Positions 1-64,000 of a stretch of 64,000 nt of DNA are shown here, piece after piece. The position numbers were made by a program, and so were the translations under genes. The stretch spans positions 68,194 to 132,193 of the forward strand of contig CAYZNT010000005.1 in NCBI GenBank assembly GCA_964479735.1. The letters are read 5' to 3'. Source of the stretch: an uncultured Clostridia bacterium (GTDB lineage Bacteria > Acidobacteriota > Aminicenantia > UBA2199). Every line of letters starts with the position of its first letter. Within the stretch, counting starts at the first letter, position 1. Under the pieces are notes generated by a model, which did not search any database, had not been told where the DNA came from, and saw only the letters and a program-made list of their open reading frames with translations.

Positions 1-857
1 ATCCACTTGGCCACGTTGTAGGCCATCGCCTGGTAGACCCGCGTGGCCTGCTCGTCGCCCTGCATGACCAGCTCTTCCACGCGTCGCATGTCGTTGATGG
101 CCAGGTGGGCGACGATGCCGCCCTTGCCGGTGATGAGGCGGCGCAGCTGGTCGGGATTGTATTTCCCCGAGAGGGCGAGCTGGACGAGGCTCCAGCTCGG
201 CAGCGATCCGGCCCGCTCCGGGGCGAAGGGGCCGTCGCCGTTGAGGGCGTTGTTGACGTCCATGACCCGCCCCTGACGATGGGCGCCGATCGATATGCCG
301 CCGCCCAGGTGGGCGACGATCAGGTTGCACTCGTCGTATCGCCGGTTCAGCAGCTTCGCCGCCTCGCGCGCTGCGGCCTTCTGGTTCAGGGCGTGGAAGA
401 TGCTGATGCGCTCGATCTCCGGGATGCCGGTCACCCGGGCCAGGTCGTCCATTTCGTCGACCACCACCGGGTCGACGATGTAGCTCGGCACGTTGGCTTC
501 GGTGGCGATCTCCAGGGCCAGCAGCGCGCCCAGGTTGGAGGCGTGCTCCAGCGAATTGTCGCGCAGGTAGGCGACCATCTCCTCGCTGACCCGGTAGGTG
601 CCGGAGGCCATGGGGGTGAGCAGCCCGCCGCGGCCGACGACCGCCGCCAGCTGGCGAACGTCGAAACCGTTGGTGGCCAGGAACTCGAGGATGACCCGCT
701 TGCGGAACCCGTGCTGGTCGATGATGCGCGGGAACGGGGCCAGCTCCTCGGCGGGGTGGGTGATGGTCTGGCCGAAACGCTTCTCCTCGTCGGCGAACAG
801 GGCGACCTTGGTGGAAGTCGACCCGGGATTGATGGCCAGGATGTGTCGTTTTGTCAT
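1..857 (-). CDS. buk: butyrate kinase, N-terminal ~285 aa (C-terminus runs off window start)
   Basis: Reverse-complement translation starting at ATG 855-857 reads MTKRHILAINPGSTSTKVALF... and later HLGGGISIGAH. The INPGSTSTK motif is diagnostic of the butyrate-kinase branch of the acetate/butyrate kinase family. Absent from the ORF track because it is edge-truncated. The antisense 320-aa ORF 105..1067 is spurious. Confidence 0.8.
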   Translation of the reverse strand, partial: MTKRHILAINPGSTSTKVALFADEEKRFGQTITHPAEELAPFPRIIDQHGFRKRVILEFLATNGFDVRQLAAVVGRGGLLTPMASGTYRVSEEMVAYLRDNSLEHASNLGALLALEIATEANVPSYIVDPVVVDEMDDLARVTGIPEIERISIFHALNQKAAAREAAKLLNRRYDECNLIVAHLGGGISIGAHRQGRVMDVNNALNGDGPFAPERAGSLPSWSLVQLALSGKYNPDQLRRLITGKGGIVAHLAINDMRRVEELVMQGDEQATRVYQAMAYNVAKW

Positions 858-983
858 CGGCCACTATACCCTATGTGCGATGTGTTTTCAAGATGCCCGG
901 GCATGTCCGCCCTCCTTCCGTGGTGTCCGATCAAGGTAGCAAAACGGCCGGCGGCTGTCAATCGGTCGGTGGCGGGCTCGTCA

Positions 984-1012
984 TTGACTTGCCCCGCGAA
1001 CGGTGATAGGGT
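984..1012 (+). promoter_or_regulatory. candidate sigma70-type promoter for tRNA-Leu
   Basis: TTGACT (984-989), 17-nt spacer, TG-extended TAGGGT (1007-1012), placed 11 nt upstream of the tRNA 5' end. Confidence 0.3.
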
Positions 1013-1023
1013 TCCCCTCGCCG

Positions 1024-1105
<82 letters not shown>

Positions 1106-1119
1106 CGCCGCCCGGACCC

Positions 1120-1617
1120 ATGCCGCGATCGACCGCCATGCCCGCCGCCCCGCCTCCCTTGAAACGGGCGCTCCGCTGTGCCGCCATCCTGGCGGTGCTG
1201 CTGCTGGCGGTCCCCGCCTGCCGGGTGAGGTACGAACCGCCCGTCGCGGCCGGACGGGAACGGGCCCGCCTGGTCGATCTGGCGCTGCACCTGGTCGGGC
1301 GCCCCTACCGGGCCGGGGGGGACGACATCGACGGCTTCGACTGCAGCGGTTTCGTTTCCTACGTCTATGGGGCCTTCGGCCATCCGCTGCCCCGCAGCGC
1401 CCGCGAGCAGTCTCGCTTGAAGCGACGCATCCCCCTCGGTCGCGCGCAGCCGGCCGACATCCTCCTGTTTCGCCTGGACGGAAAGTGGCATTCCGGCCTG
1501 TACCTCGGCGCCGGCCGCTTCGTGCACGCGCCCAGCACGGGCAAGTCGGTGCGCGTCGTGGAACTCGACGGCTACTGGCGCCGGGCGCTGGTCGCCGTGA
1601 TCGACCGGCTGGGCTGA
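1120..1617 (+). CDS. NlpC/P60 family cell-wall peptidase (lipoprotein-type signal)
   Basis: GRPYRAGGDDIDGFDCSGFVSYVY catalytic Cys motif; signal peptide with LLLAVPAC lipobox-like segment. The track ORF start at 1003 would overlap the tRNA, so the first ATG after the tRNA (1120) is taken; 1138 is an alternative start. Confidence 0.8.
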   Translation: MPRSTAMPAAPPPLKRALRCAAILAVLLLAVPACRVRYEPPVAAGRERARLVDLALHLVGRPYRAGGDDIDGFDCSGFVSYVYGAFGHPLPRSAREQSRLKRRIPLGRAQPADILLFRLDGKWHSGLYLGAGRFVHAPSTGKSVRVVELDGYWRRALVAVIDRLG

Positions 1618-1619
1618 TC

Positions 1620-2306
1620 ATGGGCGATCCGTTGCTGGCAGTGGAAAAGGTCGTCAAGGGATTCGCCATGCCCGACCGCAGCCGGCTGGTCATCCTGGAC
1701 GGCCTCGATCTGGAGATCGAAGCCGGCACGATCCAGGCGGTCAGCGGGGCGTCCGGGTCGGGCAAGAGCACGCTGCTGCACCTGCTCGGCGCGCTGGATC
1801 GGCCGGACCGGGGAACCGTGCGCTTCGCCGGCCGCGACGTGCACCGGTTGCGCGGTCGCGAGCTGGAAGAGTACCGAAACCGCCGGGTCGGCTTCGTATT
1901 CCAGTTCCACTACCTGATGCCCGAGCTGACGGTTCGCGAGAACGTCGCCGCCCCCCTGCTGCTGCGCCGGTTCGACCGCCGCCGCGCCTTCCCGGCTGCC
2001 GACGACCTGCTGGCCCGGGTCGGACTGGCCGACAAGGGCGACCAGATGCCTCACCGGCTCTCCGGTGGCGAGCGGCAGCGGGCGGCCATCGCCCGGGCGC
2101 TGGTCACCGGTCCGCAGCTGCTGCTGGCCGACGAGCCGACCGGGAGCCTGGACATGAAGACCGGCGCCGCCGTGTTCCAGCTGTTCCGCGACCTGCTGCG
2201 CGAACGAGGCCTGACCGCCCTGGTGGTCACCCACAACCCGCTGATCGCCGCCCAGGCAGACCGCCGGCACCTGCTCCGCGACGGCCAGTTGCAGCCTCAG
2301 GAGTGA
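1620..2306 (+). CDS. ABC transporter ATP-binding protein, LolD/MacB/FtsE-like
   Basis: Walker A GASGSGKST, signature LSGGERQR, Walker B LLLADEPTGSLD, and a start typical of LolD-type ATPases. ATG at 1620 follows the NlpC stop by 2 nt. Confidence 0.9.
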   Translation: MGDPLLAVEKVVKGFAMPDRSRLVILDGLDLEIEAGTIQAVSGASGSGKSTLLHLLGALDRPDRGTVRFAGRDVHRLRGRELEEYRNRRVGFVFQFHYLMPELTVRENVAAPLLLRRFDRRRAFPAADDLLARVGLADKGDQMPHRLSGGERQRAAIARALVTGPQLLLADEPTGSLDMKTGAAVFQLFRDLLRERGLTALVVTHNPLIAAQADRRHLLRDGQLQPQE

Positions 2307-2317
2307 ATTCGTTTCTG

Positions 2318-2346
2318 TTGACTTTTCGTCCCCGCCCCTCTATCAT
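2318..2346 (+). promoter_or_regulatory. sigma70-type promoter of the chemosensory operon (leaderless start)
   Basis: TTGACT (2318-2323), exact 17-nt spacer, TATCAT (2341-2346). The ATG at 2356 lies 9 nt after the -10, so the transcript should start at or within about 3 nt of the ATG. No Shine-Dalgarno sequence. Confidence 0.5.
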
Positions 2347-2355
2347 GGCAGGGCG

Positions 2356-3105
2356 ATGAGAAAAATCATTTTTGCCAATCGCAAGGGCGGAAGCGGAAAG
2401 ACAACCGTCGTGGTCAACATCGCCTTCCTGCTCGCGCAGAAACGGCGCCGCGTGCTGGTGATCGACCTCGATTCACAATCGCACTCCACCTTCTACCTGG
2501 GGGGCGCCCCCGACGTGTCCGCGCACACCCTGCAGGGGCTTCTCGACGGATCGGAGCCGTTGGCCGCGCTGGTCCAGCCGACCCGCCATGACCACCTCAG
2601 CCTGCTGCCCTCCACCCGCCACATCGCCGAGCTGAATGAGCGCATCGGCGAGCGCGTCACGTTTCTCGCCGAGGCGCTGGCCGGGGACCTGCCGTTCGAC
2701 TACGTGCTCATCGACCTGCCGCCCTCGCTGGAAAAGATCGTCCTGTGCGGGCTGATCGCCGCCGACGAGGTGCTCATTCCGCTTCAGACCCATTTTTTCC
2801 CGATGCAGGGGCTGGCCCAGCTGGTGCAGCTCGTTACCGAGATCAACCAGCGCTGGAACCCCGGATTGCGGATGAGCGGGATCATCCCCACCCTCTACAA
2901 CGAGCGCACCCGAATCCACCGCGGCGTCATCGACGAGGTCGAGCGGACTTTCGGCCGGAAAATGGTGCTGCCGGGCATCCCCTTCGACATCCGCCTGGCG
3001 GAAGCGCCCAGTTTCCGCGAGCCGATCGCCGTCTACGCGCCCCACAGCAACGCCGCGCGGGCATTCGCCACCCTGGCCGCCCGGATTCTGAGAATGGAGG
3101 CATGA
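2356..3105 (+). CDS. ParA/MinD-family P-loop ATPase (chemosensory-array partitioning type, ParC/PpfA-like)
   Basis: Deviant Walker A KGGSGKTT at the N-terminus and VIDLDSQ switch region. First gene of a che operon and 4 nt from the next ORF. Confidence 0.8.
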   Translation: MRKIIFANRKGGSGKTTVVVNIAFLLAQKRRRVLVIDLDSQSHSTFYLGGAPDVSAHTLQGLLDGSEPLAALVQPTRHDHLSLLPSTRHIAELNERIGERVTFLAEALAGDLPFDYVLIDLPPSLEKIVLCGLIAADEVLIPLQTHFFPMQGLAQLVQLVTEINQRWNPGLRMSGIIPTLYNERTRIHRGVIDEVERTFGRKMVLPGIPFDIRLAEAPSFREPIAVYAPHSNAARAFATLAARILRMEA

Positions 3106-3109
3106 CGGC

Positions 3110-3652
3110 ATGAAAGCCAGGAAAGGACTGGGCATGGGCATGCAGGACCTCCTGCGGTTGACCATGGGAGCGGAGCCGGAGGCCCCTGAGCGTCCTCCCA
3201 CCGGGACGGCAGCCCGGCGCCCCAAGCCGGCGGTTGGACGCAGGTCGCAAGCCGCAACACCCGTTCCGGCCGGGGACCCATCCGCCGCCCGTCGCCGGGA
3301 GCTCGAGGAAGAGAACGATCGCCTGCGCCGCCGGCTCGAGCTGGCGGAGGCTGCCGGCGGGGAACCGTCGCCTGCCGTGGACGGCGAGGCGCTCTACCTC
3401 GCCGCGCTGGGGGCATTGAAAGAGGGGAGGGCCGCCGAGGCCCTGAAACAGCTGCTGGTTTTGGTTCACTTCCAGCCCGGGCACGTCAAGGCGTGGAACA
3501 ACCTGGGCGTGGCGTTCTACGAACTGGGCCTGGGCGACGAGGCCGGCGCCGCGTTCCGGCGCGTGCTGGAACTGGAGCCGGATCACCCGGCGGCCCGTGA
3601 GAACCTGCTGGCACTCGAGGCCGGCCCGGAACCGACAGGAGGCGACTCATGA
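3110..3652 (+). CDS. TPR-repeat protein with N-terminal Ala/Pro/Arg-rich and coiled-coil segment
   Basis: Two to three TPR-like helical hairpins (AEALKQLLVLVHFQPGHVKAWNNLGVAFYELGLGDEAGAAFRRVLELEPDHPAA). Overlaps the downstream gene by 4 nt (ATGA). Confidence 0.7.
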   Translation: MKARKGLGMGMQDLLRLTMGAEPEAPERPPTGTAARRPKPAVGRRSQAATPVPAGDPSAARRRELEEENDRLRRRLELAEAAGGEPSPAVDGEALYLAALGALKEGRAAEALKQLLVLVHFQPGHVKAWNNLGVAFYELGLGDEAGAAFRRVLELEPDHPAARENLLALEAGPEPTGGDS

Positions 3653-5955
3653 GCGCAGGCACCCAGGTCCAGGCCGTGACGACGCCCCGGCCGGCGGAGG
3701 AGCAGGGCAGCGAAATCATGCTCGTGTCCTTCCGGCTGGGGACGGAGGAGTTCGGCATCGACATCGCCAAGGTGCAGGAGATCCTGCGCCTGCCGGACAT
3801 CACGCCCATTCCGCGCAGCCCGGAGCACCTCACCGGCATCACCAACATCCGCGGCTCCATCCTGCCGGTGATCAATGCCAAGATCCGGCTGAAATTGACC
3901 CATGGAGAGGCGGACGAGCGCAATCGCGTGCTGGTCGTCTCCCACGCCGGTTCGCTGACCGGGATGATCGTCGACGAGGTGCACGAGGTGATGCGCATCG
4001 ACAGCCGCAGCATCGAGCCGCCCCCGCCGGTGACGCGCGGCATCGACCGCTTTTTCCTCTCCGGCATCGTCAAGCTGGACGGGGAGCGGCTGGTGATGAT
4101 GCTCAACCTGGACGAGTTCCTGCACGTCGAGGTGCAGCGCCAGGAGTCCCAGCAGCTGACGAGCCGCGAGACCGCGGCGGCGGCGGAAGCCCAGGTCGTG
4201 CGCCAGGAGCAGCTGGTATCCTTCTTCCTGGGGACGGACGAGTTCGCGTTCGACATCGCCGCGGTGCACGAGATCATCCGCGCCCGCGAGATCACCGCGG
4301 TGCCCAATGTGCCCGATTTCGTGGTCGGCATCCAGACGTTGCGCGACACCATCCTGCCGGTGATCGACCTGCGTCGGATCGTGCAGAAGGAAGCGCTGGG
4401 AGAGGAGAGCCGGCAGCGCATCCGCCAGCTGATCGCCTCCCACGCGGAGTGGTCCGATGCCCTGGAACGGGCGGTGAAATCGGGGGTCCCCTTCGACAAG
4501 CCCGTCGATCCGCGCCAGTGCGCCCTGGGCCAGATGCTGGAAGACCGCCAGCGCGGTGTGGCCCTGTTGGGCAGCTCCCTGTTCGGCAAGCTCAACTCGC
4601 GCATCCGCCCGCCGCACAACCGCCTGCACGACAGCGCCCGGCAGGCGATGCAGTGGGCGGCGGGTGAACAGGAACGGGTCCGCGAGGGAGTCGTGGAAGT
4701 GAATCGCTCCGCGCAAAGCCAGGTGACGGACATCTTGGAAGAGGCCCACGTCCAGGTGCTGGACTCCCTGCGCCGCGAACAGAAGGTTCTCGTCGTCGAA
4801 AGCCGCGGTACCACGTTCGGGCTGCTGGTCGATCGCATCAACGAGGTCCTCCGCATCGCCGCCGACAGCATCGACTCGACGCCGGCGCTGATCTCCGGGT
4901 ACGGACGCGAGCTCAAGGGAGTGGCCAAGCTCGACGGCGGCGGCCGCCTGATCATGATGCTGGACGAGCATGCGGTCATCAGCCAGCAGGAGGCGGAGGC
5001 GCTGTCGCAGATCGGCGAGCACGAGAAGCGGGGAGCCCAGAAAAAGACGGAGCAGGTGGACAAGAGCCAGCTGGTGGTCTTCACCATCCACGGTGAGGAG
5101 TTCGGCGTCGCCATCGACCGCGTGCGGGAGATCTTCAAGATCAGCGACATCACCCCGGTTCCCAAGGCCCCGGAATTCGTGGCCGGCCTGACCAACCTGC
5201 GCGGCACCATCATCCCGGTCATCAACGTGCGGCGCCGTTTCGGAATGGTCGACGTGCAGCGCGAGTTCCACGATACGCTGGCGGAGGTCGATCGGCGATT
5301 CCAGGGCCTGCGCCAGGCCCTGCAGGCGGCGATGGCCACCGGCGCTTTCGACGAGGCGCGCCGGGTGGTGGAGCACGCCGAGCTGGGGTCGTTCCTCGAC
5401 GGATTCCAAACCACCAACGACGGCCTCTCCCGCCGCGTCGCCGAGTTGCAGGCGATGTTTCTCGACCTCCAGGCCGAGATTCTCAAGAGCGTGCAGATGA
5501 GCGGCCGCAACCGGGACCGCGGCCAGGAGCTGTTCGACGGCCCGGTGCAGGCTGACATCGCCCGTTTCGAGGCGCACCTTCAGGCGGCCCGGGCGAGCAG
5601 CGGCACCGACCTGCTGCGCGAGGAGAAGATCCTGGTGGTCGCCGCCTCGGGGCTGGCCATCGGCCTCCTGGTGGACAGCGTCCACGAAGTCGTGTCGGTC
5701 CCGCTCTCGGCCATCGAGCCGACTCCCGACCTGGTGCTCGACCAGGTGGAGTCCGCCTACCTGGACGGCATCGCCAAGCTGAACCACGGACAGCGCATGA
5801 TCCTGCTGCTGAACATCGACGAGATCCTCTCCAAGGCGCAGTTCGAGAAGCTGCTCAAGCTGCAAGTCGGGGCCGAAGCGGAAGCGGCCGGGGCTCCGTC
5901 CCCGGCCACCGCCCCGCGCCGCGAACCCCGGCGCAAGCTGAAGATCGAGGAGTGA
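3649..5955 (+). CDS. penta-CheW-domain scaffold protein with embedded CZB-like zinc-binding motif
   Basis: Five CheW-like segments (approx aa 24-160, 187-250, 379-445, 474-532, 660-730), e.g. LVSFRLGTEEFGIDIAKVQEI, LVSFFLGTDEFAFDIAAVHEI, LVVFTIHGEEFGVAIDRVREI. Between domains 2 and 3 lies HAEW-x22-CALGQM-x26-HNRLH, matching the chemoreceptor zinc-binding (CZB) motif. Confidence 0.85.
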   Translation: MSAGTQVQAVTTPRPAEEQGSEIMLVSFRLGTEEFGIDIAKVQEILRLPDITPIPRSPEHLTGITNIRGSILPVINAKIRLKLTHGEADERNRVLVVSHAGSLTGMIVDEVHEVMRIDSRSIEPPPPVTRGIDRFFLSGIVKLDGERLVMMLNLDEFLHVEVQRQESQQLTSRETAAAAEAQVVRQEQLVSFFLGTDEFAFDIAAVHEIIRAREITAVPNVPDFVVGIQTLRDTILPVIDLRRIVQKEALGEESRQRIRQLIASHAEWSDALERAVKSGVPFDKPVDPRQCALGQMLEDRQRGVALLGSSLFGKLNSRIRPPHNRLHDSARQAMQWAAGEQERVREGVVEVNRSAQSQVTDILEEAHVQVLDSLRREQKVLVVESRGTTFGLLVDRINEVLRIAADSIDSTPALISGYGRELKGVAKLDGGGRLIMMLDEHAVISQQEAEALSQIGEHEKRGAQKKTEQVDKSQLVVFTIHGEEFGVAIDRVREIFKISDITPVPKAPEFVAGLTNLRGTIIPVINVRRRFGMVDVQREFHDTLAEVDRRFQGLRQALQAAMATGAFDEARRVVEHAELGSFLDGFQTTNDGLSRRVAELQAMFLDLQAEILKSVQMSGRNRDRGQELFDGPVQADIARFEAHLQAARASSGTDLLREEKILVVAASGLAIGLLVDSVHEVVSVPLSAIEPTPDLVLDQVESAYLDGIAKLNHGQRMILLLNIDEILSKAQFEKLLKLQVGAEAEAAGAPSPATAPRREPRRKLKIEE

Positions 5956-5962
5956 GCAGCGG

Positions 5963-7072
5963 ATGAGCGCCGCGGCCGAACGCGCACCGATCCGGGTGCT
6001 GGTCTGCGACGATTCGGCCCTCATCCGCATGGCCCTGAAACGGATGATCGAGAACGACGCCGAGCTCTGCTACGCGGGCTTCGCCCGCGACGGCGAGGAT
6101 GCGGTGGAGAAGGCCCGCCAGCTGAGGCCCGACGTGATCGTCATGGACGTGGTCATGCCCCGCATGGACGGAATCGCCGCCTTGCGCGAGATCGTCGCCC
6201 AGAAACCCGCCCCCCCGGTGATCATCTTCTCCTCCTCGACGACCGAGGGCGCGGAGCGGACCATCGAGGCCATCGAACAGGGCGCTTTCGACTGCGTGGC
6301 GAAGCCGCGCGGCATGGAGAGCCTGGCGGCGCTGGAGCGAGAGATCGTGGACAAGATCAAGAGCGCGGCCGGGTCCGTCCCGGGACCGGGCGCGCCGGCT
6401 CCGGTCCGGGCCGCCCCTGCGCGCCCCGAGAGCCGGCCGTCCCTGCCGGCCCGCCGGCCCGGCGAGCGCGGGAACTACCCCTTCAAGGCCGTCGCCCTGG
6501 GCATCTCCACCGGCGGTCCGAAGTCCATCTTCGAGGTGCTGCCGCTCTTGCCGGCCGGACTGCCGGCAGCGGTGATCGTCGTGCAGCACATGCCGCCCGA
6601 ATTCACCGGCGCGTTCGCCAAGCGCATCCACAGCCGCACCCGCATGCCCTGTGTCGAATCGGAGGCGGGCATGGCCATCCAGCCCGGCCACATCTACGTC
6701 GCCCGCGGAGGATACCACTTCAAGCTGCTCAGCCGGCCGGGACGGGAACTGCTGGTCCGCCAGACCACGGAACCCAAGCACCTGTTCATGCCGTCCGTAG
6801 ACGTGATGATGGAGGCGGTGCTGGAGTGCTTCCGCGCCGACACCGTCGGCGTGCTGATGACCGGCATGGGGTGGGACGGCGCCGCTGGCATGCTCAAGAT
6901 CCACCAGCAGGGCGGCGTCACCATCGCCGAGAGCGAGGAGACGGCCATCGTGTTCGGCATGCCCCAGGAGGCGATCCGGCGGGGCGGGGCCCAGGTGGTC
7001 GCGCCCCACCGGCGGATCGCGGAGGAAATCGTGCGGGGCGTGAATGCCTGCCCCGAAGAGGGAGTCCCATGA
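5963..7072 (+). CDS. cheB: chemotaxis response regulator protein-glutamate methylesterase
   Basis: N-terminal receiver (IRVLVCDDSALIR...DVIVMDVVMPRMDG) plus C-terminal CheB methylesterase (GISTGGP, VVQHMPPEFT). Confidence 0.95.
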   Translation: MSAAAERAPIRVLVCDDSALIRMALKRMIENDAELCYAGFARDGEDAVEKARQLRPDVIVMDVVMPRMDGIAALREIVAQKPAPPVIIFSSSTTEGAERTIEAIEQGAFDCVAKPRGMESLAALEREIVDKIKSAAGSVPGPGAPAPVRAAPARPESRPSLPARRPGERGNYPFKAVALGISTGGPKSIFEVLPLLPAGLPAAVIVVQHMPPEFTGAFAKRIHSRTRMPCVESEAGMAIQPGHIYVARGGYHFKLLSRPGRELLVRQTTEPKHLFMPSVDVMMEAVLECFRADTVGVLMTGMGWDGAAGMLKIHQQGGVTIAESEETAIVFGMPQEAIRRGGAQVVAPHRRIAEEIVRGVNACPEEGVP

Positions 7073-8154
7073 CCAACGAGGAATGGAAGGAAACTCTGCG
7101 CGTGCTTCGTGTGGGCAGCCCCGAGAACAAGCTGGCGCTGCTGGACGAGTTGCAGAAGACGGCGGACGGCTCCATGGTCGAGCCGCTGGTGGAGATCCTC
7201 GAGGCGGAGCGCAACCGGGCGGTCAAGGAACGGGTGTTCCTGGTTCTGAGCCGGGCGCTGCCGGAGGGCCACTTCGCATCCATCGACCGGCTGCTGCGCT
7301 CCGCCGACCCGTTCGTGCGCAACGGCGCGGTCGAGATCATCAAGCGCAACGACATTCCGCTGATCCAGTTCTTCGAGAAACTGGCCGAGGACGAGAACAA
7401 GGACGTGCGCAAGTTCGTCATCGACGCCTTGTCCCAGGAGCGCACGCCGAAGTCGATCGACATCATCCGCCGCCGGCTGACCGACCCCGACGTCAACATC
7501 GTCTACACGGCCATCGAGTACCTCGGCAATTTCCGTGACCGGGACTCCGTGGGGGCCATCGAGGAAGCGTTGTTCGCGACGGACCGGACCATGGTGATCT
7601 GCGCCGCCCTGGAAGCGCTGGCCAAGATCGGCGTCAGCAATCGCCGGGCCGAGGTCATGGCGAAGTTCTCGCCCAGCACCGACACGCTGCTGATCTTCTC
7701 CATGCTGAAGTACCTGGAGTCGTTCGGCACCGTGGACGACATCGCCTACATCGAGTCGATGCTGGTCGACAAGGTCGGGACCTGCCTGAAGGAAATGATC
7801 GACGCCCTGGACGGCATCCTCGGCCGCACCCAGACCGACGTGCCTGTCTCCCTGCGCGAGCAGTTCGCCCGGGTGCTCGATCTCGGCATCAACCAGGTCG
7901 ACCGGTACGCCATCAACAAGCTGCTGGCGCGCGGCGAGGGGGGAGACTCCCTGGAGCGGGCCCGGAAGCAGCTGGAGGAGGAGGACGTGATGGCCCGGCT
8001 GTCGGCCGTCGAGATCATCGCCGAAAAGGGAGACGCGGACGACATCCCCCGCCTGGAGGAGATCGCCGGCGAAACCGACAGCGACGAGCTGCTGGAGGCG
8101 ATCGGCGACGCGGTGATGAAGATCCGCGATCGGCATTCCGACGGCGGGGGGTGA
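7069..8154 (+). CDS. HEAT/PBS-lyase-like repeat protein
   Basis: Tandem ~30-aa HEAT-like repeats (DPFVRNGAVEIIKRN, NKDVRKFVIDALSQ, DPDVNIVYTAIEYLG, MARLSAVEIIAEKG). Start ATG overlaps the cheB stop (ATGA), indicating translational coupling inside the che operon. Confidence 0.75.
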   Translation: MTNEEWKETLRVLRVGSPENKLALLDELQKTADGSMVEPLVEILEAERNRAVKERVFLVLSRALPEGHFASIDRLLRSADPFVRNGAVEIIKRNDIPLIQFFEKLAEDENKDVRKFVIDALSQERTPKSIDIIRRRLTDPDVNIVYTAIEYLGNFRDRDSVGAIEEALFATDRTMVICAALEALAKIGVSNRRAEVMAKFSPSTDTLLIFSMLKYLESFGTVDDIAYIESMLVDKVGTCLKEMIDALDGILGRTQTDVPVSLREQFARVLDLGINQVDRYAINKLLARGEGGDSLERARKQLEEEDVMARLSAVEIIAEKGDADDIPRLEEIAGETDSDELLEAIGDAVMKIRDRHSDGGG

Positions 8155-8157
8155 GGC

Positions 8158-8991
8158 ATGGAACTCACGGTCGAGGACTTCATCAAGTTCCGGAACCTGA
8201 TCTACGAGAAGGCCGGGCTCTACTTCGAAACCAAGAAGATCTACTTCGTTCACAAGCGGCTGGAGAACCGCGTACTGGCGCTCAACCTGCCCTCCTACGA
8301 CGAGTACCTGAACCGCCTCAAGTTCCAAGACCGCAGCGGAGAGGAGATGCAGAACCTGATCAACCAGCTGACCACGAACGAGACCTATTTCTTCCGCGAG
8401 TACAACCAGATGCAGGTGTTCGTCTCCGATTGCCTGGGCGAGGTCCGCGAGCGAAAGCTGAAGGCCGGCGACCGCACGCTGCGCATCTGGTCGGCCGGCT
8501 GTTCGTCGGGCGAGGAGGCCTACACGCTGGCCATCCTGCTGCTCGAAAACCTGAAGGACCGCCTGTTGTGGACCTTCGACATTTTCGGCTCCGACATCGA
8601 CACCGAGATCCTGCGGCGGGCGCGCGAGGCGAGCTACAACGAGCGATCGGTCAAGGACGTGCCCCCGCCGCTGCTGGCCAAGTATTTCCAGCCCGTCCCG
8701 GGCGGATTCAACCTGCTTCCCGCCGTGAAGTCGATGGTCAGCTTCCGCCACCTCAACCTGTTCGACGCCGCCCAGATGCGGCAGATCAAGGGCGTCGACT
8801 TCATCTTCTGCCGCAACGTGCTGATCTATTTCGACGACATGTCGCGCAAGGCGGTGGTGGCCAGCTTCTACGACAGCCTGAATCCCGGCGGCTACATCTA
8901 TCTCGGGCACGCCGAATCCGTCAGCCGCATCAACACGGCGTTCGCGATCAAGCGCATGGGCGGCCTGATCGTCCACCAGAAACCGGAGTAG
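8158..8991 (+). CDS. cheR: chemotaxis protein methyltransferase
   Basis: CheR N-terminal helical domain plus SAM-binding motifs (RIWSAGCSSGEEAYTLAILL, FDIFGSDIDTEIL, IFCRNVLIYFD). Confidence 0.95.
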   Translation: MELTVEDFIKFRNLIYEKAGLYFETKKIYFVHKRLENRVLALNLPSYDEYLNRLKFQDRSGEEMQNLINQLTTNETYFFREYNQMQVFVSDCLGEVRERKLKAGDRTLRIWSAGCSSGEEAYTLAILLLENLKDRLLWTFDIFGSDIDTEILRRAREASYNERSVKDVPPPLLAKYFQPVPGGFNLLPAVKSMVSFRHLNLFDAAQMRQIKGVDFIFCRNVLIYFDDMSRKAVVASFYDSLNPGGYIYLGHAESVSRINTAFAIKRMGGLIVHQKPE

Positions 8992-9000
8992 GAGAATCCC

Positions 9001-9372
9001 ATGGCCAAGAAGATCCTGATCGTTGACGATTCGGAGATGGTCCGCAACTACCATTACTACATCCTGAAAAACGCCGGGTTCGCCGTCGTCTCGGCCATCG
9101 ACGGCGCGGACGGGCTGGAGAAGATGTTCCAGATACCGGGGATCGACCTGATCGTCACCGACATCAACATGCCCAACATGGACGGCTACACGATGGTCGA
9201 GCGCATTCGCGAGCACCGCGAATTCGAGAAGGTCCCCATCGTCATCATATCCACCGAATCGGAGGCCCACGACAAGCAGCGCGGCTTCGATGCCGGCGCC
9301 GACGTCTACATCGTCAAGCCCATCGAGCCCAACGCCCTCATCGAGAACATCAAGCTGCTGCTGGGGATTTGA
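9001..9372 (+). CDS. cheY: chemotaxis single-domain response regulator
   Basis: 123-aa receiver: DD pair (LIVDDSEMV), phospho-acceptor Asp (LIVTDINMP), conserved Lys (IVKP). Confidence 0.95.
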   Translation: MAKKILIVDDSEMVRNYHYYILKNAGFAVVSAIDGADGLEKMFQIPGIDLIVTDINMPNMDGYTMVERIREHREFEKVPIVIISTESEAHDKQRGFDAGADVYIVKPIEPNALIENIKLLLGI

Positions 9373-11918
9373 CCATGCTCATCGCCATGTCCCGTGACGA
9401 GTTGGTGGTCCTGCTCGAATTCCTGAACGAGTCCGAGGAGCATTTAAGCGGCATCGAGGAGAAGATCCTCAAGCTGGAAATCTCCAAGGACGTCGAGTTC
9501 ATCAATTCCATCTTCCGTCCCATCCACACCATCAAGGGCACGTCGTCCTTCCTCGGCCTGAGCAACATCGGCCACCTGTCCCACGAGGTCGAGACGCTCC
9601 TCGACGACATCCGCAAGGGCCGCATCACCGACATCGATTCCGAGATCATCGACGTGCTGCTGGAGGCCGTCGACGGGATCTCCAAGATGCTGAAGAATAC
9701 CCAGCAGGCGGCCGCCGCCGCGGACCGCTCGCGGGAGCGCAACGAAATCGAGATCGAGGACATCGAATTCGACTCCACCCTGCAGAAGGTGCGACGCCTG
9801 CGCGCCCGCAAGACCGGGGCGGGCGAAGCGGCGGCGCCGGAGCCGGTCGCCGGGCAGCCGGCGGCCGCCGTTTCGGCCCCGGCGATCGACTACGCATCCA
9901 TCCGCTATCCGCAGGAGATGAAGGACGACTACGACCTGGAGTGCGGTGAGCACCTGGCGACGATCGAGGAGATCCTGCTGCGCCTGGAAAGCGACCCCGC
10001 CCGCCTCGAGGTGTACAACGACCTGTTCCGCTCGCTGCACAGCATCAAGGGCAACACCGGCGTCATCCTGTCGGTCATCGATGACGAGTCGGTTCGCCGG
10101 CAGCACTACCTCAACCGCCTGAAGGACGTCGCCCACGCCGCCGAATCCCTGGTGCAGCGCCACCGCGACGAGTCGGTCCCCCTGACCGCGGCCGAGACCG
10201 AGACGCTGCTCAACGCCCTCGACGTCATGAAGCGCCTGCTGCTGGATTTCCACGCCAACCAGGCCAGCGACGTGGACGTGTCGCTGCTGATGGCCGAGTT
10301 GAGCGCCCTGGGGAAGGAACCCGGGGAGGCCGTCGCGGCCATCAAGGAGATCGGCGGCGATTCGCTGGCCCAGGCCGTGTCCAACAGCATCAGCCAGACC
10401 CTCGAGGCCATCGCCGCCGGCATCGACGAGCTGGCCCACGAGGACAAGCGGGCGCGGGCGCTGAAGAAGCTCCAGCGGGCCTACCGCAACATGGCCAAGA
10501 TCGGCGAGAAGATCGGCCACTCGGAGCTGATCGGGAAGGCCGTCGAGTGCGAGCGCATCGCCGACTTCCTTTCCGGGGGCAAGGACGAGAACGAAGGGCT
10601 GATGGTCGACGACCTGCGCCAGCAGCTCGCGTTTTTCCGCCGCCACGCGGACCGCCGCCGGGAGGAAGCCCCCGACCGGCGCAAAGCCACCGTCCCGCCG
10701 CCGCTGGCGGGCGACCGCGGCCTGGCCGGCGCGGAGGCGCGGGCCGGCGACAAGGTGATCAAGGTCGCCCAGGAGAAAGTCGACGTTTTCATGAACCTGA
10801 TCGGCGAGCTGCTGATCAGCAAAAACAACCTGAACTCGCTGGCCAAGGACATCGCCATGCGCCTGGACGTGCCGGACGTGGCCACCCGCGTCAAGGTCTC
10901 GGCCGACGTCATCGCCCGCATCACCGACCAGCTGCAGGCGGGAATCATGCAGATCCGCATGCTGCCGCTGGCCAACGCCTTTTCGCGCTTCCCCCGGCTG
11001 GTGCGCGACCTGTCCAAAAAACTGGGCAAGAAGATCCGCCTGGAGATCAGCGGCGAGGAGACGGAGATCGACAAGAACATCATCGAAGCCATCGGCGACC
11101 CGCTGGTGCACCTCATCCGCAACGCCTGCGACCACGGCATCGAACGCCCCGAGGAGCGGGTTGCCCAGGGCAAGCCGGAAGAGGGGACGGTGCGGCTGAA
11201 GGCCTTCAACCAGGGGCAGTACGTGGGCATCCAGATCGCCGACGACGGCAAGGGCATCGACCCCGGCAGGATCCGATTGAAGGCCCTGGAGAAGGGGGTC
11301 GTTCCCGAGGCCGACCTCGAGCGCATGGACGACACCTCGGCGCTCAACCTGATCTTCCTGCCCGGGTTCTCGCTGGCCCGCGAGGTGACCGACGTGTCGG
11401 GGCGCGGCGTGGGCATGGACGTGGTCAAGACCAACATCGAGAAACTGGGGGGCAACGTGGTCATCGAGAGCGCGGTCAACGCGGGCAGCACCATCACCAT
11501 CCGCCTGCCGCTGACCCTGGCCATCGGACGCGGCCTCGAGGTCGAGACCAACCGGCAGCGATTCTACCTGCCGCTCGAGTACATCATCGAGACCACCAAG
11601 GTGGAGAAGGACCGCCTGTTCAGCTACAAGGGCCGGATGATGACCGTCATCCGCGACGAGATGCTCCCCGTCTTCCGCCTGCGCGACCGCCTGAGCCTGG
11701 GAGGCAACGGGGGACCCCAGGGCGCCATGCAGCCGCTGGTGATCCTGAATGTCAAGAACCAGAAACTCGGCCTGCTGGTCGACCAGGTATACAACGAGAG
11801 CGAGTACGTGATCAAGCCCCTGGCCGACATGGTCAGCGGCATCGACGTCGTCTCCGGCGCGATGATCACCGGCGAGGGGAGGGTCCACCTGATCCTGGAT
11901 CCCCTGAGGCTGTTCTGA
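9369..11918 (+). CDS. cheA: chemotaxis histidine kinase with two Hpt domains
   Basis: Hpt-1 (FRPIHTIKGTSSFLGL) and Hpt-2 (FRSLHSIKGNTGVILS), dimerisation region, HATPase_c (DDGKGID, GRGVGMDVV) and C-terminal CheW-like P5 domain. The start is either the listed TTG at 9369, overlapping the cheY stop, or ATG 9375. Confidence 0.92.
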   Translation: MTMLIAMSRDELVVLLEFLNESEEHLSGIEEKILKLEISKDVEFINSIFRPIHTIKGTSSFLGLSNIGHLSHEVETLLDDIRKGRITDIDSEIIDVLLEAVDGISKMLKNTQQAAAAADRSRERNEIEIEDIEFDSTLQKVRRLRARKTGAGEAAAPEPVAGQPAAAVSAPAIDYASIRYPQEMKDDYDLECGEHLATIEEILLRLESDPARLEVYNDLFRSLHSIKGNTGVILSVIDDESVRRQHYLNRLKDVAHAAESLVQRHRDESVPLTAAETETLLNALDVMKRLLLDFHANQASDVDVSLLMAELSALGKEPGEAVAAIKEIGGDSLAQAVSNSISQTLEAIAAGIDELAHEDKRARALKKLQRAYRNMAKIGEKIGHSELIGKAVECERIADFLSGGKDENEGLMVDDLRQQLAFFRRHADRRREEAPDRRKATVPPPLAGDRGLAGAEARAGDKVIKVAQEKVDVFMNLIGELLISKNNLNSLAKDIAMRLDVPDVATRVKVSADVIARITDQLQAGIMQIRMLPLANAFSRFPRLVRDLSKKLGKKIRLEISGEETEIDKNIIEAIGDPLVHLIRNACDHGIERPEERVAQGKPEEGTVRLKAFNQGQYVGIQIADDGKGIDPGRIRLKALEKGVVPEADLERMDDTSALNLIFLPGFSLAREVTDVSGRGVGMDVVKTNIEKLGGNVVIESAVNAGSTITIRLPLTLAIGRGLEVETNRQRFYLPLEYIIETTKVEKDRLFSYKGRMMTVIRDEMLPVFRLRDRLSLGGNGGPQGAMQPLVILNVKNQKLGLLVDQVYNESEYVIKPLADMVSGIDVVSGAMITGEGRVHLILDPLRLF

Positions 11919-11957
11919 CATGGGGGGCGGCGCGCGGCTGTGCCGGAAGGGCCGGCC

Positions 11958-13211
11958 ATGAAGGACGTGCTGGCGGTCATCCTCGGCGGCGGTCGCGGCA
12001 CCCGCCTCTATCCGCTGACTCGCTACCGGTCCAAGCCGGCCGTGCCGATCGGCGGGAAATTCAGGCTGATCGACATCCCCATCTCCAACTGCCTCCACGC
12101 GGAGATCCGCAAGATCTACGTGCTCACCCAGTTCAACACGGCCTCGCTGCACCGCCACATCTCGCAGACCTACCAGTTCGACTCCTACTCGGACGGCTTC
12201 CTGCAGATCCTGGCCGCGCAGCAGACCATGGCCGATTCCGACTGGTACCAGGGGACGGCCGACGCGGTGCGCAAGAACCTCGGCTACATCCGCGAACAGA
12301 AGGCGGGCACGGTGGTCATCCTTTCCGGCGACCAGCTCTACCGGATCAACCTGCGGGATTTCGTCGCCGCCCACCTCCGCGACGGCGCCGACCTGACCAT
12401 CGCCGTCAAGCCGGTCACCCGGTCCCAGGCTCCGGAGTTCGGCATCCTGAAGATCGACGCCGGGCAACGCATCAGCCACTTCGTCGAGAAGCCGAAGGAC
12501 CCGGCGGTGCTGGACGAATACCGCCGACCGGCGGCCGGCGCGGACGAGTACCTCGCCTCGATGGGCATTTACGCGTTCCGCAAGGACACCCTGGTGGCGT
12601 TGCTGGAGCGGGACAGCCGCGCCGACTTCGGCCACCAGATCATCCCTTCGGCCATCGGGGACTGCCACGTCCGGGCCTGCGAGTTCCACGGCTACTGGGA
12701 GGACATCGGCACCATCCGCTCCTTCTTCGAGGCCAACCTCGATTTCGCCGCCCCCGTGCCCCGATTCGACTTCTACGACGAGGAGTATCCGGTCTACACC
12801 CACAAGCGCTTCCTGCCCGGGGCCAAGATCGGAGACTGCGCCGTCCGCCATGCGCTCATCAGCGACGGATCGATCATCGAGGGGGGCCGCATCGCGGAGT
12901 CGGTCGTCGGCCTCCGCTCGATCATCCGCCGCGGCGCCGACCTGGAGCGGGTGGTGATGATGGGCGCCGATTACTACGAGACCGCGGCCGAACAGCTTCG
13001 CCGCCGCGAACAGCGCCGCCCGCTGCTGGGCGTAGGCGCCGGCTGCGTGATCCGAAACGCGATCCTGGACAAGAACGTGCGCGTCGGCGACGGCGTGCGC
13101 ATCGTCAACCAGCGGGGCGTGATGCAGGCCCAAACGGACGAGTACCTGATCGTCGATGGCATCGTCGTCGTGCCCAAAAACGCCGAGTTGCCAGACGGAT
13201 TCGTGATCTGA
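11958..13211 (+). CDS. glgC: glucose-1-phosphate adenylyltransferase
   Basis: VLAVILGGGRGTRLYPLT...KPAVPIGGKFRLIDIPISNC is the GlgC signature. ATG 11958 is preferred because GGAAGG lies 7 nt upstream; the track start 11940 is the alternative. Confidence 0.9.
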   Translation: MKDVLAVILGGGRGTRLYPLTRYRSKPAVPIGGKFRLIDIPISNCLHAEIRKIYVLTQFNTASLHRHISQTYQFDSYSDGFLQILAAQQTMADSDWYQGTADAVRKNLGYIREQKAGTVVILSGDQLYRINLRDFVAAHLRDGADLTIAVKPVTRSQAPEFGILKIDAGQRISHFVEKPKDPAVLDEYRRPAAGADEYLASMGIYAFRKDTLVALLERDSRADFGHQIIPSAIGDCHVRACEFHGYWEDIGTIRSFFEANLDFAAPVPRFDFYDEEYPVYTHKRFLPGAKIGDCAVRHALISDGSIIEGGRIAESVVGLRSIIRRGADLERVVMMGADYYETAAEQLRRREQRRPLLGVGAGCVIRNAILDKNVRVGDGVRIVNQRGVMQAQTDEYLIVDGIVVVPKNAELPDGFVI

Positions 13212-13274
13212 CCATGGCGCCGGCCATCCGGCGGAAACGCCGCGCCCGGCTGACTGCATAGGGGAGGAACCCAC

Positions 13275-15437
13275 ATGACGCGAATGAAAATGGCGGGATG
13301 GCTGCTGGCATGCTGCGGTTTGCTGCTGGCCGGAGAGGGAAAGAGGCTGACCTATGAGCAGGCCCTGTTGAACCGCGGCGAGGCCCTGCTCAAGCCGCTG
13401 CCGTTCATCAGCGGCTGGTCCGACGATCAGTCGTACCACGAGTTGCGCGGCGGCAAGATCTACCGGGTGCTCGCGCGCAGCGGGAAAAGCCGCCTGGTCC
13501 TCGATCCCGCCCCGTACGCCGCGGCATTGCCCCAGGGGCTCACCCTGCTGCAGGCGAACGACAACACGCCGGATTACCGGCTTTTCGTCTTCGTCCACAA
13601 GGGCGATCTCTACCTGTTCCGCCGCGACGCGGCCAGGCTGGAACGGCTGACCGAGACCCCGGGCGACGAGCAGAACCCGCAGTTCTCTCCGGACGGGCGC
13701 CGCATCGCCTACACCCGGGAGGGCAACCTCTACGTCTGCGACCTGGCCAGCCGGCAGAGCCGGGCACTGACCCGCGACGGCAGCGCCACCGTCCTCAACG
13801 GCCACGCGTCATGGGTCTACTACGAGGAGATACTCGGCCGCGGCAGCCGCTACCGGGCCTTCTGGTGGAGCCCCGACTCGCTGCGCATCGCCTTCATGCG
13901 CTTCGATCAGGAACGGGTGCCGGAGTTCCCCCTGTTCCAGGTGCGCGGCGACTACGGGCAGCTGGAGATTCAGCGCTACCCCAAGGCGGGGTACCCCAAC
14001 CCCCAGGTGCGCCTGGGCGTCGCCGACGCTGCCTCCGGGGACATCCGCTGGGTGCCCGAGGCCGATGCCGCCGACCACTACCTGGCGCTGCCCAGGTGGT
14101 CGGGAAACGGAGGCCGGCTCTACTTCCAGTGGGCGAACCGGGACCAGAACTGGATGCGGATTTTCCGCTTCGACCCCGCCTCCGGAAGGCTGGAGCAGGC
14201 CTACGAAGAGAAGCAGGCGACCTGGGTGGAGTTCGGCGAGGGCAGCGACTACCAGGTGCTGCCCGACGGTGGCCTGCTGCTCGTCAGTTCCCGCGAGGGC
14301 TGGCCGCACCTCTACCGCGTCGCCGCCAACGGCGGTGTGGAGCAGCTGACCCGCGGCGACTGGTCCGTCTCCGGGATAAGCCTGGTGGATGCGGCCCGCA
14401 AGCGGGTCCTGTTCACGGCGCGCCGCGAGGATTCGACCGAGCTCGGCCTGTACGAGATCCCGCTGGCCGGGGGGGGGCTGCGCCGCTTGACCGGCGGGCC
14501 CGGCATGCACCGGGTCAGCGTCTCGCCCGGCGGTTCCTGGTTCACCGACTTCCATTCGGCCCTGGGCGTCCCGCCGCGGCTGCTGCTGTGGCGCGGCGAC
14601 GGCCGGCTGCAGCGGCAGCTGGGCGACAGCCGCACCGACAAGCTGGCCGAGTACGATCTCGGCCGGGCCGAGCTGTTCCGCATCCCGACGAGCGACGGCC
14701 TGCAGCTGCCGGCAGCCTGGATCCTGCCCCCGGGGTTCGACCCTTCCACCCGTTACCCGGTGGTCCTCAACGTTTATGGCGGTCCCGGGGCGGCCTCGGT
14801 AGGCAACGCCTTCGGCCGCGGCTTCGCCGAATACTATCTGGCCCAGCAGGGCATCATCGTCATGACCTTCGATCATCGGGGCTCCGGCCACTTCGGCAAG
14901 AAAGGCGAGGACCTGATGCACCGCCAGCTCGGGAAGTGGGAGCTGAACGACCTGCAGGAGGCCGTCCGCCACCTGCGCAGCCTGCCCTTCGTCGACGGCC
15001 AGCGGATCGGCATCACCGGGGGATCCTACGGCGGGTACGTGGCGGCCCTGGCCCTGCTGCGCGCGGGCGATCTCTTCCGCTGCGGCATCGCCGACTTCGC
15101 GGTCACCGACTGGCGGCTCTACGATTCCGTCTACACCGAGCGCTACATGGACACCCCCGAGCAGAACCCGGACGGTTATCGCGACTCGTCGCTGCTTCAT
15201 GCCGTAGACGGCTACCGCGGCGGCCTGCGCATCGCCCACGGATCCATGGACGACAATGTCCACATGCAGAACGCGCTGCAGCTCATCGACCGCCTGCAGG
15301 ACGCCGGCAAGAGCGTCGAGCTGATGATCTATCCCGGGGAGCGGCACGGTTTCCGTGGCCCCAAGTCGGTCGAGTACCGGCGCGCCAACCTCGACTTCTG
15401 GTGCCGCCACTTCTTCAACCGTCCCTTCGTGCCGTAG
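13275..15437 (+). CDS. S9-family serine peptidase (DPP-IV/prolyl-oligopeptidase-like), secreted
   Basis: Signal peptide, beta-propeller N-terminal region, catalytic GGSYGGY nucleophile elbow, and C-terminal Asp/His region (GSMDDNVHMQN, ERHGF). Confidence 0.88.
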   Translation: MTRMKMAGWLLACCGLLLAGEGKRLTYEQALLNRGEALLKPLPFISGWSDDQSYHELRGGKIYRVLARSGKSRLVLDPAPYAAALPQGLTLLQANDNTPDYRLFVFVHKGDLYLFRRDAARLERLTETPGDEQNPQFSPDGRRIAYTREGNLYVCDLASRQSRALTRDGSATVLNGHASWVYYEEILGRGSRYRAFWWSPDSLRIAFMRFDQERVPEFPLFQVRGDYGQLEIQRYPKAGYPNPQVRLGVADAASGDIRWVPEADAADHYLALPRWSGNGGRLYFQWANRDQNWMRIFRFDPASGRLEQAYEEKQATWVEFGEGSDYQVLPDGGLLLVSSREGWPHLYRVAANGGVEQLTRGDWSVSGISLVDAARKRVLFTARREDSTELGLYEIPLAGGGLRRLTGGPGMHRVSVSPGGSWFTDFHSALGVPPRLLLWRGDGRLQRQLGDSRTDKLAEYDLGRAELFRIPTSDGLQLPAAWILPPGFDPSTRYPVVLNVYGGPGAASVGNAFGRGFAEYYLAQQGIIVMTFDHRGSGHFGKKGEDLMHRQLGKWELNDLQEAVRHLRSLPFVDGQRIGITGGSYGGYVAALALLRAGDLFRCGIADFAVTDWRLYDSVYTERYMDTPEQNPDGYRDSSLLHAVDGYRGGLRIAHGSMDDNVHMQNALQLIDRLQDAGKSVELMIYPGERHGFRGPKSVEYRRANLDFWCRHFFNRPFVP

Positions 15438-15466
15438 GCGCCGGGCCGCCGGCCGGGAGGCGAGGC

Positions 15467-16111
15467 ATGGGTGAAATGCTGCTGAAGATGGTTCTGGCGG
15501 CCCTGCTGGGCGGGATCATCGGTCTGGAGCGGGAGCTGGCCCACAAGGAAGCCGGCCTGCGCACGATGATCCTCATCGCCATGGGAAGCGCCCTGATCAC
15601 GGTGCTGTCCATCGCTTTCCCGGGCGTGGCCGGCGGCGGTGACCCGGCGCGGCTGGCGGCGCAGATCGTCACCGGCATCGGCTTTCTCGGGGCCGGGGCC
15701 ATCATCCAGGCGCGCATGGCGGTCCATGGGCTGACGACAGCCGCCTCCATCTGGGCGGTATCGGGGATCGGCATCGCCGTCGGGCTCGGCTATTACCTCT
15801 TCCCGCTGCTGGTGACCCTGCTGGTGGTGCTGGTCCTGGCCGTGTTCCGCCAGTTGGCCAATTTCCTGGAAAGGCAGAAACAGGTGTTCATCTACCAGAT
15901 CGCCTTTTCCGAGCGGGTCGCCATTTTCTTCGACATCAAGAAGGTGATGACCGAGCTGAACATCCGGTCGTCCCAGTCCCGGCTCACCAAGAGCCGCGGC
16001 GGCTACGAGCTGGAGCTCGTTTTCACCACCTCTCCCCACAAGGGGCGCGAGTTCGTGGAGAAGGTGATCCACCTGCAGGGCGTGACCGAGCTGCTGAGCG
16101 AGAACCTGTAG
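15467..16111 (+). CDS. MgtC/SapB-family membrane protein
   Basis: MgtC N-terminal TM domain (LAALLGGIIGLERE) plus C-terminal ACT-like domain. It is the C-terminal 214 aa of a longer artefactual track ORF; the start is computed from a GGGAGG-preceded ATG. Confidence 0.8.
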   Translation: MGEMLLKMVLAALLGGIIGLERELAHKEAGLRTMILIAMGSALITVLSIAFPGVAGGGDPARLAAQIVTGIGFLGAGAIIQARMAVHGLTTAASIWAVSGIGIAVGLGYYLFPLLVTLLVVLVLAVFRQLANFLERQKQVFIYQIAFSERVAIFFDIKKVMTELNIRSSQSRLTKSRGGYELELVFTTSPHKGREFVEKVIHLQGVTELLSENL

Positions 16112-16114
16112 ACG

Positions 16115-16711
16115 ATGGACCTGCTGCTGGCCACGGCCAACCGGGGCAAGGCGGGAGAGTTCGCCGCATTGCTGGGGGCGGTTGGCGCGGGCTGGCGGCT
16201 GCTGACGCTCGCCGACCTGGGCATCGCCGCCACCGCCCGGGAGACCGGGGCCACCTTTCGCGAGAACGCCCGCATCAAGGCGCTGCACTACAGCCGCCTG
16301 GCCGGCGGGCGGCTCACCCTGGCCGACGACTCCGGCCTGGAGGTGGCGGCGCTGGGAGGGGCTCCCGGGGTGCGCTCGGCCCGCTATGCCGGAGAGGGCG
16401 CCCCCGACCGCGCCCACGTGGACAAGCTCCTGGCCGCCCTCGCCGGCGAGACCGACCGGCGCGCCGCCTTCACCGTGTGGCTGCACCTGGCGCGCGCGGG
16501 GGAGACGGTGGCGGAGTTCCACGGCCGGGCGGCGGGCACCATCCTCGACCGTCCGCGGGGCGAAGGTGGCTTCGGCTACGACCCGGTTTTCTACTACCCC
16601 CCCCTGGGCAAGAGCTTCGCCGAGCTGGAAGCCTCCGAGAAGAACCGCGTTTCGCACCGTGCCCGCGCGGTCTCCCGGCTGAGCGACTTCCTGGCCGGAT
16701 ATCACCCCTGA
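16115..16711 (+). CDS. rdgB: non-canonical purine NTP pyrophosphatase (RdgB/HAM1)
   Basis: LLLATANRGK...DDSGLEV...GFGYDPVF are the Maf/Ham1 signatures. Confidence 0.9.
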   Translation: MDLLLATANRGKAGEFAALLGAVGAGWRLLTLADLGIAATARETGATFRENARIKALHYSRLAGGRLTLADDSGLEVAALGGAPGVRSARYAGEGAPDRAHVDKLLAALAGETDRRAAFTVWLHLARAGETVAEFHGRAAGTILDRPRGEGGFGYDPVFYYPPLGKSFAELEASEKNRVSHRARAVSRLSDFLAGYHP

Positions 16712-16798
16712 CGCTTCTCCTCCGGCGCCGCCCGGAAAACCGGCGCCCGGGTTCACGAACGCCGGCAAATGAGGTATGATGGCGTCTGCGGAGGTGCC

Positions 16799-17311
16799 AT
16801 GGAGCTCGAAAAGACGATTCGCGATGTGCCCGATTTCCCGACTCCGGGAATCCTGTTCAAGGACATCACCACCCTGCTGAAGGACGGTGAAGCGCTCCGC
16901 TACGCGGCCAACCAGATGGTCAAGAAGTACCTGGAGCAAAACGTCGACAAGGTGCTGGCCGTCGAGTCGCGCGGATTCATCTTCGGTTCCATCATGGCCT
17001 ACAAGCTGGGCTGCGGCTTCGTGCCGGCCCGCAAGCCGGGCAAGCTCCCGGCCCGCGCCATCCGCGAGGAGTACACGCTGGAATACGGACGCAACGCGCT
17101 GGAAGTGCACGAGGACGCCATCTGCCGCGGCGAGCGGGTGGTGGTGGTGGATGACCTGCTGGCCACCGGCGGAACGGCGCTGGCCGCCGCCCGCCTGGTC
17201 GAGCGCCTCGGCGGGACGGTGGTCGGGATGGAATTCCTGGTCGAGCTGGAGTTCCTGCAGGGGCGGGCCAAGCTGCCGGGGTACGCCATTTCCAGCTGCG
17301 TCCGCTTCTGA
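16799..17311 (+). CDS. apt: adenine phosphoribosyltransferase
   Basis: LEKTIRDVPDFPTPGILFKDITTLL N-terminus and PRPP-binding VVVVDDLLATGGT. ATG 16799 is preceded by GGAGG. Confidence 0.9.
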   Translation: MELEKTIRDVPDFPTPGILFKDITTLLKDGEALRYAANQMVKKYLEQNVDKVLAVESRGFIFGSIMAYKLGCGFVPARKPGKLPARAIREEYTLEYGRNALEVHEDAICRGERVVVVDDLLATGGTALAAARLVERLGGTVVGMEFLVELEFLQGRAKLPGYAISSCVRF

Positions 17312-17318
17312 CGGCCCC

Positions 17319-17720
17319 ATGGTCGCGTTGCTGCTGCTGCTCGCCCTGCAGGACCAGTACCTGCTGATGCAGCCGATCCAGGCCTCCCTGGAGAGCGGCG
17401 ACTACGCGGCCCTGCAGTCCATCTGCCGCGAGCGGGTGGCGGCCAACCTGGAGGAACCGCTGGCCATGCGCGGCTATTACGGTCGTGAGCGCTTCTGCCG
17501 CACCCTGGGCTCCCGCCTGCGGCCGTACCGCGTCCGCCGCGTGCAGTGGTCGGCGATCCAGGTCGGCAACGAGCGGGCCGTGCAGTCCCTCGAACTGACC
17601 CTGCGCCACGTGACCTCGGGTCAGTCGCTGACGGTCAAGCTGATCTTCTTCATGAGCCAGGTCCCATCCCCCGGGGGGCGCGAGTGGCGGCTCGATTACC
17701 TGCGCGGGCTGCGCATATGA
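17319..17720 (+). CDS. hypothetical 133-aa protein with hydrophobic N-terminus
   Basis: In-frame ATG with no recognisable family; its stop overlaps the start of the downstream sensor kinase (ATGA). Confidence 0.4.
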   Translation: MVALLLLLALQDQYLLMQPIQASLESGDYAALQSICRERVAANLEEPLAMRGYYGRERFCRTLGSRLRPYRVRRVQWSAIQVGNERAVQSLELTLRHVTSGQSLTVKLIFFMSQVPSPGGREWRLDYLRGLRI

Positions 17721-20700
17721 AGCGCCTGCTGCCGCTGCTGCCGGCGGCCCTGCTGGCATGGCTGTGGCTGGACGCGGGACGGCCGGTGAGCGTCACGGCG
17801 GTGAGCGGGTTTCTCGACGCCAGGGTGAGAGGGCTGGAAAAAGTCCTGCGGGACGGCCGCGGCCGGCTCATCGCGCGCTCCTCCCGCCTGGCCGCCCGCG
17901 ATCCGGCGGACCGGCTCGACGAGACCCAGCTGCGGCCGCGCGAGGCGCTGTTCACGGTGGAAAACGGAGTCGTGCGCGCCAGCACCGGAGAAATCGCATT
18001 CTTCCGGCGCAGCGAGATCCGACCCGGCGATCTGCAGCTGGTCCGAAAGGGGCATCTCGTCTTCGCCCTGCGGCGGATCTCCGGAACCCTGTACTACCAG
18101 GCGCCTTTCCTCGACCTGGAGGACCCCCGCCTGCTCCACGGCCTGCGCATCGGCGACGCCGCCGTCGCTCTGCAGTTCTCGGCGCGGACGGCGGCCCGCC
18201 CGGCGCCGGGCTTCGAGGCCGACCCGGTTTCGAACCGCTACTTCGTGCGCCGGGTTCTGGACGGCTCCTGCGGACAGCTGATGCTCGACATGACCATCAG
18301 CCGGCAGGACGTGGAGAAGGCCTACCGCCGACGCCACGATGGCTGGATCGACCTGCTGCTGGTGGCGCTGGCGGCCGCCCTGCTGGGGGCCGCCCGGGGT
18401 ACCAGGGCCCGCTGGCCGGCCGGCCTGCTAGCGGGCGCGGCCCTGCTGCTGGCGTTGTGGCGGGCGGTCACGAGGCTGGCCGCCGTCAACATGGGCTGGA
18501 AGCTGGTCGCCACGCTGCCCCCGCTGCAGCGGGTCCAGCACGCCTTCCTGCTGCTGCTGGCGGCGGGCGTGCTGCTCCTGCTGCGGTCGCGCCGCCGGCG
18601 TGGATCCGGGTACGGATGGGCCTTTGCCGCCTTCAACGCCACCGCCGTGATCGCCGCCGGGCTGGCCCCGGCCCTCCTCCGCCACGTCGATTTTCCCTAC
18701 GCCGATTTCGCTCTCCGTCCCGGCTACCTGGGATTGCTGGGCAGCCTGCTGCTGCTGCACCTGCTGCCGCTGCTGGCCGGGTTCGCCGCCCTCCCCGAGA
18801 AGGGCCCGGCGGGGCGCCCGGGCGGGGGCTGGGCGGTGGCCCAGGCGGCCCTGCTGGCCCTCGCCGTGACGGTCCGGGTTCCCGGCTGGGAAATCTGGAT
18901 TCTCCTCTCCGCCTGTTTCGCGCCGCTGCCGCTCGCCCGCGACAGGCTCTGGCCGCGCCTCCTGGCCGGCCTGGCGGCGGCTCTGTCGGTCACCGCCCTG
19001 CTGCTGGCCGGGGACGCGGCGGAGAAGCGGGGATTCATCCGGGATTCCCTGAGCCCCATATTTTCCTCGCAGAGCCACTATGCCAAGCTGGTGGCGAGGG
19101 AGATCATCGGCGTGATCAACGGCCGGCAGGGAGGACCGTACGGCTTCTTCACGGACGCCGGCGTCGACCTCGAGGAGATCTGGCGAAACAGCCTCGCTGC
19201 CCGCGAGAACATCGCCTCCGGCATCTTCGTGCTGGCCCCGGACGGGGGCATGCGCGGGGAATTCCACTACCAGATGCCCTACATCCCGGTGCCGCCGAGG
19301 ACAAACGAGCGCTTCCCGTTCTGGCACGTGCAGGAGGTCCCGGCCGTGCTGTTCGGCCGGACGGTGAGCATGGCGGTGGCCACCATCCATGTGTTCGCCG
19401 AGGGGCGCCTGCTGGGCTCGATCGTGGTCGAGGTGCTGAACTCGCCCGAACTGATCCTGAAGAACCGCGACCAGACGACCATTTTCACTCTCAACCGACG
19501 CATCCGGGGCGAGCAGCTGAGTTATCTTCGGCTGGACGAGGAGGGGCGGGTGATGGAGAACCCCGCCAACCTCAGCGCGGCCGGCTTCCGCCTCCTGCCG
19601 CAGGCCGGCGATCGCTGGGTGTCCTTCCGCGACGGCGGCGCGCGCTATGCCGGCTATGCCTTCCGCCAGCAGGAGCAGACGGTGGTGATCTTCTACCCCG
19701 TGCACTCGCCCATCCGGGTGGTCGCCCTGTTCGTGCGCGCCTTCCTGGCGGCCCTGGTGCTGCTGGCTCTCGGTCACCTGCGCGTCCTGCGGCGGCTCGA
19801 CTGGAAATTCCTCTACCGTTCGTTCTCGGTGAAGGTGTTCCTGATCCTGGTGCTGGTTTCGCTGTCCACGGCGCTGCTGTTCTCCCTCTTCGCCCTCAAC
19901 GCCAACCTCTCCGCCCAGCAGGGCCTGGCCAGGGCGACCGCCTTCGAGCGCGGACGGGTCGCCCAGAACATCGTCCGCAACCTGGCCGCGGAGCGGGGCG
20001 AGATCACCCCCAATCACCTCTTCCTGCTGGCCGGCATCCTGGACGGGGACGTCAGCGTATACGAAAACGGCGTGCTGCTTCACGCTTCCAACTACCGCCA
20101 GGTGATCCGCCTGCAACTGCCCGAATTCCTCCACTCCGGGGTGCGCCGCCTGCTGGAGCAGGCCAACCAGCCGTTCGCCCTCGAGGAGCGCCTCGACGGC
20201 GGCGCCAATCTCTACTTCCGGGTGCCGCCGGCGTACGTCGTGCGCGTGGATATGGCCGGGGGACGCGCCGGCGCCGGGCAGTCGGGACGCGAGCACGTCG
20301 ATTTCACCATTTCCCTGCTTTTCGCCCTGTTGGTGGTCGGGCTGGCCGCCGCCCGGTTCTTCCGCAACCTGATCCTGGCCCCGATCCACGAGCTGAACCG
20401 CGGCATGTCCGGCGTGGAGCGCGGCCAGCTCGAGCCGTTGCCGGACCTGCCCACCGAGACGGAGTTGAAGAGCCTCTACGCGGGATTCAACGCCATGGTC
20501 GAGGGCCTGCGCGAGCAGCGTCGCAGCATCAGCGAGATCGCCCGCATGAAGACCATGATCCAGCTGGGGCGGCGGGTGGCCCACGAGGTGAAGAACCCGC
20601 TGACCCCGATCCGCCTCTCGGCCGAGCAGATCCCCCTGCTTCTCGACGAGCGCGAGACCAACCCCCAGTGGCGGCAGCAGGTCATCCAGGCGGTCCGATT

Positions 20701-21226
20701 CATCACCGAGGAGACCGAGCACCTGCGCCGCGTGGCGTACGGTTTCCTCGACCTGTCCAAGCTCGACGAGATGAGCCCGGAGCCCTTCGCCCTCGGCGAG
20801 ATGGCCGCCCAGGAGCTGGAGAGCCTGCGCCCGATCTACACCGGGGTGCGGCTGCAGATGCGGGCCGGCGGCGAGGATGTGGCCGTATCGGCCGACCGCA
20901 CCAAGATCAAACAGGCGCTGCGCAATCTGGTGGGCAATGCCATCGAGGCGGTGACTCCCGGGCAGGGAATGGTCGAGGTCGCCGTCCGGAGCGAGGGGGG
21001 GTGGGCCGTGCTGGAGGTGCGCGACAACGGGCGCGGCATGAGCCCGGATGAGCTCGCCCTTATCGAGCGCGAGAACTACACGCTGAAGGAAGCGGGAAGC
21101 GGCCTGGGGCTGAGCATCGTGCGGCGCATCGTCGAGCTTCACCACGGCCGGCTGGCCATCGATTCGCAGCCCGGGCAGGGCACCATCGTCACCCTGCGCC
21201 TCGTCCGCCATGATGCGCAAGGCTGA
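17717..21226 (+). CDS. polytopic sensor histidine kinase (large membrane/periplasmic N-terminal region, HAMP, HisKA, HATPase_c)
   Basis: C-terminal HAEVKNPLTPIRLSAEQI (H-box) and LRNLVGNAIEAV...DNGRGM...GSGLGLSIVRRIVELHHG (N/G boxes); HAMP-like FRNLILAPIHELNRGM. More than 10 predicted TM segments upstream. No cognate regulator is adjacent. Confidence 0.85.
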   Translation: MKRLLPLLPAALLAWLWLDAGRPVSVTAVSGFLDARVRGLEKVLRDGRGRLIARSSRLAARDPADRLDETQLRPREALFTVENGVVRASTGEIAFFRRSEIRPGDLQLVRKGHLVFALRRISGTLYYQAPFLDLEDPRLLHGLRIGDAAVALQFSARTAARPAPGFEADPVSNRYFVRRVLDGSCGQLMLDMTISRQDVEKAYRRRHDGWIDLLLVALAAALLGAARGTRARWPAGLLAGAALLLALWRAVTRLAAVNMGWKLVATLPPLQRVQHAFLLLLAAGVLLLLRSRRRRGSGYGWAFAAFNATAVIAAGLAPALLRHVDFPYADFALRPGYLGLLGSLLLLHLLPLLAGFAALPEKGPAGRPGGGWAVAQAALLALAVTVRVPGWEIWILLSACFAPLPLARDRLWPRLLAGLAAALSVTALLLAGDAAEKRGFIRDSLSPIFSSQSHYAKLVAREIIGVINGRQGGPYGFFTDAGVDLEEIWRNSLAARENIASGIFVLAPDGGMRGEFHYQMPYIPVPPRTNERFPFWHVQEVPAVLFGRTVSMAVATIHVFAEGRLLGSIVVEVLNSPELILKNRDQTTIFTLNRRIRGEQLSYLRLDEEGRVMENPANLSAAGFRLLPQAGDRWVSFRDGGARYAGYAFRQQEQTVVIFYPVHSPIRVVALFVRAFLAALVLLALGHLRVLRRLDWKFLYRSFSVKVFLILVLVSLSTALLFSLFALNANLSAQQGLARATAFERGRVAQNIVRNLAAERGEITPNHLFLLAGILDGDVSVYENGVLLHASNYRQVIRLQLPEFLHSGVRRLLEQANQPFALEERLDGGANLYFRVPPAYVVRVDMAGGRAGAGQSGREHVDFTISLLFALLVVGLAAARFFRNLILAPIHELNRGMSGVERGQLEPLPDLPTETELKSLYAGFNAMVEGLREQRRSISEIARMKTMIQLGRRVAHEVKNPLTPIRLSAEQIPLLLDERETNPQWRQQVIQAVRFITEETEHLRRVAYGFLDLSKLDEMSPEPFALGEMAAQELESLRPIYTGVRLQMRAGGEDVAVSADRTKIKQALRNLVGNAIEAVTPGQGMVEVAVRSEGGWAVLEVRDNGRGMSPDELALIERENYTLKEAGSGLGLSIVRRIVELHHGRLAIDSQPGQGTIVTLRLVRHDAQG

Positions 21227-22112
21227 GCCTCTCCGCCCCGGGGACCGGGTGGGCATCTTCATGCCCTCGTCGCCGGCGCGCGAGCCGTTCCGATCCCTCG
21301 GCCTGGAGGCGGTGCGAGGCCTCGGGCTCGAACCCGTCGAGGTGGCCGGGGCCCTGGACGCGGACGGCTTCCGCTCGCGGACGCCGGCACGGGCACTGAC
21401 CGAGCTGCAGGCGTTCTGGGACGATCCCGCGGTGCGGGTGTTGTGGGCCGGGCGCGGGGGCTACGGGGCCAACCACCTGCTGCCGCTGTTGCACCAACTG
21501 CGGACCCGCCGCCCCAAATTGGTCGTCGGCTCCTCCGACGTCTCCTACCTGCTGTGGTACCTGCTGGACCGGCGCCGGCTGGTGGTCTTTTACGGCCCGA
21601 TGGTCTATTCCACCCTGGCCGGGGGCCGATCCGACCCGGACAGCCTGTGGCGCGCCCTGGGGGGCGGAAAGCGGGCGGTCGTGCCCGGGACCGTGCTGCG
21701 CGCGGGGCGGGCGCGCGCGCCGCTCACCGGGGGCTGCCTGACCAACCTGGCCTCGCTGGCCGGCACGCCCTACCGGCCGCGCACCCGCGGCCGCATCCTG
21801 CTGCTGGAAGACGTCAACGAGCGCCCCTACCGCCTCGACCGGCTCGTCTGGCAGCTGCGCCACGCCGGCATGCTGGACGGCGTGGCCGGGGTGGCTCTGG
21901 GCCGCTTTCCGGGATGCTTCCGAAACGAGGGGGAGCGGGACGATTTCCACCGGCGGCTCCTGGATCTCCTGCCGCCGGGGCTGCCGGTCGTCGGCGATCT
22001 GCCCCTGGGCCACGGCGACGACTGCCACACCGTGCCGCTGGGCGTGGAGGCGGAGATCGGGGGCCGGAACTGCGCGGGGCTGTGCGTCATCGAGAGCGGG
22101 GTGCGGGAATGA
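21210..22112 (+). CDS. ldcA: LD-carboxypeptidase (S66 family)
   Basis: PGDRVGIFMPSSPA...VRVLWAGRGGYGAN is the S66 signature. Overlaps the kinase 3' end by 17 nt. Confidence 0.85.
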   Translation: MMRKAEPLRPGDRVGIFMPSSPAREPFRSLGLEAVRGLGLEPVEVAGALDADGFRSRTPARALTELQAFWDDPAVRVLWAGRGGYGANHLLPLLHQLRTRRPKLVVGSSDVSYLLWYLLDRRRLVVFYGPMVYSTLAGGRSDPDSLWRALGGGKRAVVPGTVLRAGRARAPLTGGCLTNLASLAGTPYRPRTRGRILLLEDVNERPYRLDRLVWQLRHAGMLDGVAGVALGRFPGCFRNEGERDDFHRRLLDLLPPGLPVVGDLPLGHGDDCHTVPLGVEAEIGGRNCAGLCVIESGVRE

Positions 22113-23509
22113 AAAAAGTCCACCTGAGCGGCATCGCCGGCACGGGCATGAGCGCCCTGGCCGGGCTGTTCAAGCGCCGCGGCTGGATCGTCTCCGGATC
22201 CGACCAGAACGTCTACCCGCCGGTCGACCGGCTACTGGCCGACCTGCATGTCGCGGTGCGCCCGGGCTACGCGGCAGCCCACGTGCCGCCCGACGTCGAT
22301 TTGTGCGTATTGGGCAACGTGCTGTCGCGCGGCAACCCGGAGGCAGAACACGTGCTCGCCGCCGGGTACGACTACCTCTCCATGCCCGAGGCGCTCTACC
22401 GCCATTTCATCCGCGGCCGCCAGTCGGTCGTCGTCGCCGGCTGCCACGGCAAGACGACCATCACCTCGTTCGTCGCCTTCCTGCTCCATCACGCCGGCCT
22501 GCGCCCGGGCTTTTTCGTCGGCGGCAAGCCGGCCGACTTCACGGCCAACTTCCGCCTGGCCCGCGGCGACTACTTCGTGTCCGAGGGCGACGAGTACGAG
22601 ACCGCCTTCTTCGACCGCACCTCGAAGTTCCTCAAGTACCGGCCGAAGCAGCTCCTGCTGACGGCCATGGAGCACGACCACCTCGATTTCTTTCCCACCC
22701 CCGAGCGATACCTGCAGAGCTTCATGCAGCTGGTCGACCAGGTGCCCGGCAACGGCGTGATCGTGTCGAACCTCGACTACGAGATGAATCGGCTGGCGCT
22801 GGCCCGCGCCTGCGCCCCGGTGCTGACCTACGGCGGCCCGGGCGCCGATTTCGAGATCGGCGGCCTGCGCGAGGAGCCGGGAGGGTACGCCTTCACCCTC
22901 CGCCACCGAAGCCGGGAGTGGCCATTCCGCACCCGTCTGGACGGGCGCTACAACGCCTGGAACCTGGCGGCGGGCATCGCCCTGGGCCACCACCTCGGCC
23001 TTCCGCTGGACCTCATGCAAAGGGCGGTCGCGGCCTTCCGGGGTGTGGAGCGCCGCCTGGGAGTCCTGCGAAAAAGCGGCGAAACCGTCTTTCTGGAGGA
23101 TTTCGCCCACCATCCGACGGCCATCGCCAGCGTGCTGTCCAGCCTGCGCGCCCGCCACCCCGGGGCCAGACTGGTGGCGGTGTTCGAGCCTCGCTCGGCG
23201 ACCCTGCGCCGCAACGTCTTCCAGGCGCGGCTGACGGACGCCCTGGCCGCGGCCGACGAAGTCGCGCTGATGGACGTCTGGCTGAAGGAGAGAATCTCCC
23301 CGGAGGAGAGGCTCGACACGGCGGAGCTGGTCGAAGAGCTGAACCGGCGCGGACGCCGCGCCGTTCTCTGCCCCGACTACGGGGCGGTGCGCGGGTTCCT
23401 GAAGGGGCTGCGCCTGGACGGACCGCAGCGGGTCGTCCTCTTCTCCAACGGGGGCTTCGGGGGCATCCCCGCCTGGGTGAGGGACGGATTGAAGGAAAAA
23501 CCGGACTAG
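22109..23509 (+). CDS. mpl: UDP-N-acetylmuramate:L-alanyl-gamma-D-glutamyl-meso-DAP ligase
   Basis: MKKVHLSGIAGTGMSALAGLF, GCHGKTTITSFVAF and EHDHLDFF are Mur-ligase/Mpl motifs. ATGA overlap with ldcA. Confidence 0.9.
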   Translation: MKKVHLSGIAGTGMSALAGLFKRRGWIVSGSDQNVYPPVDRLLADLHVAVRPGYAAAHVPPDVDLCVLGNVLSRGNPEAEHVLAAGYDYLSMPEALYRHFIRGRQSVVVAGCHGKTTITSFVAFLLHHAGLRPGFFVGGKPADFTANFRLARGDYFVSEGDEYETAFFDRTSKFLKYRPKQLLLTAMEHDHLDFFPTPERYLQSFMQLVDQVPGNGVIVSNLDYEMNRLALARACAPVLTYGGPGADFEIGGLREEPGGYAFTLRHRSREWPFRTRLDGRYNAWNLAAGIALGHHLGLPLDLMQRAVAAFRGVERRLGVLRKSGETVFLEDFAHHPTAIASVLSSLRARHPGARLVAVFEPRSATLRRNVFQARLTDALAAADEVALMDVWLKERISPEERLDTAELVEELNRRGRRAVLCPDYGAVRGFLKGLRLDGPQRVVLFSNGGFGGIPAWVRDGLKEKPD

Positions 23510-24084
23510 CGGTTTTCGGGCGAGGTCAGCAGCGACATCGCTTCCTGGCGCGGGCCGGTGTCTTCGCGGAACACGCCCCGCACCGCCGAGGTGACGGTCA
23601 GCGATCCCGGCTTTTTGACCCCCCTCATGGTCATGCAGAGGTGCTCCGCCTTGATGACCACCATCACCCCCAGCGGATCGAGGGCGTCGACCAGGTAGTC
23701 GGCGATCTGCTTGGTCAGCCGCTCCTGGATCTGCAGCCTCCTGGCCAGGAAGTCGACCAGGTGGCCGATGGTGTTCAGCCCCATGATGCGGCCCTTCTTG
23801 GGAATGTAGGCGACCGAGGCCCGGCCGGAGAAGGGGAGCAGGTGGTGCTCGCACATCGAGTAGATGGGAATGTCCTTGAGGATCACCATCTCGTCGTGCT
23901 TCTCCTCGGTGAGCGTCTTGAGGAATTCGGACGGGTCGCGCCCGGTGGAAGCCAGCACCTCGGCGAACATGGCGGCGGCGCGCTCCGGGGTCTCGCGCAG
24001 GCGCCCGGAGCCGGTCTCCTCGCCGAGCCCCTCCAGGATGAGCCGCACGCCCTTCTTGATCATCTCCATGTCCATGGGTTTCAT
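23506..24084 (-). CDS. folE: GTP cyclohydrolase I
   Basis: MCEHHLLPF...GHLVDFLARRLQIQERLT is the FolE signature. It is the C-terminal 192 aa of a longer track ORF. Confidence 0.9.
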   Translation of the reverse strand: MKPMDMEMIKKGVRLILEGLGEETGSGRLRETPERAAAMFAEVLASTGRDPSEFLKTLTEEKHDEMVILKDIPIYSMCEHHLLPFSGRASVAYIPKKGRIMGLNTIGHLVDFLARRLQIQERLTKQIADYLVDALDPLGVMVVIKAEHLCMTMRGVKKPGSLTVTSAVRGVFREDTGPRQEAMSLLTSPENR

Positions 24085-24821
24085 CCCTTCGCTCCCTGAA
24101 GCGCCCGGTCGATCCGGCTCAGCACGCTCCCGGCGGCCCCGGCCAGGCGGATGGTCACCGCGTCGGAGAGGGGCGTCTCGTCCGGGTTGATCTCGATCAC
24201 GCAGGCGCCATTCCCCAGGGCCTGCACCGGCATGTCCGCGGCCGGGTAGACCAGCGCCGAGGTCCCGATCACCAGCATCACGTCGCAGGCCTCGACCAGC
24301 TCTCCGGCCTTCTGCAGCGCGGCCCGCGGCAGGTCCTCCCCGAACCAGACGATGTGGGGCCGCAGCAGCGCCCCGCAACGCGGGCACTGGGGCGGGATCT
24401 CCGGCAGCGGAACCCGCAGATCCTCGGCGATGGTCCCCTCCCGGGTGCAGCGGGTCTGCCAGATGTTCCCGTGCAGCTCCACCATCCGCTTCGATCCGGC
24501 CCTCTGGTGCAACCCGTCCACGTTCTGGGTGACCACGAAAAGTCGCTCGAAGCGGTCTTCCCAGGCGGACAGCACCCGGTGCGCCGGGTTCGGCTCACAG
24601 GCGGAGATGGCCCGGCGGCGCTCGTCGTACCACTCCCAGACCAGCTTCGGGTCGCGGGCGAAGGCCTCGGGGGTGGCCAGCTCCGCGGCGCGATGCCGTC
24701 TCCAGTACCCGTTCTCCCCGCGGAAGGTGGGCACCCCGCTCTCGGCCGAGATGCCGGCCCCGCTCAGCGCCAAAAGATTCTTGGCACCGCGGATCGCTTC
24801 CACGGCCTCGATCAGTCCCAT
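24081..24821 (-). CDS. cobB: NAD-dependent protein deacylase (Sir2/CobB family)
   Basis: GAGISAESGVPTFRG, QNVDGLHQRAG and Zn-ribbon CPRCG. Start chosen at MGLIEAVEA (24821); overlaps the folE start by 4 nt. Confidence 0.85.
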   Translation of the reverse strand: MGLIEAVEAIRGAKNLLALSGAGISAESGVPTFRGENGYWRRHRAAELATPEAFARDPKLVWEWYDERRRAISACEPNPAHRVLSAWEDRFERLFVVTQNVDGLHQRAGSKRMVELHGNIWQTRCTREGTIAEDLRVPLPEIPPQCPRCGALLRPHIVWFGEDLPRAALQKAGELVEACDVMLVIGTSALVYPAADMPVQALGNGACVIEINPDETPLSDAVTIRLAGAAGSVLSRIDRALQGAKG

Positions 24822-25073
24822 GGCGGAGTTTATAGCATCCGCGCCCGGGAGAGTCAAGGAAAGCGCCGGACCACTTGTCCAGTCGTCGCATCTCGCTGGA
24901 AGCGTTTCATGCAGCCCCGAACAGGCTTTCAACCCCCTTTTTCCAGAAAAAAAGCAATGGAATCGAAGCGGATAACGCTCATCCGCAGGAAAAGATACGC
25001 CGGCACCTGAATGGCATTCTCAGTTCCGTGCAAATTGGCTAGAATAGTCGTGAACGTATCGAAGGAGAGACAC

Positions 25074-27725
25074 ATGAACTGGCACCAGTTCGAAGCGGCG
25101 GATGTTCTGCTGGCGATGGAGTCTTCAGGACATGGGCTGACGGAAGCCGAAGCCCGCGATCGTCTGCAGCAATACGGCCCCAACAAGCTCGCCGAGGAAG
25201 AGCGCATTGGCAGGCTGAAAATTGTTCTTCACCAGTTCGCGAGTCCCTTGATATACATATTGCTGCTGGCGGCGGTCGTCACCTTCTTCCTGCAAGAATT
25301 CATTGATACCGGAGTCATTCTGGCGGTCGTCGGTCTCAACGCCGTCATCGGCTATACGCAGGAATACAAGGCGGAGCAGGGAGTGAGGGCGCTCAAGAGG
25401 CTCCTCGTCTCAAAAGCGAGGGTGGTCAGGGATGGCCACGAGAAGGAGATCGATGGGGCGGAACTGGTCCCCGGCGACGTCGTGTTGCTCGCTTCAGGGG
25501 CGCGGGCTCCAGCCGATCTCAGGCTTTTGCATGTCAATGAGTTGCGCGTGGATGAGGCGATGTTGACGGGAGAGTCGCTGCCCGTGGAGAAGAAGATCCA
25601 CGCCATCGCGGATGAGAACATTACCCCTGCCGACCAGATCAACATGGCCTTCATGGGCACGGCCGTGGTGAACGGACGGGCCCGCGGCGTCGTGGTCGCA
25701 ACCGGCAGCAAATCCGTTCTGGGACAGATCGCCGGAGACGTCCGCGACATCGGCGCAACCAAGGCGCCGGTTCAGGAGAAAATCGAGAGACTCGCCAGGA
25801 TCGTCGGCATGTACGTCATGGCGGCATCAGCCGCCCTCTTCGGAGTGGGCCTCGCGCTGGGAGAGAACGCAACGGAGATGTTCATGGTGGCCGTCGCAAC
25901 CGCCGTGGCCGCCATCCCGGAAGGTCTGCCGATCGTGGTCACTATCGCCATGGCGGTCGGGGTCGCGCGCATGGCCAAGAACCATGCCATCATCAGAAAG
26001 CTCGCGGCGGTGGAAACCCTCGGCAGCACAACGGTCATCTGCTCCGACAAGACCGGCACCCTCACGAAGAATGAAATGACGGTAACCAGCGTTTACGATG
26101 GCAAGACCGCCTATTCGGTCAGCGGCATCGGGTATGAGCCGGCGGGCGGGATAATCGCGGAGGGGGGAGACATGGCCGGCAGCGATGCCGAAGCCCTCCG
26201 CAGGCTGCTCCGGATCGGTCTGCTTTGCAACGAATCCGACCTCTATGAGGTGGAGGGGAGATACAAGGTCGACGGAGATCCCACCGAGGGCGCGTTGATC
26301 GTGTCAGCCTTGAAAGGCGGGCTTGCATGCGAGGATGAGAAAGCCCGTCATGAGCAGGTCGCGATGGTCCCCTTCGAGTCGGAGCGCGGTTTCATGGCCA
26401 CGCTCAACCGGAGCGAGGGGGGCAATGTCGTGTATGTGAAAGGCGCCCCCGAACGGGTGGTCGGCATGGCGGGGGATGACCCGTCGGTGAAAGAAGAATA
26501 CCTGCGGCAGGCCCGGGAGCTTGCATCGAAGGGCATGAGGGTGCTGGCTTTTGCCTGGAAGCCAGTGGCAGCCGACGTGGACGAGCTCAGCCACCACGAC
26601 GCCGAGACCGGGTTGACCCTTGCCGGATTGCAGGGCATGATCGATCCGCCGAGACCGGAGGTGATCGAAGCGATCCGGGGCTGCCGCAAAGCGGGCATCC
26701 GGGTGGTGATGATCACCGGAGATCACGCGGACACGGCGGCGGCCATCGGCCGCGAGCTTGGCATCGTCGAGGGCGATCCGGCCGTTCTCACCGGCCGGGA
26801 GCTCGAGGCCATGAGCGACGACGAACTCTATGAAACGATCCAGAGGGTTCCCGTCTACGCCAGGGTGGCGCCGGACCAAAAGCTTCGCATTACCCGGCAG
26901 CTGAAACGGCGTGGGGAGATTGTTGCGATGACCGGGGACGGCGTGAATGACGCCCCGGCGCTCAAGGCCGCGCACCTGGGCATCGCCATGGGAATCACGG
27001 GCACCGATGTGGCCAAAGAGGCGTCGGACATGATTCTGGCGGACGACAACTTTGCCAACATATTCAAGGCCGTTCGCGAAGGCAGGATTGTGTTTGACAA
27101 CCTGCGCAAGGCGATATTCTTCCTTCTGCCAACCGGCCTGGCGGCCATCCTTTCGATACTGGCCGCAATGATTCTCGATGTCCCGATTCCCTACCTGGCC
27201 GCCCAGCTGCTCTGGGTAAACCTCGTGACCAACGGGCTCCAGGATGTGGCGTTGGCGTTCGAACCGGGAGAGAAGGGAATCATCGATCGGAAGCCCCGCG
27301 ATCCGCATGAGGGAATCCTGTCGAGGCTGCTTTTCGAGCGAATGCTGCTGATCGGAATCGTCATCGCCGCCGGTGTGATCTACGCGTACCTCCGGGCGCT
27401 CCACAGCGGCGGTTCCGTCGAGCATGCGCGCACCGTGGCGGTCACCACCATGGTTTTCTTCCAGTTCTTCCAGGCCTGGAATTCCCGCTCCGAGCATGCG
27501 TCGGTTCTTTCCATGAATCCGCTCGGCAACAAGTTTCTTTTCTACAGCATGATCGCGGCCGCCCTGGCCCAGATCGCCTTCATTTTCGCGCCGCCCCTGC
27601 AGTGGGTCTTCCGGACGGAGGCGATCACCCATGCCGATCTCGCTCACATCGTTGCGGTGGCGTTTTCGGTCGTGGTGGTGGTTGAGGTGGACAAATGGCT
27701 CAGGCGGCGGAAAGCGGCCGCTTGA
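25074..27725 (+). CDS. P-type cation-transporting ATPase (type II, Ca2+/Mg2+-like)
   Basis: DKTGTLT phosphorylation site, TGES, MTGDGVNDAPAL, 10-TM topology. GGAGAG lies before the ATG. GC content and codon use (TTG, ATA, AAA) are visibly lower than in neighbouring genes. Confidence 0.9.
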   Translation: MNWHQFEAADVLLAMESSGHGLTEAEARDRLQQYGPNKLAEEERIGRLKIVLHQFASPLIYILLLAAVVTFFLQEFIDTGVILAVVGLNAVIGYTQEYKAEQGVRALKRLLVSKARVVRDGHEKEIDGAELVPGDVVLLASGARAPADLRLLHVNELRVDEAMLTGESLPVEKKIHAIADENITPADQINMAFMGTAVVNGRARGVVVATGSKSVLGQIAGDVRDIGATKAPVQEKIERLARIVGMYVMAASAALFGVGLALGENATEMFMVAVATAVAAIPEGLPIVVTIAMAVGVARMAKNHAIIRKLAAVETLGSTTVICSDKTGTLTKNEMTVTSVYDGKTAYSVSGIGYEPAGGIIAEGGDMAGSDAEALRRLLRIGLLCNESDLYEVEGRYKVDGDPTEGALIVSALKGGLACEDEKARHEQVAMVPFESERGFMATLNRSEGGNVVYVKGAPERVVGMAGDDPSVKEEYLRQARELASKGMRVLAFAWKPVAADVDELSHHDAETGLTLAGLQGMIDPPRPEVIEAIRGCRKAGIRVVMITGDHADTAAAIGRELGIVEGDPAVLTGRELEAMSDDELYETIQRVPVYARVAPDQKLRITRQLKRRGEIVAMTGDGVNDAPALKAAHLGIAMGITGTDVAKEASDMILADDNFANIFKAVREGRIVFDNLRKAIFFLLPTGLAAILSILAAMILDVPIPYLAAQLLWVNLVTNGLQDVALAFEPGEKGIIDRKPRDPHEGILSRLLFERMLLIGIVIAAGVIYAYLRALHSGGSVEHARTVAVTTMVFFQFFQAWNSRSEHASVLSMNPLGNKFLFYSMIAAALAQIAFIFAPPLQWVFRTEAITHADLAHIVAVAFSVVVVVEVDKWLRRRKAAA

Positions 27726-28226
27726 GCCGGCATGAATCATGCGGGAGATCGTGACGCTGAGCAACTTTGAAACTTGAGCGGGGCGCAACTTTTTGAATTG
27801 GGATACTCGGGATCGCTGCCGTAATCCTTGCGCTCTCGGCGGGAGACGATCTGCTCGAGAAGGCCCTGTCAATGAAGAAATGCCAGGGATTGACGCCCCG
27901 TCAGGACCGAAAAAGCAGAGTGGAATCGGGCGGGAAAAAGAAGCCGGCTCGCGTCTTGACGGTCCGTTGCCCAGAAGGATTTTGAGCATTTCCGCATTTG
28001 AACTTGGATGGGGGCTCGCTGCATGAAGAGAATGCCCAACACGGGTGAATTGGTGTAACACCGACAGGCATTTCTACCTCGGCCTTCATCCATTCTATGG
28101 CCAAAGCAGTGGCGTGACGGAGAAACACGGTAAACATGCAGAGAAGATTCGTAACCCGATTCACTTGCATTTCTGATAGGAATGAGCGACCCTTGTAGAA
28201 AGCGCTTGCACCATGCGGAGGAGACG

Positions 28227-29864
28227 ATGAGACCCAAGCCGACCGAGCGGGAGGAGTGGCTGGCGCTCCAGGGGCACTACCGGCGGACCCGGAGCGTCCA
28301 CCTGCGGGAGCTGTTCGCCGCCGACCCCGGGAGGGCGCAGAGATTCACCGCGGAGGCGGAGGGGGTCCTGCTGGACTACTCCAAAAACCGGGTCACGGCC
28401 CGCACCATGGAACTCCTGTTCTCCCTGGCCCGGGCCTGCGGGCTGGAGGGGGAGATCGGGCGCATGTTCGCGGGAGAGAAGATCAACGAGACCGAGGGGA
28501 GGGCCGTGCTCCACGTCGCCCTGCGCCACCTCGGGGAGGAGTCGTTCCGGGTGGAGGGAGAGGACGTGATGCCCGGGGTGAGGGCCGCACGGGCGCGCAT
28601 GGGGGAGATCGCGGAGGCGGTGCGCAGCGGGGAGTGGAAGGGGAGCGGGGGCAAGAGGATCCGCTCGGTGGTGAACATCGGGATCGGGGGTTCGGACCTG
28701 GGGCCGCTCATGGCCTGTGAGGCCCTGAAGTTCTATTCGCAGCGGGACATCCGGTTCTTTTTCGTGTCGAACGTGGACGGCTCGCACCTGGCCGAGACCC
28801 TGCGCCAGGTGGAGGCGGGGGAGACCCTATTCGTGGTGGCCTCCAAGACCTTCACCACCGAGGAGACGATGGCCAACGCCGGGCGGGCCCGGGAGTGGCT
28901 GCTGGAAAGGACTGGAGACCGGGGGGCGGTGGGGCGCCACTTCCTGGCGGTTACGGCCAACACCCGTGAGGCCGGGGAGTTCGGGATCCCCGCGGAACGC
29001 GTGCTCCCCCTGTGGGACTGGGTCGGGGGGCGCTACTCGCTCTGCTCGGCCATCGGGCTGCCGCTGATGATCGCCATCGGGGCAGAGCGCTTCCGGGAGA
29101 TGCTCTCCGGTTTCCAGGCCATGGACGAGCACTTCCGCCGCGCCCCGCTGGAAGCCAACCTGCCGGTGATCCTGGCCCTGTTGGGGGTCTGGTACATAAA
29201 CTACTTCGGCTTCACCGCCCACGCCATCCTGCCCTACGACCAGTACCTGCACCGCTTCCCGGCCTATTTCCAGCAGGCGGACATGGAGTCGAACGGGAAG
29301 TCGGTGGACCGCGAGGGGCGCGAGACGGGGTACGCCACCGGGCCGCTCATCTGGGGGGAGCCGGGAACCAACGGCCAGCACGCCTTCTATCAGCTGCTGC
29401 ACCAGGGGACGGAGATCGTTCCCTGCGATTTCATCGGGTTCTCCCGGACGCTGTGGGAGGGGTGGGAGGAGCACCACCGCAAGCTGCTGGCCAACCTGCT
29501 GGCCCAGAGCGCCGCCCTGGCCTTCGGTCGCGCCGGGAGGGAGGTGGAGGACGCGGGAGTTCCGGAGCGACAGGCGCCCTTCCGCACCTTCACCGGGAAC
29601 CGCCCCTCGAACACCATCCTGGCCCGCCGCCTCACCCCGGAGACCCTGGGCAAGCTGATCGCCCTCTACGAGCACAAGATCTTCACCCAGGGAGTGGTGT
29701 GGAACATCTTCTCCTTCGACCAGTGGGGGGTGGAGCTGGGCAAGCAGGTGGCGGGGCAAGTGGGGGCAGCGCTGGCCGGCAGCGGCCGTGCCCGGGAAGC
29801 GTTCGACTCGTCGACCGCCGGGCTGCTGCGCGCGCTGCACGCGTGGCGGGAGGAAGGGGGCTGA
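28227..29864 (+). CDS. pgi: glucose-6-phosphate isomerase
   Basis: GIGGSDLGP, VSNVDG, GGRYSL and EPGTNGQHAF are PGI signatures. Confidence 0.92.
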   Translation: MRPKPTEREEWLALQGHYRRTRSVHLRELFAADPGRAQRFTAEAEGVLLDYSKNRVTARTMELLFSLARACGLEGEIGRMFAGEKINETEGRAVLHVALRHLGEESFRVEGEDVMPGVRAARARMGEIAEAVRSGEWKGSGGKRIRSVVNIGIGGSDLGPLMACEALKFYSQRDIRFFFVSNVDGSHLAETLRQVEAGETLFVVASKTFTTEETMANAGRAREWLLERTGDRGAVGRHFLAVTANTREAGEFGIPAERVLPLWDWVGGRYSLCSAIGLPLMIAIGAERFREMLSGFQAMDEHFRRAPLEANLPVILALLGVWYINYFGFTAHAILPYDQYLHRFPAYFQQADMESNGKSVDREGRETGYATGPLIWGEPGTNGQHAFYQLLHQGTEIVPCDFIGFSRTLWEGWEEHHRKLLANLLAQSAALAFGRAGREVEDAGVPERQAPFRTFTGNRPSNTILARRLTPETLGKLIALYEHKIFTQGVVWNIFSFDQWGVELGKQVAGQVGAALAGSGRAREAFDSSTAGLLRALHAWREEGG

Positions 29865-29922
29865 GCCGCTCCAGGCGGCGACGCGCAGCGGGGGAGGAGC
29901 CGCTGGACGGAAACCAGGAGGG

Positions 29923-31983
29923 ATGGGGGAAAGGGAAGAGCGGCCGGAGGCTGGATCCGCCTCCGGACTGATCCGGATGCTGGGAGCCGCGCTCCTGTTC
30001 CTGGCGCTCGTCCAGGTCGAAACCATCGCCCTGAGCCTGTGTCGGGTCTCCATCTCGCAGCCGGTCGCGGTCGGGATTCTCCTGCTGGCCGGGGCCGGGG
30101 CGATTGTCTTCGGGCGCCTCGGGCGGAGGCGCTGGCCGGGAGTGGAGGCGGACGGGGCGCCGGCGAGGCCGCTCCCGGCCTGGCGCCGGCTCCTGCCGGT
30201 GTTGATCGCCCTGCTGATGCTGGTGCTCGTGAATTCGTGGCTGCATCCCTACCTGGGAGCCGATTGCGCCATCTTCCACCTGCCGGCGATCCACTTTTGG
30301 GGAGAAGCCGGGCGGGTCCACTGGATCCGGATGGAACCCCAGCAGATCTATTACGCCGACATGTTCATCAATGCCTATCCCAAGGCGGCGGAGCTGGTCG
30401 CCTTCGTCGGGGTCCGCGCCACCGGGATGGCGAACCTGGTCCACACGCTGAACGCCTGGTTCCTGCCGCTCGGGATCCTCGGCTCCGCCTGCATCGCCCG
30501 GCGCCTGGGGGCATCGTTGCACGGCGCGCTGGCGGCCGGCCTGCTGTTCGCCCTGATGCCGGTCAGCGTTCAGCAACTGAACGGCACCTACGTGGACGCG
30601 GCCTTCGCCTCGGCGATCGTGGCGCTGCTGGCGGTGGTGCTGCACGTCATCTCGACGGCAGGCGATCATGGGCTGCCGTGGACGGCGGCGCTGGCGCTCG
30701 GCGCGTCGGGGGGGCTGGTGGCGGGAATCAAGACGTCCGGGCTCCTCTACGTGACGGTCGGGTTCGTCGCCCTGCTGCCGGCGCTCACCCGGGCCGCATG
30801 GCGCCGTCCCCGGGGGATGAGGGCCCGGTTCGCCGTGCGCCTGGTCTCCGCCCTGCTCCTGGCCCTGCTGGCGCTGCTGCTGACGGGCGGATACTGGTAT
30901 GCCCGCAACGCCCTCCATACCGGAAACCCGGTTTTCCCGATGGCCGTGAAGCTCGGCGGGCTTTTCGACTGGCCCGGCCTGCCCCGGGAGCACGTCATGA
31001 ACGAAGCCGCCAACATCCCGCCCGACACCGCCGGCCTGCCGGACTGGGGGCGGGTGCTCGTCGCCTGGGCCCACGGCGGCCCCTCGCACTGGCCCTTCTC
31101 CGTATGCAGCGTCTCCGGGCGGCTGGGAGGTCTCGGCCTGATCTGGCTCCTGGGCGGGCTCCCGGCCGCCGTCTGGCTGCTGCTCTCCAGGCGTTCGGCC
31201 CGGCTCTTCGCCCTGGCGGCGGTGGTGGCCGCGCTTTTTCTGCTGACCCCCATGCACTGGTGGGCCCGCTACACCTTGTGGCTGCAGGGGTTCGGCCTGG
31301 CCTGTCTCGTGGTGGCGATGGAACGGGAATGGCCGGGCCGGGCCCGGCGCCCGGTGGCAGCCTGGCTGGGGGTGCTGCTCTTCCTGACCCTGGCGGAGCT
31401 GGCCAGCGGCATCGGCTGGGTGGCCTGCAGCGAGCCGGTGGACTGGTACGGCGGCCTGGCCCCCTTCCCGCCTCGGCCGCGGATCGCACTCGACCGCCTC
31501 ACCTGGAACCGCCCCTTCCGGGGGATTGACGAGGAGAGCCGGGGAACAGCCTATCGCCGGCTGATGACCGACCGGCAGGCGGTGGCGCTGGGCCCCCTCT
31601 CCAGTCTGAACTCCGCTTCCATCCACATGATCGGCATGTTCGGAGCGGTGTGCGACCCCGGGGGAAGGAGGCGCGTCCACTTCGTCAAGCCAAACGTTTT
31701 CGCTTCCCCGGACGCCTTCGGCCGTTTGCTGCGCGAGCGGCGCATCGGATACCTGGTCCTGGATGCCGATGTCCGGATCCCCTCCTGGACTTCCGAATTC
31801 GTGGCCTACGAAGAGACTGCCGGCCGATTCCGTTATCTCGTCGTGGCCCCGGGGGTGATGGGGCCGGAGCCCCCAGATCCCGGGCGGCGGCCGGGTCGAA
31901 GCGCAGCCGGTGAACGGGTGCCCGGTGAGGCGGCACCCGCCCGGGCCGGCGCTTGTTGCACGCGCCCGGGGGGGCTGGTATAA
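29923..31983 (+). CDS. polytopic membrane glycosyltransferase, GT-C fold (ArnT/PMT/arabinosyltransferase-like)
   Basis: About 12 TM helices with loop motifs of GT-C enzymes (FHLPAIHFWGEAG, YYADMF). Start 29923 is preceded by AGGAGG; 29977 is an alternative. The low-complexity C-terminal tail runs through the promoter of the next gene. Confidence 0.6.
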   Translation: MGEREERPEAGSASGLIRMLGAALLFLALVQVETIALSLCRVSISQPVAVGILLLAGAGAIVFGRLGRRRWPGVEADGAPARPLPAWRRLLPVLIALLMLVLVNSWLHPYLGADCAIFHLPAIHFWGEAGRVHWIRMEPQQIYYADMFINAYPKAAELVAFVGVRATGMANLVHTLNAWFLPLGILGSACIARRLGASLHGALAAGLLFALMPVSVQQLNGTYVDAAFASAIVALLAVVLHVISTAGDHGLPWTAALALGASGGLVAGIKTSGLLYVTVGFVALLPALTRAAWRRPRGMRARFAVRLVSALLLALLALLLTGGYWYARNALHTGNPVFPMAVKLGGLFDWPGLPREHVMNEAANIPPDTAGLPDWGRVLVAWAHGGPSHWPFSVCSVSGRLGGLGLIWLLGGLPAAVWLLLSRRSARLFALAAVVAALFLLTPMHWWARYTLWLQGFGLACLVVAMEREWPGRARRPVAAWLGVLLFLTLAELASGIGWVACSEPVDWYGGLAPFPPRPRIALDRLTWNRPFRGIDEESRGTAYRRLMTDRQAVALGPLSSLNSASIHMIGMFGAVCDPGGRRRVHFVKPNVFASPDAFGRLLRERRIGYLVLDADVRIPSWTSEFVAYEETAGRFRYLVVAPGVMGPEPPDPGRRPGRSAAGERVPGEAAPARAGACCTRPGGLV

Positions 31984-31984
31984 T
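31976..31984 (+). promoter_or_regulatory. extended -10 element TGGTATAAT (leaderless start for the UbiA-family gene)
   Basis: TGGTATAAT at 31976-31984; the ATG at 31992 is 7 nt downstream, with no Shine-Dalgarno sequence. Confidence 0.45.
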
Positions 31985-31991
31985 CGACTCC

Positions 31992-32882
31992 ATGCGCGCC
32001 ATGGGTGCATTCGTCGCTTCGTTGCGGCCGCGGCAGTGGGTGAAGAACGTCTTCATCTTCGCTCCCGCCGTATTCGCCCTGCACCTCCTCGACCCGCGGA
32101 TCATGTCCCGGGCCTTCCTGGCGTTCGCCCTGTTCAGCCTGGTCACCGGAGCCATCTACGTGTTCAACGACGTCGTCGACCGGGCCGCAGACCGGCTGCA
32201 CCCCGAGAAGCGCCGCCGGCCGATCGCCGCCGGCCGCATCGCCGCTGCGCCGGCCCTGGCCGGCGCCGTCGCCCTGCTGGCGGCCGCCCTCCTCGGTGCC
32301 TGGCTCCTGCAACCAGCCTTTTTCCTCGACTGCCTCGTCTATGCTGTCCTGAACGTGCTCTACTCGCTGCTGCTCAAGCGGGTGGTGGTGGTCGACATCC
32401 TGGTCATCGCGGCCGGGTTCGTGCTGCGGGTGATCGCCGGCGGTGCGGTCGACGCCATCCCCGTCTCGCCCTGGATCCTCATCGCCACCTTCCTGCTCTC
32501 GATCTTCCTGGCCCTGGTCAAGCGCCGCCAGGAGCTGCGCGTGCTGCTGACCAGCGGCAGCGACGGGGCGCCCACGCGCCGGACGCTGCAGGAATACAGC
32601 CTGGCCTTCCTCGACCAGATGATCGGCGTCACCACCGCCGCCACCCTGATCGCCTACGTGATGTACGTGCTGTCGCCCGAGGTGCAGGCGAAGTTCGGCT
32701 CGCACAGCCTCTTCTACACCATCCCCTTCGTCGTCTTCGGGCTGTTCCGCTACCTCTACCTGACCTACATCCGCAACCAGGGAGAGAACGCCGCCGAGGT
32801 GATCTACACCGACCCGCCGTTCACCCTCAACCTGGTGCTGTGGGTGATCGTCTTCATCCTGCTCGTGTTCCGCCGTTCGTGA
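31992..32882 (+). CDS. UbiA-family prenyl-phosphate phosphoribosyltransferase (decaprenyl-phosphate 5-phosphoribosyltransferase-like)
   Basis: RPRQWVKNVFIFAP N-terminus and NDVVDRAAD Asp-rich motif, with eight to nine TM helices. Start moved from the track's 31953 to 31992 because of the promoter geometry. Confidence 0.75.
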   Translation: MRAMGAFVASLRPRQWVKNVFIFAPAVFALHLLDPRIMSRAFLAFALFSLVTGAIYVFNDVVDRAADRLHPEKRRRPIAAGRIAAAPALAGAVALLAAALLGAWLLQPAFFLDCLVYAVLNVLYSLLLKRVVVVDILVIAAGFVLRVIAGGAVDAIPVSPWILIATFLLSIFLALVKRRQELRVLLTSGSDGAPTRRTLQEYSLAFLDQMIGVTTAATLIAYVMYVLSPEVQAKFGSHSLFYTIPFVVFGLFRYLYLTYIRNQGENAAEVIYTDPPFTLNLVLWVIVFILLVFRRS

Positions 32883-33526
32883 GTTCCTCCGAGCTCGACC
32901 TGTTGCGGCGCCTTCGACGCTCCGTCCTCGGCGAAGCCGACCTGGTCGAGTTGCTGCACGCCCACCGCGACCGCTACCGGGTCCAGCTGGAACTGGTGCA
33001 GCAGCCGCGGTTTCCGCCCGCCCAGGCGCTGAACATCATGTCGCGGCTCTACGCCGTCGACCTGCTTCGGGTGATCCGCAACACGCGCGCCAACCCCTTC
33101 ATCCGGCAGCGCGCCCAACTCGAGTTCGGCATCCGGTTCAGGCGGCTGCCGCTGGGAGAGAAACTCTCCCTCATCCGCATGGCCCCGCCCGCCGTTCTCC
33201 TGGACTTCGGCGACGAGCAGGACCCTCTCCTGCTGCAGGCCATCTTCGCCTCGCCGATGTGCACGGAGGACGTCGTGCTGCGATTCGTCAACCGGACTCA
33301 GGACCGCGCCGCGGTCTACCGGGGGCTGCAGGGGACGGACTGGCACATGAACGCCATTGTGGCCGGGGCGATCGCCCACGATCCCGAAGCCCCGATCCGG
33401 ACGCTGCTGCAGATCATCCCCTTCGCCGGACTGACCTGGCTGCAGAAGCTGGTGGGGGACGGGACCTGCCATCCGGCGGTGCGCGACGCCGTCCGCCGCC
33501 ACCTGAACGAGCGCGGAAGGGAGTGA
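32879..33526 (+). CDS. hypothetical protein (helical repeat character)
   Basis: In-frame GTG overlapping the UbiA stop; no family recognised. Confidence 0.4.
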   Translation: MSSSELDLLRRLRRSVLGEADLVELLHAHRDRYRVQLELVQQPRFPPAQALNIMSRLYAVDLLRVIRNTRANPFIRQRAQLEFGIRFRRLPLGEKLSLIRMAPPAVLLDFGDEQDPLLLQAIFASPMCTEDVVLRFVNRTQDRAAVYRGLQGTDWHMNAIVAGAIAHDPEAPIRTLLQIIPFAGLTWLQKLVGDGTCHPAVRDAVRRHLNERGRE

Positions 33527-33534
33527 AGCGGGGA

Positions 33535-34581
33535 TCAGTCTCCCAGGGCGTCCGCCAGCGCCGCCGCGGCCCGGTCGACATCCGGGTCGTCGATGTCGTG
33601 GTGGGTGACCATGCGCACCCGGCCGGCGCCGAAGGGAAGGGCCAGGACGCGGTTCTTTTCCAGGCGCCGCACCAGTTCGACGGCGGTGATCTCCGGCCGC
33701 GTCACCCGGAAGATGACAATGTTGCTCTGCACAGCCCCCGGGTCGATGTCCAGGCCGGGCAGGGCGGCGGCGCGCTCGGCCAGGCGGCGGGCGCGCCGGT
33801 GGTCTTCCGCCAGCCGGCCGCTCATCTCGGTCAGGGCCAGGATTCCGGCCGCGGCCAGCACACCCACCTGGCGCATGCCGCCGCCCAGGGCCTTGCGCAG
33901 GTGGCGGGCTTCGCGGATGAAATCGCGACTGCCGGCGAGAATGGAGCCGACCGGTGCGCACAGTCCCTTGGATAGGCAGAACATGAGCGAATCGAACGGC
34001 TGCGCCAGGTCCGCAACGGGCAGGTGGAGGGCGGTGGCGGCGTGGAACAGCCGGGCGCCGTCGAGGTGCAGGAACAGGTTCCGTCCCCGGGCGAAACGGG
34101 CCACGGCTGCCACGTAATCCGGCGGCAGGATGGAGCCGCCGTGGTAGTTGTGGGTGTTCTCCAGGCAGATGCCGGCGCTGCGCACCTCGTGCTCGTCGTC
34201 CGCCCCCTTGTAGACGGCCCCGAGGTCCAGCAAGTCGATGCGGCCGGCGGCGGAAGGCAGCGGCCGCGGCACGGCGCCGGCCAGGGAGGAGATGTTGCCG
34301 TTCTCGTAGTTGTAGATGTGCGACTTCTCCTCCAGCATGACTTCGCGGCCGCGGCAGCCGTGCACCATCAGGGCGATGGTGTTGCCCATGGTGCCGGAGG
34401 GGACGAACAGCGCCGCCTCCTTGCCGACGGCGGCGGCGGCCAGCTCCTGGAGGCGGATGACGGTGGGATCGTCGCCCAGCACGTCATCGCCGACCTCGGC
34501 CTCGGCCATGGCCTTTCTCATGGCCGGCGTGGGCCGGGTGACCGTGTCACTCCGAAAATCGGACCATCCCTGGTAGGACAA
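33535..34581 (-). CDS. ltaE: low-specificity L-threonine aldolase
   Basis: PLP-dependent fold-type I: FRSDTVTRPT, SGTMGN and the SKGLCAPVGS Lys site. Confidence 0.9.
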   Translation of the reverse strand: MSYQGWSDFRSDTVTRPTPAMRKAMAEAEVGDDVLGDDPTVIRLQELAAAAVGKEAALFVPSGTMGNTIALMVHGCRGREVMLEEKSHIYNYENGNISSLAGAVPRPLPSAAGRIDLLDLGAVYKGADDEHEVRSAGICLENTHNYHGGSILPPDYVAAVARFARGRNLFLHLDGARLFHAATALHLPVADLAQPFDSLMFCLSKGLCAPVGSILAGSRDFIREARHLRKALGGGMRQVGVLAAAGILALTEMSGRLAEDHRRARRLAERAAALPGLDIDPGAVQSNIVIFRVTRPEITAVELVRRLEKNRVLALPFGAGRVRMVTHHDIDDPDVDRAAAALADALGD

Positions 34582-34672
34582 GGAGCACCTCCGGTTTCGG
34601 GGTCATCGTAGCATAGCTTCCGGGGCCGGACAAGGAGCGCCGCTTGCCGTTGCGTTGCCGCGGCGCATGCGC

Positions 34673-34678
34673 TACAAT
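34673..34678 (+). promoter_or_regulatory. -10 element TACAAT (TG-extended) for the leaderless M23 peptidase
   Basis: TGCGCTACAAT; the ATG at 34688 is 9 nt downstream. Confidence 0.35.
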
Positions 34679-34687
34679 GACCGGCTC

Positions 34688-36655
34688 ATGCGCGATCGCC
34701 TCCTCCTGATCCTCGCCCTGCTCGGCCTGCCGCTGGCCGCTGCCGAGCCGCCCTATGCCTGGCCGCTGCCTTTCGACAACGGCGTTTCGTCGACGTTCAT
34801 GGAGTTTCGCTCCAACCATTTCCACGTCGGCATCGACCTGCGCACCTACCGCCAGACGGGATTTCCGGTGTTGGCGCTGGGCGACGGGGTGGTGGAGCGC
34901 ATCAAGGTAGCGGTCAACGACACCGGCCGCAGCCTTTTCCTGCGCCTGTCCGACGGCCGGCTGGCGGTCTACTACCACCTGCAGTCCTTCGCGCCGGAGC
35001 TGGAAGAGATCGTCCGGGCGGTGCAGCGTGAAACCGGCAAGCGCTATTTCCGCGAATACCCGTTGCCGCGCCCCTGGCCGGTCCGCCGGGGCCAGGTCAT
35101 CGCCGCCAGCGGCGACACGGGAGCCGGCATGGCCCACCTGCACCTCGAGGTCCGCGACGCCGATGGCCGTTACCTCAACCCGCTGGCCCTCCTTCCCGAC
35201 CGCTCGCCGGACACGAAGCCGCCGGAAATGGGCGGCGTGCTCCTGCGCAGCCGCGCCGGGTCGCTGGTCAACGGGGAGATCGGCGAGGCGTACGTCCGCC
35301 TGCGCCCGCAGGAAGGCGGCTACGTCCCGGTCGAGCCGCTGACCATCGACGGCCCGGTCGACTGGGCCCTGAACGGCTGGGACGTCTCGAGCGGAGGGCG
35401 CCCGGTTGCCCCCTACCAGATCGAGGCCCGGTTCGACGGCCAGGCCGTCTATTCGCTGCGTGGCGACAGCCTGGCCTGGGAGGAGCACAATCAGCTGGGG
35501 CTGACCTTCGACATGTCCCGCTCCGGAATGGGCCGCTACTTCTACAACCTGATGCCCCAGCCGGGCCACACCCTCAACCTGGCCGGAAGCGCGGCCGGTT
35601 TGGCGCCCCTCCGCCTGGACCCGGGCGAACACCGCCTGCGAGTCGTGCTGCGCGACAGGGCGGGGCAGGAGACCACCGCCGATGCCCCTTTCACGGTCAT
35701 TTCCTCCTCCGCGGTCGAACCGGGCGGTGTCCAGGAGCGCGACGTCGACGGCCGGCACCTCGCCGTCCGCAGCTTCGTAAACGGACAGGATCTCATGCTG
35801 TGCCTGGACGAGTGGACGGCGCCGGCCTCCCAGGTGGCCTTGCGGGTGATGCAGGGATCCGCCCTCCAGACCCTGGCCGCACGGCCGAAGAAGCGGGGAG
35901 TCTTCTTCCTGGTCCGGCCGGCCAACGCCGAGCCGCTCCTGCAGCTCCGCTTCCAGCTGTTCCGTCAGGGTACGCGCGTGGAGGAGGTCCAGCGCAGCCA
36001 GATGGTGGCCGTTCTGCAACCGGGGTCGCGCCTCGACTTGCAGCTCGACGGCTGCCGCCTGTCGTTCGCCGAGAATGCCGTCAACGAGCCGCGGCTGCTC
36101 CTGCTGGACCGGCCCGCCAACCTGCCGGTCCCCGAACTGCCCATGCTCTCGGGCGCCGTCAGCCTGGCCCCGGGCCATTTTGCCTTCATGGACGCCGTCA
36201 CCGTGTCGTTCCCGCAGCCGGCTGCGCCTCAGCCCAAACAGGTGGGCGTGTTCAAGTACAATCCGTGGAATCGACGCTGGAGTTGGGTGCGGACAAGCCA
36301 GATGGCCGGCGACGGAGGGTTTTTCGGCGCCCGCATCCTGCTTCCCGGGACGTACGCCCTGTTCCGGGATCCCTTTCCGCCGACCATCTCCCTGAGGCGC
36401 CGCGGTGGGCGGACCCTGCACCGCCTGAAACAGCTCATCGTCCGGATCCGCGACGTGGGCATGGGGGTGGACGGGGAGAGCGTCCGGGTGGCCATCAACG
36501 GGCAGGCCGCGGATTGCGACTACGACGCCGACTGGCAGGGGGTGCGCATCCACCGCCTGGAGGCCTTGCACCGGGGGGACAACCGGATCTTCGTCGTGGC
36601 CGCTGACTATGCCGGCAACCAGGCGGAAGCGACCCTCCACCTGCGGTTGCGCTGA
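34688..36655 (+). CDS. M23-family metallopeptidase (LytM-like) with ~470-aa C-terminal extension, secreted
   Basis: Signal peptide MRDRLLLILALLGLPLAAA; HFHVGIDL and DTGAGMAHLHLEV are the HxxxD and HxH zinc motifs. Confidence 0.8.
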   Translation: MRDRLLLILALLGLPLAAAEPPYAWPLPFDNGVSSTFMEFRSNHFHVGIDLRTYRQTGFPVLALGDGVVERIKVAVNDTGRSLFLRLSDGRLAVYYHLQSFAPELEEIVRAVQRETGKRYFREYPLPRPWPVRRGQVIAASGDTGAGMAHLHLEVRDADGRYLNPLALLPDRSPDTKPPEMGGVLLRSRAGSLVNGEIGEAYVRLRPQEGGYVPVEPLTIDGPVDWALNGWDVSSGGRPVAPYQIEARFDGQAVYSLRGDSLAWEEHNQLGLTFDMSRSGMGRYFYNLMPQPGHTLNLAGSAAGLAPLRLDPGEHRLRVVLRDRAGQETTADAPFTVISSSAVEPGGVQERDVDGRHLAVRSFVNGQDLMLCLDEWTAPASQVALRVMQGSALQTLAARPKKRGVFFLVRPANAEPLLQLRFQLFRQGTRVEEVQRSQMVAVLQPGSRLDLQLDGCRLSFAENAVNEPRLLLLDRPANLPVPELPMLSGAVSLAPGHFAFMDAVTVSFPQPAAPQPKQVGVFKYNPWNRRWSWVRTSQMAGDGGFFGARILLPGTYALFRDPFPPTISLRRRGGRTLHRLKQLIVRIRDVGMGVDGESVRVAINGQAADCDYDADWQGVRIHRLEALHRGDNRIFVVAADYAGNQAEATLHLRLR

Positions 36656-36902
36656 GTTGACCCGGGAAAGGCCGCGTTCCCGTGCCGCGCCTTGAAACCA
36701 GCATCAATAAAGGATCGCCAAGGTTTTTGTAAATTTTTGTGGAAATCTGGCCCTTCGTCATCACGGAATGTTATGGGACGCGCCTCCCCACGGTTTGCAT
36801 ATTCTGGTTATCGTAAGAATGGCTATGACAAAGCAAAAATCCCGAAATCAACGTCTTGGTGCCTTCTGCATCGTTCACCCCCCGATAGGCCCGGAAAGAC
36901 CG

Positions 36903-36931
36903 TTGACAGCTTAGGGGATTCATGCGAAAAT
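36903..36931 (+). promoter_or_regulatory. candidate sigma70 promoter of the Trm112-like/LPS-core operon
   Basis: TTGACA (36903-36908), 17-nt spacer, GAAAAT (36926-36931), about 20 nt before ATG 36952. It sits at the end of a 300-bp AT-rich stretch. Confidence 0.4.
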
Positions 36932-36951
36932 TGGCCGACAACGAGGTACCG

Positions 36952-37140
36952 ATGAGCCAACCGGCCATTGCCAAGGAACTGCTCGAAATCCTGGTATGCC
37001 CTGCCTGCCACGCCGCGCTCCAGATGCTGGAGTACAAACCGGGCGAATATGGCCTGAAATGCTCCGCCTGTCACGGAGTGTTCCCGATTCGTGACAACAT
37101 CCCGGTCATGCTGATCGAAGAGATGATCCGGGAGTCATGA
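36952..37140 (+). CDS. Trm112/YcaR-family small zinc-ribbon-like protein
   Basis: LLEILVCPACHAAL...LKCSACHGVFPIRDNIPVML is the Trm112 (DUF343) signature; GAGG lies before the ATG. The E. coli homologue ycaR sits between lpxK and kdsB. Confidence 0.85.
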   Translation: MSQPAIAKELLEILVCPACHAALQMLEYKPGEYGLKCSACHGVFPIRDNIPVMLIEEMIRES

Positions 37141-38180
37141 GCCGGGAGGGGCGCGCTGGAGAAGGTCACGCGGCACCGGCCCGGGATGTGGTATTCATAC
37201 GCCCGCGACTGCTGGGCGATATCGTTTTCACCATCCCCTCCATCGAACTGTGGCGCCGGCATTTCCCGCGGGACCGCATCCACTACGTGGTGGAGGAGAG
37301 GTTCCGCGAGCTGGCGGAGCTGATCCCCGGCCTGCATGCGGTCATCCCGGTTCCGGGTAAGCCTGGGGCGGGAGACATCCTGAACTTTCGCCGCCGGCTG
37401 CGGGCGCTGCCTGCCGAACTGGTGGTCGATTTCCACTCCGGCCCGACCAGCGCATTGCTCACCCGGGCCAGCGGGGCCACGGTGCGCATCGGCTACCGCA
37501 CGCCGAACCGCAACTGGGCCTACACCTGCCTGGTGCCGCGCCAGGTTCCGGGAGCCCCCCCTGGCCACTCGGTCGCCAACCAGGCCCGGCTGCTGGAGCC
37601 GGTTGGCATCCGTCCCGACGGGCTGCCTGACTATCCCGCGCTGTCCGCCGCCGCATGGCCGATGCCGGCCGGTCTGCCCAGGCCGTCGGAATGGAAGCGG
37701 ACGGTCATCCTGCACGTGGGCGCCGGCAACCGTTTCCGCGACTGGGGGGAAGACCATTTCCGCGATCTTGCCGCCCGGCTGCTGGCCGGCGGACTGTCGG
37801 TGGCGCTCATCGGCCAGGCTCCCGCCGAGGTGCAGCGCGGCGCCCGGCTGACGTCCGCCCTGCCGGAGCTCATCGATTGGACCGGCCGCCTAGGCATCCG
37901 GTCCATGCTGGCCGGCATCGCCCGAGCGGCTGCCTACGTGGGCGCCGATTCGGGGCCGCTGCACCTCGCTTCGCTCACCTCTACGCCGCTGGTGGCCTTG
38001 TACGGACCGAATCTGACCTCCGTCAGCGGCCCCTGGCGAAGCCGCGGCGTCACCATCGTCCAACTGGAGATGACCTGCCGGCCGTGCTCCCAACGCCGTT
38101 GCCGCCATGATACAATAGCCTGCATGCACGACATCCCCGTGGCCAGTGTCCATGAAGCCGTGGTTCGACATATCCGCTGA
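37137..38180 (+). CDS. glycosyltransferase family 9 (ADP-heptose:LPS heptosyltransferase-like)
   Basis: GT9 features IRPRLLGDIVFTIPS and C-terminal GADSGPLHLA. ATGA overlap with the upstream gene; an alternative GTG start near 37185 is possible. Confidence 0.8.
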   Translation: MSREGRAGEGHAAPARDVVFIRPRLLGDIVFTIPSIELWRRHFPRDRIHYVVEERFRELAELIPGLHAVIPVPGKPGAGDILNFRRRLRALPAELVVDFHSGPTSALLTRASGATVRIGYRTPNRNWAYTCLVPRQVPGAPPGHSVANQARLLEPVGIRPDGLPDYPALSAAAWPMPAGLPRPSEWKRTVILHVGAGNRFRDWGEDHFRDLAARLLAGGLSVALIGQAPAEVQRGARLTSALPELIDWTGRLGIRSMLAGIARAAAYVGADSGPLHLASLTSTPLVALYGPNLTSVSGPWRSRGVTIVQLEMTCRPCSQRRCRHDTIACMHDIPVASVHEAVVRHIR

Positions 38181-39345
38181 GCCGGCCTACCGGCTGCTGC
38201 AGGTGTTTCTCTTCCTGCTGCCCTTCTCCATCGCCGGCAGCTACCTGCTCTTCACCCCCCTGCTCCTGCTATGGCTGACCGACTTTTGGCGCCATGGCCT
38301 TCGCCCCCCCTCGCCGCGCTGGTTCATTTTCCTCCTGGTGTTTGCCGGGCTCACCCTGCTGTCGTCCATCTTTTCCATCGCCCCCTTGGAAAGTTTCAAG
38401 GACAACCGCGACCTGCTGACCCTGCTGCTGGTGCCGGTGTGTTTGCGCGTCCTCCGTTCGCCGAAACGGGTCGCCGGGGCCCTCGGCGCGGTGCTGTTCT
38501 CGGCCCTGCTGTCGGCCCTGACCGGGCTGGTCCAGGCGTGGCGACACGGCTACTCCCTCGACGCCCGGCTGAAGGGCTTCACCTCGCACTGGATGACCTA
38601 TTCCGGGCTGCTGATGATGGCCCTGGTCTTCTTCCTGGTGGCGGTCCTGCTGCGCGAGAAACGCTGGCCCGGGTGGCTGTTGCTGTTGTCTCTCGGGCTG
38701 ATGGGAGTCGCCCTGCTGTTGGGGGAGACCCGATCCGCCTGGTTGGGAGCCGGGCTGGCGATGTTTCTTTTCATCGTTTTCATGCGCCCGAAAGCCCTGC
38801 TGATGGCGGCCCCGCTGCTGGCCGGCCTGTTGTTTCTCCTCCCCGCGCCGGTCCGCCAGCGCATGGCCTCCATCGTGAACCCGGACGATCCCAGCAACCG
38901 CACCCGCATCCAGATGATGCACAGCGGCTGGCGGCTTTTCCTCGATCACCCGCTGACCGGAGTCGGCAGCAACGCCGTGCCCCGGGCGATCGCCGACCGT
39001 CCGGAGCGATACCTGCATCCCGAGGCCGACCGCAGCCTTCAGCACCCCCACCTGCACAACAATTTCCTTCAACTCCTGGCCGAGCGGGGGATCTTTTCCC
39101 TGCTGGCCTTCTTGGCCTTCTGCTTCGAGGCCGTGCGCGACCTGGCCCGGCGCACGCGCCGGGCGACGCCCGGCATGCGCTTCGCTCCCGCCGGCGGCCT
39201 GTTCGCCTTCGTGGCCTTCCTGGTCGCCGGGCTGTTCGAGTTCAATTTCGGCGACGCCGAGGTCCGTTTCCTGATGCTCTTCTTCCTCGCGCAGGCCTGC
39301 GCGGGGAGCCCGGGAGAAGCACATGATCAGCCTGAAGAGAGTTGA
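38146..39345 (+). CDS. O-antigen ligase / O-antigen polymerase family membrane protein
   Basis: About 10-12 TM helices; GETRSAWLG loop motif of the Wzy_C/O-antigen ligase domain. Confidence 0.8.
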   Translation: MSMKPWFDISAEPAYRLLQVFLFLLPFSIAGSYLLFTPLLLLWLTDFWRHGLRPPSPRWFIFLLVFAGLTLLSSIFSIAPLESFKDNRDLLTLLLVPVCLRVLRSPKRVAGALGAVLFSALLSALTGLVQAWRHGYSLDARLKGFTSHWMTYSGLLMMALVFFLVAVLLREKRWPGWLLLLSLGLMGVALLLGETRSAWLGAGLAMFLFIVFMRPKALLMAAPLLAGLLFLLPAPVRQRMASIVNPDDPSNRTRIQMMHSGWRLFLDHPLTGVGSNAVPRAIADRPERYLHPEADRSLQHPHLHNNFLQLLAERGIFSLLAFLAFCFEAVRDLARRTRRATPGMRFAPAGGLFAFVAFLVAGLFEFNFGDAEVRFLMLFFLAQACAGSPGEAHDQPEES

Positions 39346-40300
39346 CGACATCTGCTCCGCGTTCGCCGGCAAGCGCGTGCTCGTCGTCGGTGACGTCATT
39401 CTGGACCGCTACGTGTTCGGCTCCGTCGAGCGCATCTCCCCGGAAGCGCCGGTGCCGGTGGTCAAGGTGGCGCGCGAGGAGATTCGCCTGGGCGGGGCCG
39501 GCAACGTCGCCGCCAACATCGACCGCCTGGGCGGCCGTGGCCTTCTGGTCGGGCTGGCCGGCGAGGACGGTGACGCCGACCTCATCACCGCCGCCAAGGG
39601 TGGAGACTGCCACCTCGTCCGCTCCGGGACATGCGCCACCATCGTCAAGACGCGCATCGTCGCCCAGCGCCAGCAGGTGGTGCGCGTCGACCGCGAGGAA
39701 TCCCTGCATCCGCGTGCCATCGACGAGCGGCGGCTGATCGCCCTGGTGCGCAAGCTGCCGTTCGACGGCGTGGTCGTGTCGGATTACGCCAAGGGAACGG
39801 TCGGCGGGGGGCTGATGGACGCTCTGCGCGAGAAGTGCCACCGCCTGGGTCTCCCCCTGCTGGTCGACCCCAAGCCGCAGCATGCACAGTTCTACCGAGG
39901 CGTCACCGGTATCACCCCCAACCTCCGGGAGGCGGAGACGCTGCTCGGCCGCCCGCTGGGCGATGGAGCCGGCCTGCGGCGCGGCCTGCTGCGCCTGCGC
40001 CGGCAGTTCCGCAGCCGGTTCGTGGTCGTCACCCGCGGCGAGCAGGGCATTTCCGCGGCCGAGGCCGGCCGGCGCGCCTTTCACCTGCCGGCCTACTCGC
40101 ACGAGGTGTTCGACGTGACCGGCGCCGGGGACACGGTGGCGGCCGTGCTGGCCCTGACGCTCGCGGCCGGCGCCGACCTGCGCGAGGCGATCGCGCTGGC
40201 CAATGCCGCCGCTTCGGTGGTGGTGGAGAAGATCGGCACCTGGCCAGTCTCCGCCACCGAGCTCCGCGAACGGGCGCGCCTGATCCGCCACCGCCATTGA
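39323..40300 (+). CDS. hldA: D-glycero-beta-D-manno-heptose-7-phosphate kinase (HldE kinase domain only; PfkB family)
   Basis: RVLVVGDVILDRYVFG, GGAGNVAAN and DVTGAGDT (PfkB signature). It is 325 aa with no adenylyltransferase domain. Confidence 0.88.
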   Translation: MISLKRVDDICSAFAGKRVLVVGDVILDRYVFGSVERISPEAPVPVVKVAREEIRLGGAGNVAANIDRLGGRGLLVGLAGEDGDADLITAAKGGDCHLVRSGTCATIVKTRIVAQRQQVVRVDREESLHPRAIDERRLIALVRKLPFDGVVVSDYAKGTVGGGLMDALREKCHRLGLPLLVDPKPQHAQFYRGVTGITPNLREAETLLGRPLGDGAGLRRGLLRLRRQFRSRFVVVTRGEQGISAAEAGRRAFHLPAYSHEVFDVTGAGDTVAAVLALTLAAGADLREAIALANAAASVVVEKIGTWPVSATELRERARLIRHRH

Positions 40301-41409
40301 ACCGCCTGGACCTCGTCAAGGCCCTGGCGCCTGGTTTTCTGCCCCTCCTGGTCTTCCTGCTCGCCGATTCCCTGTGGGGGACGGAGGTCGGCCTGGCGGT
40401 GGCCATCGCCAGCGGCCTGCTGGAGCTGGGGGCAAGCGGGTGGCGAAGGGGCGAGCTCGACCGGTTCGTCCTGCTGGACACCGGCCTGATCGTGGTCCTC
40501 GGCGGCGTCTCGCTGCTCCTGGACAACGACATCTTCTTCCTCCTGAAGCCGGCCCTGATCGAGGCGCTGCTGTGCGCCTTCCTGGCCGTTTCCATCTTCA
40601 CCCCGCACAACCTGCTGCTGGGGCTGACCCGCCGCTACCTGCGCGGTATCGACATTTCCGACTCCCAGGAACGGGAGATGATGCGCAGTTTCCGCCTGTT
40701 GCTGGCGCTGCTGGCCGGCCACACGCTGCTGGTCGTGTTCGCCGCCCTCTTCCTGTCGCGCGCCGCCTGGGGGTTCATCAGCGGGGGCCTGTTCTACATC
40801 GTCTTTGTCCTGTTCCTGGGTGCGGAATGGCTTCGCAAACGGCGCCAGCGACGGCTCTGGCGGGAGCAGTACCGCGATGACGAGTGGTTCGACATCGTCG
40901 ATCGGCAGGGTCGGGTCAGGGGGCGCGCCCCCCGCACGGTCTGCCATTCCGGGCGGGGCCTGCTGCACCCCGTCGTTCACCTGCACGTGCTGAACGGGGC
41001 CGACCAGCTGCTGCTGCAGAAGCGCTCCGCCGCCAAGGCCGTGCAGCCGGGAAAATGGGACACCGCCGTGGGCGGCCACGTGCACAGCGGCGAGACCGTG
41101 GAAACGGCGCTTCGCCGCGAAGCGCTGGAAGAGATCGGGCTGCGGGACTTCCGGCCCGTGCTGCTGGCCCGCTATGTCTGGGAGTCGGACATCGAGTCCG
41201 AGCTGGTCACCATGTATGCCACCCGCAGCGCGCAGCCGGTGACGATCGATCCCGGCGAGATCAGCGAGGCGCGATTCTGGAAGATCAGGAAGATCCGCGA
41301 GTCCCTGGGCAAGGGGGTGCTGACTCCCAACTTCGAATTCGAGTTTCCGATCCTGCAGCGCCTTCTCTTCGGACAGAATGAAACCGAACCGAGAAAGGAG
41401 AGGGGCTAG
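40297..41409 (+). CDS. membrane-anchored Nudix hydrolase (N-terminal ~6-TM domain + C-terminal Nudix fold)
   Basis: Nudix box GGHVHSGETVETALRREALEEIGL. The N-terminal 200 aa are hydrophobic. The only in-frame start before the first TM helix is TTG 40297 overlapping the hldA stop, so the start coordinate is uncertain. Confidence 0.6.
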   Translation: MNRLDLVKALAPGFLPLLVFLLADSLWGTEVGLAVAIASGLLELGASGWRRGELDRFVLLDTGLIVVLGGVSLLLDNDIFFLLKPALIEALLCAFLAVSIFTPHNLLLGLTRRYLRGIDISDSQEREMMRSFRLLLALLAGHTLLVVFAALFLSRAAWGFISGGLFYIVFVLFLGAEWLRKRRQRRLWREQYRDDEWFDIVDRQGRVRGRAPRTVCHSGRGLLHPVVHLHVLNGADQLLLQKRSAAKAVQPGKWDTAVGGHVHSGETVETALRREALEEIGLRDFRPVLLARYVWESDIESELVTMYATRSAQPVTIDPGEISEARFWKIRKIRESLGKGVLTPNFEFEFPILQRLLFGQNETEPRKERG

Positions 41410-41417
41410 AGGGGGAA

Positions 41418-41489
41418 CAGCCCGTAGGGGAGTCGAACCCCTCTTCTAAGATTGAAAATCTTATGTCCTAACCGATAGACGAACGGGCC
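41418..41489 (-). tRNA. tRNA-Glu (anticodon TTC)
   Basis: Reverse complement GGCCCGT TC GTC TATCGGTTAG GAC A TAAGA TTTTCAA TCTTA GAAG AGGGG TTCGACT CCCCT ACGGGCT G. The 3-bp D-stem and TTC anticodon match the bacterial tRNA-Glu layout. Confidence 0.8.
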
Positions 41490-41493
41490 TCTC

Positions 41494-41566
41494 TGAGCCG
41501 TGCTGGATTCGAACCAGCGGCACCCGCCTTAAAAGGGCGGTGCTCTGCCAGCTGAGCTAACGGCCC
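41494..41566 (-). tRNA. tRNA-Lys (anticodon TTT)
   Basis: Reverse complement GGGCCGT TAGCTCAGCTGGCAGAGC A CCGCC CTTTTAA GGCGG GTGCC GCTGG TTCGAAT CCAGC ACGGCTC A. Sits 4 nt from tRNA-Glu. Confidence 0.85.
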
Positions 41567-41679
41567 ATCCTTGGCGCTTGGAAATGTACCATACTGGAGT
41601 CGCCGTGTCAATGGGCGCCCGCCCGACGCGGGCGAACCGGCCGGCGGCCGGAACGTTCCGCCGCCGGCCGGAATGGAGG

Positions 41680-42357
41680 TCAGTCGAGGAAAATGTGCAG
41701 GCCGGCCATGATCGCCGGGCCGCCCATGTCCAGGGGCTCGAAATCCTCGAAGTCGCTGGAGAGCGTTCCCTTCAGATACTGGTACTTGCCTTCGATCGAC
41801 AGGCCCAGGCCGCGACTGGGGCGGAAGAGAAAGCCGAAACGGGCGCTGAACCCCGGCGAGACGGTCTGGGTGAACGCACTGCCCTCCTGCAGGGTCAGCG
41901 GGTCGTCCTCGAAGTTGATGAATTCGCCCCACTGCTCGTAGGTCCAGGCGTAGACGCCACCGGCCACGGCGAGATAGGGGGAGAAGGGGCGGCGGTGACC
42001 GAGAAGGTAGAAGGTGAAGACGGCTTCGATGGGCGTAACCTTCAGGGAAATGCTCTGGAAGATCGGCGCGCCGTCGGCGTGCTCATAATCTCGGTATTGG
42101 CTGTGGCGGGATCGCGAATAGGAACCGACTTCCAGGCCAACCGCCACATTGCGGTTGAGGAACATCTCATAGCCAACGGCGACCATGCCGTCGACCATGT
42201 CGCGCTTGGCGAAGGCCAGGTTTTCGATGTTGACCGCCCACAGGTCGGAGTTGAGGGTCGGCATGAACACCCCGACCTTCACGTCCAGGCTCTGGGCAGT
42301 CAAGGCGAGAGGGGCCATCAGCAGGGCAGCGGCAAGTACGGTTCGAAAGCGTTTCAT
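41680..42357 (-). CDS. outer-membrane beta-barrel protein (OmpW/OmpA-like 8-strand family)
   Basis: Signal peptide MKRFRTVLAAALLMAPLALTAQS, alternating amphipathic beta-strands, and a C-terminal aromatic residue pattern (GLHIFLD). GGAGG lies before the ATG. Confidence 0.75.
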   Translation of the reverse strand: MKRFRTVLAAALLMAPLALTAQSLDVKVGVFMPTLNSDLWAVNIENLAFAKRDMVDGMVAVGYEMFLNRNVAVGLEVGSYSRSRHSQYRDYEHADGAPIFQSISLKVTPIEAVFTFYLLGHRRPFSPYLAVAGGVYAWTYEQWGEFINFEDDPLTLQEGSAFTQTVSPGFSARFGFLFRPSRGLGLSIEGKYQYLKGTLSSDFEDFEPLDMGGPAIMAGLHIFLD

Positions 42358-42465
42358 GTTGACCTCCTGCTCCTTGAAAAGCAAGTTATTTGCCAAACCT
42401 CCGGTGCGTGGAGGGCTACAATGTGTCCCCCCCGGAGGACACCCATGGCGCAGCGGCAGGCCACT

Positions 42466-42774
42466 TTATGGCTGCAGGTGAGGCAGGAACTTCTCCTTCC
42501 GGGGAACGGAATTGAAACGCGCCACTTCCAGCCCATCGCGAAAGAGGATCAGGGTGGGCACGCCCAGCACGAAGAAGCGCTGCGCCACGGCCGGCTCCTC
42601 GACGATGTCGAGGGTGAATACGGCCGGTTTCGGATCGGGCAGGGACGCGAGCAGCTCCTCCAGCTGGGCGGGGACTTTCTTGCAGGGAGCGCAGCCGGGA
42701 GAGCCGAAATCGAGAATGACGTGACGGGAGGAGCGCAGGTCCTGCTCCAGGGTTGCAGTTCCGGTCTTGTTCAC
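42466..42774 (-). CDS. trxA: thioredoxin
   Basis: [13 protein letters not shown] active site and thioredoxin fold length (102 aa). Overlaps the upstream tlpA-like gene by 4 nt. Confidence 0.85.
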
Positions 42775-44003
42775 GGTTTTTCCTCCAGCAGTTCTTCCGC
42801 CTGCCGGTTCAGGGCGGCGATGGCGGTGGCACCGGTGGCCAGTTGGCGGACGATGCCCTGACGGTCGATGAGGGCCAGGGTCGGCAGGGCGGTCACGTGG
42901 AACGCGGCGAAGGTTCCGCCCTGGCGGTCAACGGCCAGCGGGTAGGAGATGCCGTGGCGCCTGGCGAAGTCTCGGATGAGGGCCGTCTCTTCGTCCGGCT
43001 TGACCGCGCCCCGGCTGCCCCTGTCGTCCGCGTAATTCCCGTACAGCCTGGTCAGTCCGACCACCACCAGGCCGCGGCCGGCGAGATCGCGGGCCATCCG
43101 GGAGACTGACGGCATGCTGTCGCGGCAGGGCTGGCACCAGGGGGCCCAGAAGTTGACGAGCACCACCCGGCCCCTCAGGTTGGCCGGAGACGGCGGCGGA
43201 CCATTGAGCCAGAGATCGATGCTCCAGGGCAGGGCGGGTTTGCCGATCTGCTCGAGTTGACCGAGTTCGCCGCGCAGCCAGTCGGACTCGAGCGGATCGC
43301 GGGCCGCTCCGAGCTCCTGGCGCATGAGCTCGAGGGCGCCGGTCAGGTCTCCATGGAGTCGGGCGGAATGGGCCAGGCTGGCGATGAGCCGGGGCCGGCT
43401 GGCCTGGAACTCCGCCGGCAGATCGCCGGCGGCCATTAGCCGTCGGCTGAACTCGCGCCGGACATCCGCCGGCTCCGCTTCCATCGCGAAGTACATCATG
43501 AAGCTGAAATAGTGAGGGTCGCGCGGCACCGCCCGGTCGATCTGCCGGAACAGGGCCAGCGCCTCGGGCAGCTGGCGGCGGACGATGTGGATCTTGATCT
43601 TCTCGAATCGGGCCGCGGATGAATGCGGGGAGCCCTTCGCCGCCAGGGCGTCCAGCAGGTTCCCGGCCTCGTCGAAGCGGTCCAGCTCCAGCAGGGCGCG
43701 TCCCCGCAGCAGCGTGAGTTCATCGCCGCCCGGGGCGTCGGCGAAACGGTTTAGCAGGTTCTCCACTTCTCGACGGTGGTCTTTCTGCAGGCGGTTGTAC
43801 TCGTCGCGCAGGCGGACGAAATCGGGCTGGCTGGCCGCCCGGAGCATCCCGGCCGACAGTTCACGGCTCTGGTCGGCATGCTTGCCGGTGATCGCGCCGT
43901 AGGCGTCAGCGAACGCCCGGGTTTTCTCGCGCGTGTCGTTGCGGGTGCAGGAGACGGCGAGCAGCAGGCTGCAGGCCAGCAGGCTCAACGTCGTCTTGCT
44001 CAT
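42771..44003 (-). CDS. TlpA-like thiol:disulfide oxidoreductase lipoprotein with N-terminal TPR-like helical domain
   Basis: Lipoprotein signal [20 protein letters not shown]-terminal redoxin domain [16 protein letters not shown]. Confidence 0.82.
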
Positions 44004-44158
44004 GCTTCCTCCCCGGAACGAGGCAGACCGCCCCATTGTATCACAGCCGGTGGCGGCGGCAAAAACGGGGACGGCCAGGCGGGGCCGCCCGTATTGCTTT
44101 TTGTTCCCTGATGGCTTATAAATGGAAGGTGCAATCCAACCACCCAGCGAGGTCATGA

Positions 44159-45988
44159 ATGAGCGAATACCGGGTCAGCAACGGCTACGTGATGTTTTCC
44201 AAGTTGTACGACGACACCATGGGCGAAAACTGGCGCGCCGGCCTGCTGGAGGGGCGCAAGGTCACCCAGCACAAGGTGGTGTGCGAAGTCAATCCGCTCA
44301 TCGCCGGCTCCCCCGAAATGTGGAAACGGGTCCGCATCCTGGAGGAAGGCATCCGCAAGTCCAACATCGCCCGCCTCTACACGCCGGAGAAGATCATCGC
44401 GGAGAACGACAGGGCCCTGCTGGTGTACGACCACCTGAAGGGTCGAAACTTCGAGCAGGTCCTTCAGGACGCCGAGCAGAAGGGAATGCCGATCAACTTC
44501 GACCTGGCCTTCTCCATCGCCATCGCCATCGCCGACATCATCGAATTGGGCTCATCGATCGTCGTCTCCGGAGAGAAATCGTTCCACGGTTTCCTGACGC
44601 CCGACAACGTGATCATCGATTTCGAGGGCAAGATCTACCTCAAGAACTACGGCGTCTTCCAGTACCTCGGCAAGAGCGACGAGCTGCACGCGCAGATGGA
44701 GTCCCGCTACGGCGCCTGGCTGACCCCGGAGTTCATGCGCCGCGACCGAACCCTTTCGCAGTCGGACATCTACCACCTGGGCTTCATCCTCTACCGCATG
44801 CTGACCGGCAAGTACTACTCGTTCTCGTCCGCCGAGGACATGGACACCAAGTTCGCCAACCTGACCTTCAAGCAGTACATCCCGTCGACCGACAAGGACT
44901 TCCTGACCAACGTCATCACCTTCTTCAAGAAAACGCTCAACCCGGATCCGCTGAAGCGCTTCCTGACGGTCAAGGAATTCAAGGACTTCGTTTCCGGCTA
45001 TTTCCATATCGAGGAACTCTCTTCCATCACCTTCAACCTGGCGTATTTCATGAACTCCCTGTACGGCGAGCAGACGGAAGAGGAGGAGCGCCTTCTCAAG
45101 GAAGAACTGGCCTACGCCCTGCCGGAACCGAAGCGAGCCCCGACCGTATCGCCGTTCGTCTCCTCCAAGGCCGATTCCGAGATCGTATCCAACATTCTCG
45201 AGAGCCTGGACAAGGAGAAGAAATCGAAGACCGGCCTGTGGCTCGGCCTGGGCGGAATCGGCCTGGCCGTGGTCGTCGGCGGGCTCATCTTTCTCAACCA
45301 GGCCAAGAAAACGAGGCAGCTGGAGGCGGAACGGGTCCGGGTGCAGCAGGAGCTGGCTGCGAACAAGGCCCAGCAGGACGAGCTGAGAGAGCAGCAGCAG
45401 CGGCTGCTCGAACAGCAGAAGACCGCCAGCGAGCAGGAAAAGAAGGCGCTGGAAGAGAAACTCAAGCAGATCGAGGACCAGCAGAAGAAGGCCAGGGATC
45501 AGGCCGCGCTGCTGGAGAAGCAGAAGGCGGCCGAGGCGGCCCAGAAGGCGCAGGAAGAGCAGGACCGGCTGGCGGCCGAGGAAGCGGAGCGACAGAAGCA
45601 GGCCGAGGCGGAGAAGCAGAAAGCGGCCGAGGAGGAGCGCCGCAAAGTCGAAGAGGCCAAGAAGCAGGCGGAGATGCAGAAGGTCAAGGAAGGCGACACC
45701 GTGGCCCTGAGCGACGCCTCCGTCAAGCCGGAACGGCTCTCCACCCCGCAGCCGGTGGTCACGCCTTCGCTGGCCAAGAAGTACAAGGGCAAGACCATCT
45801 CCGCCACCATCACCGCGCTCGTCGACGAGAACGGCTCCATCGCCAAGAGCAAGTTCCTGGGCGACGTTCCCGACGACATCCGGTCCCTGATCCTCGAGGC
45901 GCTGGCCCAGTGGAAATACAAGCCCGCCCAGAAGGACGGCGTGCGGGTCAAGGTGTGGGTGACGATCCCGCTGAAGTTCGTGCTCTGA
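44159..45988 (+). CDS. pseudokinase-domain / TM / coiled-coil / TonB C-terminal domain fusion protein
   Basis: N-terminal protein-kinase-like fold with HGFLTPDNV in place of HRDLKPxN (catalytic Asp lost), NYG in place of DFG, and APE-like LTPEF...[18 protein letters not shown] helix [21 protein letters not shown]; about 180 aa of E/K/Q-rich coiled coil; C-terminal TonB_C-like domain ending [12 protein letters not shown]. Confidence 0.7.
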
Positions 45989-46053
45989 TCGGCGCCTTCC
46001 GGGGAGAGGCCAACCCGCGGAAGCGGTTCCACCCGTTTCGGGCGGGGTGACGC

Positions 46054-46836
46054 TCAGCCGCCCGCCGGCCTCGCCAGTGCGTGGAAGACGGGCATGGACA
46101 TCACCCGGCAGCCGTTCCTCCGGGCGCGGGCATCGAGGCGCCGCAGCCTCGACACCGTGGCCGCCTCCAGGCCGGCGGCCTCCTGCCAGAACCCCCACTC
46201 CTCGTCCCACTCCGCCGCGGAACCCAACGGAACGGGCTGCTGGGCGAACACTCCGGTTTCGGCGAGGAAGCCGGACGCGGCCAACAGGCCCGGCAACTTG
46301 CGTCCGATCTCCGGGTCGCCGCCGCTCGAAAGAACGTGATCACGGAAGATGCGACCCATCTCCGCCAGGGGAGGGGGGTGATCGATCCGTCCCCCGTAAT
46401 CGGGCTCGGCCAGTACGAGCAGCACCCCGTCCGAGGCCAGCAGGCGGCGCAGCTTGCGCAACAGGGCGATCGGCCGCTGCTGCCACATGAGCACAAAGGA
46501 GAGGAACACGAGGTCGAAGCGCTCCTTCCGCCGCAGCAGGGCGTCCTCGTCGCCCACCCGGTAGGTGCCACCGGGGTAGGCGCGTCGGGCGAAGGCGATC
46601 AGCGACTCGTCGCGGTCGACGCCGAGCACCGGGCGACCGGCCGCCCGCCCGGCTTCCGCGGTCAGCGCCCCGGTGCCGCAGCCGAAGTCGAGAATGCGCT
46701 GGCGTGCCGCCAGCCCGGCGCGGCGGAACAGGTGGGCGCGGCCCTCGGCCAGCCACCGCGCCTGGAGCAGGTAATGACGATGCAACCGCTCGGTCAGCAC
46801 GGGGCCACTATACGGAGTGGGGACTGCCGCTGTCAA
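46054..46836 (-). CDS. class I SAM-dependent methyltransferase
   Basis: ILDFGCGTGAL (motif I) and DLVFLSFVLMW (motif II/III). Confidence 0.8.
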   Translation of the reverse strand: MTAAVPTPYSGPVLTERLHRHYLLQARWLAEGRAHLFRRAGLAARQRILDFGCGTGALTAEAGRAAGRPVLGVDRDESLIAFARRAYPGGTYRVGDEDALLRRKERFDLVFLSFVLMWQQRPIALLRKLRRLLASDGVLLVLAEPDYGGRIDHPPPLAEMGRIFRDHVLSSGGDPEIGRKLPGLLAASGFLAETGVFAQQPVPLGSAAEWDEEWGFWQEAAGLEAATVSRLRRLDARARRNGCRVMSMPVFHALARPAGG

Positions 46837-46869
46837 TGCCCCGGCGCCGTTCCGCCCGCGGTCGGAATT

Positions 46870-46878
46870 TGGTATAAT
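46870..46878 (+). promoter_or_regulatory. extended -10 element TGGTATAAT
   Basis: Sits 11 nt before the GTG (46890) and 17 nt before the ATG (46896) of the large GNAT gene. GAGG lies 5 nt before the ATG. Confidence 0.4.
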
Positions 46879-46889
46879 GGCCGAACGAG

Positions 46890-48029
46890 GTGAACATGGC
46901 CGTTACTGTGCAGGAAGTCACCAGCAAGCGCGACATGCGTGCGTTCGTCCGCCTTCCGTTCCGAATCTACCAGGGGAACCCGAACTGGGTGCCGCCGCTG
47001 ATCATGGATGATCTCAGCACCTTCGACCGCCGCAAGAACCCGGCCTTCGACAGCGCCGACTGCAAGCTGTTCCTGGCCAGCCGCGACGGCCGGCCGGTCG
47101 GCCGCGTGGCCGCCATCCTGAACCATGCCGCCAACAAGAAATTCAGTTCCCGCAACCTGCGCTTCGGCTGGTTCGAGGCGGAGAACGACGAGGAGGTGGC
47201 CGCCGCCCTGTTCGCCGCGGTGGAGAAGTGGGCCCGCGAGACGGGCATGAACTCGATCACCGGGCCGCACGGATTCTGCGATCTCGACCCGCAGGGCATG
47301 CTGGTCGAGGGCTTCGACCGGCTGGGCACCATCGCCGGCATCTACAACCACAGCTACTACCCGTTGCTGCTGGAAAAGAACGGCTTCGTCAAGGAGATCG
47401 ACTACGTCGAGTTCCAGTCGCGGGTGCCCAGCGAGACCGGCATCCCCGAGAAGCTGGTCCGGTTGGCCGAACGGGTGAAGGAGCGGAGCGGCCTGCGCGT
47501 GCTTCGCTTCGGGAGCAAGAAGGACGTGCTCAAGCGCGCCGACGAGCTGTTCGATGTGCTCGACGAGGCCTACGAAGAGATATATGGCGCCGTCCCGCTC
47601 ACCCGGCGCCAGGTCAAATACTTCGTCGGCAAGTACTTCTCCTTTGTCGACAAGGACCTGATCAAGGCCGTGGTCAACGACAAGGACGAGATGGTCGGCT
47701 TCATGATCACCATGCCCAGCATGTCCAGGGCCATGCAGAAGGCGCGCGGTCGGCTCCTGCCTTTCGGCTGGTTCCACATCATGCGGGCGTTCAAGGAATG
47801 CGAAATCCTCGACTTCTACCTGATCGGCATCCGCCGCGCCTACCGCGGACTGGGAGTCGACCTGCTGATGGTGATCGAGATCGCCAAGACCGCGCTGAAA
47901 AAGGGTTTCACGCTGACCGAGTCCAACCAGGAGCTCGAGACCAACACCAAGGTGCAGGCGCAGTGGAAGTACTTCGACCCGGTGCAGCACAAGCGGCGCC
48001 GCATCTTCCGCAAGACGCTGGCCGGCTAG
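46890..48029 (+). CDS. GNAT-superfamily acyltransferase (large ~380-aa form)
   Basis: N-terminal acyl-CoA N-acyltransferase fold (VRLPFRIYQGNPNWVPPL) and C-terminal GNAT-like region YRGLGVDLLMVIE. The start could be ATG 46896. Confidence 0.65.
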   Translation: MNMAVTVQEVTSKRDMRAFVRLPFRIYQGNPNWVPPLIMDDLSTFDRRKNPAFDSADCKLFLASRDGRPVGRVAAILNHAANKKFSSRNLRFGWFEAENDEEVAAALFAAVEKWARETGMNSITGPHGFCDLDPQGMLVEGFDRLGTIAGIYNHSYYPLLLEKNGFVKEIDYVEFQSRVPSETGIPEKLVRLAERVKERSGLRVLRFGSKKDVLKRADELFDVLDEAYEEIYGAVPLTRRQVKYFVGKYFSFVDKDLIKAVVNDKDEMVGFMITMPSMSRAMQKARGRLLPFGWFHIMRAFKECEILDFYLIGIRRAYRGLGVDLLMVIEIAKTALKKGFTLTESNQELETNTKVQAQWKYFDPVQHKRRRIFRKTLAG

Positions 48030-48056
48030 CCGCCGGAGGGGCGGGGTCGGCTGCCG

Positions 48057-49055
48057 ATGTGGTTTCCTGGCCTGCGCCGGCGGCGGACGTTTCGCGCCAT
48101 GGAGAGGGCGCTGCGGAGGGCGCGGATCGTCGGCGAAGAGGAGTTCCGCCGCCACCGATACGTCGTTTTCTCCGACATCCACAAGGGGGATCGCCGCCGC
48201 AGCGATGACTTCCGCCGCAACGAGGCGTTGCTGCTCCATGCCTGGCGCTTCTACCTGGACCAGGGATATCGCCTGGTGCTGGCCGGCGACATCGAGGAGG
48301 GCTGGGAGTGCCGCTGGCAGGACGCCGCCGCTTCGTATCCCGCCACCTTCGAACTGGAGCGGCGCTTCAACGATCGCGGCCCCGGCCATTACCTGCGCGT
48401 GGTCGGCAACCACGACGAGGTCCTGCGCCGGCGGCGATTCGTGCGCCGCCACCTGCAGCCGCGGGTGGGGGAGGTGCAGACCGCTCCCGCCCTGTGCCTG
48501 GGCGACTCGGTGGTCGTCGTGCACGGCCATCAGGGTGAGCTGTGGTCCGACCGGTTCTCCGCCCGCGGCCGGCTGGTGAGCCGCTTCCTCTGGCGCCCGC
48601 TGCAGGAATGGTTCGGGCTCAGCGTGGAAGGCATCGCCCGCAATGTGTTCATGAAGAACGCGCGAGACCAGTTGCTCTACGACTGGGCGGTTGCCCGCCG
48701 CCGCCTGCTCATCGCCGGCCACACCCACCGCGCCGTGTTCCGATCGCGAACCGAACTGCAGGGACTGCGCGAGCGCCTGTCGGTTCTGGATGAAACCGCC
48801 GCGGCGGAGGAACGCGGCGAGCTCGTCCGGCGCATTCGTCTCCTGGAGTGGCAGGAGCGCAGTGGCCAGCCGCCGGAAAAGACCAGCTACTTCAACTCGG
48901 GTTGCTCCGTCTACCGCAACGGCGCCACGGCCATCGAGCTGGCCGACGGGGACATCCGCCTGGTGCGCTGGGACCGTCCGGCTTTGGAACGCGGCCAGGA
49001 AGCGCGCCAGGTGCTGGAGAGCGAGAGCCTGCCCCGGGTCCTGAACCAGCTCTAG
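48057..49055 (+). CDS. metallophosphoesterase (calcineurin-like)
   Basis: VVFSDIHKGD, VVGNHDE and AGHTHR are metal-binding motifs I, III and V. Confidence 0.8.
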   Translation: MWFPGLRRRRTFRAMERALRRARIVGEEEFRRHRYVVFSDIHKGDRRRSDDFRRNEALLLHAWRFYLDQGYRLVLAGDIEEGWECRWQDAAASYPATFELERRFNDRGPGHYLRVVGNHDEVLRRRRFVRRHLQPRVGEVQTAPALCLGDSVVVVHGHQGELWSDRFSARGRLVSRFLWRPLQEWFGLSVEGIARNVFMKNARDQLLYDWAVARRRLLIAGHTHRAVFRSRTELQGLRERLSVLDETAAAEERGELVRRIRLLEWQERSGQPPEKTSYFNSGCSVYRNGATAIELADGDIRLVRWDRPALERGQEARQVLESESLPRVLNQL

Positions 49056-49105
49056 GGCAGATTGCGGCGTGGCAGAACTTGCCGTATAATGGTCGGGTGA
49101 AGACG

Positions 49106-50333
<1,228 letters not shown>

Positions 50334-50348
50334 GGGCGGCCCCGGGCT

Positions 50349-51221
50349 TCAGCTCACCATCGTGGACCGGAACCCCTTGCCGAGAACGGCGTAGGTGTCG
50401 TTGATCACCACGAAGGCCCCGGGATCGATCTCCTTGATGAACTCCCTCAATTCGGTGAGCTGCTTGCGGTGGATGACGGTCATGATGATCTCGCCTTCGC
50501 GGTTCATGTAGAGGGAGCGCGACTTCAAGGCCGTGCCGCTGCGGTCCAGCGTGTTGAGGATGAAATCCTCGATCTCGGCCACGCGCGCCGAGGTGATGAT
50601 CACCATCTTCGAGTAGTTCCATCCCTCCAGGATCAGGTCGATGACCTTGGTCGAGATGAACAGGATGATGTAGCCGTACAGCGGAGCCTCCAGGTTGCGG
50701 AAGGCCAGCCCCGAGGCGGAGATGACCACAAAGTCGACGATCATGATGCCCATGCCCACCGACATGCCCGTGTACTTGTTGATTGCCTGGCCGATGATGT
50801 CGCTGCCCCCGGTGGAGGCCCGGCCGCGGAAGATGATGCCCAGCCCGACCCCCAGCAGGATGCCGCCGTAGATGGACGCCAACACCAGATTCTGGGTCGC
50901 CGCGCGGATGCGCAGGATTTCATAGAAGAAATCGACCAGCAGGGAGGAGACGATCATGCCGACGAGGCTCTTGATGCCGTAGGTCTTGCCCATGGTGCGG
51001 ATGCCAAACAGGAAGATGGGGATATTGAACACCAGCATAGTGGCGCCGACGGGGAGGCTGGTGAAATAGTTGAGGATGATGGCCACCCCGGACACGCCGC
51101 CGGGGACGAAATGGTGGGGGATCATGAACAGGGAGTATCCGAGGGCCATGATGGCGCTGCCGATGGTGATCATGGCCACGCTGACGGCGGCACGCTTGAA
51201 CTGGCGTCTGGTGAGTGTCAT
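50349..51221 (-). CDS. YitT-family membrane protein (DUF161 + DUF2179)
   Basis: Five to six TM helices plus a C-terminal DUF2179 cytoplasmic domain; the overall length and topology are typical of YitT-family proteins. Confidence 0.8.
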   Translation of the reverse strand: MTLTRRQFKRAAVSVAMITIGSAIMALGYSLFMIPHHFVPGGVSGVAIILNYFTSLPVGATMLVFNIPIFLFGIRTMGKTYGIKSLVGMIVSSLLVDFFYEILRIRAATQNLVLASIYGGILLGVGLGIIFRGRASTGGSDIIGQAINKYTGMSVGMGIMIVDFVVISASGLAFRNLEAPLYGYIILFISTKVIDLILEGWNYSKMVIITSARVAEIEDFILNTLDRSGTALKSRSLYMNREGEIIMTVIHRKQLTELREFIKEIDPGAFVVINDTYAVLGKGFRSTMVS

Positions 51222-51355
51222 GTTTTCCTCTGGGATGATGACGGGATGCGACTCGTATTTTACCGGGAACCGGGCCGGTTGGCAAGCGGCTTCGCCTCTC
51301 CATTGACAGGGTCTCGTTTCTCTGCTACCGTAGCAGCCTTGCCGCGCGTGACCGC

Positions 51356-51787
51356 ATGAGCCAGCACGACACATTTGACATCCGAATGGACGCCCGGGTC
51401 GACCCGCAGGGCATGCGCCGCCTCTACGAGGTGGCTGGCTGGTGGGACGACGACGACGACCGGCGCCCCGACCTGGAGTGGCTGCGGAACATGGTTGCCG
51501 GCTCGTTCTGCTTCGCCGCCGCCTACGACGACCAGGGCCGCATGATCGGCATGGGCCGGGCCATTTCCGACGGGGTCTCCGACGCCTACATCCAGGACGT
51601 GGTGGTCGACCCGGGGTGGCGCCGGCAGGGGGTCGGCGCGGCGATCATGGCCGCACTGATGAAGCGTTTGCGTGAGCAGCACATCAACTGGATCGGCCTG
51701 ATCGCCGAACCGGGCAGCGAGTCGTTCTACTCCGCGCTGGGTTTCAAGCCGATGGACGGCCACACGCCCATGCGCCTGCTGGGGTGA
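51356..51787 (+). CDS. GNAT-family N-acetyltransferase
   Basis: VVVDPGWRRQGVGAAIMAAL is the acetyl-CoA binding motif A (Q/RxxGxG/A). Confidence 0.85.
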   Translation: MSQHDTFDIRMDARVDPQGMRRLYEVAGWWDDDDDRRPDLEWLRNMVAGSFCFAAAYDDQGRMIGMGRAISDGVSDAYIQDVVVDPGWRRQGVGAAIMAALMKRLREQHINWIGLIAEPGSESFYSALGFKPMDGHTPMRLLG

Positions 51788-52689
51788 CCGCCATGACGGC
51801 ACCCGACCCCGCCCGCTTCCAGCCCGTTCGCCTGGAGCACCGCGACGAGTTGACCCGCTTCCTGGCCTCCCACGACGTCGTCTTCTGCGAATACAATTTC
51901 GCCACCCTGTTCATGTGGGGGGAGCAGTACCGTATCGCCTGGCTCATCCACGAGAACCGGCTGTGGATCCGCAGCCTGCGGGACAACGTCACGCTGATGC
52001 CGGTTGGCGAGCCGGTTCCCGCCGCCGAATTGCACGGCCTATGCCGGCAGTGGCGACAGGCCGGCGGCTGCTCCACCATCGCCCTGGCCGACGACGAATA
52101 CCTGGCCGACAACCCGGGCATCGAATCGCTTTTTCGGGTGGAGCCGGACCCGGCCAACTGCGACTACGTCTACCTGACCCAGAAGCTGGCCGAATTGCGC
52201 GGCAACAAGCTGAGCCGCAAGCGCAACCTGGTGTCCCAGTTCCGGGCCGCGTTTCCGGACGCGGAGATCACGCCGCTGACGCCGGACGACAGCGCCCGTT
52301 GCCTCGAGCTCGCCGAGAAGTGGTGCATCATGCGCGACTGCATCCAACTGGGGTTCGACCCGGAGGAGTCCGCGCTGAAGCGGGGATTGCAGCACTTCGC
52401 CGCGATCGGCCTGGCGGGCCTCAAGCTGATGGTCGGGCAGCGCCTGCTGGCCTTTTCCATATGGTCGCAGCTCAACGGCGACACGGCGGACATCCACTTC
52501 GAGAAGTTCGACCCCGAGGTCAAGGGTGCCGCCCAGGCGATCAACCAGGAAGTGGCCCGCCACCTGTCCGCCTCCTGCAAGCACCTCAACCGCGAGCAGG
52601 ACCTGGGGTTGGAGGGCCTGCGCCGCGCCAAGCTCTCCTACTACCCGGAATACATCGTTCGCGCCTACACGCTCACGCCGCTGCCCTGA
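51784..52689 (+). CDS. DUF2156-family protein (aminoacyl-phosphatidylglycerol synthase C-terminal-domain-like)
   Basis: CEYNFATLFMWGEQYRIAW and overall ~300-aa length match the LysX/MprF synthase-domain family. Overlaps the upstream GNAT by 4 nt. Confidence 0.7.
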   Translation: MTAMTAPDPARFQPVRLEHRDELTRFLASHDVVFCEYNFATLFMWGEQYRIAWLIHENRLWIRSLRDNVTLMPVGEPVPAAELHGLCRQWRQAGGCSTIALADDEYLADNPGIESLFRVEPDPANCDYVYLTQKLAELRGNKLSRKRNLVSQFRAAFPDAEITPLTPDDSARCLELAEKWCIMRDCIQLGFDPEESALKRGLQHFAAIGLAGLKLMVGQRLLAFSIWSQLNGDTADIHFEKFDPEVKGAAQAINQEVARHLSASCKHLNREQDLGLEGLRRAKLSYYPEYIVRAYTLTPLP

Positions 52690-52771
52690 TGGCCGGTCGA
52701 CGGAACTTTCTCCCCGCAGCGTCCGTTTATGCGGAGGCGGGCCAGAATGGATGCCCCGCCAAGGAGGAAAC

Positions 52772-53206
52772 ATGAAGCGCCTCTACAGAAGCTCGCGAAA
52801 CCGCGTGCTCGCCGGAGTATGCGGCGGCATCGGCGAATACGTCGGCATCGATCCGGTCATCGTCCGCATCATTGCCGTCGTGCTCGTCTTCTGGGGCGGC
52901 AGCGGCCTGCTGGCCTATGTTCTGGCTGCGATCATCATCCCCCTCGAACCCACGTCCGCCGCCTCCGCCGAAGCCAGCGCCGCGACCCCGGAAGCCGCGA
53001 GCGTCCAAGCGGCCCCGGCGCGCCCGGGGCAGGGCCTTTTGTTCGCCGGGATCCTGCTCACCGTGCTCGGGGTGATGTTCCTGCTCCGCAACCTGGCCTT
53101 CACCTTTCCCGGCTTCTACTGGTTCCACCGCTACGTGTGGCACAATTTCTGGCCCGGGCTGCTGATCGCGCTGGGTCTGTTCCTCATCCTGCGCAAGCGC
53201 GATTGA
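52772..53206 (+). CDS. PspC-domain membrane protein
   Basis: RSSRNRVLAGVCGGIGEYVGIDPVIVRI is the PspC signature; two TM regions. AAGGAGGA Shine-Dalgarno 6 nt before the ATG. Confidence 0.85.
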   Translation: MKRLYRSSRNRVLAGVCGGIGEYVGIDPVIVRIIAVVLVFWGGSGLLAYVLAAIIIPLEPTSAASAEASAATPEAASVQAAPARPGQGLLFAGILLTVLGVMFLLRNLAFTFPGFYWFHRYVWHNFWPGLLIALGLFLILRKRD

Positions 53207-53264
53207 CCCCGGCCGGTTTTGACATCGTCGCCGCCCCCGGGTAGAATGGGGGCGGCGGATTTCC

Positions 53265-53729
53265 ATGGACTGTGAACGGAAACGGAATCGGTACCAGCGT
53301 CTCTACGTCCAGCTGCAGGGCCTGCTGGGCAAGACCGCCGACCCGGTGGCCCGGATGGCCACCGTGGTGGCTCTGCTGTACCACAAGATGGGCACCTTTT
53401 TCTGGTGCGGCTTCTACCGGCTTCTCGACGGGGAGCTCACGGTCGGGCCCTACCAGGGACCCCTCGCCTGCCAGGTGCTGGAGAAAGGACGTGGGGTCTG
53501 CTGGGCGGCGCTGGAGGGCCGCCGCACCCTGATCGTGCCCGATGTGGAGAAATTCCCCGGTCACATCGCCTGCGATTCCCGCTCGCGCTCGGAGATCGTG
53601 GTCCCCCTCGTCGATGGCGCCGGCAAAGTGTGGGCGGTTCTCGACGTGGACAGCGAACAACCGGGGGCGTTCGACGGGATCGACGGCGACGGCTTGGAGC
53701 GGATCGTCTCGCTGCTCGGCCCGGGCTGA
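53265..53729 (+). CDS. GAF-domain protein (free methionine-(R)-sulfoxide reductase-like)
   Basis: WCGFYRL, GPYQGPLAC, HIACDSRSRSEIVVPL. Confidence 0.8.
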   Translation: MDCERKRNRYQRLYVQLQGLLGKTADPVARMATVVALLYHKMGTFFWCGFYRLLDGELTVGPYQGPLACQVLEKGRGVCWAALEGRRTLIVPDVEKFPGHIACDSRSRSEIVVPLVDGAGKVWAVLDVDSEQPGAFDGIDGDGLERIVSLLGPG

Positions 53730-53730
53730 C

Positions 53731-53997
53731 CTACTGCTCGGTTTCCCGGGTGATCACGCCCTTTTCGATCAGCAGTTCCACCTGCTTGTTGACGGTGTCG
53801 GCGAACCGCAGGAAGTGGGGGATAGTCAGGTGCACGTAGGAGTGCACATCCACCCGTTGCGGATCCTGCACGTTTCGCACGCCCATGCCCAGGCAGATCT
53901 CCTCGGGGTTGACGTGGAACGAGACCAGGTTGGCGTAGAGGTGAACCGCCTGCTCGTCGTTGATGGTGACCTTGTCGTCCGTCGGGTTGACCGCCAT
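53731..53997 (-). CDS. DUF3467-family small protein
   Basis: YANLVSFHVNPEEICLGMG core typical of DUF3467. Confidence 0.6.
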   Translation of the reverse strand: MAVNPTDDKVTINDEQAVHLYANLVSFHVNPEEICLGMGVRNVQDPQRVDVHSYVHLTIPHFLRFADTVNKQVELLIEKGVITRETEQ

Positions 53998-54007
53998 TCC
54001 TCCTCCG

Positions 54008-54694
54008 TCAGCGGGCGCTTTCCCGCTCCAGCCTTTGCAGCAGGCGATAGAGCCGCAGGTCTTCGGCGCGGAGCACCATGTGGCTGTTCCTCTGCGTCTG
54101 CTCCTCGTTCTTGATCACGTCCAGGTCGACGGTGAAGCCGAGCTTGCGGAAGGCGCGGCGTACGCCCGGCTTGTGGGCGATCAGCGACTCGTAGGAGACC
54201 ACGATGCTCTTGGGAACATTCTCGTGGGCGGCCACCAGGGCGTTGTTGTTGTCGAACCAGGAGAGACGGAACTGGGAAATGCCGCGACGCAACATGCTCG
54301 ACTGGACGTCGGCCGGGTTGCGGTAAATGAAGACCACCCGCAGGCTCTTGGCGATATGGCGGTAGAAAAACAGGGCCGGGATGTGGACGATCTTGAGGCC
54401 GGCGAGCCCGTCGTGGTGGTTCAGCTTGTCGACGATGTGGTTCATGGCGGCGATGTTCTCTGCCGTCATGGCCGTGTCCATCAGCCTCTTTTCCAGTTCC
54501 TTGGCATTGGCCAACTCAAAGTATCCGAACCGGTTGTACTCGTCACGGCCCAGGTCGGAAGGGAAGCGCACGCCCGCGCTCTCCAGCAGCTGGCAGGCCA
54601 GGGAGGTGCCGCTGCGCGGGTGCCCGGCGACCACGATTCCGTTCTGAAGCGCCTTGGGAGCGTCCGCAGCGTTTGCCGCGTTGCCATGATCCAC
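54008..54694 (-). CDS. sulfotransferase-family protein
   Basis: 5'-PSB loop GHPRSGTSL near the N-terminus and 3'-PB region RNPADV. It is the C-terminal 228 codons of an artefactually long minus ORF. GTG start with GGAGG 7 nt upstream. Confidence 0.7.
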   Translation of the reverse strand: MDHGNAANAADAPKALQNGIVVAGHPRSGTSLACQLLESAGVRFPSDLGRDEYNRFGYFELANAKELEKRLMDTAMTAENIAAMNHIVDKLNHHDGLAGLKIVHIPALFFYRHIAKSLRVVFIYRNPADVQSSMLRRGISQFRLSWFDNNNALVAAHENVPKSIVVSYESLIAHKPGVRRAFRKLGFTVDLDVIKNEEQTQRNSHMVLRAEDLRLYRLLQRLERESAR

Positions 54695-54730
54695 GCGCGC
54701 CCTCCTCTCGTCGAGTCTCGATCCGCCGGC

Positions 54731-54739
54731 ATTATACCA
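54731..54739 (-). promoter_or_regulatory. extended -10 TGGTATAAT on minus strand, upstream of sulfotransferase
   Basis: Plus-strand ATTATACCA is the reverse complement of TGGTATAAT, about 37 nt upstream of GTG 54694. Confidence 0.4.
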
Positions 54740-54781
54740 TATTCCCGGGCTCCGTTGCGCGCCTCCGGGCATTCCGCTACA

Positions 54782-56062
54782 ATGGCGGCGATGGCCCGTT
54801 TTCACCATGCCCGCGTCGAGGAGAGCCGAACCTGCCGCTTCACCATCGACGCGCGCAACCGCCGCGAGTACGAGGTCCGGCTTCGTTGTGGCGCCCAGGC
54901 GCGGAGTTTCGACGGAGGCTGGGAATGCCGGTCCGTCGAGCTGGGCGCGGCGGCCGACGCACAGCGCCACGGTTTCCTGCCGGCCGGAACCGTCCGCCGC
55001 GGGAGCGCCCCCGACTGGGAGTGGGACGCCGGCGAGATCCTGGAGAACCACGACGTGCTCATCGCCTTCCTCGAGCGCCAGGGATTTCCCGACTGGCGCT
55101 GCGATTTCCGGGCCCAGCACCGCCGTTCCTGGGTGGTCAGCCGGCGCGGCGAGTTGTTTCGCACCCGATTCATCCACTTCAGCCTGAACGTCCGCTTCCG
55201 TCCCGATCTCGGCGATCCGATCCGGCTGGAGGTCGGCGAGGGGTCGGTGAAGGGAATGAGCTTCAACCTCGACGGTTTGGCCCGGCGCATCGACGGCATG
55301 GCCTCTTCCTGGCGCCGCCGCCGGGACGGCGACTTCTCGAGGCCGCTTGACGTCGTCCTGCAGGCGGGAGACGGGGCGGTCTTCTTCCATGAAATCCTGG
55401 GGCACGCCCTGGAGGCCGACCACGTCCGTGCCGGGCAATCTCCGTTCGGGCCGGAAGACATCGGGCGTCCGGTCCTGCCGCCCCAGGTCAGCCTGCGCAC
55501 GCAGCACCCCGACGACCCGTTCTTCCGTGACCAGGCCGTGGACGACGAGGGGGAGAGCCCGCCCACCGGCCTCCTGGTGGATAACGGAGTTCTCTGCCAT
55601 TTCATCGGCGACACTTTCCACGGGATGCAGCTGAAAGCCGCCGCCAGCGGCCACGCGTACGCCGAGGACTTCACCCGGGCGCCGCTGCCGCGGGCCCGCG
55701 GTCTCTACCTGCAGGCGGGCCCCCACCCGGTGGAAGACCTCGTCCGCCGCACCGAGCGCGGGTTGCTGGCGCTCGAGTTCGGCGGCGGACGGGCGGTCTT
55801 GCACCGGGGCGCCTTCCTGTTCCGCATCGCCGACGCGCGATGGATCGAGGACGGCCGACTGGGCGCCGCCGCCGGCCCGGTGCTGGTCAGCGGCGCCATC
55901 CGCGACGTGCTGGAACGGATCGACATGGTCGGCGACGATTTCCGCTTCGACCGCGGCATCAGCTACTGCCGCAAGCACGGGCAGACGATCAACGTGCGCG
56001 TCGGGCAGCCGAGCGTCAAGATCCGCCAGCTCCAGGTGACCCCGGATGGAACTGCTCGCTAA
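54782..56062 (+). CDS. tldD: TldD/PmbA-family metallopeptidase
   Basis: FFHEILGHALEADH is the HExxxH metal site of the PmbA_TldD fold; it is paired with a downstream paralogue. Confidence 0.75.
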   Translation: MAAMARFHHARVEESRTCRFTIDARNRREYEVRLRCGAQARSFDGGWECRSVELGAAADAQRHGFLPAGTVRRGSAPDWEWDAGEILENHDVLIAFLERQGFPDWRCDFRAQHRRSWVVSRRGELFRTRFIHFSLNVRFRPDLGDPIRLEVGEGSVKGMSFNLDGLARRIDGMASSWRRRRDGDFSRPLDVVLQAGDGAVFFHEILGHALEADHVRAGQSPFGPEDIGRPVLPPQVSLRTQHPDDPFFRDQAVDDEGESPPTGLLVDNGVLCHFIGDTFHGMQLKAAASGHAYAEDFTRAPLPRARGLYLQAGPHPVEDLVRRTERGLLALEFGGGRAVLHRGAFLFRIADARWIEDGRLGAAAGPVLVSGAIRDVLERIDMVGDDFRFDRGISYCRKHGQTINVRVGQPSVKIRQLQVTPDGTAR

Positions 56063-57347
56063 CGCGCTGCAGATCGGCCTGAATGCGGGATTCACCGCCT
56101 GCGAGGCGTTCGCGGTGAAGCAGCGGCGACGGGAATACGGCTGGACGCCCGAAGCCCGATCGTGGCACGATGACGAAAGCCAGTGGCTGGGCGGGCGCCT
56201 GTTCCGGGACAGCGGCGAGCCCCCCGGCTTTCTCCTCTCGCGTCCCGACCTCCGCCTGCTGCGGCGAACCACTTCCAGTCTCCAGGCCAACGTCGCCGTT
56301 GACCGCCGCCGGAACTGGGCGGAGCGTCTGCCGGAGCGTGCCCCGCCGCCCCGACGGCTGCTCGTCGCCGATCCCGATTTCGAGCGGGTGGATGACGACT
56401 GGGTGAACGAGGAGTTCGAGCGCCTTCGCTCCGCCCTGGCGGGGTTTCCCGGGCTGCACCTGCTGCGCTTCACCTTCGCCCGGGTGATGCGCCGCGTCTA
56501 CCTGGCCAACTCGCGCGGTTTCGCCGCCAAGTACCGCAAGTCCGTTTTCCAGTGGGAGTCCCTGCTGCAACGGGGCGAAGACCGGATCGAGATCAGCGAG
56601 AGCCGGGTGCGACCGGCGCCGTTCGTGGCGGAGCGTGCCGTGGCCCGCGCCAGCAACCTGCTGGGGGCGATGACCGGCGTCGAGGTTCCTCCGCCGCGCC
56701 GGATGGTGTTCGCCCCGGAGGCGGCCATGGTCCTGTTGCGGGCATCCGCCGATGCCTGGCGGCTGGACCGGACCTGGTGGCGGGGGCGGCAGGCCGTGGC
56801 CGCGGCCGCCGTCACCCTCGTCGACGATCCCGGCCTCGACGAGCAGCCGGGCTCGGTGCCGTTCGATGACGAGGGCATCGCCGGTGCGGGGACGACCATC
56901 GTCTCCAAGGGCGTCTTTCTCGAGGCCATCAGCGACTTGCGCAGCTCCGGCGCCCGCGGCCGAACCTCGACCGGGAACGGCTTTCGAGACGACCGGTCGG
57001 TCGCCACCCGGCCCCGATTCAGCAATCTCTTCATCCGGCCCACCTCCTTCGCCCTTTCCCGGCTGCTGGACGAGGCCGGACGGGCGGTGCTGGTGACGTG
57101 GCTGCGCCTCTGCGGACGGGACGCCGGCGGCGCCGACATCTTCCAGGCGTATGGGTACGAAGTGGTCGGCAGCGAGGCCGGACGGCCGGTCCGTTTTCGT
57201 CTGCGCACGACGCCGCGATCCTTCTGGGTGCACGTGGCGAAGGTGTCGAAGGAACTGCGCTTCCACCTGCAGGCAGGCGGCAATGTCGGATCGCCCTACC
57301 TGTTGGTGGAGGCCGCGGCGCCGCGGGCGGGGCTCGCCATGTTGTGA
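56046..57347 (+). CDS. TldD/PmbA-family protein (TldE/PmbA-like partner)
   Basis: Length and C-terminal region typical of PmbA; it lacks a clear HExxxH as expected for the non-catalytic partner. Overlaps tldD by 17 nt. Confidence 0.65.
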   Translation: MELLANALQIGLNAGFTACEAFAVKQRRREYGWTPEARSWHDDESQWLGGRLFRDSGEPPGFLLSRPDLRLLRRTTSSLQANVAVDRRRNWAERLPERAPPPRRLLVADPDFERVDDDWVNEEFERLRSALAGFPGLHLLRFTFARVMRRVYLANSRGFAAKYRKSVFQWESLLQRGEDRIEISESRVRPAPFVAERAVARASNLLGAMTGVEVPPPRRMVFAPEAAMVLLRASADAWRLDRTWWRGRQAVAAAAVTLVDDPGLDEQPGSVPFDDEGIAGAGTTIVSKGVFLEAISDLRSSGARGRTSTGNGFRDDRSVATRPRFSNLFIRPTSFALSRLLDEAGRAVLVTWLRLCGRDAGGADIFQAYGYEVVGSEAGRPVRFRLRTTPRSFWVHVAKVSKELRFHLQAGGNVGSPYLLVEAAAPRAGLAML

Positions 57348-57413
57348 GGGAATTGAGATAATTCGCCGTGCCGGGTATATAGTAGCCTGCGAAAGTCTCG
57401 AGGAGTGGCTGGC

Positions 57414-60233
57414 ATGAAAAAAGCGATACTGGCCGGTGCGGTCCTGCTGTTCGGCGTGATGCTCCCGGCGCAAACCATCACCTTCAATCCCGGCCAGCCG
57501 GCGGTCGGCCAGGCCGTCCATTTCACGGCCGATTTCGGGGCGGACGAGCGCCATGACGGAGAGGGTCCGGTCAACTGGTCGTTCGGCGACGGCCAGGCGC
57601 AGCCCGGCGCCGGCCGGCAGGCGGACCACGTGTTCCGCGAACCGGGCGCCTACACCGTCACCGCGACCCGCGGCGACCAGACGGTCCAGGCCATCGTCAA
57701 CGTGATCGAGGGCCGGCGCGTGGAGATCCAGGGAAGCCGGTTCACCGTCGGATCGCCCATCCAGTTCAAAGCCAAAAATTTCGTCGAGGCCACCATGCTG
57801 TGGGATTTCGGCGACGGCCGGACCGAACCCGGCGGCAAGAACATCCGCCATGCCTATGCCGCGCCCGGTCCCTACACCGTGAGAACCCGGGACGCTGGGG
57901 GCGCCTCTCCGACGGAGATCACGGTCAGCCTGGTCGTCGAGGCCGACACCCGTCTTCTGGCCCTCACCACCCCGGAACCGAAAGCGCGGCAGGTGGTGGC
58001 CTTCAGCGCCCAGAATTTTCCCACGTCGTCCCTGCGTTGGGACTTCGGCGACGGCCGGCTGGAGAACGGCGGCGTCGCCATGTCCCACGTCTACATGAGG
58101 GAGGGCAGCTATACCGTCAAGGCCTGGGACTCCGCCCAGGACGCGGCCAGCGCCGCTTCGCTGCTGCTGGTCGTGGCCGCCAGCGACCGCAGCCTGGAGG
58201 CGAGTGCGGTACAGCCCCGGGCCTGCGAGACGCTGACCCTGACGGCGCGCCAGTTCCATGCTTCCAATCTGCGCTGGGACTTCGGCGATGGACGGATCGA
58301 GACCGGGGGCGCGACCATCACCCATCTCTACGAGCGTCCCGGCGCCTTCAAGGTCCAGGTCCGTGCCACCGACGAGCCCGCCGATTGCGCCGTGCCGCTC
58401 GATCTCGTCGTGCAACCGGACAACCGCTCCCTGGGAGCCGTCCCGGCCACTCCGCGCGCCTTCCAGGAGGTTTCCCTGACCGCGCGGCAGTTTGCCGCTT
58501 CCAGCCTGCGCTGGGATTTCGGCGACGGCCGCAGCCAAACCGGCGGGGAGTCGATCACCCACACCTACGAACGGGCGGGGACGTTCAAGGTCCAGGCCCG
58601 CCTCGCGGACGACCCGTCGGGGTGCGCCGTGACGCTCAGCCTGGCCGTGCAGCCGGACAACCGGCGGGTGGACCTGCTGACCGGCGGCGACATCTGGGAG
58701 GGGGCGGAGATCTCGTTGGCCGCGGCCAATTTCCAGTCGGCCGACCTGCGCTGGGATTTCGGCGACGGCCAGGCGAGCGGAGGGACGGCTCGGACGACCC
58801 ATCGCTACGCCCGTCCGGGCTCCTACCGGGTGCGGGTGAGTGAAACCGTCGGAGCGGCCGTGGCCACGGCCGAGAAGGTGGTTTCGGTCAGCCCCGACCC
58901 CCGCCAGCTGGTCGTGCGTCCGCAGACCATGGTCGCCGGCGTGGAATCCGAACTGCAGGCGCTTCGCTTCCGCGGGCCAACGGTGGCCTGGGATTTCGGC
59001 GACGGCACGCGGCGGAGCGGAGGCCTGCAGGAGAGGCACATCTGGAGCCGGCCGGGCCAGTACGTCGTGCGCGCGGTCGACCATGGCGGCAGCGATGCCC
59101 GAACGTTCGAACAGGCCGTCCAGGTGGAGACGGACACCCGGGAAATCGTCCTCCCCACCGAGGTGATCGAGGGCGAGCCGGTCGACATCGCCTTGCGCAA
59201 CGCCAGCGGCGGTTCATTCAGTTGGCGTTTCGGGGACGGGCAGGGCGGCAGCGGCGCGGTGGCGTCCGGGCGCGTGTTCCGCTCCCCCGGCCTCCAGCGG
59301 GTCACGGTCGACGACGCCTCGAAACGCTATCCGCCCCTGCAGAAGCAGTTCATGGTCGTGGCCGACAACCGGGCGCTGCAGTCTAAGGCCCTGTTCGCCC
59401 TTCCGGAGGAGGCGCTGCGCTTCCAGGCCGTCAACTTTCGAGGACCCCGGGTGCGCTGGGACTTCGGCGACGGCACCGTGCGCGAAGGAGCGAACGCCGA
59501 GTCCCATGCCTATGCGCGCAGCGGGCGCTTCCGGGTGACCGCGACCGACTTCAGCGGCCAGAGCCGCAAGCCGTTCAGCCTCGAGGTGGTGGTGGCCGAG
59601 CAGAGCCCCGATTTCGCCATCCACACCCTGCAGCTCACCTTCGCCGACGGCGCCTACTACAAGATGGCCGGGCGCAACACCCTGCCGCCGGGATACAACC
59701 TGATGCTGAAGACGAGCGGGCGCGGAATTCTGCGGGGCCAGATCCTCCTCGACGGAGCGCCGCTGGCCCTGTTCCACCTGCTGGTGACCGGAGGCGTCAC
59801 GAGCCTGCCCGACAGCCAGAAGCCGAGGTTGCCGCTCATCGACCTGGGGCTGCACCGGTTGACGGTGAAGTTCGAGAACTTCGGCGGATTGCCGAGAGTG
59901 CCCATCCTGCGCTACTTCGTCGCGGAGAACGAGGGCATACGCATCACCAGCCCGCTGCCGGGAAGCCGCCTGCCCGCTGGCCGGGGGGTGGTGCTGCACT
60001 GGAAGCGGCCCCTGTCGCGGAGCCGCTTCCAGGTGACGGTCTCCGAAATCCCGCTGCAATTCCTGAGCGACAACCAGATCGAATGGCGAGACGCCGGCGA
60101 AGTCCAGTCTATGAAATTGCAGCTCGGGGCCTTCAAGCCGGGCGCATGGGTCTACTGGCAGGTTCGCGAGGTGGACGGCGACCGGGTGCTGAGCATGTCC
60201 GACTACGCCTCGTTCCGCGTGGCGGAGCGCTGA
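57414..60233 (+). CDS. secreted protein with ten tandem PKD domains
   Basis: Signal peptide MKKAILAGAVLLFGVMLPAQT; ten repeats of about 80-90 aa each containing WDFGDG (or WSFGDG/WRFGDG). GAGGAG lies before the ATG. Confidence 0.85.
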   Translation: MKKAILAGAVLLFGVMLPAQTITFNPGQPAVGQAVHFTADFGADERHDGEGPVNWSFGDGQAQPGAGRQADHVFREPGAYTVTATRGDQTVQAIVNVIEGRRVEIQGSRFTVGSPIQFKAKNFVEATMLWDFGDGRTEPGGKNIRHAYAAPGPYTVRTRDAGGASPTEITVSLVVEADTRLLALTTPEPKARQVVAFSAQNFPTSSLRWDFGDGRLENGGVAMSHVYMREGSYTVKAWDSAQDAASAASLLLVVAASDRSLEASAVQPRACETLTLTARQFHASNLRWDFGDGRIETGGATITHLYERPGAFKVQVRATDEPADCAVPLDLVVQPDNRSLGAVPATPRAFQEVSLTARQFAASSLRWDFGDGRSQTGGESITHTYERAGTFKVQARLADDPSGCAVTLSLAVQPDNRRVDLLTGGDIWEGAEISLAAANFQSADLRWDFGDGQASGGTARTTHRYARPGSYRVRVSETVGAAVATAEKVVSVSPDPRQLVVRPQTMVAGVESELQALRFRGPTVAWDFGDGTRRSGGLQERHIWSRPGQYVVRAVDHGGSDARTFEQAVQVETDTREIVLPTEVIEGEPVDIALRNASGGSFSWRFGDGQGGSGAVASGRVFRSPGLQRVTVDDASKRYPPLQKQFMVVADNRALQSKALFALPEEALRFQAVNFRGPRVRWDFGDGTVREGANAESHAYARSGRFRVTATDFSGQSRKPFSLEVVVAEQSPDFAIHTLQLTFADGAYYKMAGRNTLPPGYNLMLKTSGRGILRGQILLDGAPLALFHLLVTGGVTSLPDSQKPRLPLIDLGLHRLTVKFENFGGLPRVPILRYFVAENEGIRITSPLPGSRLPAGRGVVLHWKRPLSRSRFQVTVSEIPLQFLSDNQIEWRDAGEVQSMKLQLGAFKPGAWVYWQVREVDGDRVLSMSDYASFRVAER
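57540..59500 (+). repeat. intragenic tandem PKD-domain coding repeats (~250-270 nt period)
   Basis: Repeated CTGCGCTGGGA(C/T)TTCGGCGACGGCCG cores near 57553, 57790, 58033, 58270, 58505, 58745, 58985, 59215 and 59455. Confidence 0.7.
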
Positions 60234-60272
60234 CCACCCGGCCGCGGCGCGGCCCACGGCCGGCCGGGCGGT

Positions 60273-60301
60273 TTGTCAAACGGTCCGGCATCTGGTATAA
60301 C
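60273..60301 (+). promoter_or_regulatory. sigma70-type promoter with extended -10, leaderless start of the sigma-54 regulator gene
   Basis: TTGTCA (60273-60278), 17-nt spacer, TGGTATAAC (60293-60301). The ATG at 60308 is 6 nt after the -10 hexamer. Confidence 0.5.
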
Positions 60302-60307
60302 CGGCAC

Positions 60308-61705
<1,398 letters not shown>

Positions 61706-62056
61706 CGAGGGGAGGAAAGTCCGGGCTTCACCGGGAAAGGATGGCCCCTAACGGGGGCATCCCGGCGCGAGACGCCGGGAATGGACAGTGTCACAGAGAA
61801 CAGACTGCCCACCTGCGGCGCGAGCGGCAGAGGCGATGGTGAAAAGGTGAGGTAAGAGCTCACCGTCACGCCCGGCGACGGGCGGGACTGAGACAAACCC
61901 CATCCGAAGCAAGGCTAAACAAGGGGCGCTTGAGGAATTCCCGGCCGATGCCCCTGGGTTAGCTGCTCGAACCCGCCGGCAACGGCGGGGCCAGACAAAT
62001 GGTTCCTCCAGACAGAACCCGGCTTACAGTCCGCTGCCGGTTGCCAGGAGACGCCG

Positions 62057-62629
62057 ATGACCTGCCCCAGATGCAACCTGTACGTGGCCGACGGTTCGTG
62101 GAGATGCGACAGCTGCGGCGCCGTGTTCGGCACCCCCAACGCCCCGGAACGGAACGGCTTCCGCGTCCCTCCTTCCCGGCAGACGAAGCGGGTGGTCCAG
62201 CTCCTGGCAGTGGCCGTGGCCATCGCCGGGCTGGGAGTCGCCGCCCTGTTCGTGATGCGCCCGGGCAGCCGCGGGCATGCCGACAATTCCCGCGCCCCGG
62301 GGGAGACGGTCAACGTCCGGGAGCACCTCTTCCCCGGCAAGACGACCATCGTCGATTTCTACAGCGACTATTGCCCCCCCTGCCGCAAGATCGCGCCCCT
62401 GCTGCAGAAGCTCGCCGCCCGCCGTCCGGATGTGGCTGTGGTCAAGCTCGACATCAACCGCCCCGGGGTGCGCGGAATCGACTGGGGTTCCCCCCTGGCG
62501 AACCAGTTCCAGCTGCGTTCGATTCCCCATTTCCAGGTGTGGGACGCCCAGCAGCGCCTCGTCGGCGAAGGGGAGCAAGCCTCCAGCATCGTGTTCGGCA
62601 TGCTCCACGCCGAAGGACTGCTGGAGTGA
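62057..62629 (+). CDS. zinc-ribbon / TM / thioredoxin-fold protein
   Basis: N-terminal CPRCN...CDSCG zinc ribbon, a single TM helix (VVQLLAVAVAIAGLGVAALFV) and thioredoxin-like DFYSDYCPPCRK. AGGAGA lies before the ATG. Confidence 0.75.
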   Translation: MTCPRCNLYVADGSWRCDSCGAVFGTPNAPERNGFRVPPSRQTKRVVQLLAVAVAIAGLGVAALFVMRPGSRGHADNSRAPGETVNVREHLFPGKTTIVDFYSDYCPPCRKIAPLLQKLAARRPDVAVVKLDINRPGVRGIDWGSPLANQFQLRSIPHFQVWDAQQRLVGEGEQASSIVFGMLHAEGLLE

Positions 62630-62638
62630 AGGCCGGGC

Positions 62639-63427
62639 TCAGCCTCTCTTCATCAACGCGCGCTTGACCCGGTTTCGCCCCAGGTTGTGGACGTCCCGGA
62701 AATAGCGGAACAGGTCCTCCAGGTTCTCCAGGCGCGGCGCCGCCTCCGCCTCGCGGCGTTCGCCGCTGGAGCCGGCCACCACGATGACGAGCTCCCCCAG
62801 CTCCGGCACGGCGGTCAGCCGTTCGTCGGCGTGCGCCAGCGTGCCGCGGACCACCTGCTCGTTCTGCTTGCTCAGTTCCCGCACCAGGGCGAACTCCCGG
62901 TCGCCGAGGCAGGCGAAGGCCTGTTCCAGGAAAGAGCGCATGCGCCGCGGCGATTCGTAGAAAACCAGGGTGCAGGGGAGGCCGGAGACGCCCTGCAGGA
63001 GCCTTCGCTGCTCGCCCGGCCGGCGGGGCGGAAAGCCGAAGAACGCGAATCGTGCCGGAGAGATGCCGGAGGCCACCAGAGCCGGGACGAAGGCCGTCGG
63101 TCCCGGCAGGACCGTGACCCGGACACCGGCGGCGATGGCGCGACGGATGATGATGAAGCCGGGGTCGGAGATGGCGGGCGTCCCCGAGTCGCTCACCAGG
63201 GCTGCGGTCTCCTGCTGCAGGCGGGGCAGGATGGCCTCCGCCTGCCGCTCCTCGTGCGGGCGGTAATAGCTCAGCAGCGGGCGGTGGATGTCGAGATGGC
63301 TCAGCAGCTTTCGGGTGTGCCGGGTGTCCTCGGCCAGGATGAAATCGGCGGTGCGCAGGGCCTCGACGGCGCGCAGGGTGATGTCGCCCAGGTTGCCGAG
63401 CGGCGTGGGGACGACGACCAGCGGCAC
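62639..63427 (-). CDS. rsmI: 16S rRNA (cytidine1402-2'-O)-methyltransferase
   Basis: MPLVVVPTPLGNLGDITLRAVEAL...ILAEDTR is the tetrapyrrole-methylase-fold RsmI N-terminus. Confidence 0.9.
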   Translation of the reverse strand: MPLVVVPTPLGNLGDITLRAVEALRTADFILAEDTRHTRKLLSHLDIHRPLLSYYRPHEERQAEAILPRLQQETAALVSDSGTPAISDPGFIIIRRAIAAGVRVTVLPGPTAFVPALVASGISPARFAFFGFPPRRPGEQRRLLQGVSGLPCTLVFYESPRRMRSFLEQAFACLGDREFALVRELSKQNEQVVRGTLAHADERLTAVPELGELVIVVAGSSGERREAEAAPRLENLEDLFRYFRDVHNLGRNRVKRALMKRG

Positions 63428-63434
63428 GGACGAC

Positions 63435-64000
63435 CTACCTGCCCTGGTCGCGGGGGTAGCGGAAGTCGATGCCCACGGTACGCGGCTGCAGCTTGAGCAC
63501 CGGCGGCATGGTTCGCTTGAACTGGGACCGCACCACCATGCGCTGCACCGTCGCCACCTGCGCGGGGGAGAAGCCGGCGGCCTCGACCTCGTGCACGGAA
63601 CGCCGCTCGTCGACCAGCAACCAGAGGATGCGGTCCAGGTCCGCGTACGGCACGCCCATTTCGCCCTCGTCGGTCTGGCCGGCCCACAGATCGGCGCTGG
63701 GCGCCTTGGCGACGATCTCGGCGGGGATGCCGAGGTGGCGGGCGAGGGCGAAAACCTGCGTCTTGTAGAGGTCGCCGATGGGCAGGAAGGCGGCGGCCGA
63801 ATCGCCGAACTGGGTGGAGTAGCCGACCAGAAGCTCGCTCTTGTTCGAGGTGCCGATGACCAGGCCGCGGCGGCGGGCGGAGATGTCGTAGAGGATCGAC
63901 ATGCGCTCGCGGGCGCACTTGTTGCCGATCAGGAGCCGGTCGTCGGTCGGCTGGGCGGCGAAGTAGGCGTCGACCATCGGCGAGATGTCGATGGTCTGCG
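63435..64000 (-). CDS. nadE: NH3-dependent NAD+ synthetase, C-terminal part (N-terminus beyond window end)
   Basis: GTSNKSELLVGYSTQFGDSAAAFLPIGDLYKTQVFALARHLGIP. The ORF is open to the window edge. Confidence 0.85.
   Translation of the reverse strand, partial: QTIDISPMVDAYFAAQPTDDRLLIGNKCARERMSILYDISARRRGLVIGTSNKSELLVGYSTQFGDSAAAFLPIGDLYKTQVFALARHLGIPAEIVAKAPSADLWAGQTDEGEMGVPYADLDRILWLLVDERRSVHEVEAAGFSPAQVATVQRMVVRSQFKRTMPPVLKLQPRTVGIDFRYPRDQGR

Follow-up and report, generated by a model that had tools for sequence, protein, structure and literature searches.

To our knowledge, chemosensory systems of the F9 class are widespread and have no known function. The defining feature of the class (Wuichet and Zhulin 2010) is a scaffold with three concatenated CheW domains (CheW:CheW:CheW; PMC9321776, table S1), and the published gene order, W3-B-x-R-Y-A, is found in 72 species, V. 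cholerae with its cluster I among them (PMC9321776, tables S1 and S6; PMC7534058, table S1). A double-layered cytoplasmic F9 array is known for V. cholerae only, and in this organism the receptor DosM is reportedly indispensable for formation of the F9 array (PMC7534058). The placement of chemosensory clusters by ParA-family ATPases has been described in other classes. In Rhodobacter sphaeroides, PpfA-TlpT partitions the cytoplasmic cluster, and TlpT, a chemoreceptor, is extended at its N-terminus by a basic stretch (PMC7993993, PMC10241942). In Vibrio, ParC-ParP serves F6 arrays. ParP is CheW-like and directs arrays to the pole via HubP. CZB domains with a 3His/1Cys motif occur in sensors such as H. 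pylori TlpD and E. coli DgcZ; we know of no CheW-CZB protein that has been characterised. The CheW-CZB architecture makes up 1.4% of CZB proteins (PMC8262984), and in the F2 protein CheWS of Treponema denticola a different sensor, a CheR-like SAM binder, is fused to the C-terminus of the CheW scaffold (PMC10653840).

Organization and class of the operon

The locus described here lies in a stretch of 64,000 nucleotides from an uncultured Clostridia bacterium (the window); coordinates are counted from its first letter and all features are on the plus strand. Domain content, gene order and protein families were established directly, as were the neighbourhood statistics and the residue conservation given below. 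Eight co-directional genes, identified with Pfam, follow one another in the order ParA, TPR, multi-CheW, CheB, HEAT, CheR, CheY, CheA. They are tightly packed, each overlapping the next by 4 nt or lying 3-9 nt from it, in agreement with an earlier note on this DNA that had described eight co-directional, mostly overlapping genes. That note also proposed one promoter and a leaderless first gene. When positions 1400-16200 (15 kb) were scanned, the top sigma-70-like site was TTGACT-17-TATCAT (2318..2346; 10/12 matches). Since 9 nt lie between the end of this site and the start codon of parA (ATG, 2356), parA would effectively be leaderless, or nearly so, which accords with the second part of the proposal; the promoter itself is a consensus match only.

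Downstream of the multi-CheW gene lies cheB (5963..7072), identified with Pfam, whose product is a methylesterase with a REC domain that exceeds the NCBIfam cutoff and retains Ser182, His209 and Asp305 of the catalytic site as well as the REC Asp. The next gene (7069..8154) encodes a HEAT-repeat protein of 361 aa (Pfam HEAT_2) and stands where F9 clusters have a conserved but unnamed gene, flanked by cheB and cheR; in V. cholerae this gene encodes the hypothetical protein VC1400. CheR (8158..8991) is a methyltransferase with intact SAM motifs (IWSAGCSSGEE and RNVLIYF); an ORF at 8151 is in the wrong frame for this protein. The single-domain response regulator CheY (9001..9372) and CheA (9375..11918), both identified with Pfam, complete the operon. 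CheA, of 847 aa, has the two Hpt domains recorded earlier, with their histidines in HTIKG (H51) and HSIKG (H222), followed by P3, P4 and P5. A helical region of ~200 aa separates the second Hpt from P3, and an extra region preceding P3 has been noted for CheA-F9 (2026 Vibrionales preprint).

Comparison with the published F9 clusters shows that two of their features are present and a third is not. Three concatenated CheW domains reside in one scaffold (see below), and the order W3-B-HEAT-R-Y-A is that of DosM-W3-B-x-R-Y-A less its first gene, as well as that of VC1402-VC1397. DosM, with its two signalling domains adjoining cheW3, was not found in the 64 kb or in 8.7 kb of additional upstream sequence. 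Tblastn, a hairpin regex and phmmer found no MCP signalling domain in the window, which upholds the earlier note, and none was present in a further 8.7 kb upstream, taken from this organism's contig (L002; ~72 kb in total). As a positive control, the MCP probe detected MCPs at 50-260 bits in 30 control loci. The best matches of CheA, CheB and CheR, which serve here as a stand-in for F9 class assignment, fall in DosM/CheW3 clusters. By its gene order and its triple CheW the operon is assigned to the F9 class, as a variant without dosM. The composition had been regarded as unrecognised unless its order proved to be that of a known class, which it is: W3-B-x-R-Y-A is the published F9 order.

With V. 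cholerae cluster I (VC1394-VC1403) the operon thus shares the triple CheW, the series from CheW3 through CheB, the unnamed gene, CheR and CheY to CheA, and the extra CheA region before P3. It differs in that no DosM gene is present in ~72 kb, ParA-TPR stands in front, and two CheW domains out of three are interrupted by inserts of ~120 aa. The array of cluster I is cytoplasmic, and the same would be expected by homology for the present system; to this extent the cytoplasmic array proposed earlier is plausible (PMC7534058), although its description as self-scaffolding is not borne out. As a whole, we think it probable that the operon is a dosM-less variant of the F9 class with receptors encoded elsewhere, positioning by ParA-TPR and input through a CZB domain.

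The CheW3 scaffold and its insertions

The third gene (3649..5955) had been read as encoding a penta-CheW protein. On inspection, the five Pfam stretches add up to three domains, of which one is continuous (aa 20-165) and two are split (aa 186-258 with 376-448, and aa 471-537 with 658-729), with helical insertions between the halves. The protein, of 768 aa, is a triple CheW (CheW3), the F9 hallmark; it was delineated from Pfam CheW and CZB matches and an AF2 model (pLDDT 85), and the top matches in a structure comparison were CheW structures. Domain 1 is uninterrupted (3706..4143; Pfam and AF2). Domain 2 consists of an N-terminal half (aa 186-249, 4204..4395; profile positions 3-75), insertion 1 (aa 250-377, 4396..4779) and a C-terminal half (aa 378-448, 4780..4992), and domain 3 of an N-terminal half (aa 471-535, 5059..5253), insertion 2 (aa 536-656, 5254..5616) and a C-terminal half (aa 657-729, 5617..5835), the last three halves being placed by domain profile. 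Both insertions, of ~120 residues each, occupy the same CheW loop. The helices predicted by AF2 span residues 250-278, 292-301, 309-336 and 341-377 in insertion 1, and 536-563, 567-584, 591-618 and 622-649 in insertion 2, a helical bundle without zinc ligands.

Within this protein the earlier note had overlooked a CZB domain. Insertion 1 is a zinc-binding four-helix bundle of this family (PF13682, 32.4 bits against a gathering cutoff of 29.4, aa 265-334), and it holds the 3His/1Cys motif H..W / C.LG / H...H, that is, all four zinc ligands, as do TlpD and DgcZ. It differs from the CheW-CZB architecture mentioned above because the CZB sits inside a CheW domain of a triple-CheW protein, in the loop that follows the PVIDLR strand. 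As in CheWS, a signal could enter by way of a sensor domain joined to the CheW scaffold, but here the sensor is a CZB, the attachment is an internal insertion and the class is F9. The zinc ligands are kept in only 9 of the 109 family members, and the insertion-1 ligands are lost from the two sister proteins P0003 and P0004, so that CZB sensing does not define the dosM-less group.

Insertion 2 is common to the present CheW3, P0003 and P0004 only, and among 1.84 billion representatives a second CheW3 insertion was found in just two clusters at 50% identity. When metagenomes were scanned with the three double-insertion proteins as seed, all proteins recovered had one or two CheW domains, and no new members were obtained. 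Insertion 2 has no demonstrable homology to CZB or MCPs. It was considered as a degenerate CZB, but scored 14.5 bits against the insertion-1 HMM and a profile-profile probability of 12% with hhalign, and homology is not claimed. The possibility that the insertions imitate the MCP hairpin was also considered, and a Tsr probe gave no significant match on CheW3. In each of the three domains, the receptor-binding Arg/Glu pair (R62 and E38 in E. coli CheW) varies little or not at all among 75 homologues. A full-text search of the literature, incomplete in coverage, revealed no paper that describes an insertion in CheW3.

Related loci and the ParA-TPR pair

Homologous loci were found by a contig profile scan seeded with an 8-sequence alignment; a contig scan seeded with a single protein gave no match. 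An MCP of roughly 650-720 aa with two signalling domains lies directly upstream of cheW3 in 19 of the 21 assessable homologous loci (the upstream receptor of D. limicola, for example, has two Pfam MCPsignal domains), and in these 19 DosM-type loci the downstream gene order is the same as here. dosM is absent here and in two sister loci, and its loss coincides with the second CheW3 insertion in exactly these three no-MCP loci. The dosM-less arrangement is evolutionarily stable, since it is seen again, with glgC and DPP-IV downstream, in a MAG of 53% GC; a genome that shares the arrangement has diverged to 40-75% protein identity.

The first gene of the operon (2356..3105) encodes a Soj/ParA-type deviant-Walker-A ATPase of 249 aa (Pfam AAA_31, 1e-37; CbiA). 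The deviant Walker A motif KGGxxGK[ST] is present as KGGSGKT, as had been recorded, and among solved structures the nearest is Soj of T. thermophilus (1wcv, E 1.7e-44), the matches to MinD structures being far weaker (E about 1e-10 to 1e-13). Judged from these comparisons, the operon ATPase is Soj-like and unlike MinD. The second gene (3110..3652) encodes a TPR protein of 180 aa (Pfam TPR_2/TPR_16), a putative ParA-activating adaptor, in which a basic N-terminal peptide, MKARKGLGMGMQDLL, is followed by a linker rich in Pro and Arg, a short coiled segment and, at the C-terminus, the TPRs. The N-terminal motif, basic residues and then (G/T)xLxDLL, is conserved in every ParA-TPR locus examined. 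Short basic N-terminal peptides generally mark ParA activators, and the ParB-like peptide of the TPR protein fits this description of a typical ParA-activating partner (PMC7993993).

Upstream sequence of 8 kb or more is available for 14 DosM loci; ParA lies upstream in 10 of these, followed by a TPR gene in 8 of the 10. The pair is present in all three no-MCP loci and in none of four loci with a dCache/HAMP membrane-type MCP. Since V. cholerae cluster I is without ParA, the pair is not a general F9 feature; in the literature, within the same incomplete full-text coverage, ParA-TPR coupled to F9 was found in no paper. Like PpfA-TlpT, the pair places a Soj-like ATPase inside a che operon together with a partner that has a basic N-terminus, but this putative partner is a small TPR protein, not a chemoreceptor, and the che class differs. 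It resembles ParC-ParP in that the che cluster encodes an ATPase of the ParA family along with a dedicated adaptor, but the putative adaptor here is a TPR protein and the ATPase is closest to chromosomal Soj. The earlier analogy with ParA-positioned clusters is therefore reasonable, the ATPase being Soj-like and the TPR protein having a basic peptide as in ParA activators. The accompanying idea that the TPR protein and the multi-CheW scaffold occupy the adaptor slot is not supported; neither takes the place of an adaptor or of a receptor, as both coexist with DosM in most relatives.

These comparisons bear on where the array is located. CheA, HEAT and CheR are much nearer to their counterparts in the dCache-MCP-linked loci L006 and L109 (identities of 53-56% for CheA, 45-49% for HEAT and 60-62% for CheR) than to those in DosM-linked loci (35% for CheA and about 30% for HEAT). 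Group B, the nearest by CheA and HEAT similarity, pairs CheW3 with a transmembrane-type MCP, which shows that such a pairing is possible and means that the array here could be membrane-bound. The operon would then serve ordinary membrane-bound arrays with transmembrane MCPs encoded elsewhere, and ParA-TPR would act in polar targeting, in the manner of ParC-ParP, or have no role in placement. We regard this as unlikely: ParA-TPR accompanies DosM, the cytoplasmic type of receptor, and is missing from all four loci with membrane-type MCPs, and the ATPase is Soj-like rather than MinD-like.

Receptors and the proposed array

CheB and CheR share 59% and 58% identity, respectively, with those of the sister locus L005, compared with 60% for GlgC; by this measure they are conserved as strongly as housekeeping genes, and their catalytic residues are intact. 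Because both adaptation enzymes and the CheW residues that bind receptors are intact, methyl-accepting receptors are most likely encoded elsewhere in the genome. MCP genes are commonly scattered around genomes. V. cholerae provides an example of such dispersal (PMC7534058, table S1).

In the dosM-less F9 variant that we favor, CheA and CheW3 would form the baseplate, CheY would be the output, and CheB and CheR would adapt the receptors encoded elsewhere; the HEAT protein would be a conserved, uncharacterised F9 accessory. The location of the array, the function of ParA-TPR, sensing by the CZB and the presence of receptors elsewhere are what we infer. With the basic, ParB-like peptide at its N-terminus, the TPR protein may stimulate the ParA ATPase while its TPR domain binds the array, and the nucleoid would then serve to position and segregate the cytoplasmic array, as with PpfA-TlpT in Rhodobacter. 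The CZB in CheW domain 2 probably passes a zinc or oxidant signal straight to the baseplate. Against this reading, a receptor gene is lacking throughout ~72 kb; and as DosM is reportedly essential in V. cholerae, the dosM-less cluster may lack a classical double-layer array.

The earlier note had instead suggested that the array is truly receptor-less, cytoplasmic and self-scaffolding. The four-helix-bundle insertions of CheW3 would then replace receptors structurally and/or sensorily, with CheA controlled via CheW3-CZB. This is consistent with the lack of an MCP in ~72 kb, the great rarity of the double-insertion architecture, its coincidence with dosM loss in exactly three loci, and the precedent of CheWS for a CheW-fused sensor (PMC10653840). 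However, intact CheB and CheR with housekeeping-like conservation and an Arg/Glu pair kept in all three CheW domains are hard to reconcile with a system that has no receptors, and no methylation-site consensus was found in CheW3, HEAT, TPR or CheA. The sister proteins are without zinc ligands, insertion 2 lacks demonstrable CZB or MCP homology, and dispersed MCP genes are common. We consider this reading quite improbable, and are equally doubtful of its evolutionary form, an F9-derived lineage without receptors in which, after the loss of dosM, the insertions, one of them a CZB that senses zinc or oxidants, give lattice contacts and sensory input, and a CheA-CheW3 body is partitioned on the nucleoid by ParA/TPR. 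More likely than such a lineage, though a weaker claim, is that ParA-TPR positions the cytoplasmic arrays of F9 systems, a role not described for it before. Finally, the signature receptor of F9 is gone and DosM pseudogenes are known in two published F9 clusters (PMC9321776), but with all eight ORFs intact, high GC3, conserved catalytic residues and the arrangement retained at 40-75% protein identity, it is very hard to believe that the operon is a decaying, non-functional remnant left by deletion of dosM.

The dosM-less F9 variant has several implications. DosM is thought to be essential, and a stable variant without it raises the question of what else holds the array together. ParA-TPR tracks clusters of the cytoplasmic type and is missing from those with membrane receptors, suggesting a second partitioning route, independent of PpfA-TlpT, for which the N-terminal peptide of the TPR protein offers a simple biochemical test. 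The CZB within a CheW domain, if a true sensor, would be a concrete case of signal input via the scaffold, bypassing the receptor, and it hints that zinc or oxidant status may be an input of F9 systems.

An operon with the F9 chemosensory gene order

Positions 2356-11918 of the forward strand hold eight genes that all run the same way and have high GC3 (Pfam annotation and codon-position GC). They encode, in order, a ParA/CbiA/AAA_31 ATPase (2356-3105), a TPR protein (3110-3652), a 768-aa CheW protein that also contains a CZB domain (3649-5955; here called CheW3), CheB (5963-7072), a HEAT_2 protein (7069-8154), CheR (8158-8991), CheY (9001-9372) and CheA (9375-11918), the last with a second Hpt domain (HSIKG, His222). 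An ORF at 8151 was rejected as cheR because it is in the wrong frame. Successive genes overlap by 4 nt or are separated by gaps of 3-9 nt, and the same eight appear in independent gene calls from other assemblies of this organism, bearing out the operon described in an earlier note on this DNA. The note's further proposal, a single promoter with a leaderless first gene, can be kept in part. The top sigma-70-like site within 15 kb, TTGACT-17-TATCAT at 2318-2346, is a candidate by consensus match only; it ends 9 nt 5′ of the parA ATG, and this predicted spacing fits a near-leaderless first gene. The GC content of the window is about 68%. Over cheR and cheY (8001-10000) it falls to 0.62, compared with about 0.68 in the flanks, and codon positions 1 and 2 are richer in AT; the likely cause of this dip is the composition of the encoded proteins, not a foreign origin.

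The F9 class has a two-part signature: three CheW domains joined in one protein (CheW3, VC1402) and DosM, an MCP in which the signalling domain is present twice. In V. cholerae this class forms flat, double-layered arrays that are purely cytoplasmic (PMC7534058, PMC9321776). Across 72 species the F9 genes are arranged as [DosM W3 B. R Y A] (PMC9321776), and V. cholerae cluster I reads CheW3-CheB-hypothetical-CheR-CheY-CheA (PMC7534058). The window order, W3-B-HEAT-R-Y-A, is the published F9 order, and the conserved gene that has no name in that class here encodes the HEAT protein. The composition, which the earlier note had thought unlike any characterised Che system, is therefore that of a known class, an outcome that the note itself had listed as refuting its reading. 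However, the dosM gene that is standard in F9 clusters was not found at the window operon.

Split CheW domains in the scaffold

When CheW domain 1 was used as a query against the entire 768-aa protein, one full match was obtained (aa 20-165), together with the separated halves of two more domains. Those of domain 2 match profile positions 5-81 at aa 188-266 and 72-137 at aa 377-440, and those of domain 3 match positions 5-65 at aa 474-534 and 72-140 at aa 658-728. The family HMM agrees on one whole and two split domains, and AlphaFold2, run with 75 homologues, models three beta domains of the CheW type (mean pLDDT 85), so that the count of five made from the sequence at first must be lowered to three. 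In the AlphaFold2 model, helical bundles at aa 250-377 (insertion 1) and aa 536-656 (insertion 2) are placed after a short helix on the C-terminal side of the PVIDLR strand; by our own alignment, this position matches a loop of E. coli CheW that spans approximately residues 76-86. A Foldseek search with this model ranked CheW structures first and four-helix bundles second.

Insertion 1 is recognized as Pfam CZB (32.4 bits, against a cutoff of 29.4) and has the complete H..W / C.LG / H...H ligand motif. The zinc ligands are absent from insertion 2, which is weakly similar to insertion 1 (14.5 bits by HMM; hhalign probability 12%). The window protein is one of a large multi-CheW family: of 1.84 billion representatives, 585 match at E<=1e-30. 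Among the best 120 matches, domain 2 is split in 106, all three domains are intact in 11 and two are split in 3; these last, with both domains 2 and 3 interrupted, are the window protein and the sister proteins P0003 and P0004. The His/Cys/His/His ligands are kept in only 9 of the 109 homologues with a domain-2 insertion, and judging from these sequences the CZB-like bundle in most of the family probably has no zinc site. Table S6 of PMC9321776 includes two F9 clusters with "W4, quadruple CheW domains"; because domain finders count split CheW domains separately, these proteins could be CheW3 with an insertion.

Three arrangements of CheW3 loci and the ParA-TPR pair

True homologues of CheW3 were surveyed at 22 genomic loci, with another five added by exact-protein look-ups. 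Annotation of these loci with phmmer and Pfam revealed three arrangements, groups A, B and C. Group C, with the labels Desulfobacterota, KSB1, Calditrichota, Fibrobacterota and Deferribacterota, has the order [ParA-TPR-Hsp70-like]-DosM-W3-B-[CheV]-HEAT-R-Y-[Y]-A, and of the 14 group C loci whose upstream flank extends for 8 kb or more, 10 have ParA 4-5 kb upstream. At 19 of 21 assessable loci dosM is immediately upstream of cheW3. An Hsp70/actin-like ATPase gene (GIDLGTTNS) stands between ParA-TPR and dosM in loci L004 (6526-8058), L012 (about 4700-5300) and L025 (about 6230-6900); DosM-bearing clusters have this gene, whereas the window variant does not. In group B (loci L006, L109, L110 and L113) a membrane-type MCP with dCache/HAMP and one signalling domain precedes W3 (with a ligand-keeping CZB), [B], HEAT, R, Y, A, CheV and a REC-PAS hybrid kinase. 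Here cheB is missing from L110 and L113, no ParA was found at any of the four loci, and the group has the appearance of an F9-derived system that has shifted to the membrane.

Group A comprises the window, L005 from a sister 53%-GC MAG (CAYWEM01) and the sister locus L107/L108, with the order ParA-TPR-W3 (two insertions)-B-HEAT-R-Y-A and no MCP found in these loci. The window's gene order therefore recurs in related genomes. By CheA, HEAT and CheR identity the window is nearest groups A and B, its CheA being 53-57% identical to theirs and 35% to that of group C. The dosM-less arrangement has survived between genomes in which orthologues share only 33-75% identity, and so is no assembly accident.

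Synteny continues downstream in both the window (11919-15437) and L005 (18167-21674), where cheA is followed by glgC and a DPP-IV peptidase gene. In the window glgC (11958-13211) starts 39 nt past the cheA stop, with no terminator-like site found between them, and the che transcript may extend into glgC, given that the sister MAG keeps this synteny. Elsewhere in the window there are genes for a HAMP histidine kinase of 1226 aa, a Ser/Thr kinase, a seven-PKD-repeat protein, a sigma-54 response regulator and LPS-core/O-antigen functions (among them 17546-21226, 44159-45988, 57405-60233 and 60083-61705), the host being a high-GC diderm. No flagellar, pilus or other motility genes were found in the 64 kb.

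The ParA has a deviant Walker A motif (KGGSGKT) and is far nearer chromosomal Soj (1wcv, E 1.7e-44) than MinD (about 1e-10 to 1e-13). The TPR protein begins with MKARKGLGMGMQDLLRL, followed by a Pro/Arg-rich linker, a short coiled segment and the TPRs; its sister proteins begin with MTKRKPLGMGMKELL and MAKRKPLGMGMKELL, and the group C partners conserve basic residues followed by (T/G)(S/T)LxDLL. This N-terminus resembles the Soj-activating N-terminal peptide of Spo0J/ParB (..GLGRGL.ALL). A short basic peptide at the N-terminus is characteristic of ParA activators in general, and TlpT, the partner of PpfA, also has one (PMC7993993). The ParA-TPR pair occurs in loci with DosM or no MCP and not in those with membrane-type MCPs. 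Because of this distribution and the basic peptide, nucleoid-based positioning of a cytoplasmic array, in which the TPR domain would hold the cargo, is supported although not proved; the ParA-linked positioning suggested earlier thus gains, from these features and the Soj-like ParA, support that stops short of proof. V. cholerae cluster I has no ParA (PMC7534058), whereas the window operon opens with ParA-TPR, and no description of this pair with F9 was found in the literature searched, the coverage of which was incomplete.

Receptors and a proposed mechanism

A search with the Tsr signalling domain and a hairpin regex found no MCP in the 64-kb window, as the earlier note had reported; on MCPs of 30 other loci the same probe scored 50-260 bits, two of them Pfam-confirmed. 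Nor was an MCP found just outside the window, in a further 8.7 kb upstream on contig L002 of the same organism, where the genes are limited to polysaccharide, acetate-kinase, NlpC/P60 and ABC functions. The note's absence of a nearby receptor gene therefore stands, but the modification and coupling machinery speaks rather against its receptor-less array. The Ser182/His209/Asp305 triad and the REC aspartate are present in CheB, as are the SAM motifs in CheR, and between the two dosM-less genomes CheB (59%) and CheR (58%) are conserved on a par with GlgC (60%) and CheA (57%). As cited in PMC10653840, Ortega et al. 2013 describe Arg62-Glu38 of E. coli CheW as a receptor-coupling salt bridge. The equivalent pairs in CheW3 (R68/E44, R232/E208 and R518/E494) show little or no variation in any of the three domains across 75 homologues, including group A. 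No methylation consensus was found in CheW3, HEAT, TPR or CheA, and MCP genes are usually dispersed across genomes, as in V. cholerae (PMC7534058). For these reasons the receptors are most likely encoded elsewhere in the genome. That the system works with no MCP partner at all is improbable on the same evidence, although the loss of dosM coincides with the gain of the second CheW3 insertion. In V. cholerae, F9 arrays reportedly cannot form without DosM (PMC7534058).

The operon combines the F9-type gene set and order with a CheW3 into which a CZB is inserted, a ParA of the Soj type and a TPR partner whose basic N-terminus is conserved. With receptors supplied from elsewhere in the genome, CheA and CheW3 would form the baseplate. 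ParA-ATP would sit on the nucleoid, and the TPR protein would hold the array and set off ATP hydrolysis, a cycle by which clusters could be spaced and inherited. The CZB domain (for its chemistry see PMC8262984 and PMC6715182) might provide a zinc or oxidant input at the level of the scaffold, for which CheWS is a precedent (PMC10653840), and CheY would carry the output.

Since the F9 class is already known, the window system is not categorically new. However, an F9 cluster that lacks dosM yet is evolutionarily stable, the ParA-TPR module with its distribution, a CZB inside a CheW domain and the very rare second CheW3 insertion all appear to be undescribed in the literature searched. A truly receptor-free system, if it were such, would be of high interest.

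Follow-up and report, generated by a model that had tools for sequence, protein, structure and literature searches.

A putative zinc-binding CZB domain nested in the middle CheW domain of a triple-CheW scaffold from a probable F9-type chemosensory operon

Proteins combining CheW and the chemoreceptor zinc-binding (CZB) domain have previously been catalogued as the CheW-CZB class, which makes up 1.4% of CZB proteins (Perkins et al. 2021, PMC8262984) and is also listed as a known architecture by Muok et al. 2023 (PMC10653840). Both works draw it as a list of domains, with nesting undescribed and no experimentally characterised member, and the supplements of Perkins 2021 contain no CheW listing. 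In this class the residue that follows the Cys ligand is Ala or poorly conserved, whereas Arg is typical of chemoreceptor CZBs (PMC8262984). Triple CheW proteins are likewise already in the literature. CheW3 of the F9 class, as in V. cholerae VC1402, is a concatenated triple CheW that builds the baseplates of the two-layered cytoplasmic arrays containing DosM (PMC7534058, PMC9321776), and the published F9 gene order is DosM-W3-B-.-R-Y-A (S6 Table, PMC9321776). Most DosM receptors of these arrays lack a sensor domain, and the F9 survey, which reports CZB on two DosM homologues only and never on CheW3, holds that extra sensory proteins must supply the array input (PMC9321776).

Two other kinds of system are relevant for comparison. 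In CheWS the signal enters through a sensor fused to CheW (PMC10653840). In the CZB proteins DgcZ and TlpD, formation of Cys-SOH is accompanied by local unfolding of alpha2-alpha3 and zinc release, and the change propagates to the terminal helices (PMC8262984).

The stretch of DNA analysed here, 64 kb long and referred to as the window, carries a chemosensory operon whose features are collected in Table 1. Its genes, CheW3-CheB-HEAT-CheR-CheY-CheA, follow the F9 order as published (PMC9321776), with DosM missing. The three concatenated CheW domains of the F9 adaptor were found in the scaffold by split-profile mapping and in the AF2 model, while no pair of tandem signalling domains, as in DosM of this class, was found within the window. 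The catalytic-triad motifs of CheB (STGGP, QHMP and GMGWDG) are intact and readable in the translation, and the second Hpt domain of cheA scores 30 bits. The ParA/MinD-like gene, a candidate array-positioning factor, occurs in the same position at two related loci (L006 and L007), at which the TPR protein gene is also found. Our main reading, to which we assign a probability of roughly 0.6, is that the product of this gene is CheW3, the baseplate scaffold with three CheW domains that belongs to an F9-type chemosensory pathway, and that its middle CheW domain carries a genuine CZB as an accessory input.

Table 1. Genes, domains and putative ligand positions of the operon, in coordinates of the window.
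Feature	Coordinates	Strand	Residues	Evidence and remarks
ParA/MinD-like ATPase gene, directly upstream	2356..3105	+		Pfam AAA_31, CbiA, MipZ, ParA
TPR protein gene	3110..3652	+		Pfam TPR families; stop codon overlaps cheW3 start (ATGA)
cheW3, three-CheW scaffold	3649..5955	+	768 aa	ORF and translation; two CheW domains interrupted by helical inserts
CheW domain 1, uninterrupted	3721..4125	+	25-159	Pfam CheW profile 2-135 of 138, 130 bits
CheW domain 2, N-terminal half	4210..4419	+	188-257	Profile 1-70 only; contains R232
CZB domain, predicted four-helix bundle in beta5-beta6 loop of CheW domain 2	4384..4782	+	246-378	
H265, putative zinc ligand 1	4441..4443	+	265	Helix 1; HAEW; codon cac
C291, putative zinc-thiolate and redox-reactive ligand	4519..4521	+	291	CALGQM; codon tgc; sole Cys of the protein
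H323 and H327, putative zinc ligands 3 and 4	4615..4629	+	323, 327	HNRLH; both codons cac
CheW domain 2, C-terminal half	4771..4989	+	375-447	Pfam CheW profile 66-137
CheW domain 3, N-terminal half	5068..5247	+	474-533	Pfam CheW profile 1-60
Second helical insert, equivalent loop of CheW domain 3	5248..5616	+	534-656	About 120 aa; no ligands
CheW domain 3, C-terminal half	5614..5838	+	656-730	Pfam CheW profile 66-137
cheB (receiver and methylesterase)	5963..7072	+		Pfam CheB_methylest 191.9 bits, profile 1-174 of 174; Response_reg
HEAT-repeat protein gene	7069..8154	+		Pfam HEAT_2; the unnamed '.' gene of the published F9 order
cheR	8158..8991	+		Pfam CheR, CheR_N; strong full-length match
cheY	9001..9372	+		Pfam Response_reg
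cheA	9375..11918	+		Pfam: two Hpt, dimerisation domain, HATPase_c, CheW-like P5

The scaffold contains two Trp and 18 His besides its single Cys, and matches the Pfam CheW profile with 312 bits across five stretches. An earlier note on this DNA had counted five CheW domains and had placed the CZB motif between the second and the third. However, stretches 2 and 3 (profile positions 1-70 and 66-137) and stretches 4 and 5 (1-60 and 66-137) are complementary halves of the profile, which means that there are three CheW domains, of which the second and the third are each split by an insert, and hence that the motif lies within CheW domain 2. Both the domain count and the placement of the motif have to be corrected on these grounds, the alignment and the AF2 model giving the same location. 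The full-length model (mean pLDDT 85.1) shows three beta-barrel modules and two helical bundles, and DSSP on it agrees with the nested topology.

The point of insertion of the CZB corresponds to the loop formed by residues 73-85 of E. coli CheW, and in the alignment falls between N85 and T86. On its two sides, R232 of CheW domain 2 aligns with E. coli CheW R62, and K378, V379 and L380 align with T86, V87 and V88. According to a review, I33, V36, E38, G57, R62, G99, V108 and G133 of E. coli CheW are receptor- or CheA-contact sites, and their equivalents are kept in all three CheW domains of the scaffold. The CZB is thus nested inside CheW domain 2 and does not stand between separate domains. 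It should be noted that nested inserts, by splitting domains, inflate domain counts, of which the earlier count of five is an example; the 'W4' entries of the literature, such as those of Paludibaculum and Thermosulfuriphilus, may have the same cause.

Concerning the motif itself, direct reading of the codons gives HAEW-x22-CALGQM-x26-HNRLH at residues 265-327, nt 4441-4629 (the codons of H323 and H327 being 4615-4617 and 4627-4629, respectively), with the spacing as first described. Its fit to the published consensus, Hxx[WFYL]-x21-28-Cx[LFMVI]Gx[WFLVIM]-x18-27-HxxxH, also stands: used as a strict regular expression, the consensus matches this site alone when the 64-kb window is translated in all six frames, and none of 100,000 composition-preserving shuffles. 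The profile check gives the same answer, since Pfam PF13682 (CZB) matches residues 265-334 (nt 4441-4650) over its full length (1-64 of 64), scoring 32.4 bits in the whole protein and 36.4 bits in the isolated fragment, above the gathering cut-off of 29.4. The four-helix bundle predicted for the insert fits the DgcZ CZB structure (PDB 3T9O) at 2.6 A, with 113 of 120 residues superposed and a sequence identity of only 12%. The whole-protein Pfam score lies just 3 bits over the cut-off, and searches of PDB sequences with the CZB fragment and with a 12-sequence profile returned no CZB match, weak coiled-coil noise alone, so that a sceptic could take the motif for a chance match or a non-functional relic devoid of a metal site. 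Against this stand the full-length profile match, the absence of matches among the shuffles, the retrieval of canonical CZB proteins by a profile of the inserts (E 4e-50), and the ligands, which are invariant among ligand-bearing orthologues only ~23% identical. A chance motif was rejected on ligand conservation, shuffles and CZB profile retrieval, and we regard the whole explanation as highly implausible. As judged from sequence, the insert is a genuine CZB domain with a putative His3Cys site formed by H265, C291, H323 and H327.

A homologous insert of ~125 residues is present in 67 of the 78 aligned family members, all four ligands being kept in 11 of them and lost in most others. Inserts with ligands and inserts without them are clearly related by descent (hhalign 99.8%, E 4.8e-30), W268, L272 and F282 are conserved whatever the ligand state, and at a syntenic sister locus the Cys and the HxxxH are lost with the operon unchanged. 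These data, as well as the presence of a ligand-free second helical insert in the equivalent loop of domain 3, speak for an insert that is mainly architectural in the baseplate, working for example as a spacer, a dimerisation element or a lattice contact, with the zinc as a static structural leftover of an ancestral CZB and not a signal. Where the ligands are kept, however, C291, H323 and H327 do not vary and H265 is shared by at least 90% of the sequences (12-13 ligand-bearing CheW3 sequences, alignments A2 and A3), which makes them the most conserved positions of a very divergent domain and reveals selection acting on the metal site itself. In the neighbour-joining tree the ligand-bearing forms branch off at the base and are paraphyletic, hence the ligands have been retained for a long time, and the CZB zinc-thiolate is chemically reactive in both systems tested (PMC8262984). 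We therefore consider a mainly structural role possible though rather doubtful, and keep the accessory input as the preferred reading. The CheW3 family constitutes a natural experiment: some members have the zinc ligands in the insert and others do not, a difference found at times between syntenic sister genomes, and comparison of both forms could tell what the bundle does structurally from what it does in sensing.

The insert of CheW domain 3 (residues 534-656) had been proposed to hold a second, degenerate copy of the CZB. It is indeed a helical insert, with predicted helices at 536-564, 567-575, 578-585, 591-618 and 622-649 in the AF2 model, but has no Pfam match, and among the aligned relatives it is present only in the window protein, P0003 and P0004. 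Against all 67 domain-2 inserts hhalign gives a probability of 69.6% (E 4.2e-5), against the ligand-bearing profile alone 2%, and BLASTP against the first insert gives E 25. The hhalign register sets C291 against A577 and H265 against F551, and a ligand residue is kept at none of the four positions. Hence, what survives of the proposal is a real insert whose homology to the CZB is weakly suggested by hhalign (70%), while the register put forward was wrong and the ligands are absent; the insert is possibly a very diverged CZB-like bundle.

The MCP signalling-tip motif was not found anywhere in the 64-kb window, nor was an MCP domain among the window genes scanned, and with both scans negative an MCP hidden elsewhere in the window was rejected. 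The earlier note, having seen no MCP in the operon, had suggested that the scaffold itself is the sensor, a reading in which the pathway is receptor-less and the scaffold CZB, as its only sensor, passes changes that depend on zinc or oxidants straight on to CheA. The observation holds for the window, a sister locus (L006) has no MCP within 10 kb either, and the second helical insert was gained by this sub-clade alone, all of which speak for such a pathway. The inference was nevertheless overstated. With cheB and cheR intact a methyl-accepting substrate is expected, and in a receptor-less pathway both enzymes would be left without one. Of the seven ligand-bearing loci that were examined, six (all but the window) have an MCP gene directly upstream of that of the scaffold, as do L009-L012; each of the three CheW domains keeps the residues for receptor contact; and MCP genes are commonly scattered around genomes, of which 64 kb are visible here. 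We thus judge a receptor-less pathway improbable. The part of the idea that we favour is the scaffold-built sensor as a sensible additional input, given that DosM mostly has no sensor domain.

DosM-like receptors with two signalling tips adjoin the orthologues at L007, L008 and L009, and the receptors paired with the closest ligand-bearing relatives are dCache-HAMP MCPs and not DosM. It should be mentioned that the locus search with a 13-sequence alignment relied on general CheW patterns and gave ordinary CheW loci for the most part, L009-L013 being the informative ones, and that a search of genome contigs with the single scaffold protein found no relative. The identical scaffold protein is present in SRR18116727, SRR12133403, SRR18116728 and SRR29761460, as well as on an NCBI contig of 144 kb.

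The mechanism that we propose starts from the nested topology: at the beta5-beta6 loop of CheW domain 2, the first and the last helix of the predicted CZB bundle run on without a break from and into CheW strands, and these strands carry the equivalents of the receptor-contact residues R62 and T86-V88 of E. coli CheW. By analogy with DgcZ and TlpD, the site would bind Zn2+ tightly and the bundle would be held rigid; if the Cys thiolate on the zinc were oxidised, or the zinc lost, the short helix around the Cys would unfold and the terminal helices would loosen. Because both termini of the bundle are anchored in CheW domain 2, this switch from rigid to loose would be predicted to deform either the surface that couples receptor and CheA or the lattice of CheW rings, and thereby to change CheA output. 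The CZB would thus supply a receptor-containing array, by way of its baseplate, with an accessory zinc/redox input from the cytoplasm and without replacing the receptors, which we consider its likeliest role.

As DosM proteins mostly have no sensor domains, F9 arrays need another source of input, and a CheW3 with a built-in CZB is a concrete and testable candidate for it. A bolder proposal, which we put forward only tentatively, is that the baseplate-embedded CZB is the missing sensory input of F9-type arrays, zinc or redox state acting on CheW geometry and through it on CheA, bypassing the ligand-binding domains of the receptors. Its extreme form, in which the sub-clade of the window, with no adjacent receptor gene and two helical inserts, runs without any dedicated receptor, appears very unlikely. 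By means of the nested CZB the signalling lattice may directly sense conditions inside the cell, and CheW3-CZB would join CheWS as the second case of signal entry through the baseplate.

Compared with the known systems, the window protein shares with the CheW-CZB class the presence of CheW and CZB in one polypeptide, the complete His3Cys motif and the Ala that follows the Cys (C-A-L-G in the window). Single-domain representatives of the class (P0159, P0190, P0215, P0227 and others) nest the CZB at CheW profile position ~65/66, i.e. at the same site. It differs from that class in having three CheW domains, with the CZB in the middle one alone and a ligand-free insert in the third, and in the location of its gene in an F9-type operon. 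With F9 CheW3 it has in common the three CheW domains, the order CheW3-CheB-(unnamed)-CheR-CheY-CheA and orthologues lying beside DosM-like receptors; in the window, however, there is no adjacent dosM, and ParA-like and TPR genes stand there instead. E. coli DgcZ (3T9O) and H. pylori TlpD carry CZB domains of the same Pfam family, with the same ligand pattern, but these are terminal and regulate a GGDEF or MCP domain by way of a single connection, whereas that of the window is tied at both ends into a CheW beta-barrel. Finally, CheWS of Treponema denticola (CheW-CheR-like, PMC10653840) resembles the scaffold as a CheW-fused sensor whose input comes via the baseplate and not a receptor, and differs from it in that its sensor is an unrelated SAM-binding CheR-like domain, fused terminally instead of nested, and in belonging to class F2.

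The CZB (chemoreceptor zinc-binding) motif that the earlier note had read in the triple-CheW scaffold (CheW3) is real and lies far beyond chance. The codons of its four candidate zinc ligands, H265, C291 (the sole Cys of the protein), H323 and H327, were verified, and the strict published CZB regular expression yields 0 matches in 100,000 shuffles of the protein and, when all six reading frames of the window are translated, no site but this one. The Pfam CZB profile (PF13682) aligns to residues 265-334 along its whole length (positions 1-64 of 64), with 32.4 bits for the whole protein and 36.4 bits for the isolated fragment, both above the gathering cut-off of 29.4; a score below threshold, which the earlier note would have counted as a refutation, was not obtained.

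Coordinates of the CheW3 protein, its gene cluster and other features of the window
Feature	Position	Strand	Remark
cheW3 ORF	3649-5955	+	encodes 768 aa
CZB motif	nt 4441-4629, aa 265-327	+	HAEW-x22-CALGQM-x26-HNRLH
CheW domain 1	aa 25-159		Pfam CheW positions 2-135, intact
CheW domain 2, halves	aa 188-257; aa 375-447		Pfam CheW positions 1-70; 66-137
CheW domain 3, halves	aa 474-533; aa 656-730		Pfam CheW positions 1-60; 66-137
ParA/MinD-like ATPase	2356-3105
TPR protein	3110-3652
CheB	5963-7072
HEAT-repeat protein	7069-8154
CheR	8158-8991
CheY	9001-9372
CheA	9375-11918		two Hpt domains
tRNA-Leu	1024-1106
tRNA-Glu/tRNA-Lys pair	41418-41567
RNase P RNA, bacterial class A	61672-62042		234.9 bits
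P-type cation ATPase	25011-27725	+
TPR-AhpC/TSA fusion protein	42771-44156	-	thiol peroxidase-like

Concerning domain architecture, five CheW domains had been counted, with the CZB placed between separate ones, and this arrangement is not borne out. Pfam does give five CheW stretches, but four of them are complementary profile halves, hence there are three CheW domains; one helical insert splits the second and another the third, in both cases in the same loop, and the CZB sits within domain 2. The full-length AlphaFold2 model (78 homologues as input, mean pLDDT 85.1) displays three beta-barrel modules, with helices 250-278, 292-301, 309-336 and 341-377 emerging from domain 2 and 536-564, 567-575, 578-585, 591-618 and 622-649 from domain 3. 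Alignment of the three domains with what we take to be the E. coli CheW sequence puts both inserts at one point, between N85 and T86, where they take the place of the beta5-beta6 loop (residues 73-85); in the same numbering I33, V36, E38, G57, R62, G99, V108 and G133 are kept in all three domains. The identities of that sequence match every position quoted in PMC13098124, where R62 and T86/V87/V88, as flanking residues, are among the receptor-interface determinants. Many of the best 150 representative matches are proteins of 236-294 aa with the same kind of nesting (CheW N-terminal half at ~5-75, complete CZB motif at ~80-160, CheW C-terminal half at ~190-270), hence the catalogued CheW-CZB class consists, to a large extent at least, of CheW domains that carry a spliced-in CZB at this loop. 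The 'W4' (quadruple CheW) adaptors of Paludibaculum fermentans and Thermosulfuriphilus ammonigenes (S6 Table, PMC9321776) might be CheW3 proteins with one split domain counted twice, the same artefact as the count of five.

Four further lines of evidence, predicted fold and conservation among them, point to a CZB domain. Structure prediction for the isolated insert gives a confident four-helix bundle (pLDDT 88.9, pTM 0.83), in which helix 2 is short and has the Cys at its N-terminal end. Orthologous inserts that bear the ligands, twelve in all, are only 20-29% identical to that of the window, with W268, L272, F282, P288, C291, L297, H323 and H327 invariant and H265, G294 and P322 conserved at 90% or more. 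Ala follows the Cys, in agreement with what PMC8262984 reports on the CheW-CZB subgroup. The insert profile, searched against 1.84 billion representative proteins, retrieves 3,700 (E up to 1e-3), headed by MCPs with tandem canonical CZB domains (E down to 4e-50). Single chains of the top matches (P0121, P0131, P0133 and others), some of them MCPs and some shorter proteins, carry 3-6 CZB domains in tandem; P0121, of 1,028 aa, has five Pfam CZB stretches upstream of the MCP signalling domain.

In the studied CZB proteins DgcZ (E. coli) and TlpD (H. pylori) the His3Cys zinc site rigidifies the domain; when the zinc-bound Cys is oxidised to Cys-SOH, alpha2-alpha3 unfolds and zinc affinity falls, a change that then reaches the N- and C-terminal helices joined to the regulated domain (PMC8262984). 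In the window protein both terminal bundle helices run on into CheW strands beta5/beta6, bracketing the receptor-contact residues. The best-supported inference is that CheW domain 2 changes in geometry or dynamics with zinc occupancy or Cys redox state, and this would affect receptor-CheA coupling or lattice integrity, as an accessory cytoplasmic input via the baseplate.

The main rival, which makes the bundle chiefly an architectural element and zinc a static cofactor, is supported by the many ligand-less orthologues. At least 183 homologues of the window protein can be detected; those listed, 120 in number, are multi-CheW proteins 508-768 aa long, mainly from metagenome-assembled Desulfobacterota, KSB1 and Planctomycetota. 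A homologous domain-2 insert of ~125 aa is present in 67 of the 78 aligned sequences, with little or none at that site in the other 11, and just 11 of the 67 retain all four ligands. Homology between inserts with and without the ligands is unambiguous (hhalign probability 99.8%, E 4.8e-30, all 127 columns). A neighbour-joining tree of the CheW columns only, without support values and hence only indicative, places the ligand-bearing proteins at the base as a paraphyletic set from within which the ligand-less clades branch; this suggests an ancestral functional CZB whose ligands were lost several times. The closest syntenic relative, P0003 (assembly GCA_964457225.1), shares the window's gene order (ParA-TPR-CheW3-CheB-HEAT-CheR-CheY-CheA-GlgC-peptidase); both the Cys and HxxxH have been lost there, and no CZB match appears even at E up to 1.

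The domain-3 insert, which the earlier note took for a degenerate second CZB, is confined to the window, P0003 and the homologue P0004. It has no Pfam match and no similarity to the ligand-bearing profile (probability 2%), whereas a broad profile built from every domain-2 insert finds it at 69.6% (E 4.2e-5). A very diverged, metal-free CZB copy is plausible; in this alignment Ala lies opposite C291 and Phe opposite H265, which differs from the residue register that the earlier note proposed.

In its order, CheW3-CheB-(unnamed gene)-CheR-CheY-CheA, the gene cluster follows the canonical arrangement of the F9 chemosensory class, tabulated as [DosM W3 B. R Y A] for 72 species, V. cholerae included, with triple CheW and DosM, a receptor with two signalling domains, as signature components (PMC9321776). 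The '.' gene is here the HEAT-repeat protein, present in all related loci examined. CheA carries the N-terminal Hpt motif FRPIHTIKGTSS and a second Hpt domain at aa ~190-230 (30 bits, cut-off 24.6; motif FRSLHSIKGNTG). ParA/MinD-like ATPase and small TPR genes precede cheW3 in the window (2356-3652) and in a relative's locus (L006:8843-9996); in another, L007, Hsp70/MreB-like and DosM-like genes stand between this pair (5271-6415) and cheW3. ParC and PpfA position or partition arrays elsewhere, and by analogy the pair may do likewise. Owing to its 67% G+C, the window has many spurious long ORFs on either strand, among them 690-aa and 815-aa antisense ORFs across cheW3.

The operon lacks an MCP, as the earlier note held, and so does the rest of the window: none of the reading frames across the 64 kb contains a signalling-tip motif, and the remaining genes are housekeeping. 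In relatives, soluble DosM-like MCPs of ~645 aa with two signalling tips lie directly upstream of cheW3 (P0011, P0036, L009). Those at L007:8051-9976, L008:8014-9957 and L009:7968-9950 have two complete hairpin tips and no sensor domain, which is the DosM architecture; precomputed Pfam annotation gives no match for the first two. An MCP is likewise directly upstream in L010, L011 and L012, and a dCache/HAMP MCP in P0002, P0005, P0007 and P0010. These last, the closest ligand-bearing relatives (L005, L089, L090, L091), have a dCache_1/HAMP transmembrane-type receptor, not DosM, with CheV downstream of cheW3-CZB and cheB missing from two of the loci; this branch may build membrane-bound rather than cytoplasmic arrays. 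Window CheB and CheR give strong, full-length Pfam matches, with the CheB triad motifs STGGP, QHMP and GMGWDG legible in the translation, and therefore the parsimonious expectation is that another part of the genome encodes a methyl-accepting substrate. Intact CheB/CheR and the upstream MCPs of relatives make it unlikely that the scaffold signals independently of receptors, as the earlier note proposed.

CheW-CZB is already catalogued, at 1.4% of CZB proteins (PMC8262984), and listed as a known architecture (PMC10653840), and triple CheW is a known F9 component (PMC9321776). A CZB within CheW3 is unsurprising in principle. The cited literature does not describe its nesting inside the CheW fold, its occurrence in domain 2 of an F9-type CheW3, the ligand-less forms that are widespread, or the second insert and receptor-less operon of the window's sub-clade. 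V. cholerae CheW3 (VC1402) forms the baseplates of two-layered cytoplasmic arrays (PMC7534058). With sensor domains missing from 98% of DosM homologues, other sources of sensory input are presumed to be necessary for F9 arrays, and the F9 survey found CZB on two DosM homologues and reported none on CheW3 (PMC9321776). A CZB input at the baseplate would fit this stated gap and makes CheW3-CZB a direct and testable way into the question of how the cell interior might be sensed by F9 arrays, following the same logic as CheWS, the CheW-sensor fusion of Treponema denticola, in which input enters through the baseplate (PMC10653840).
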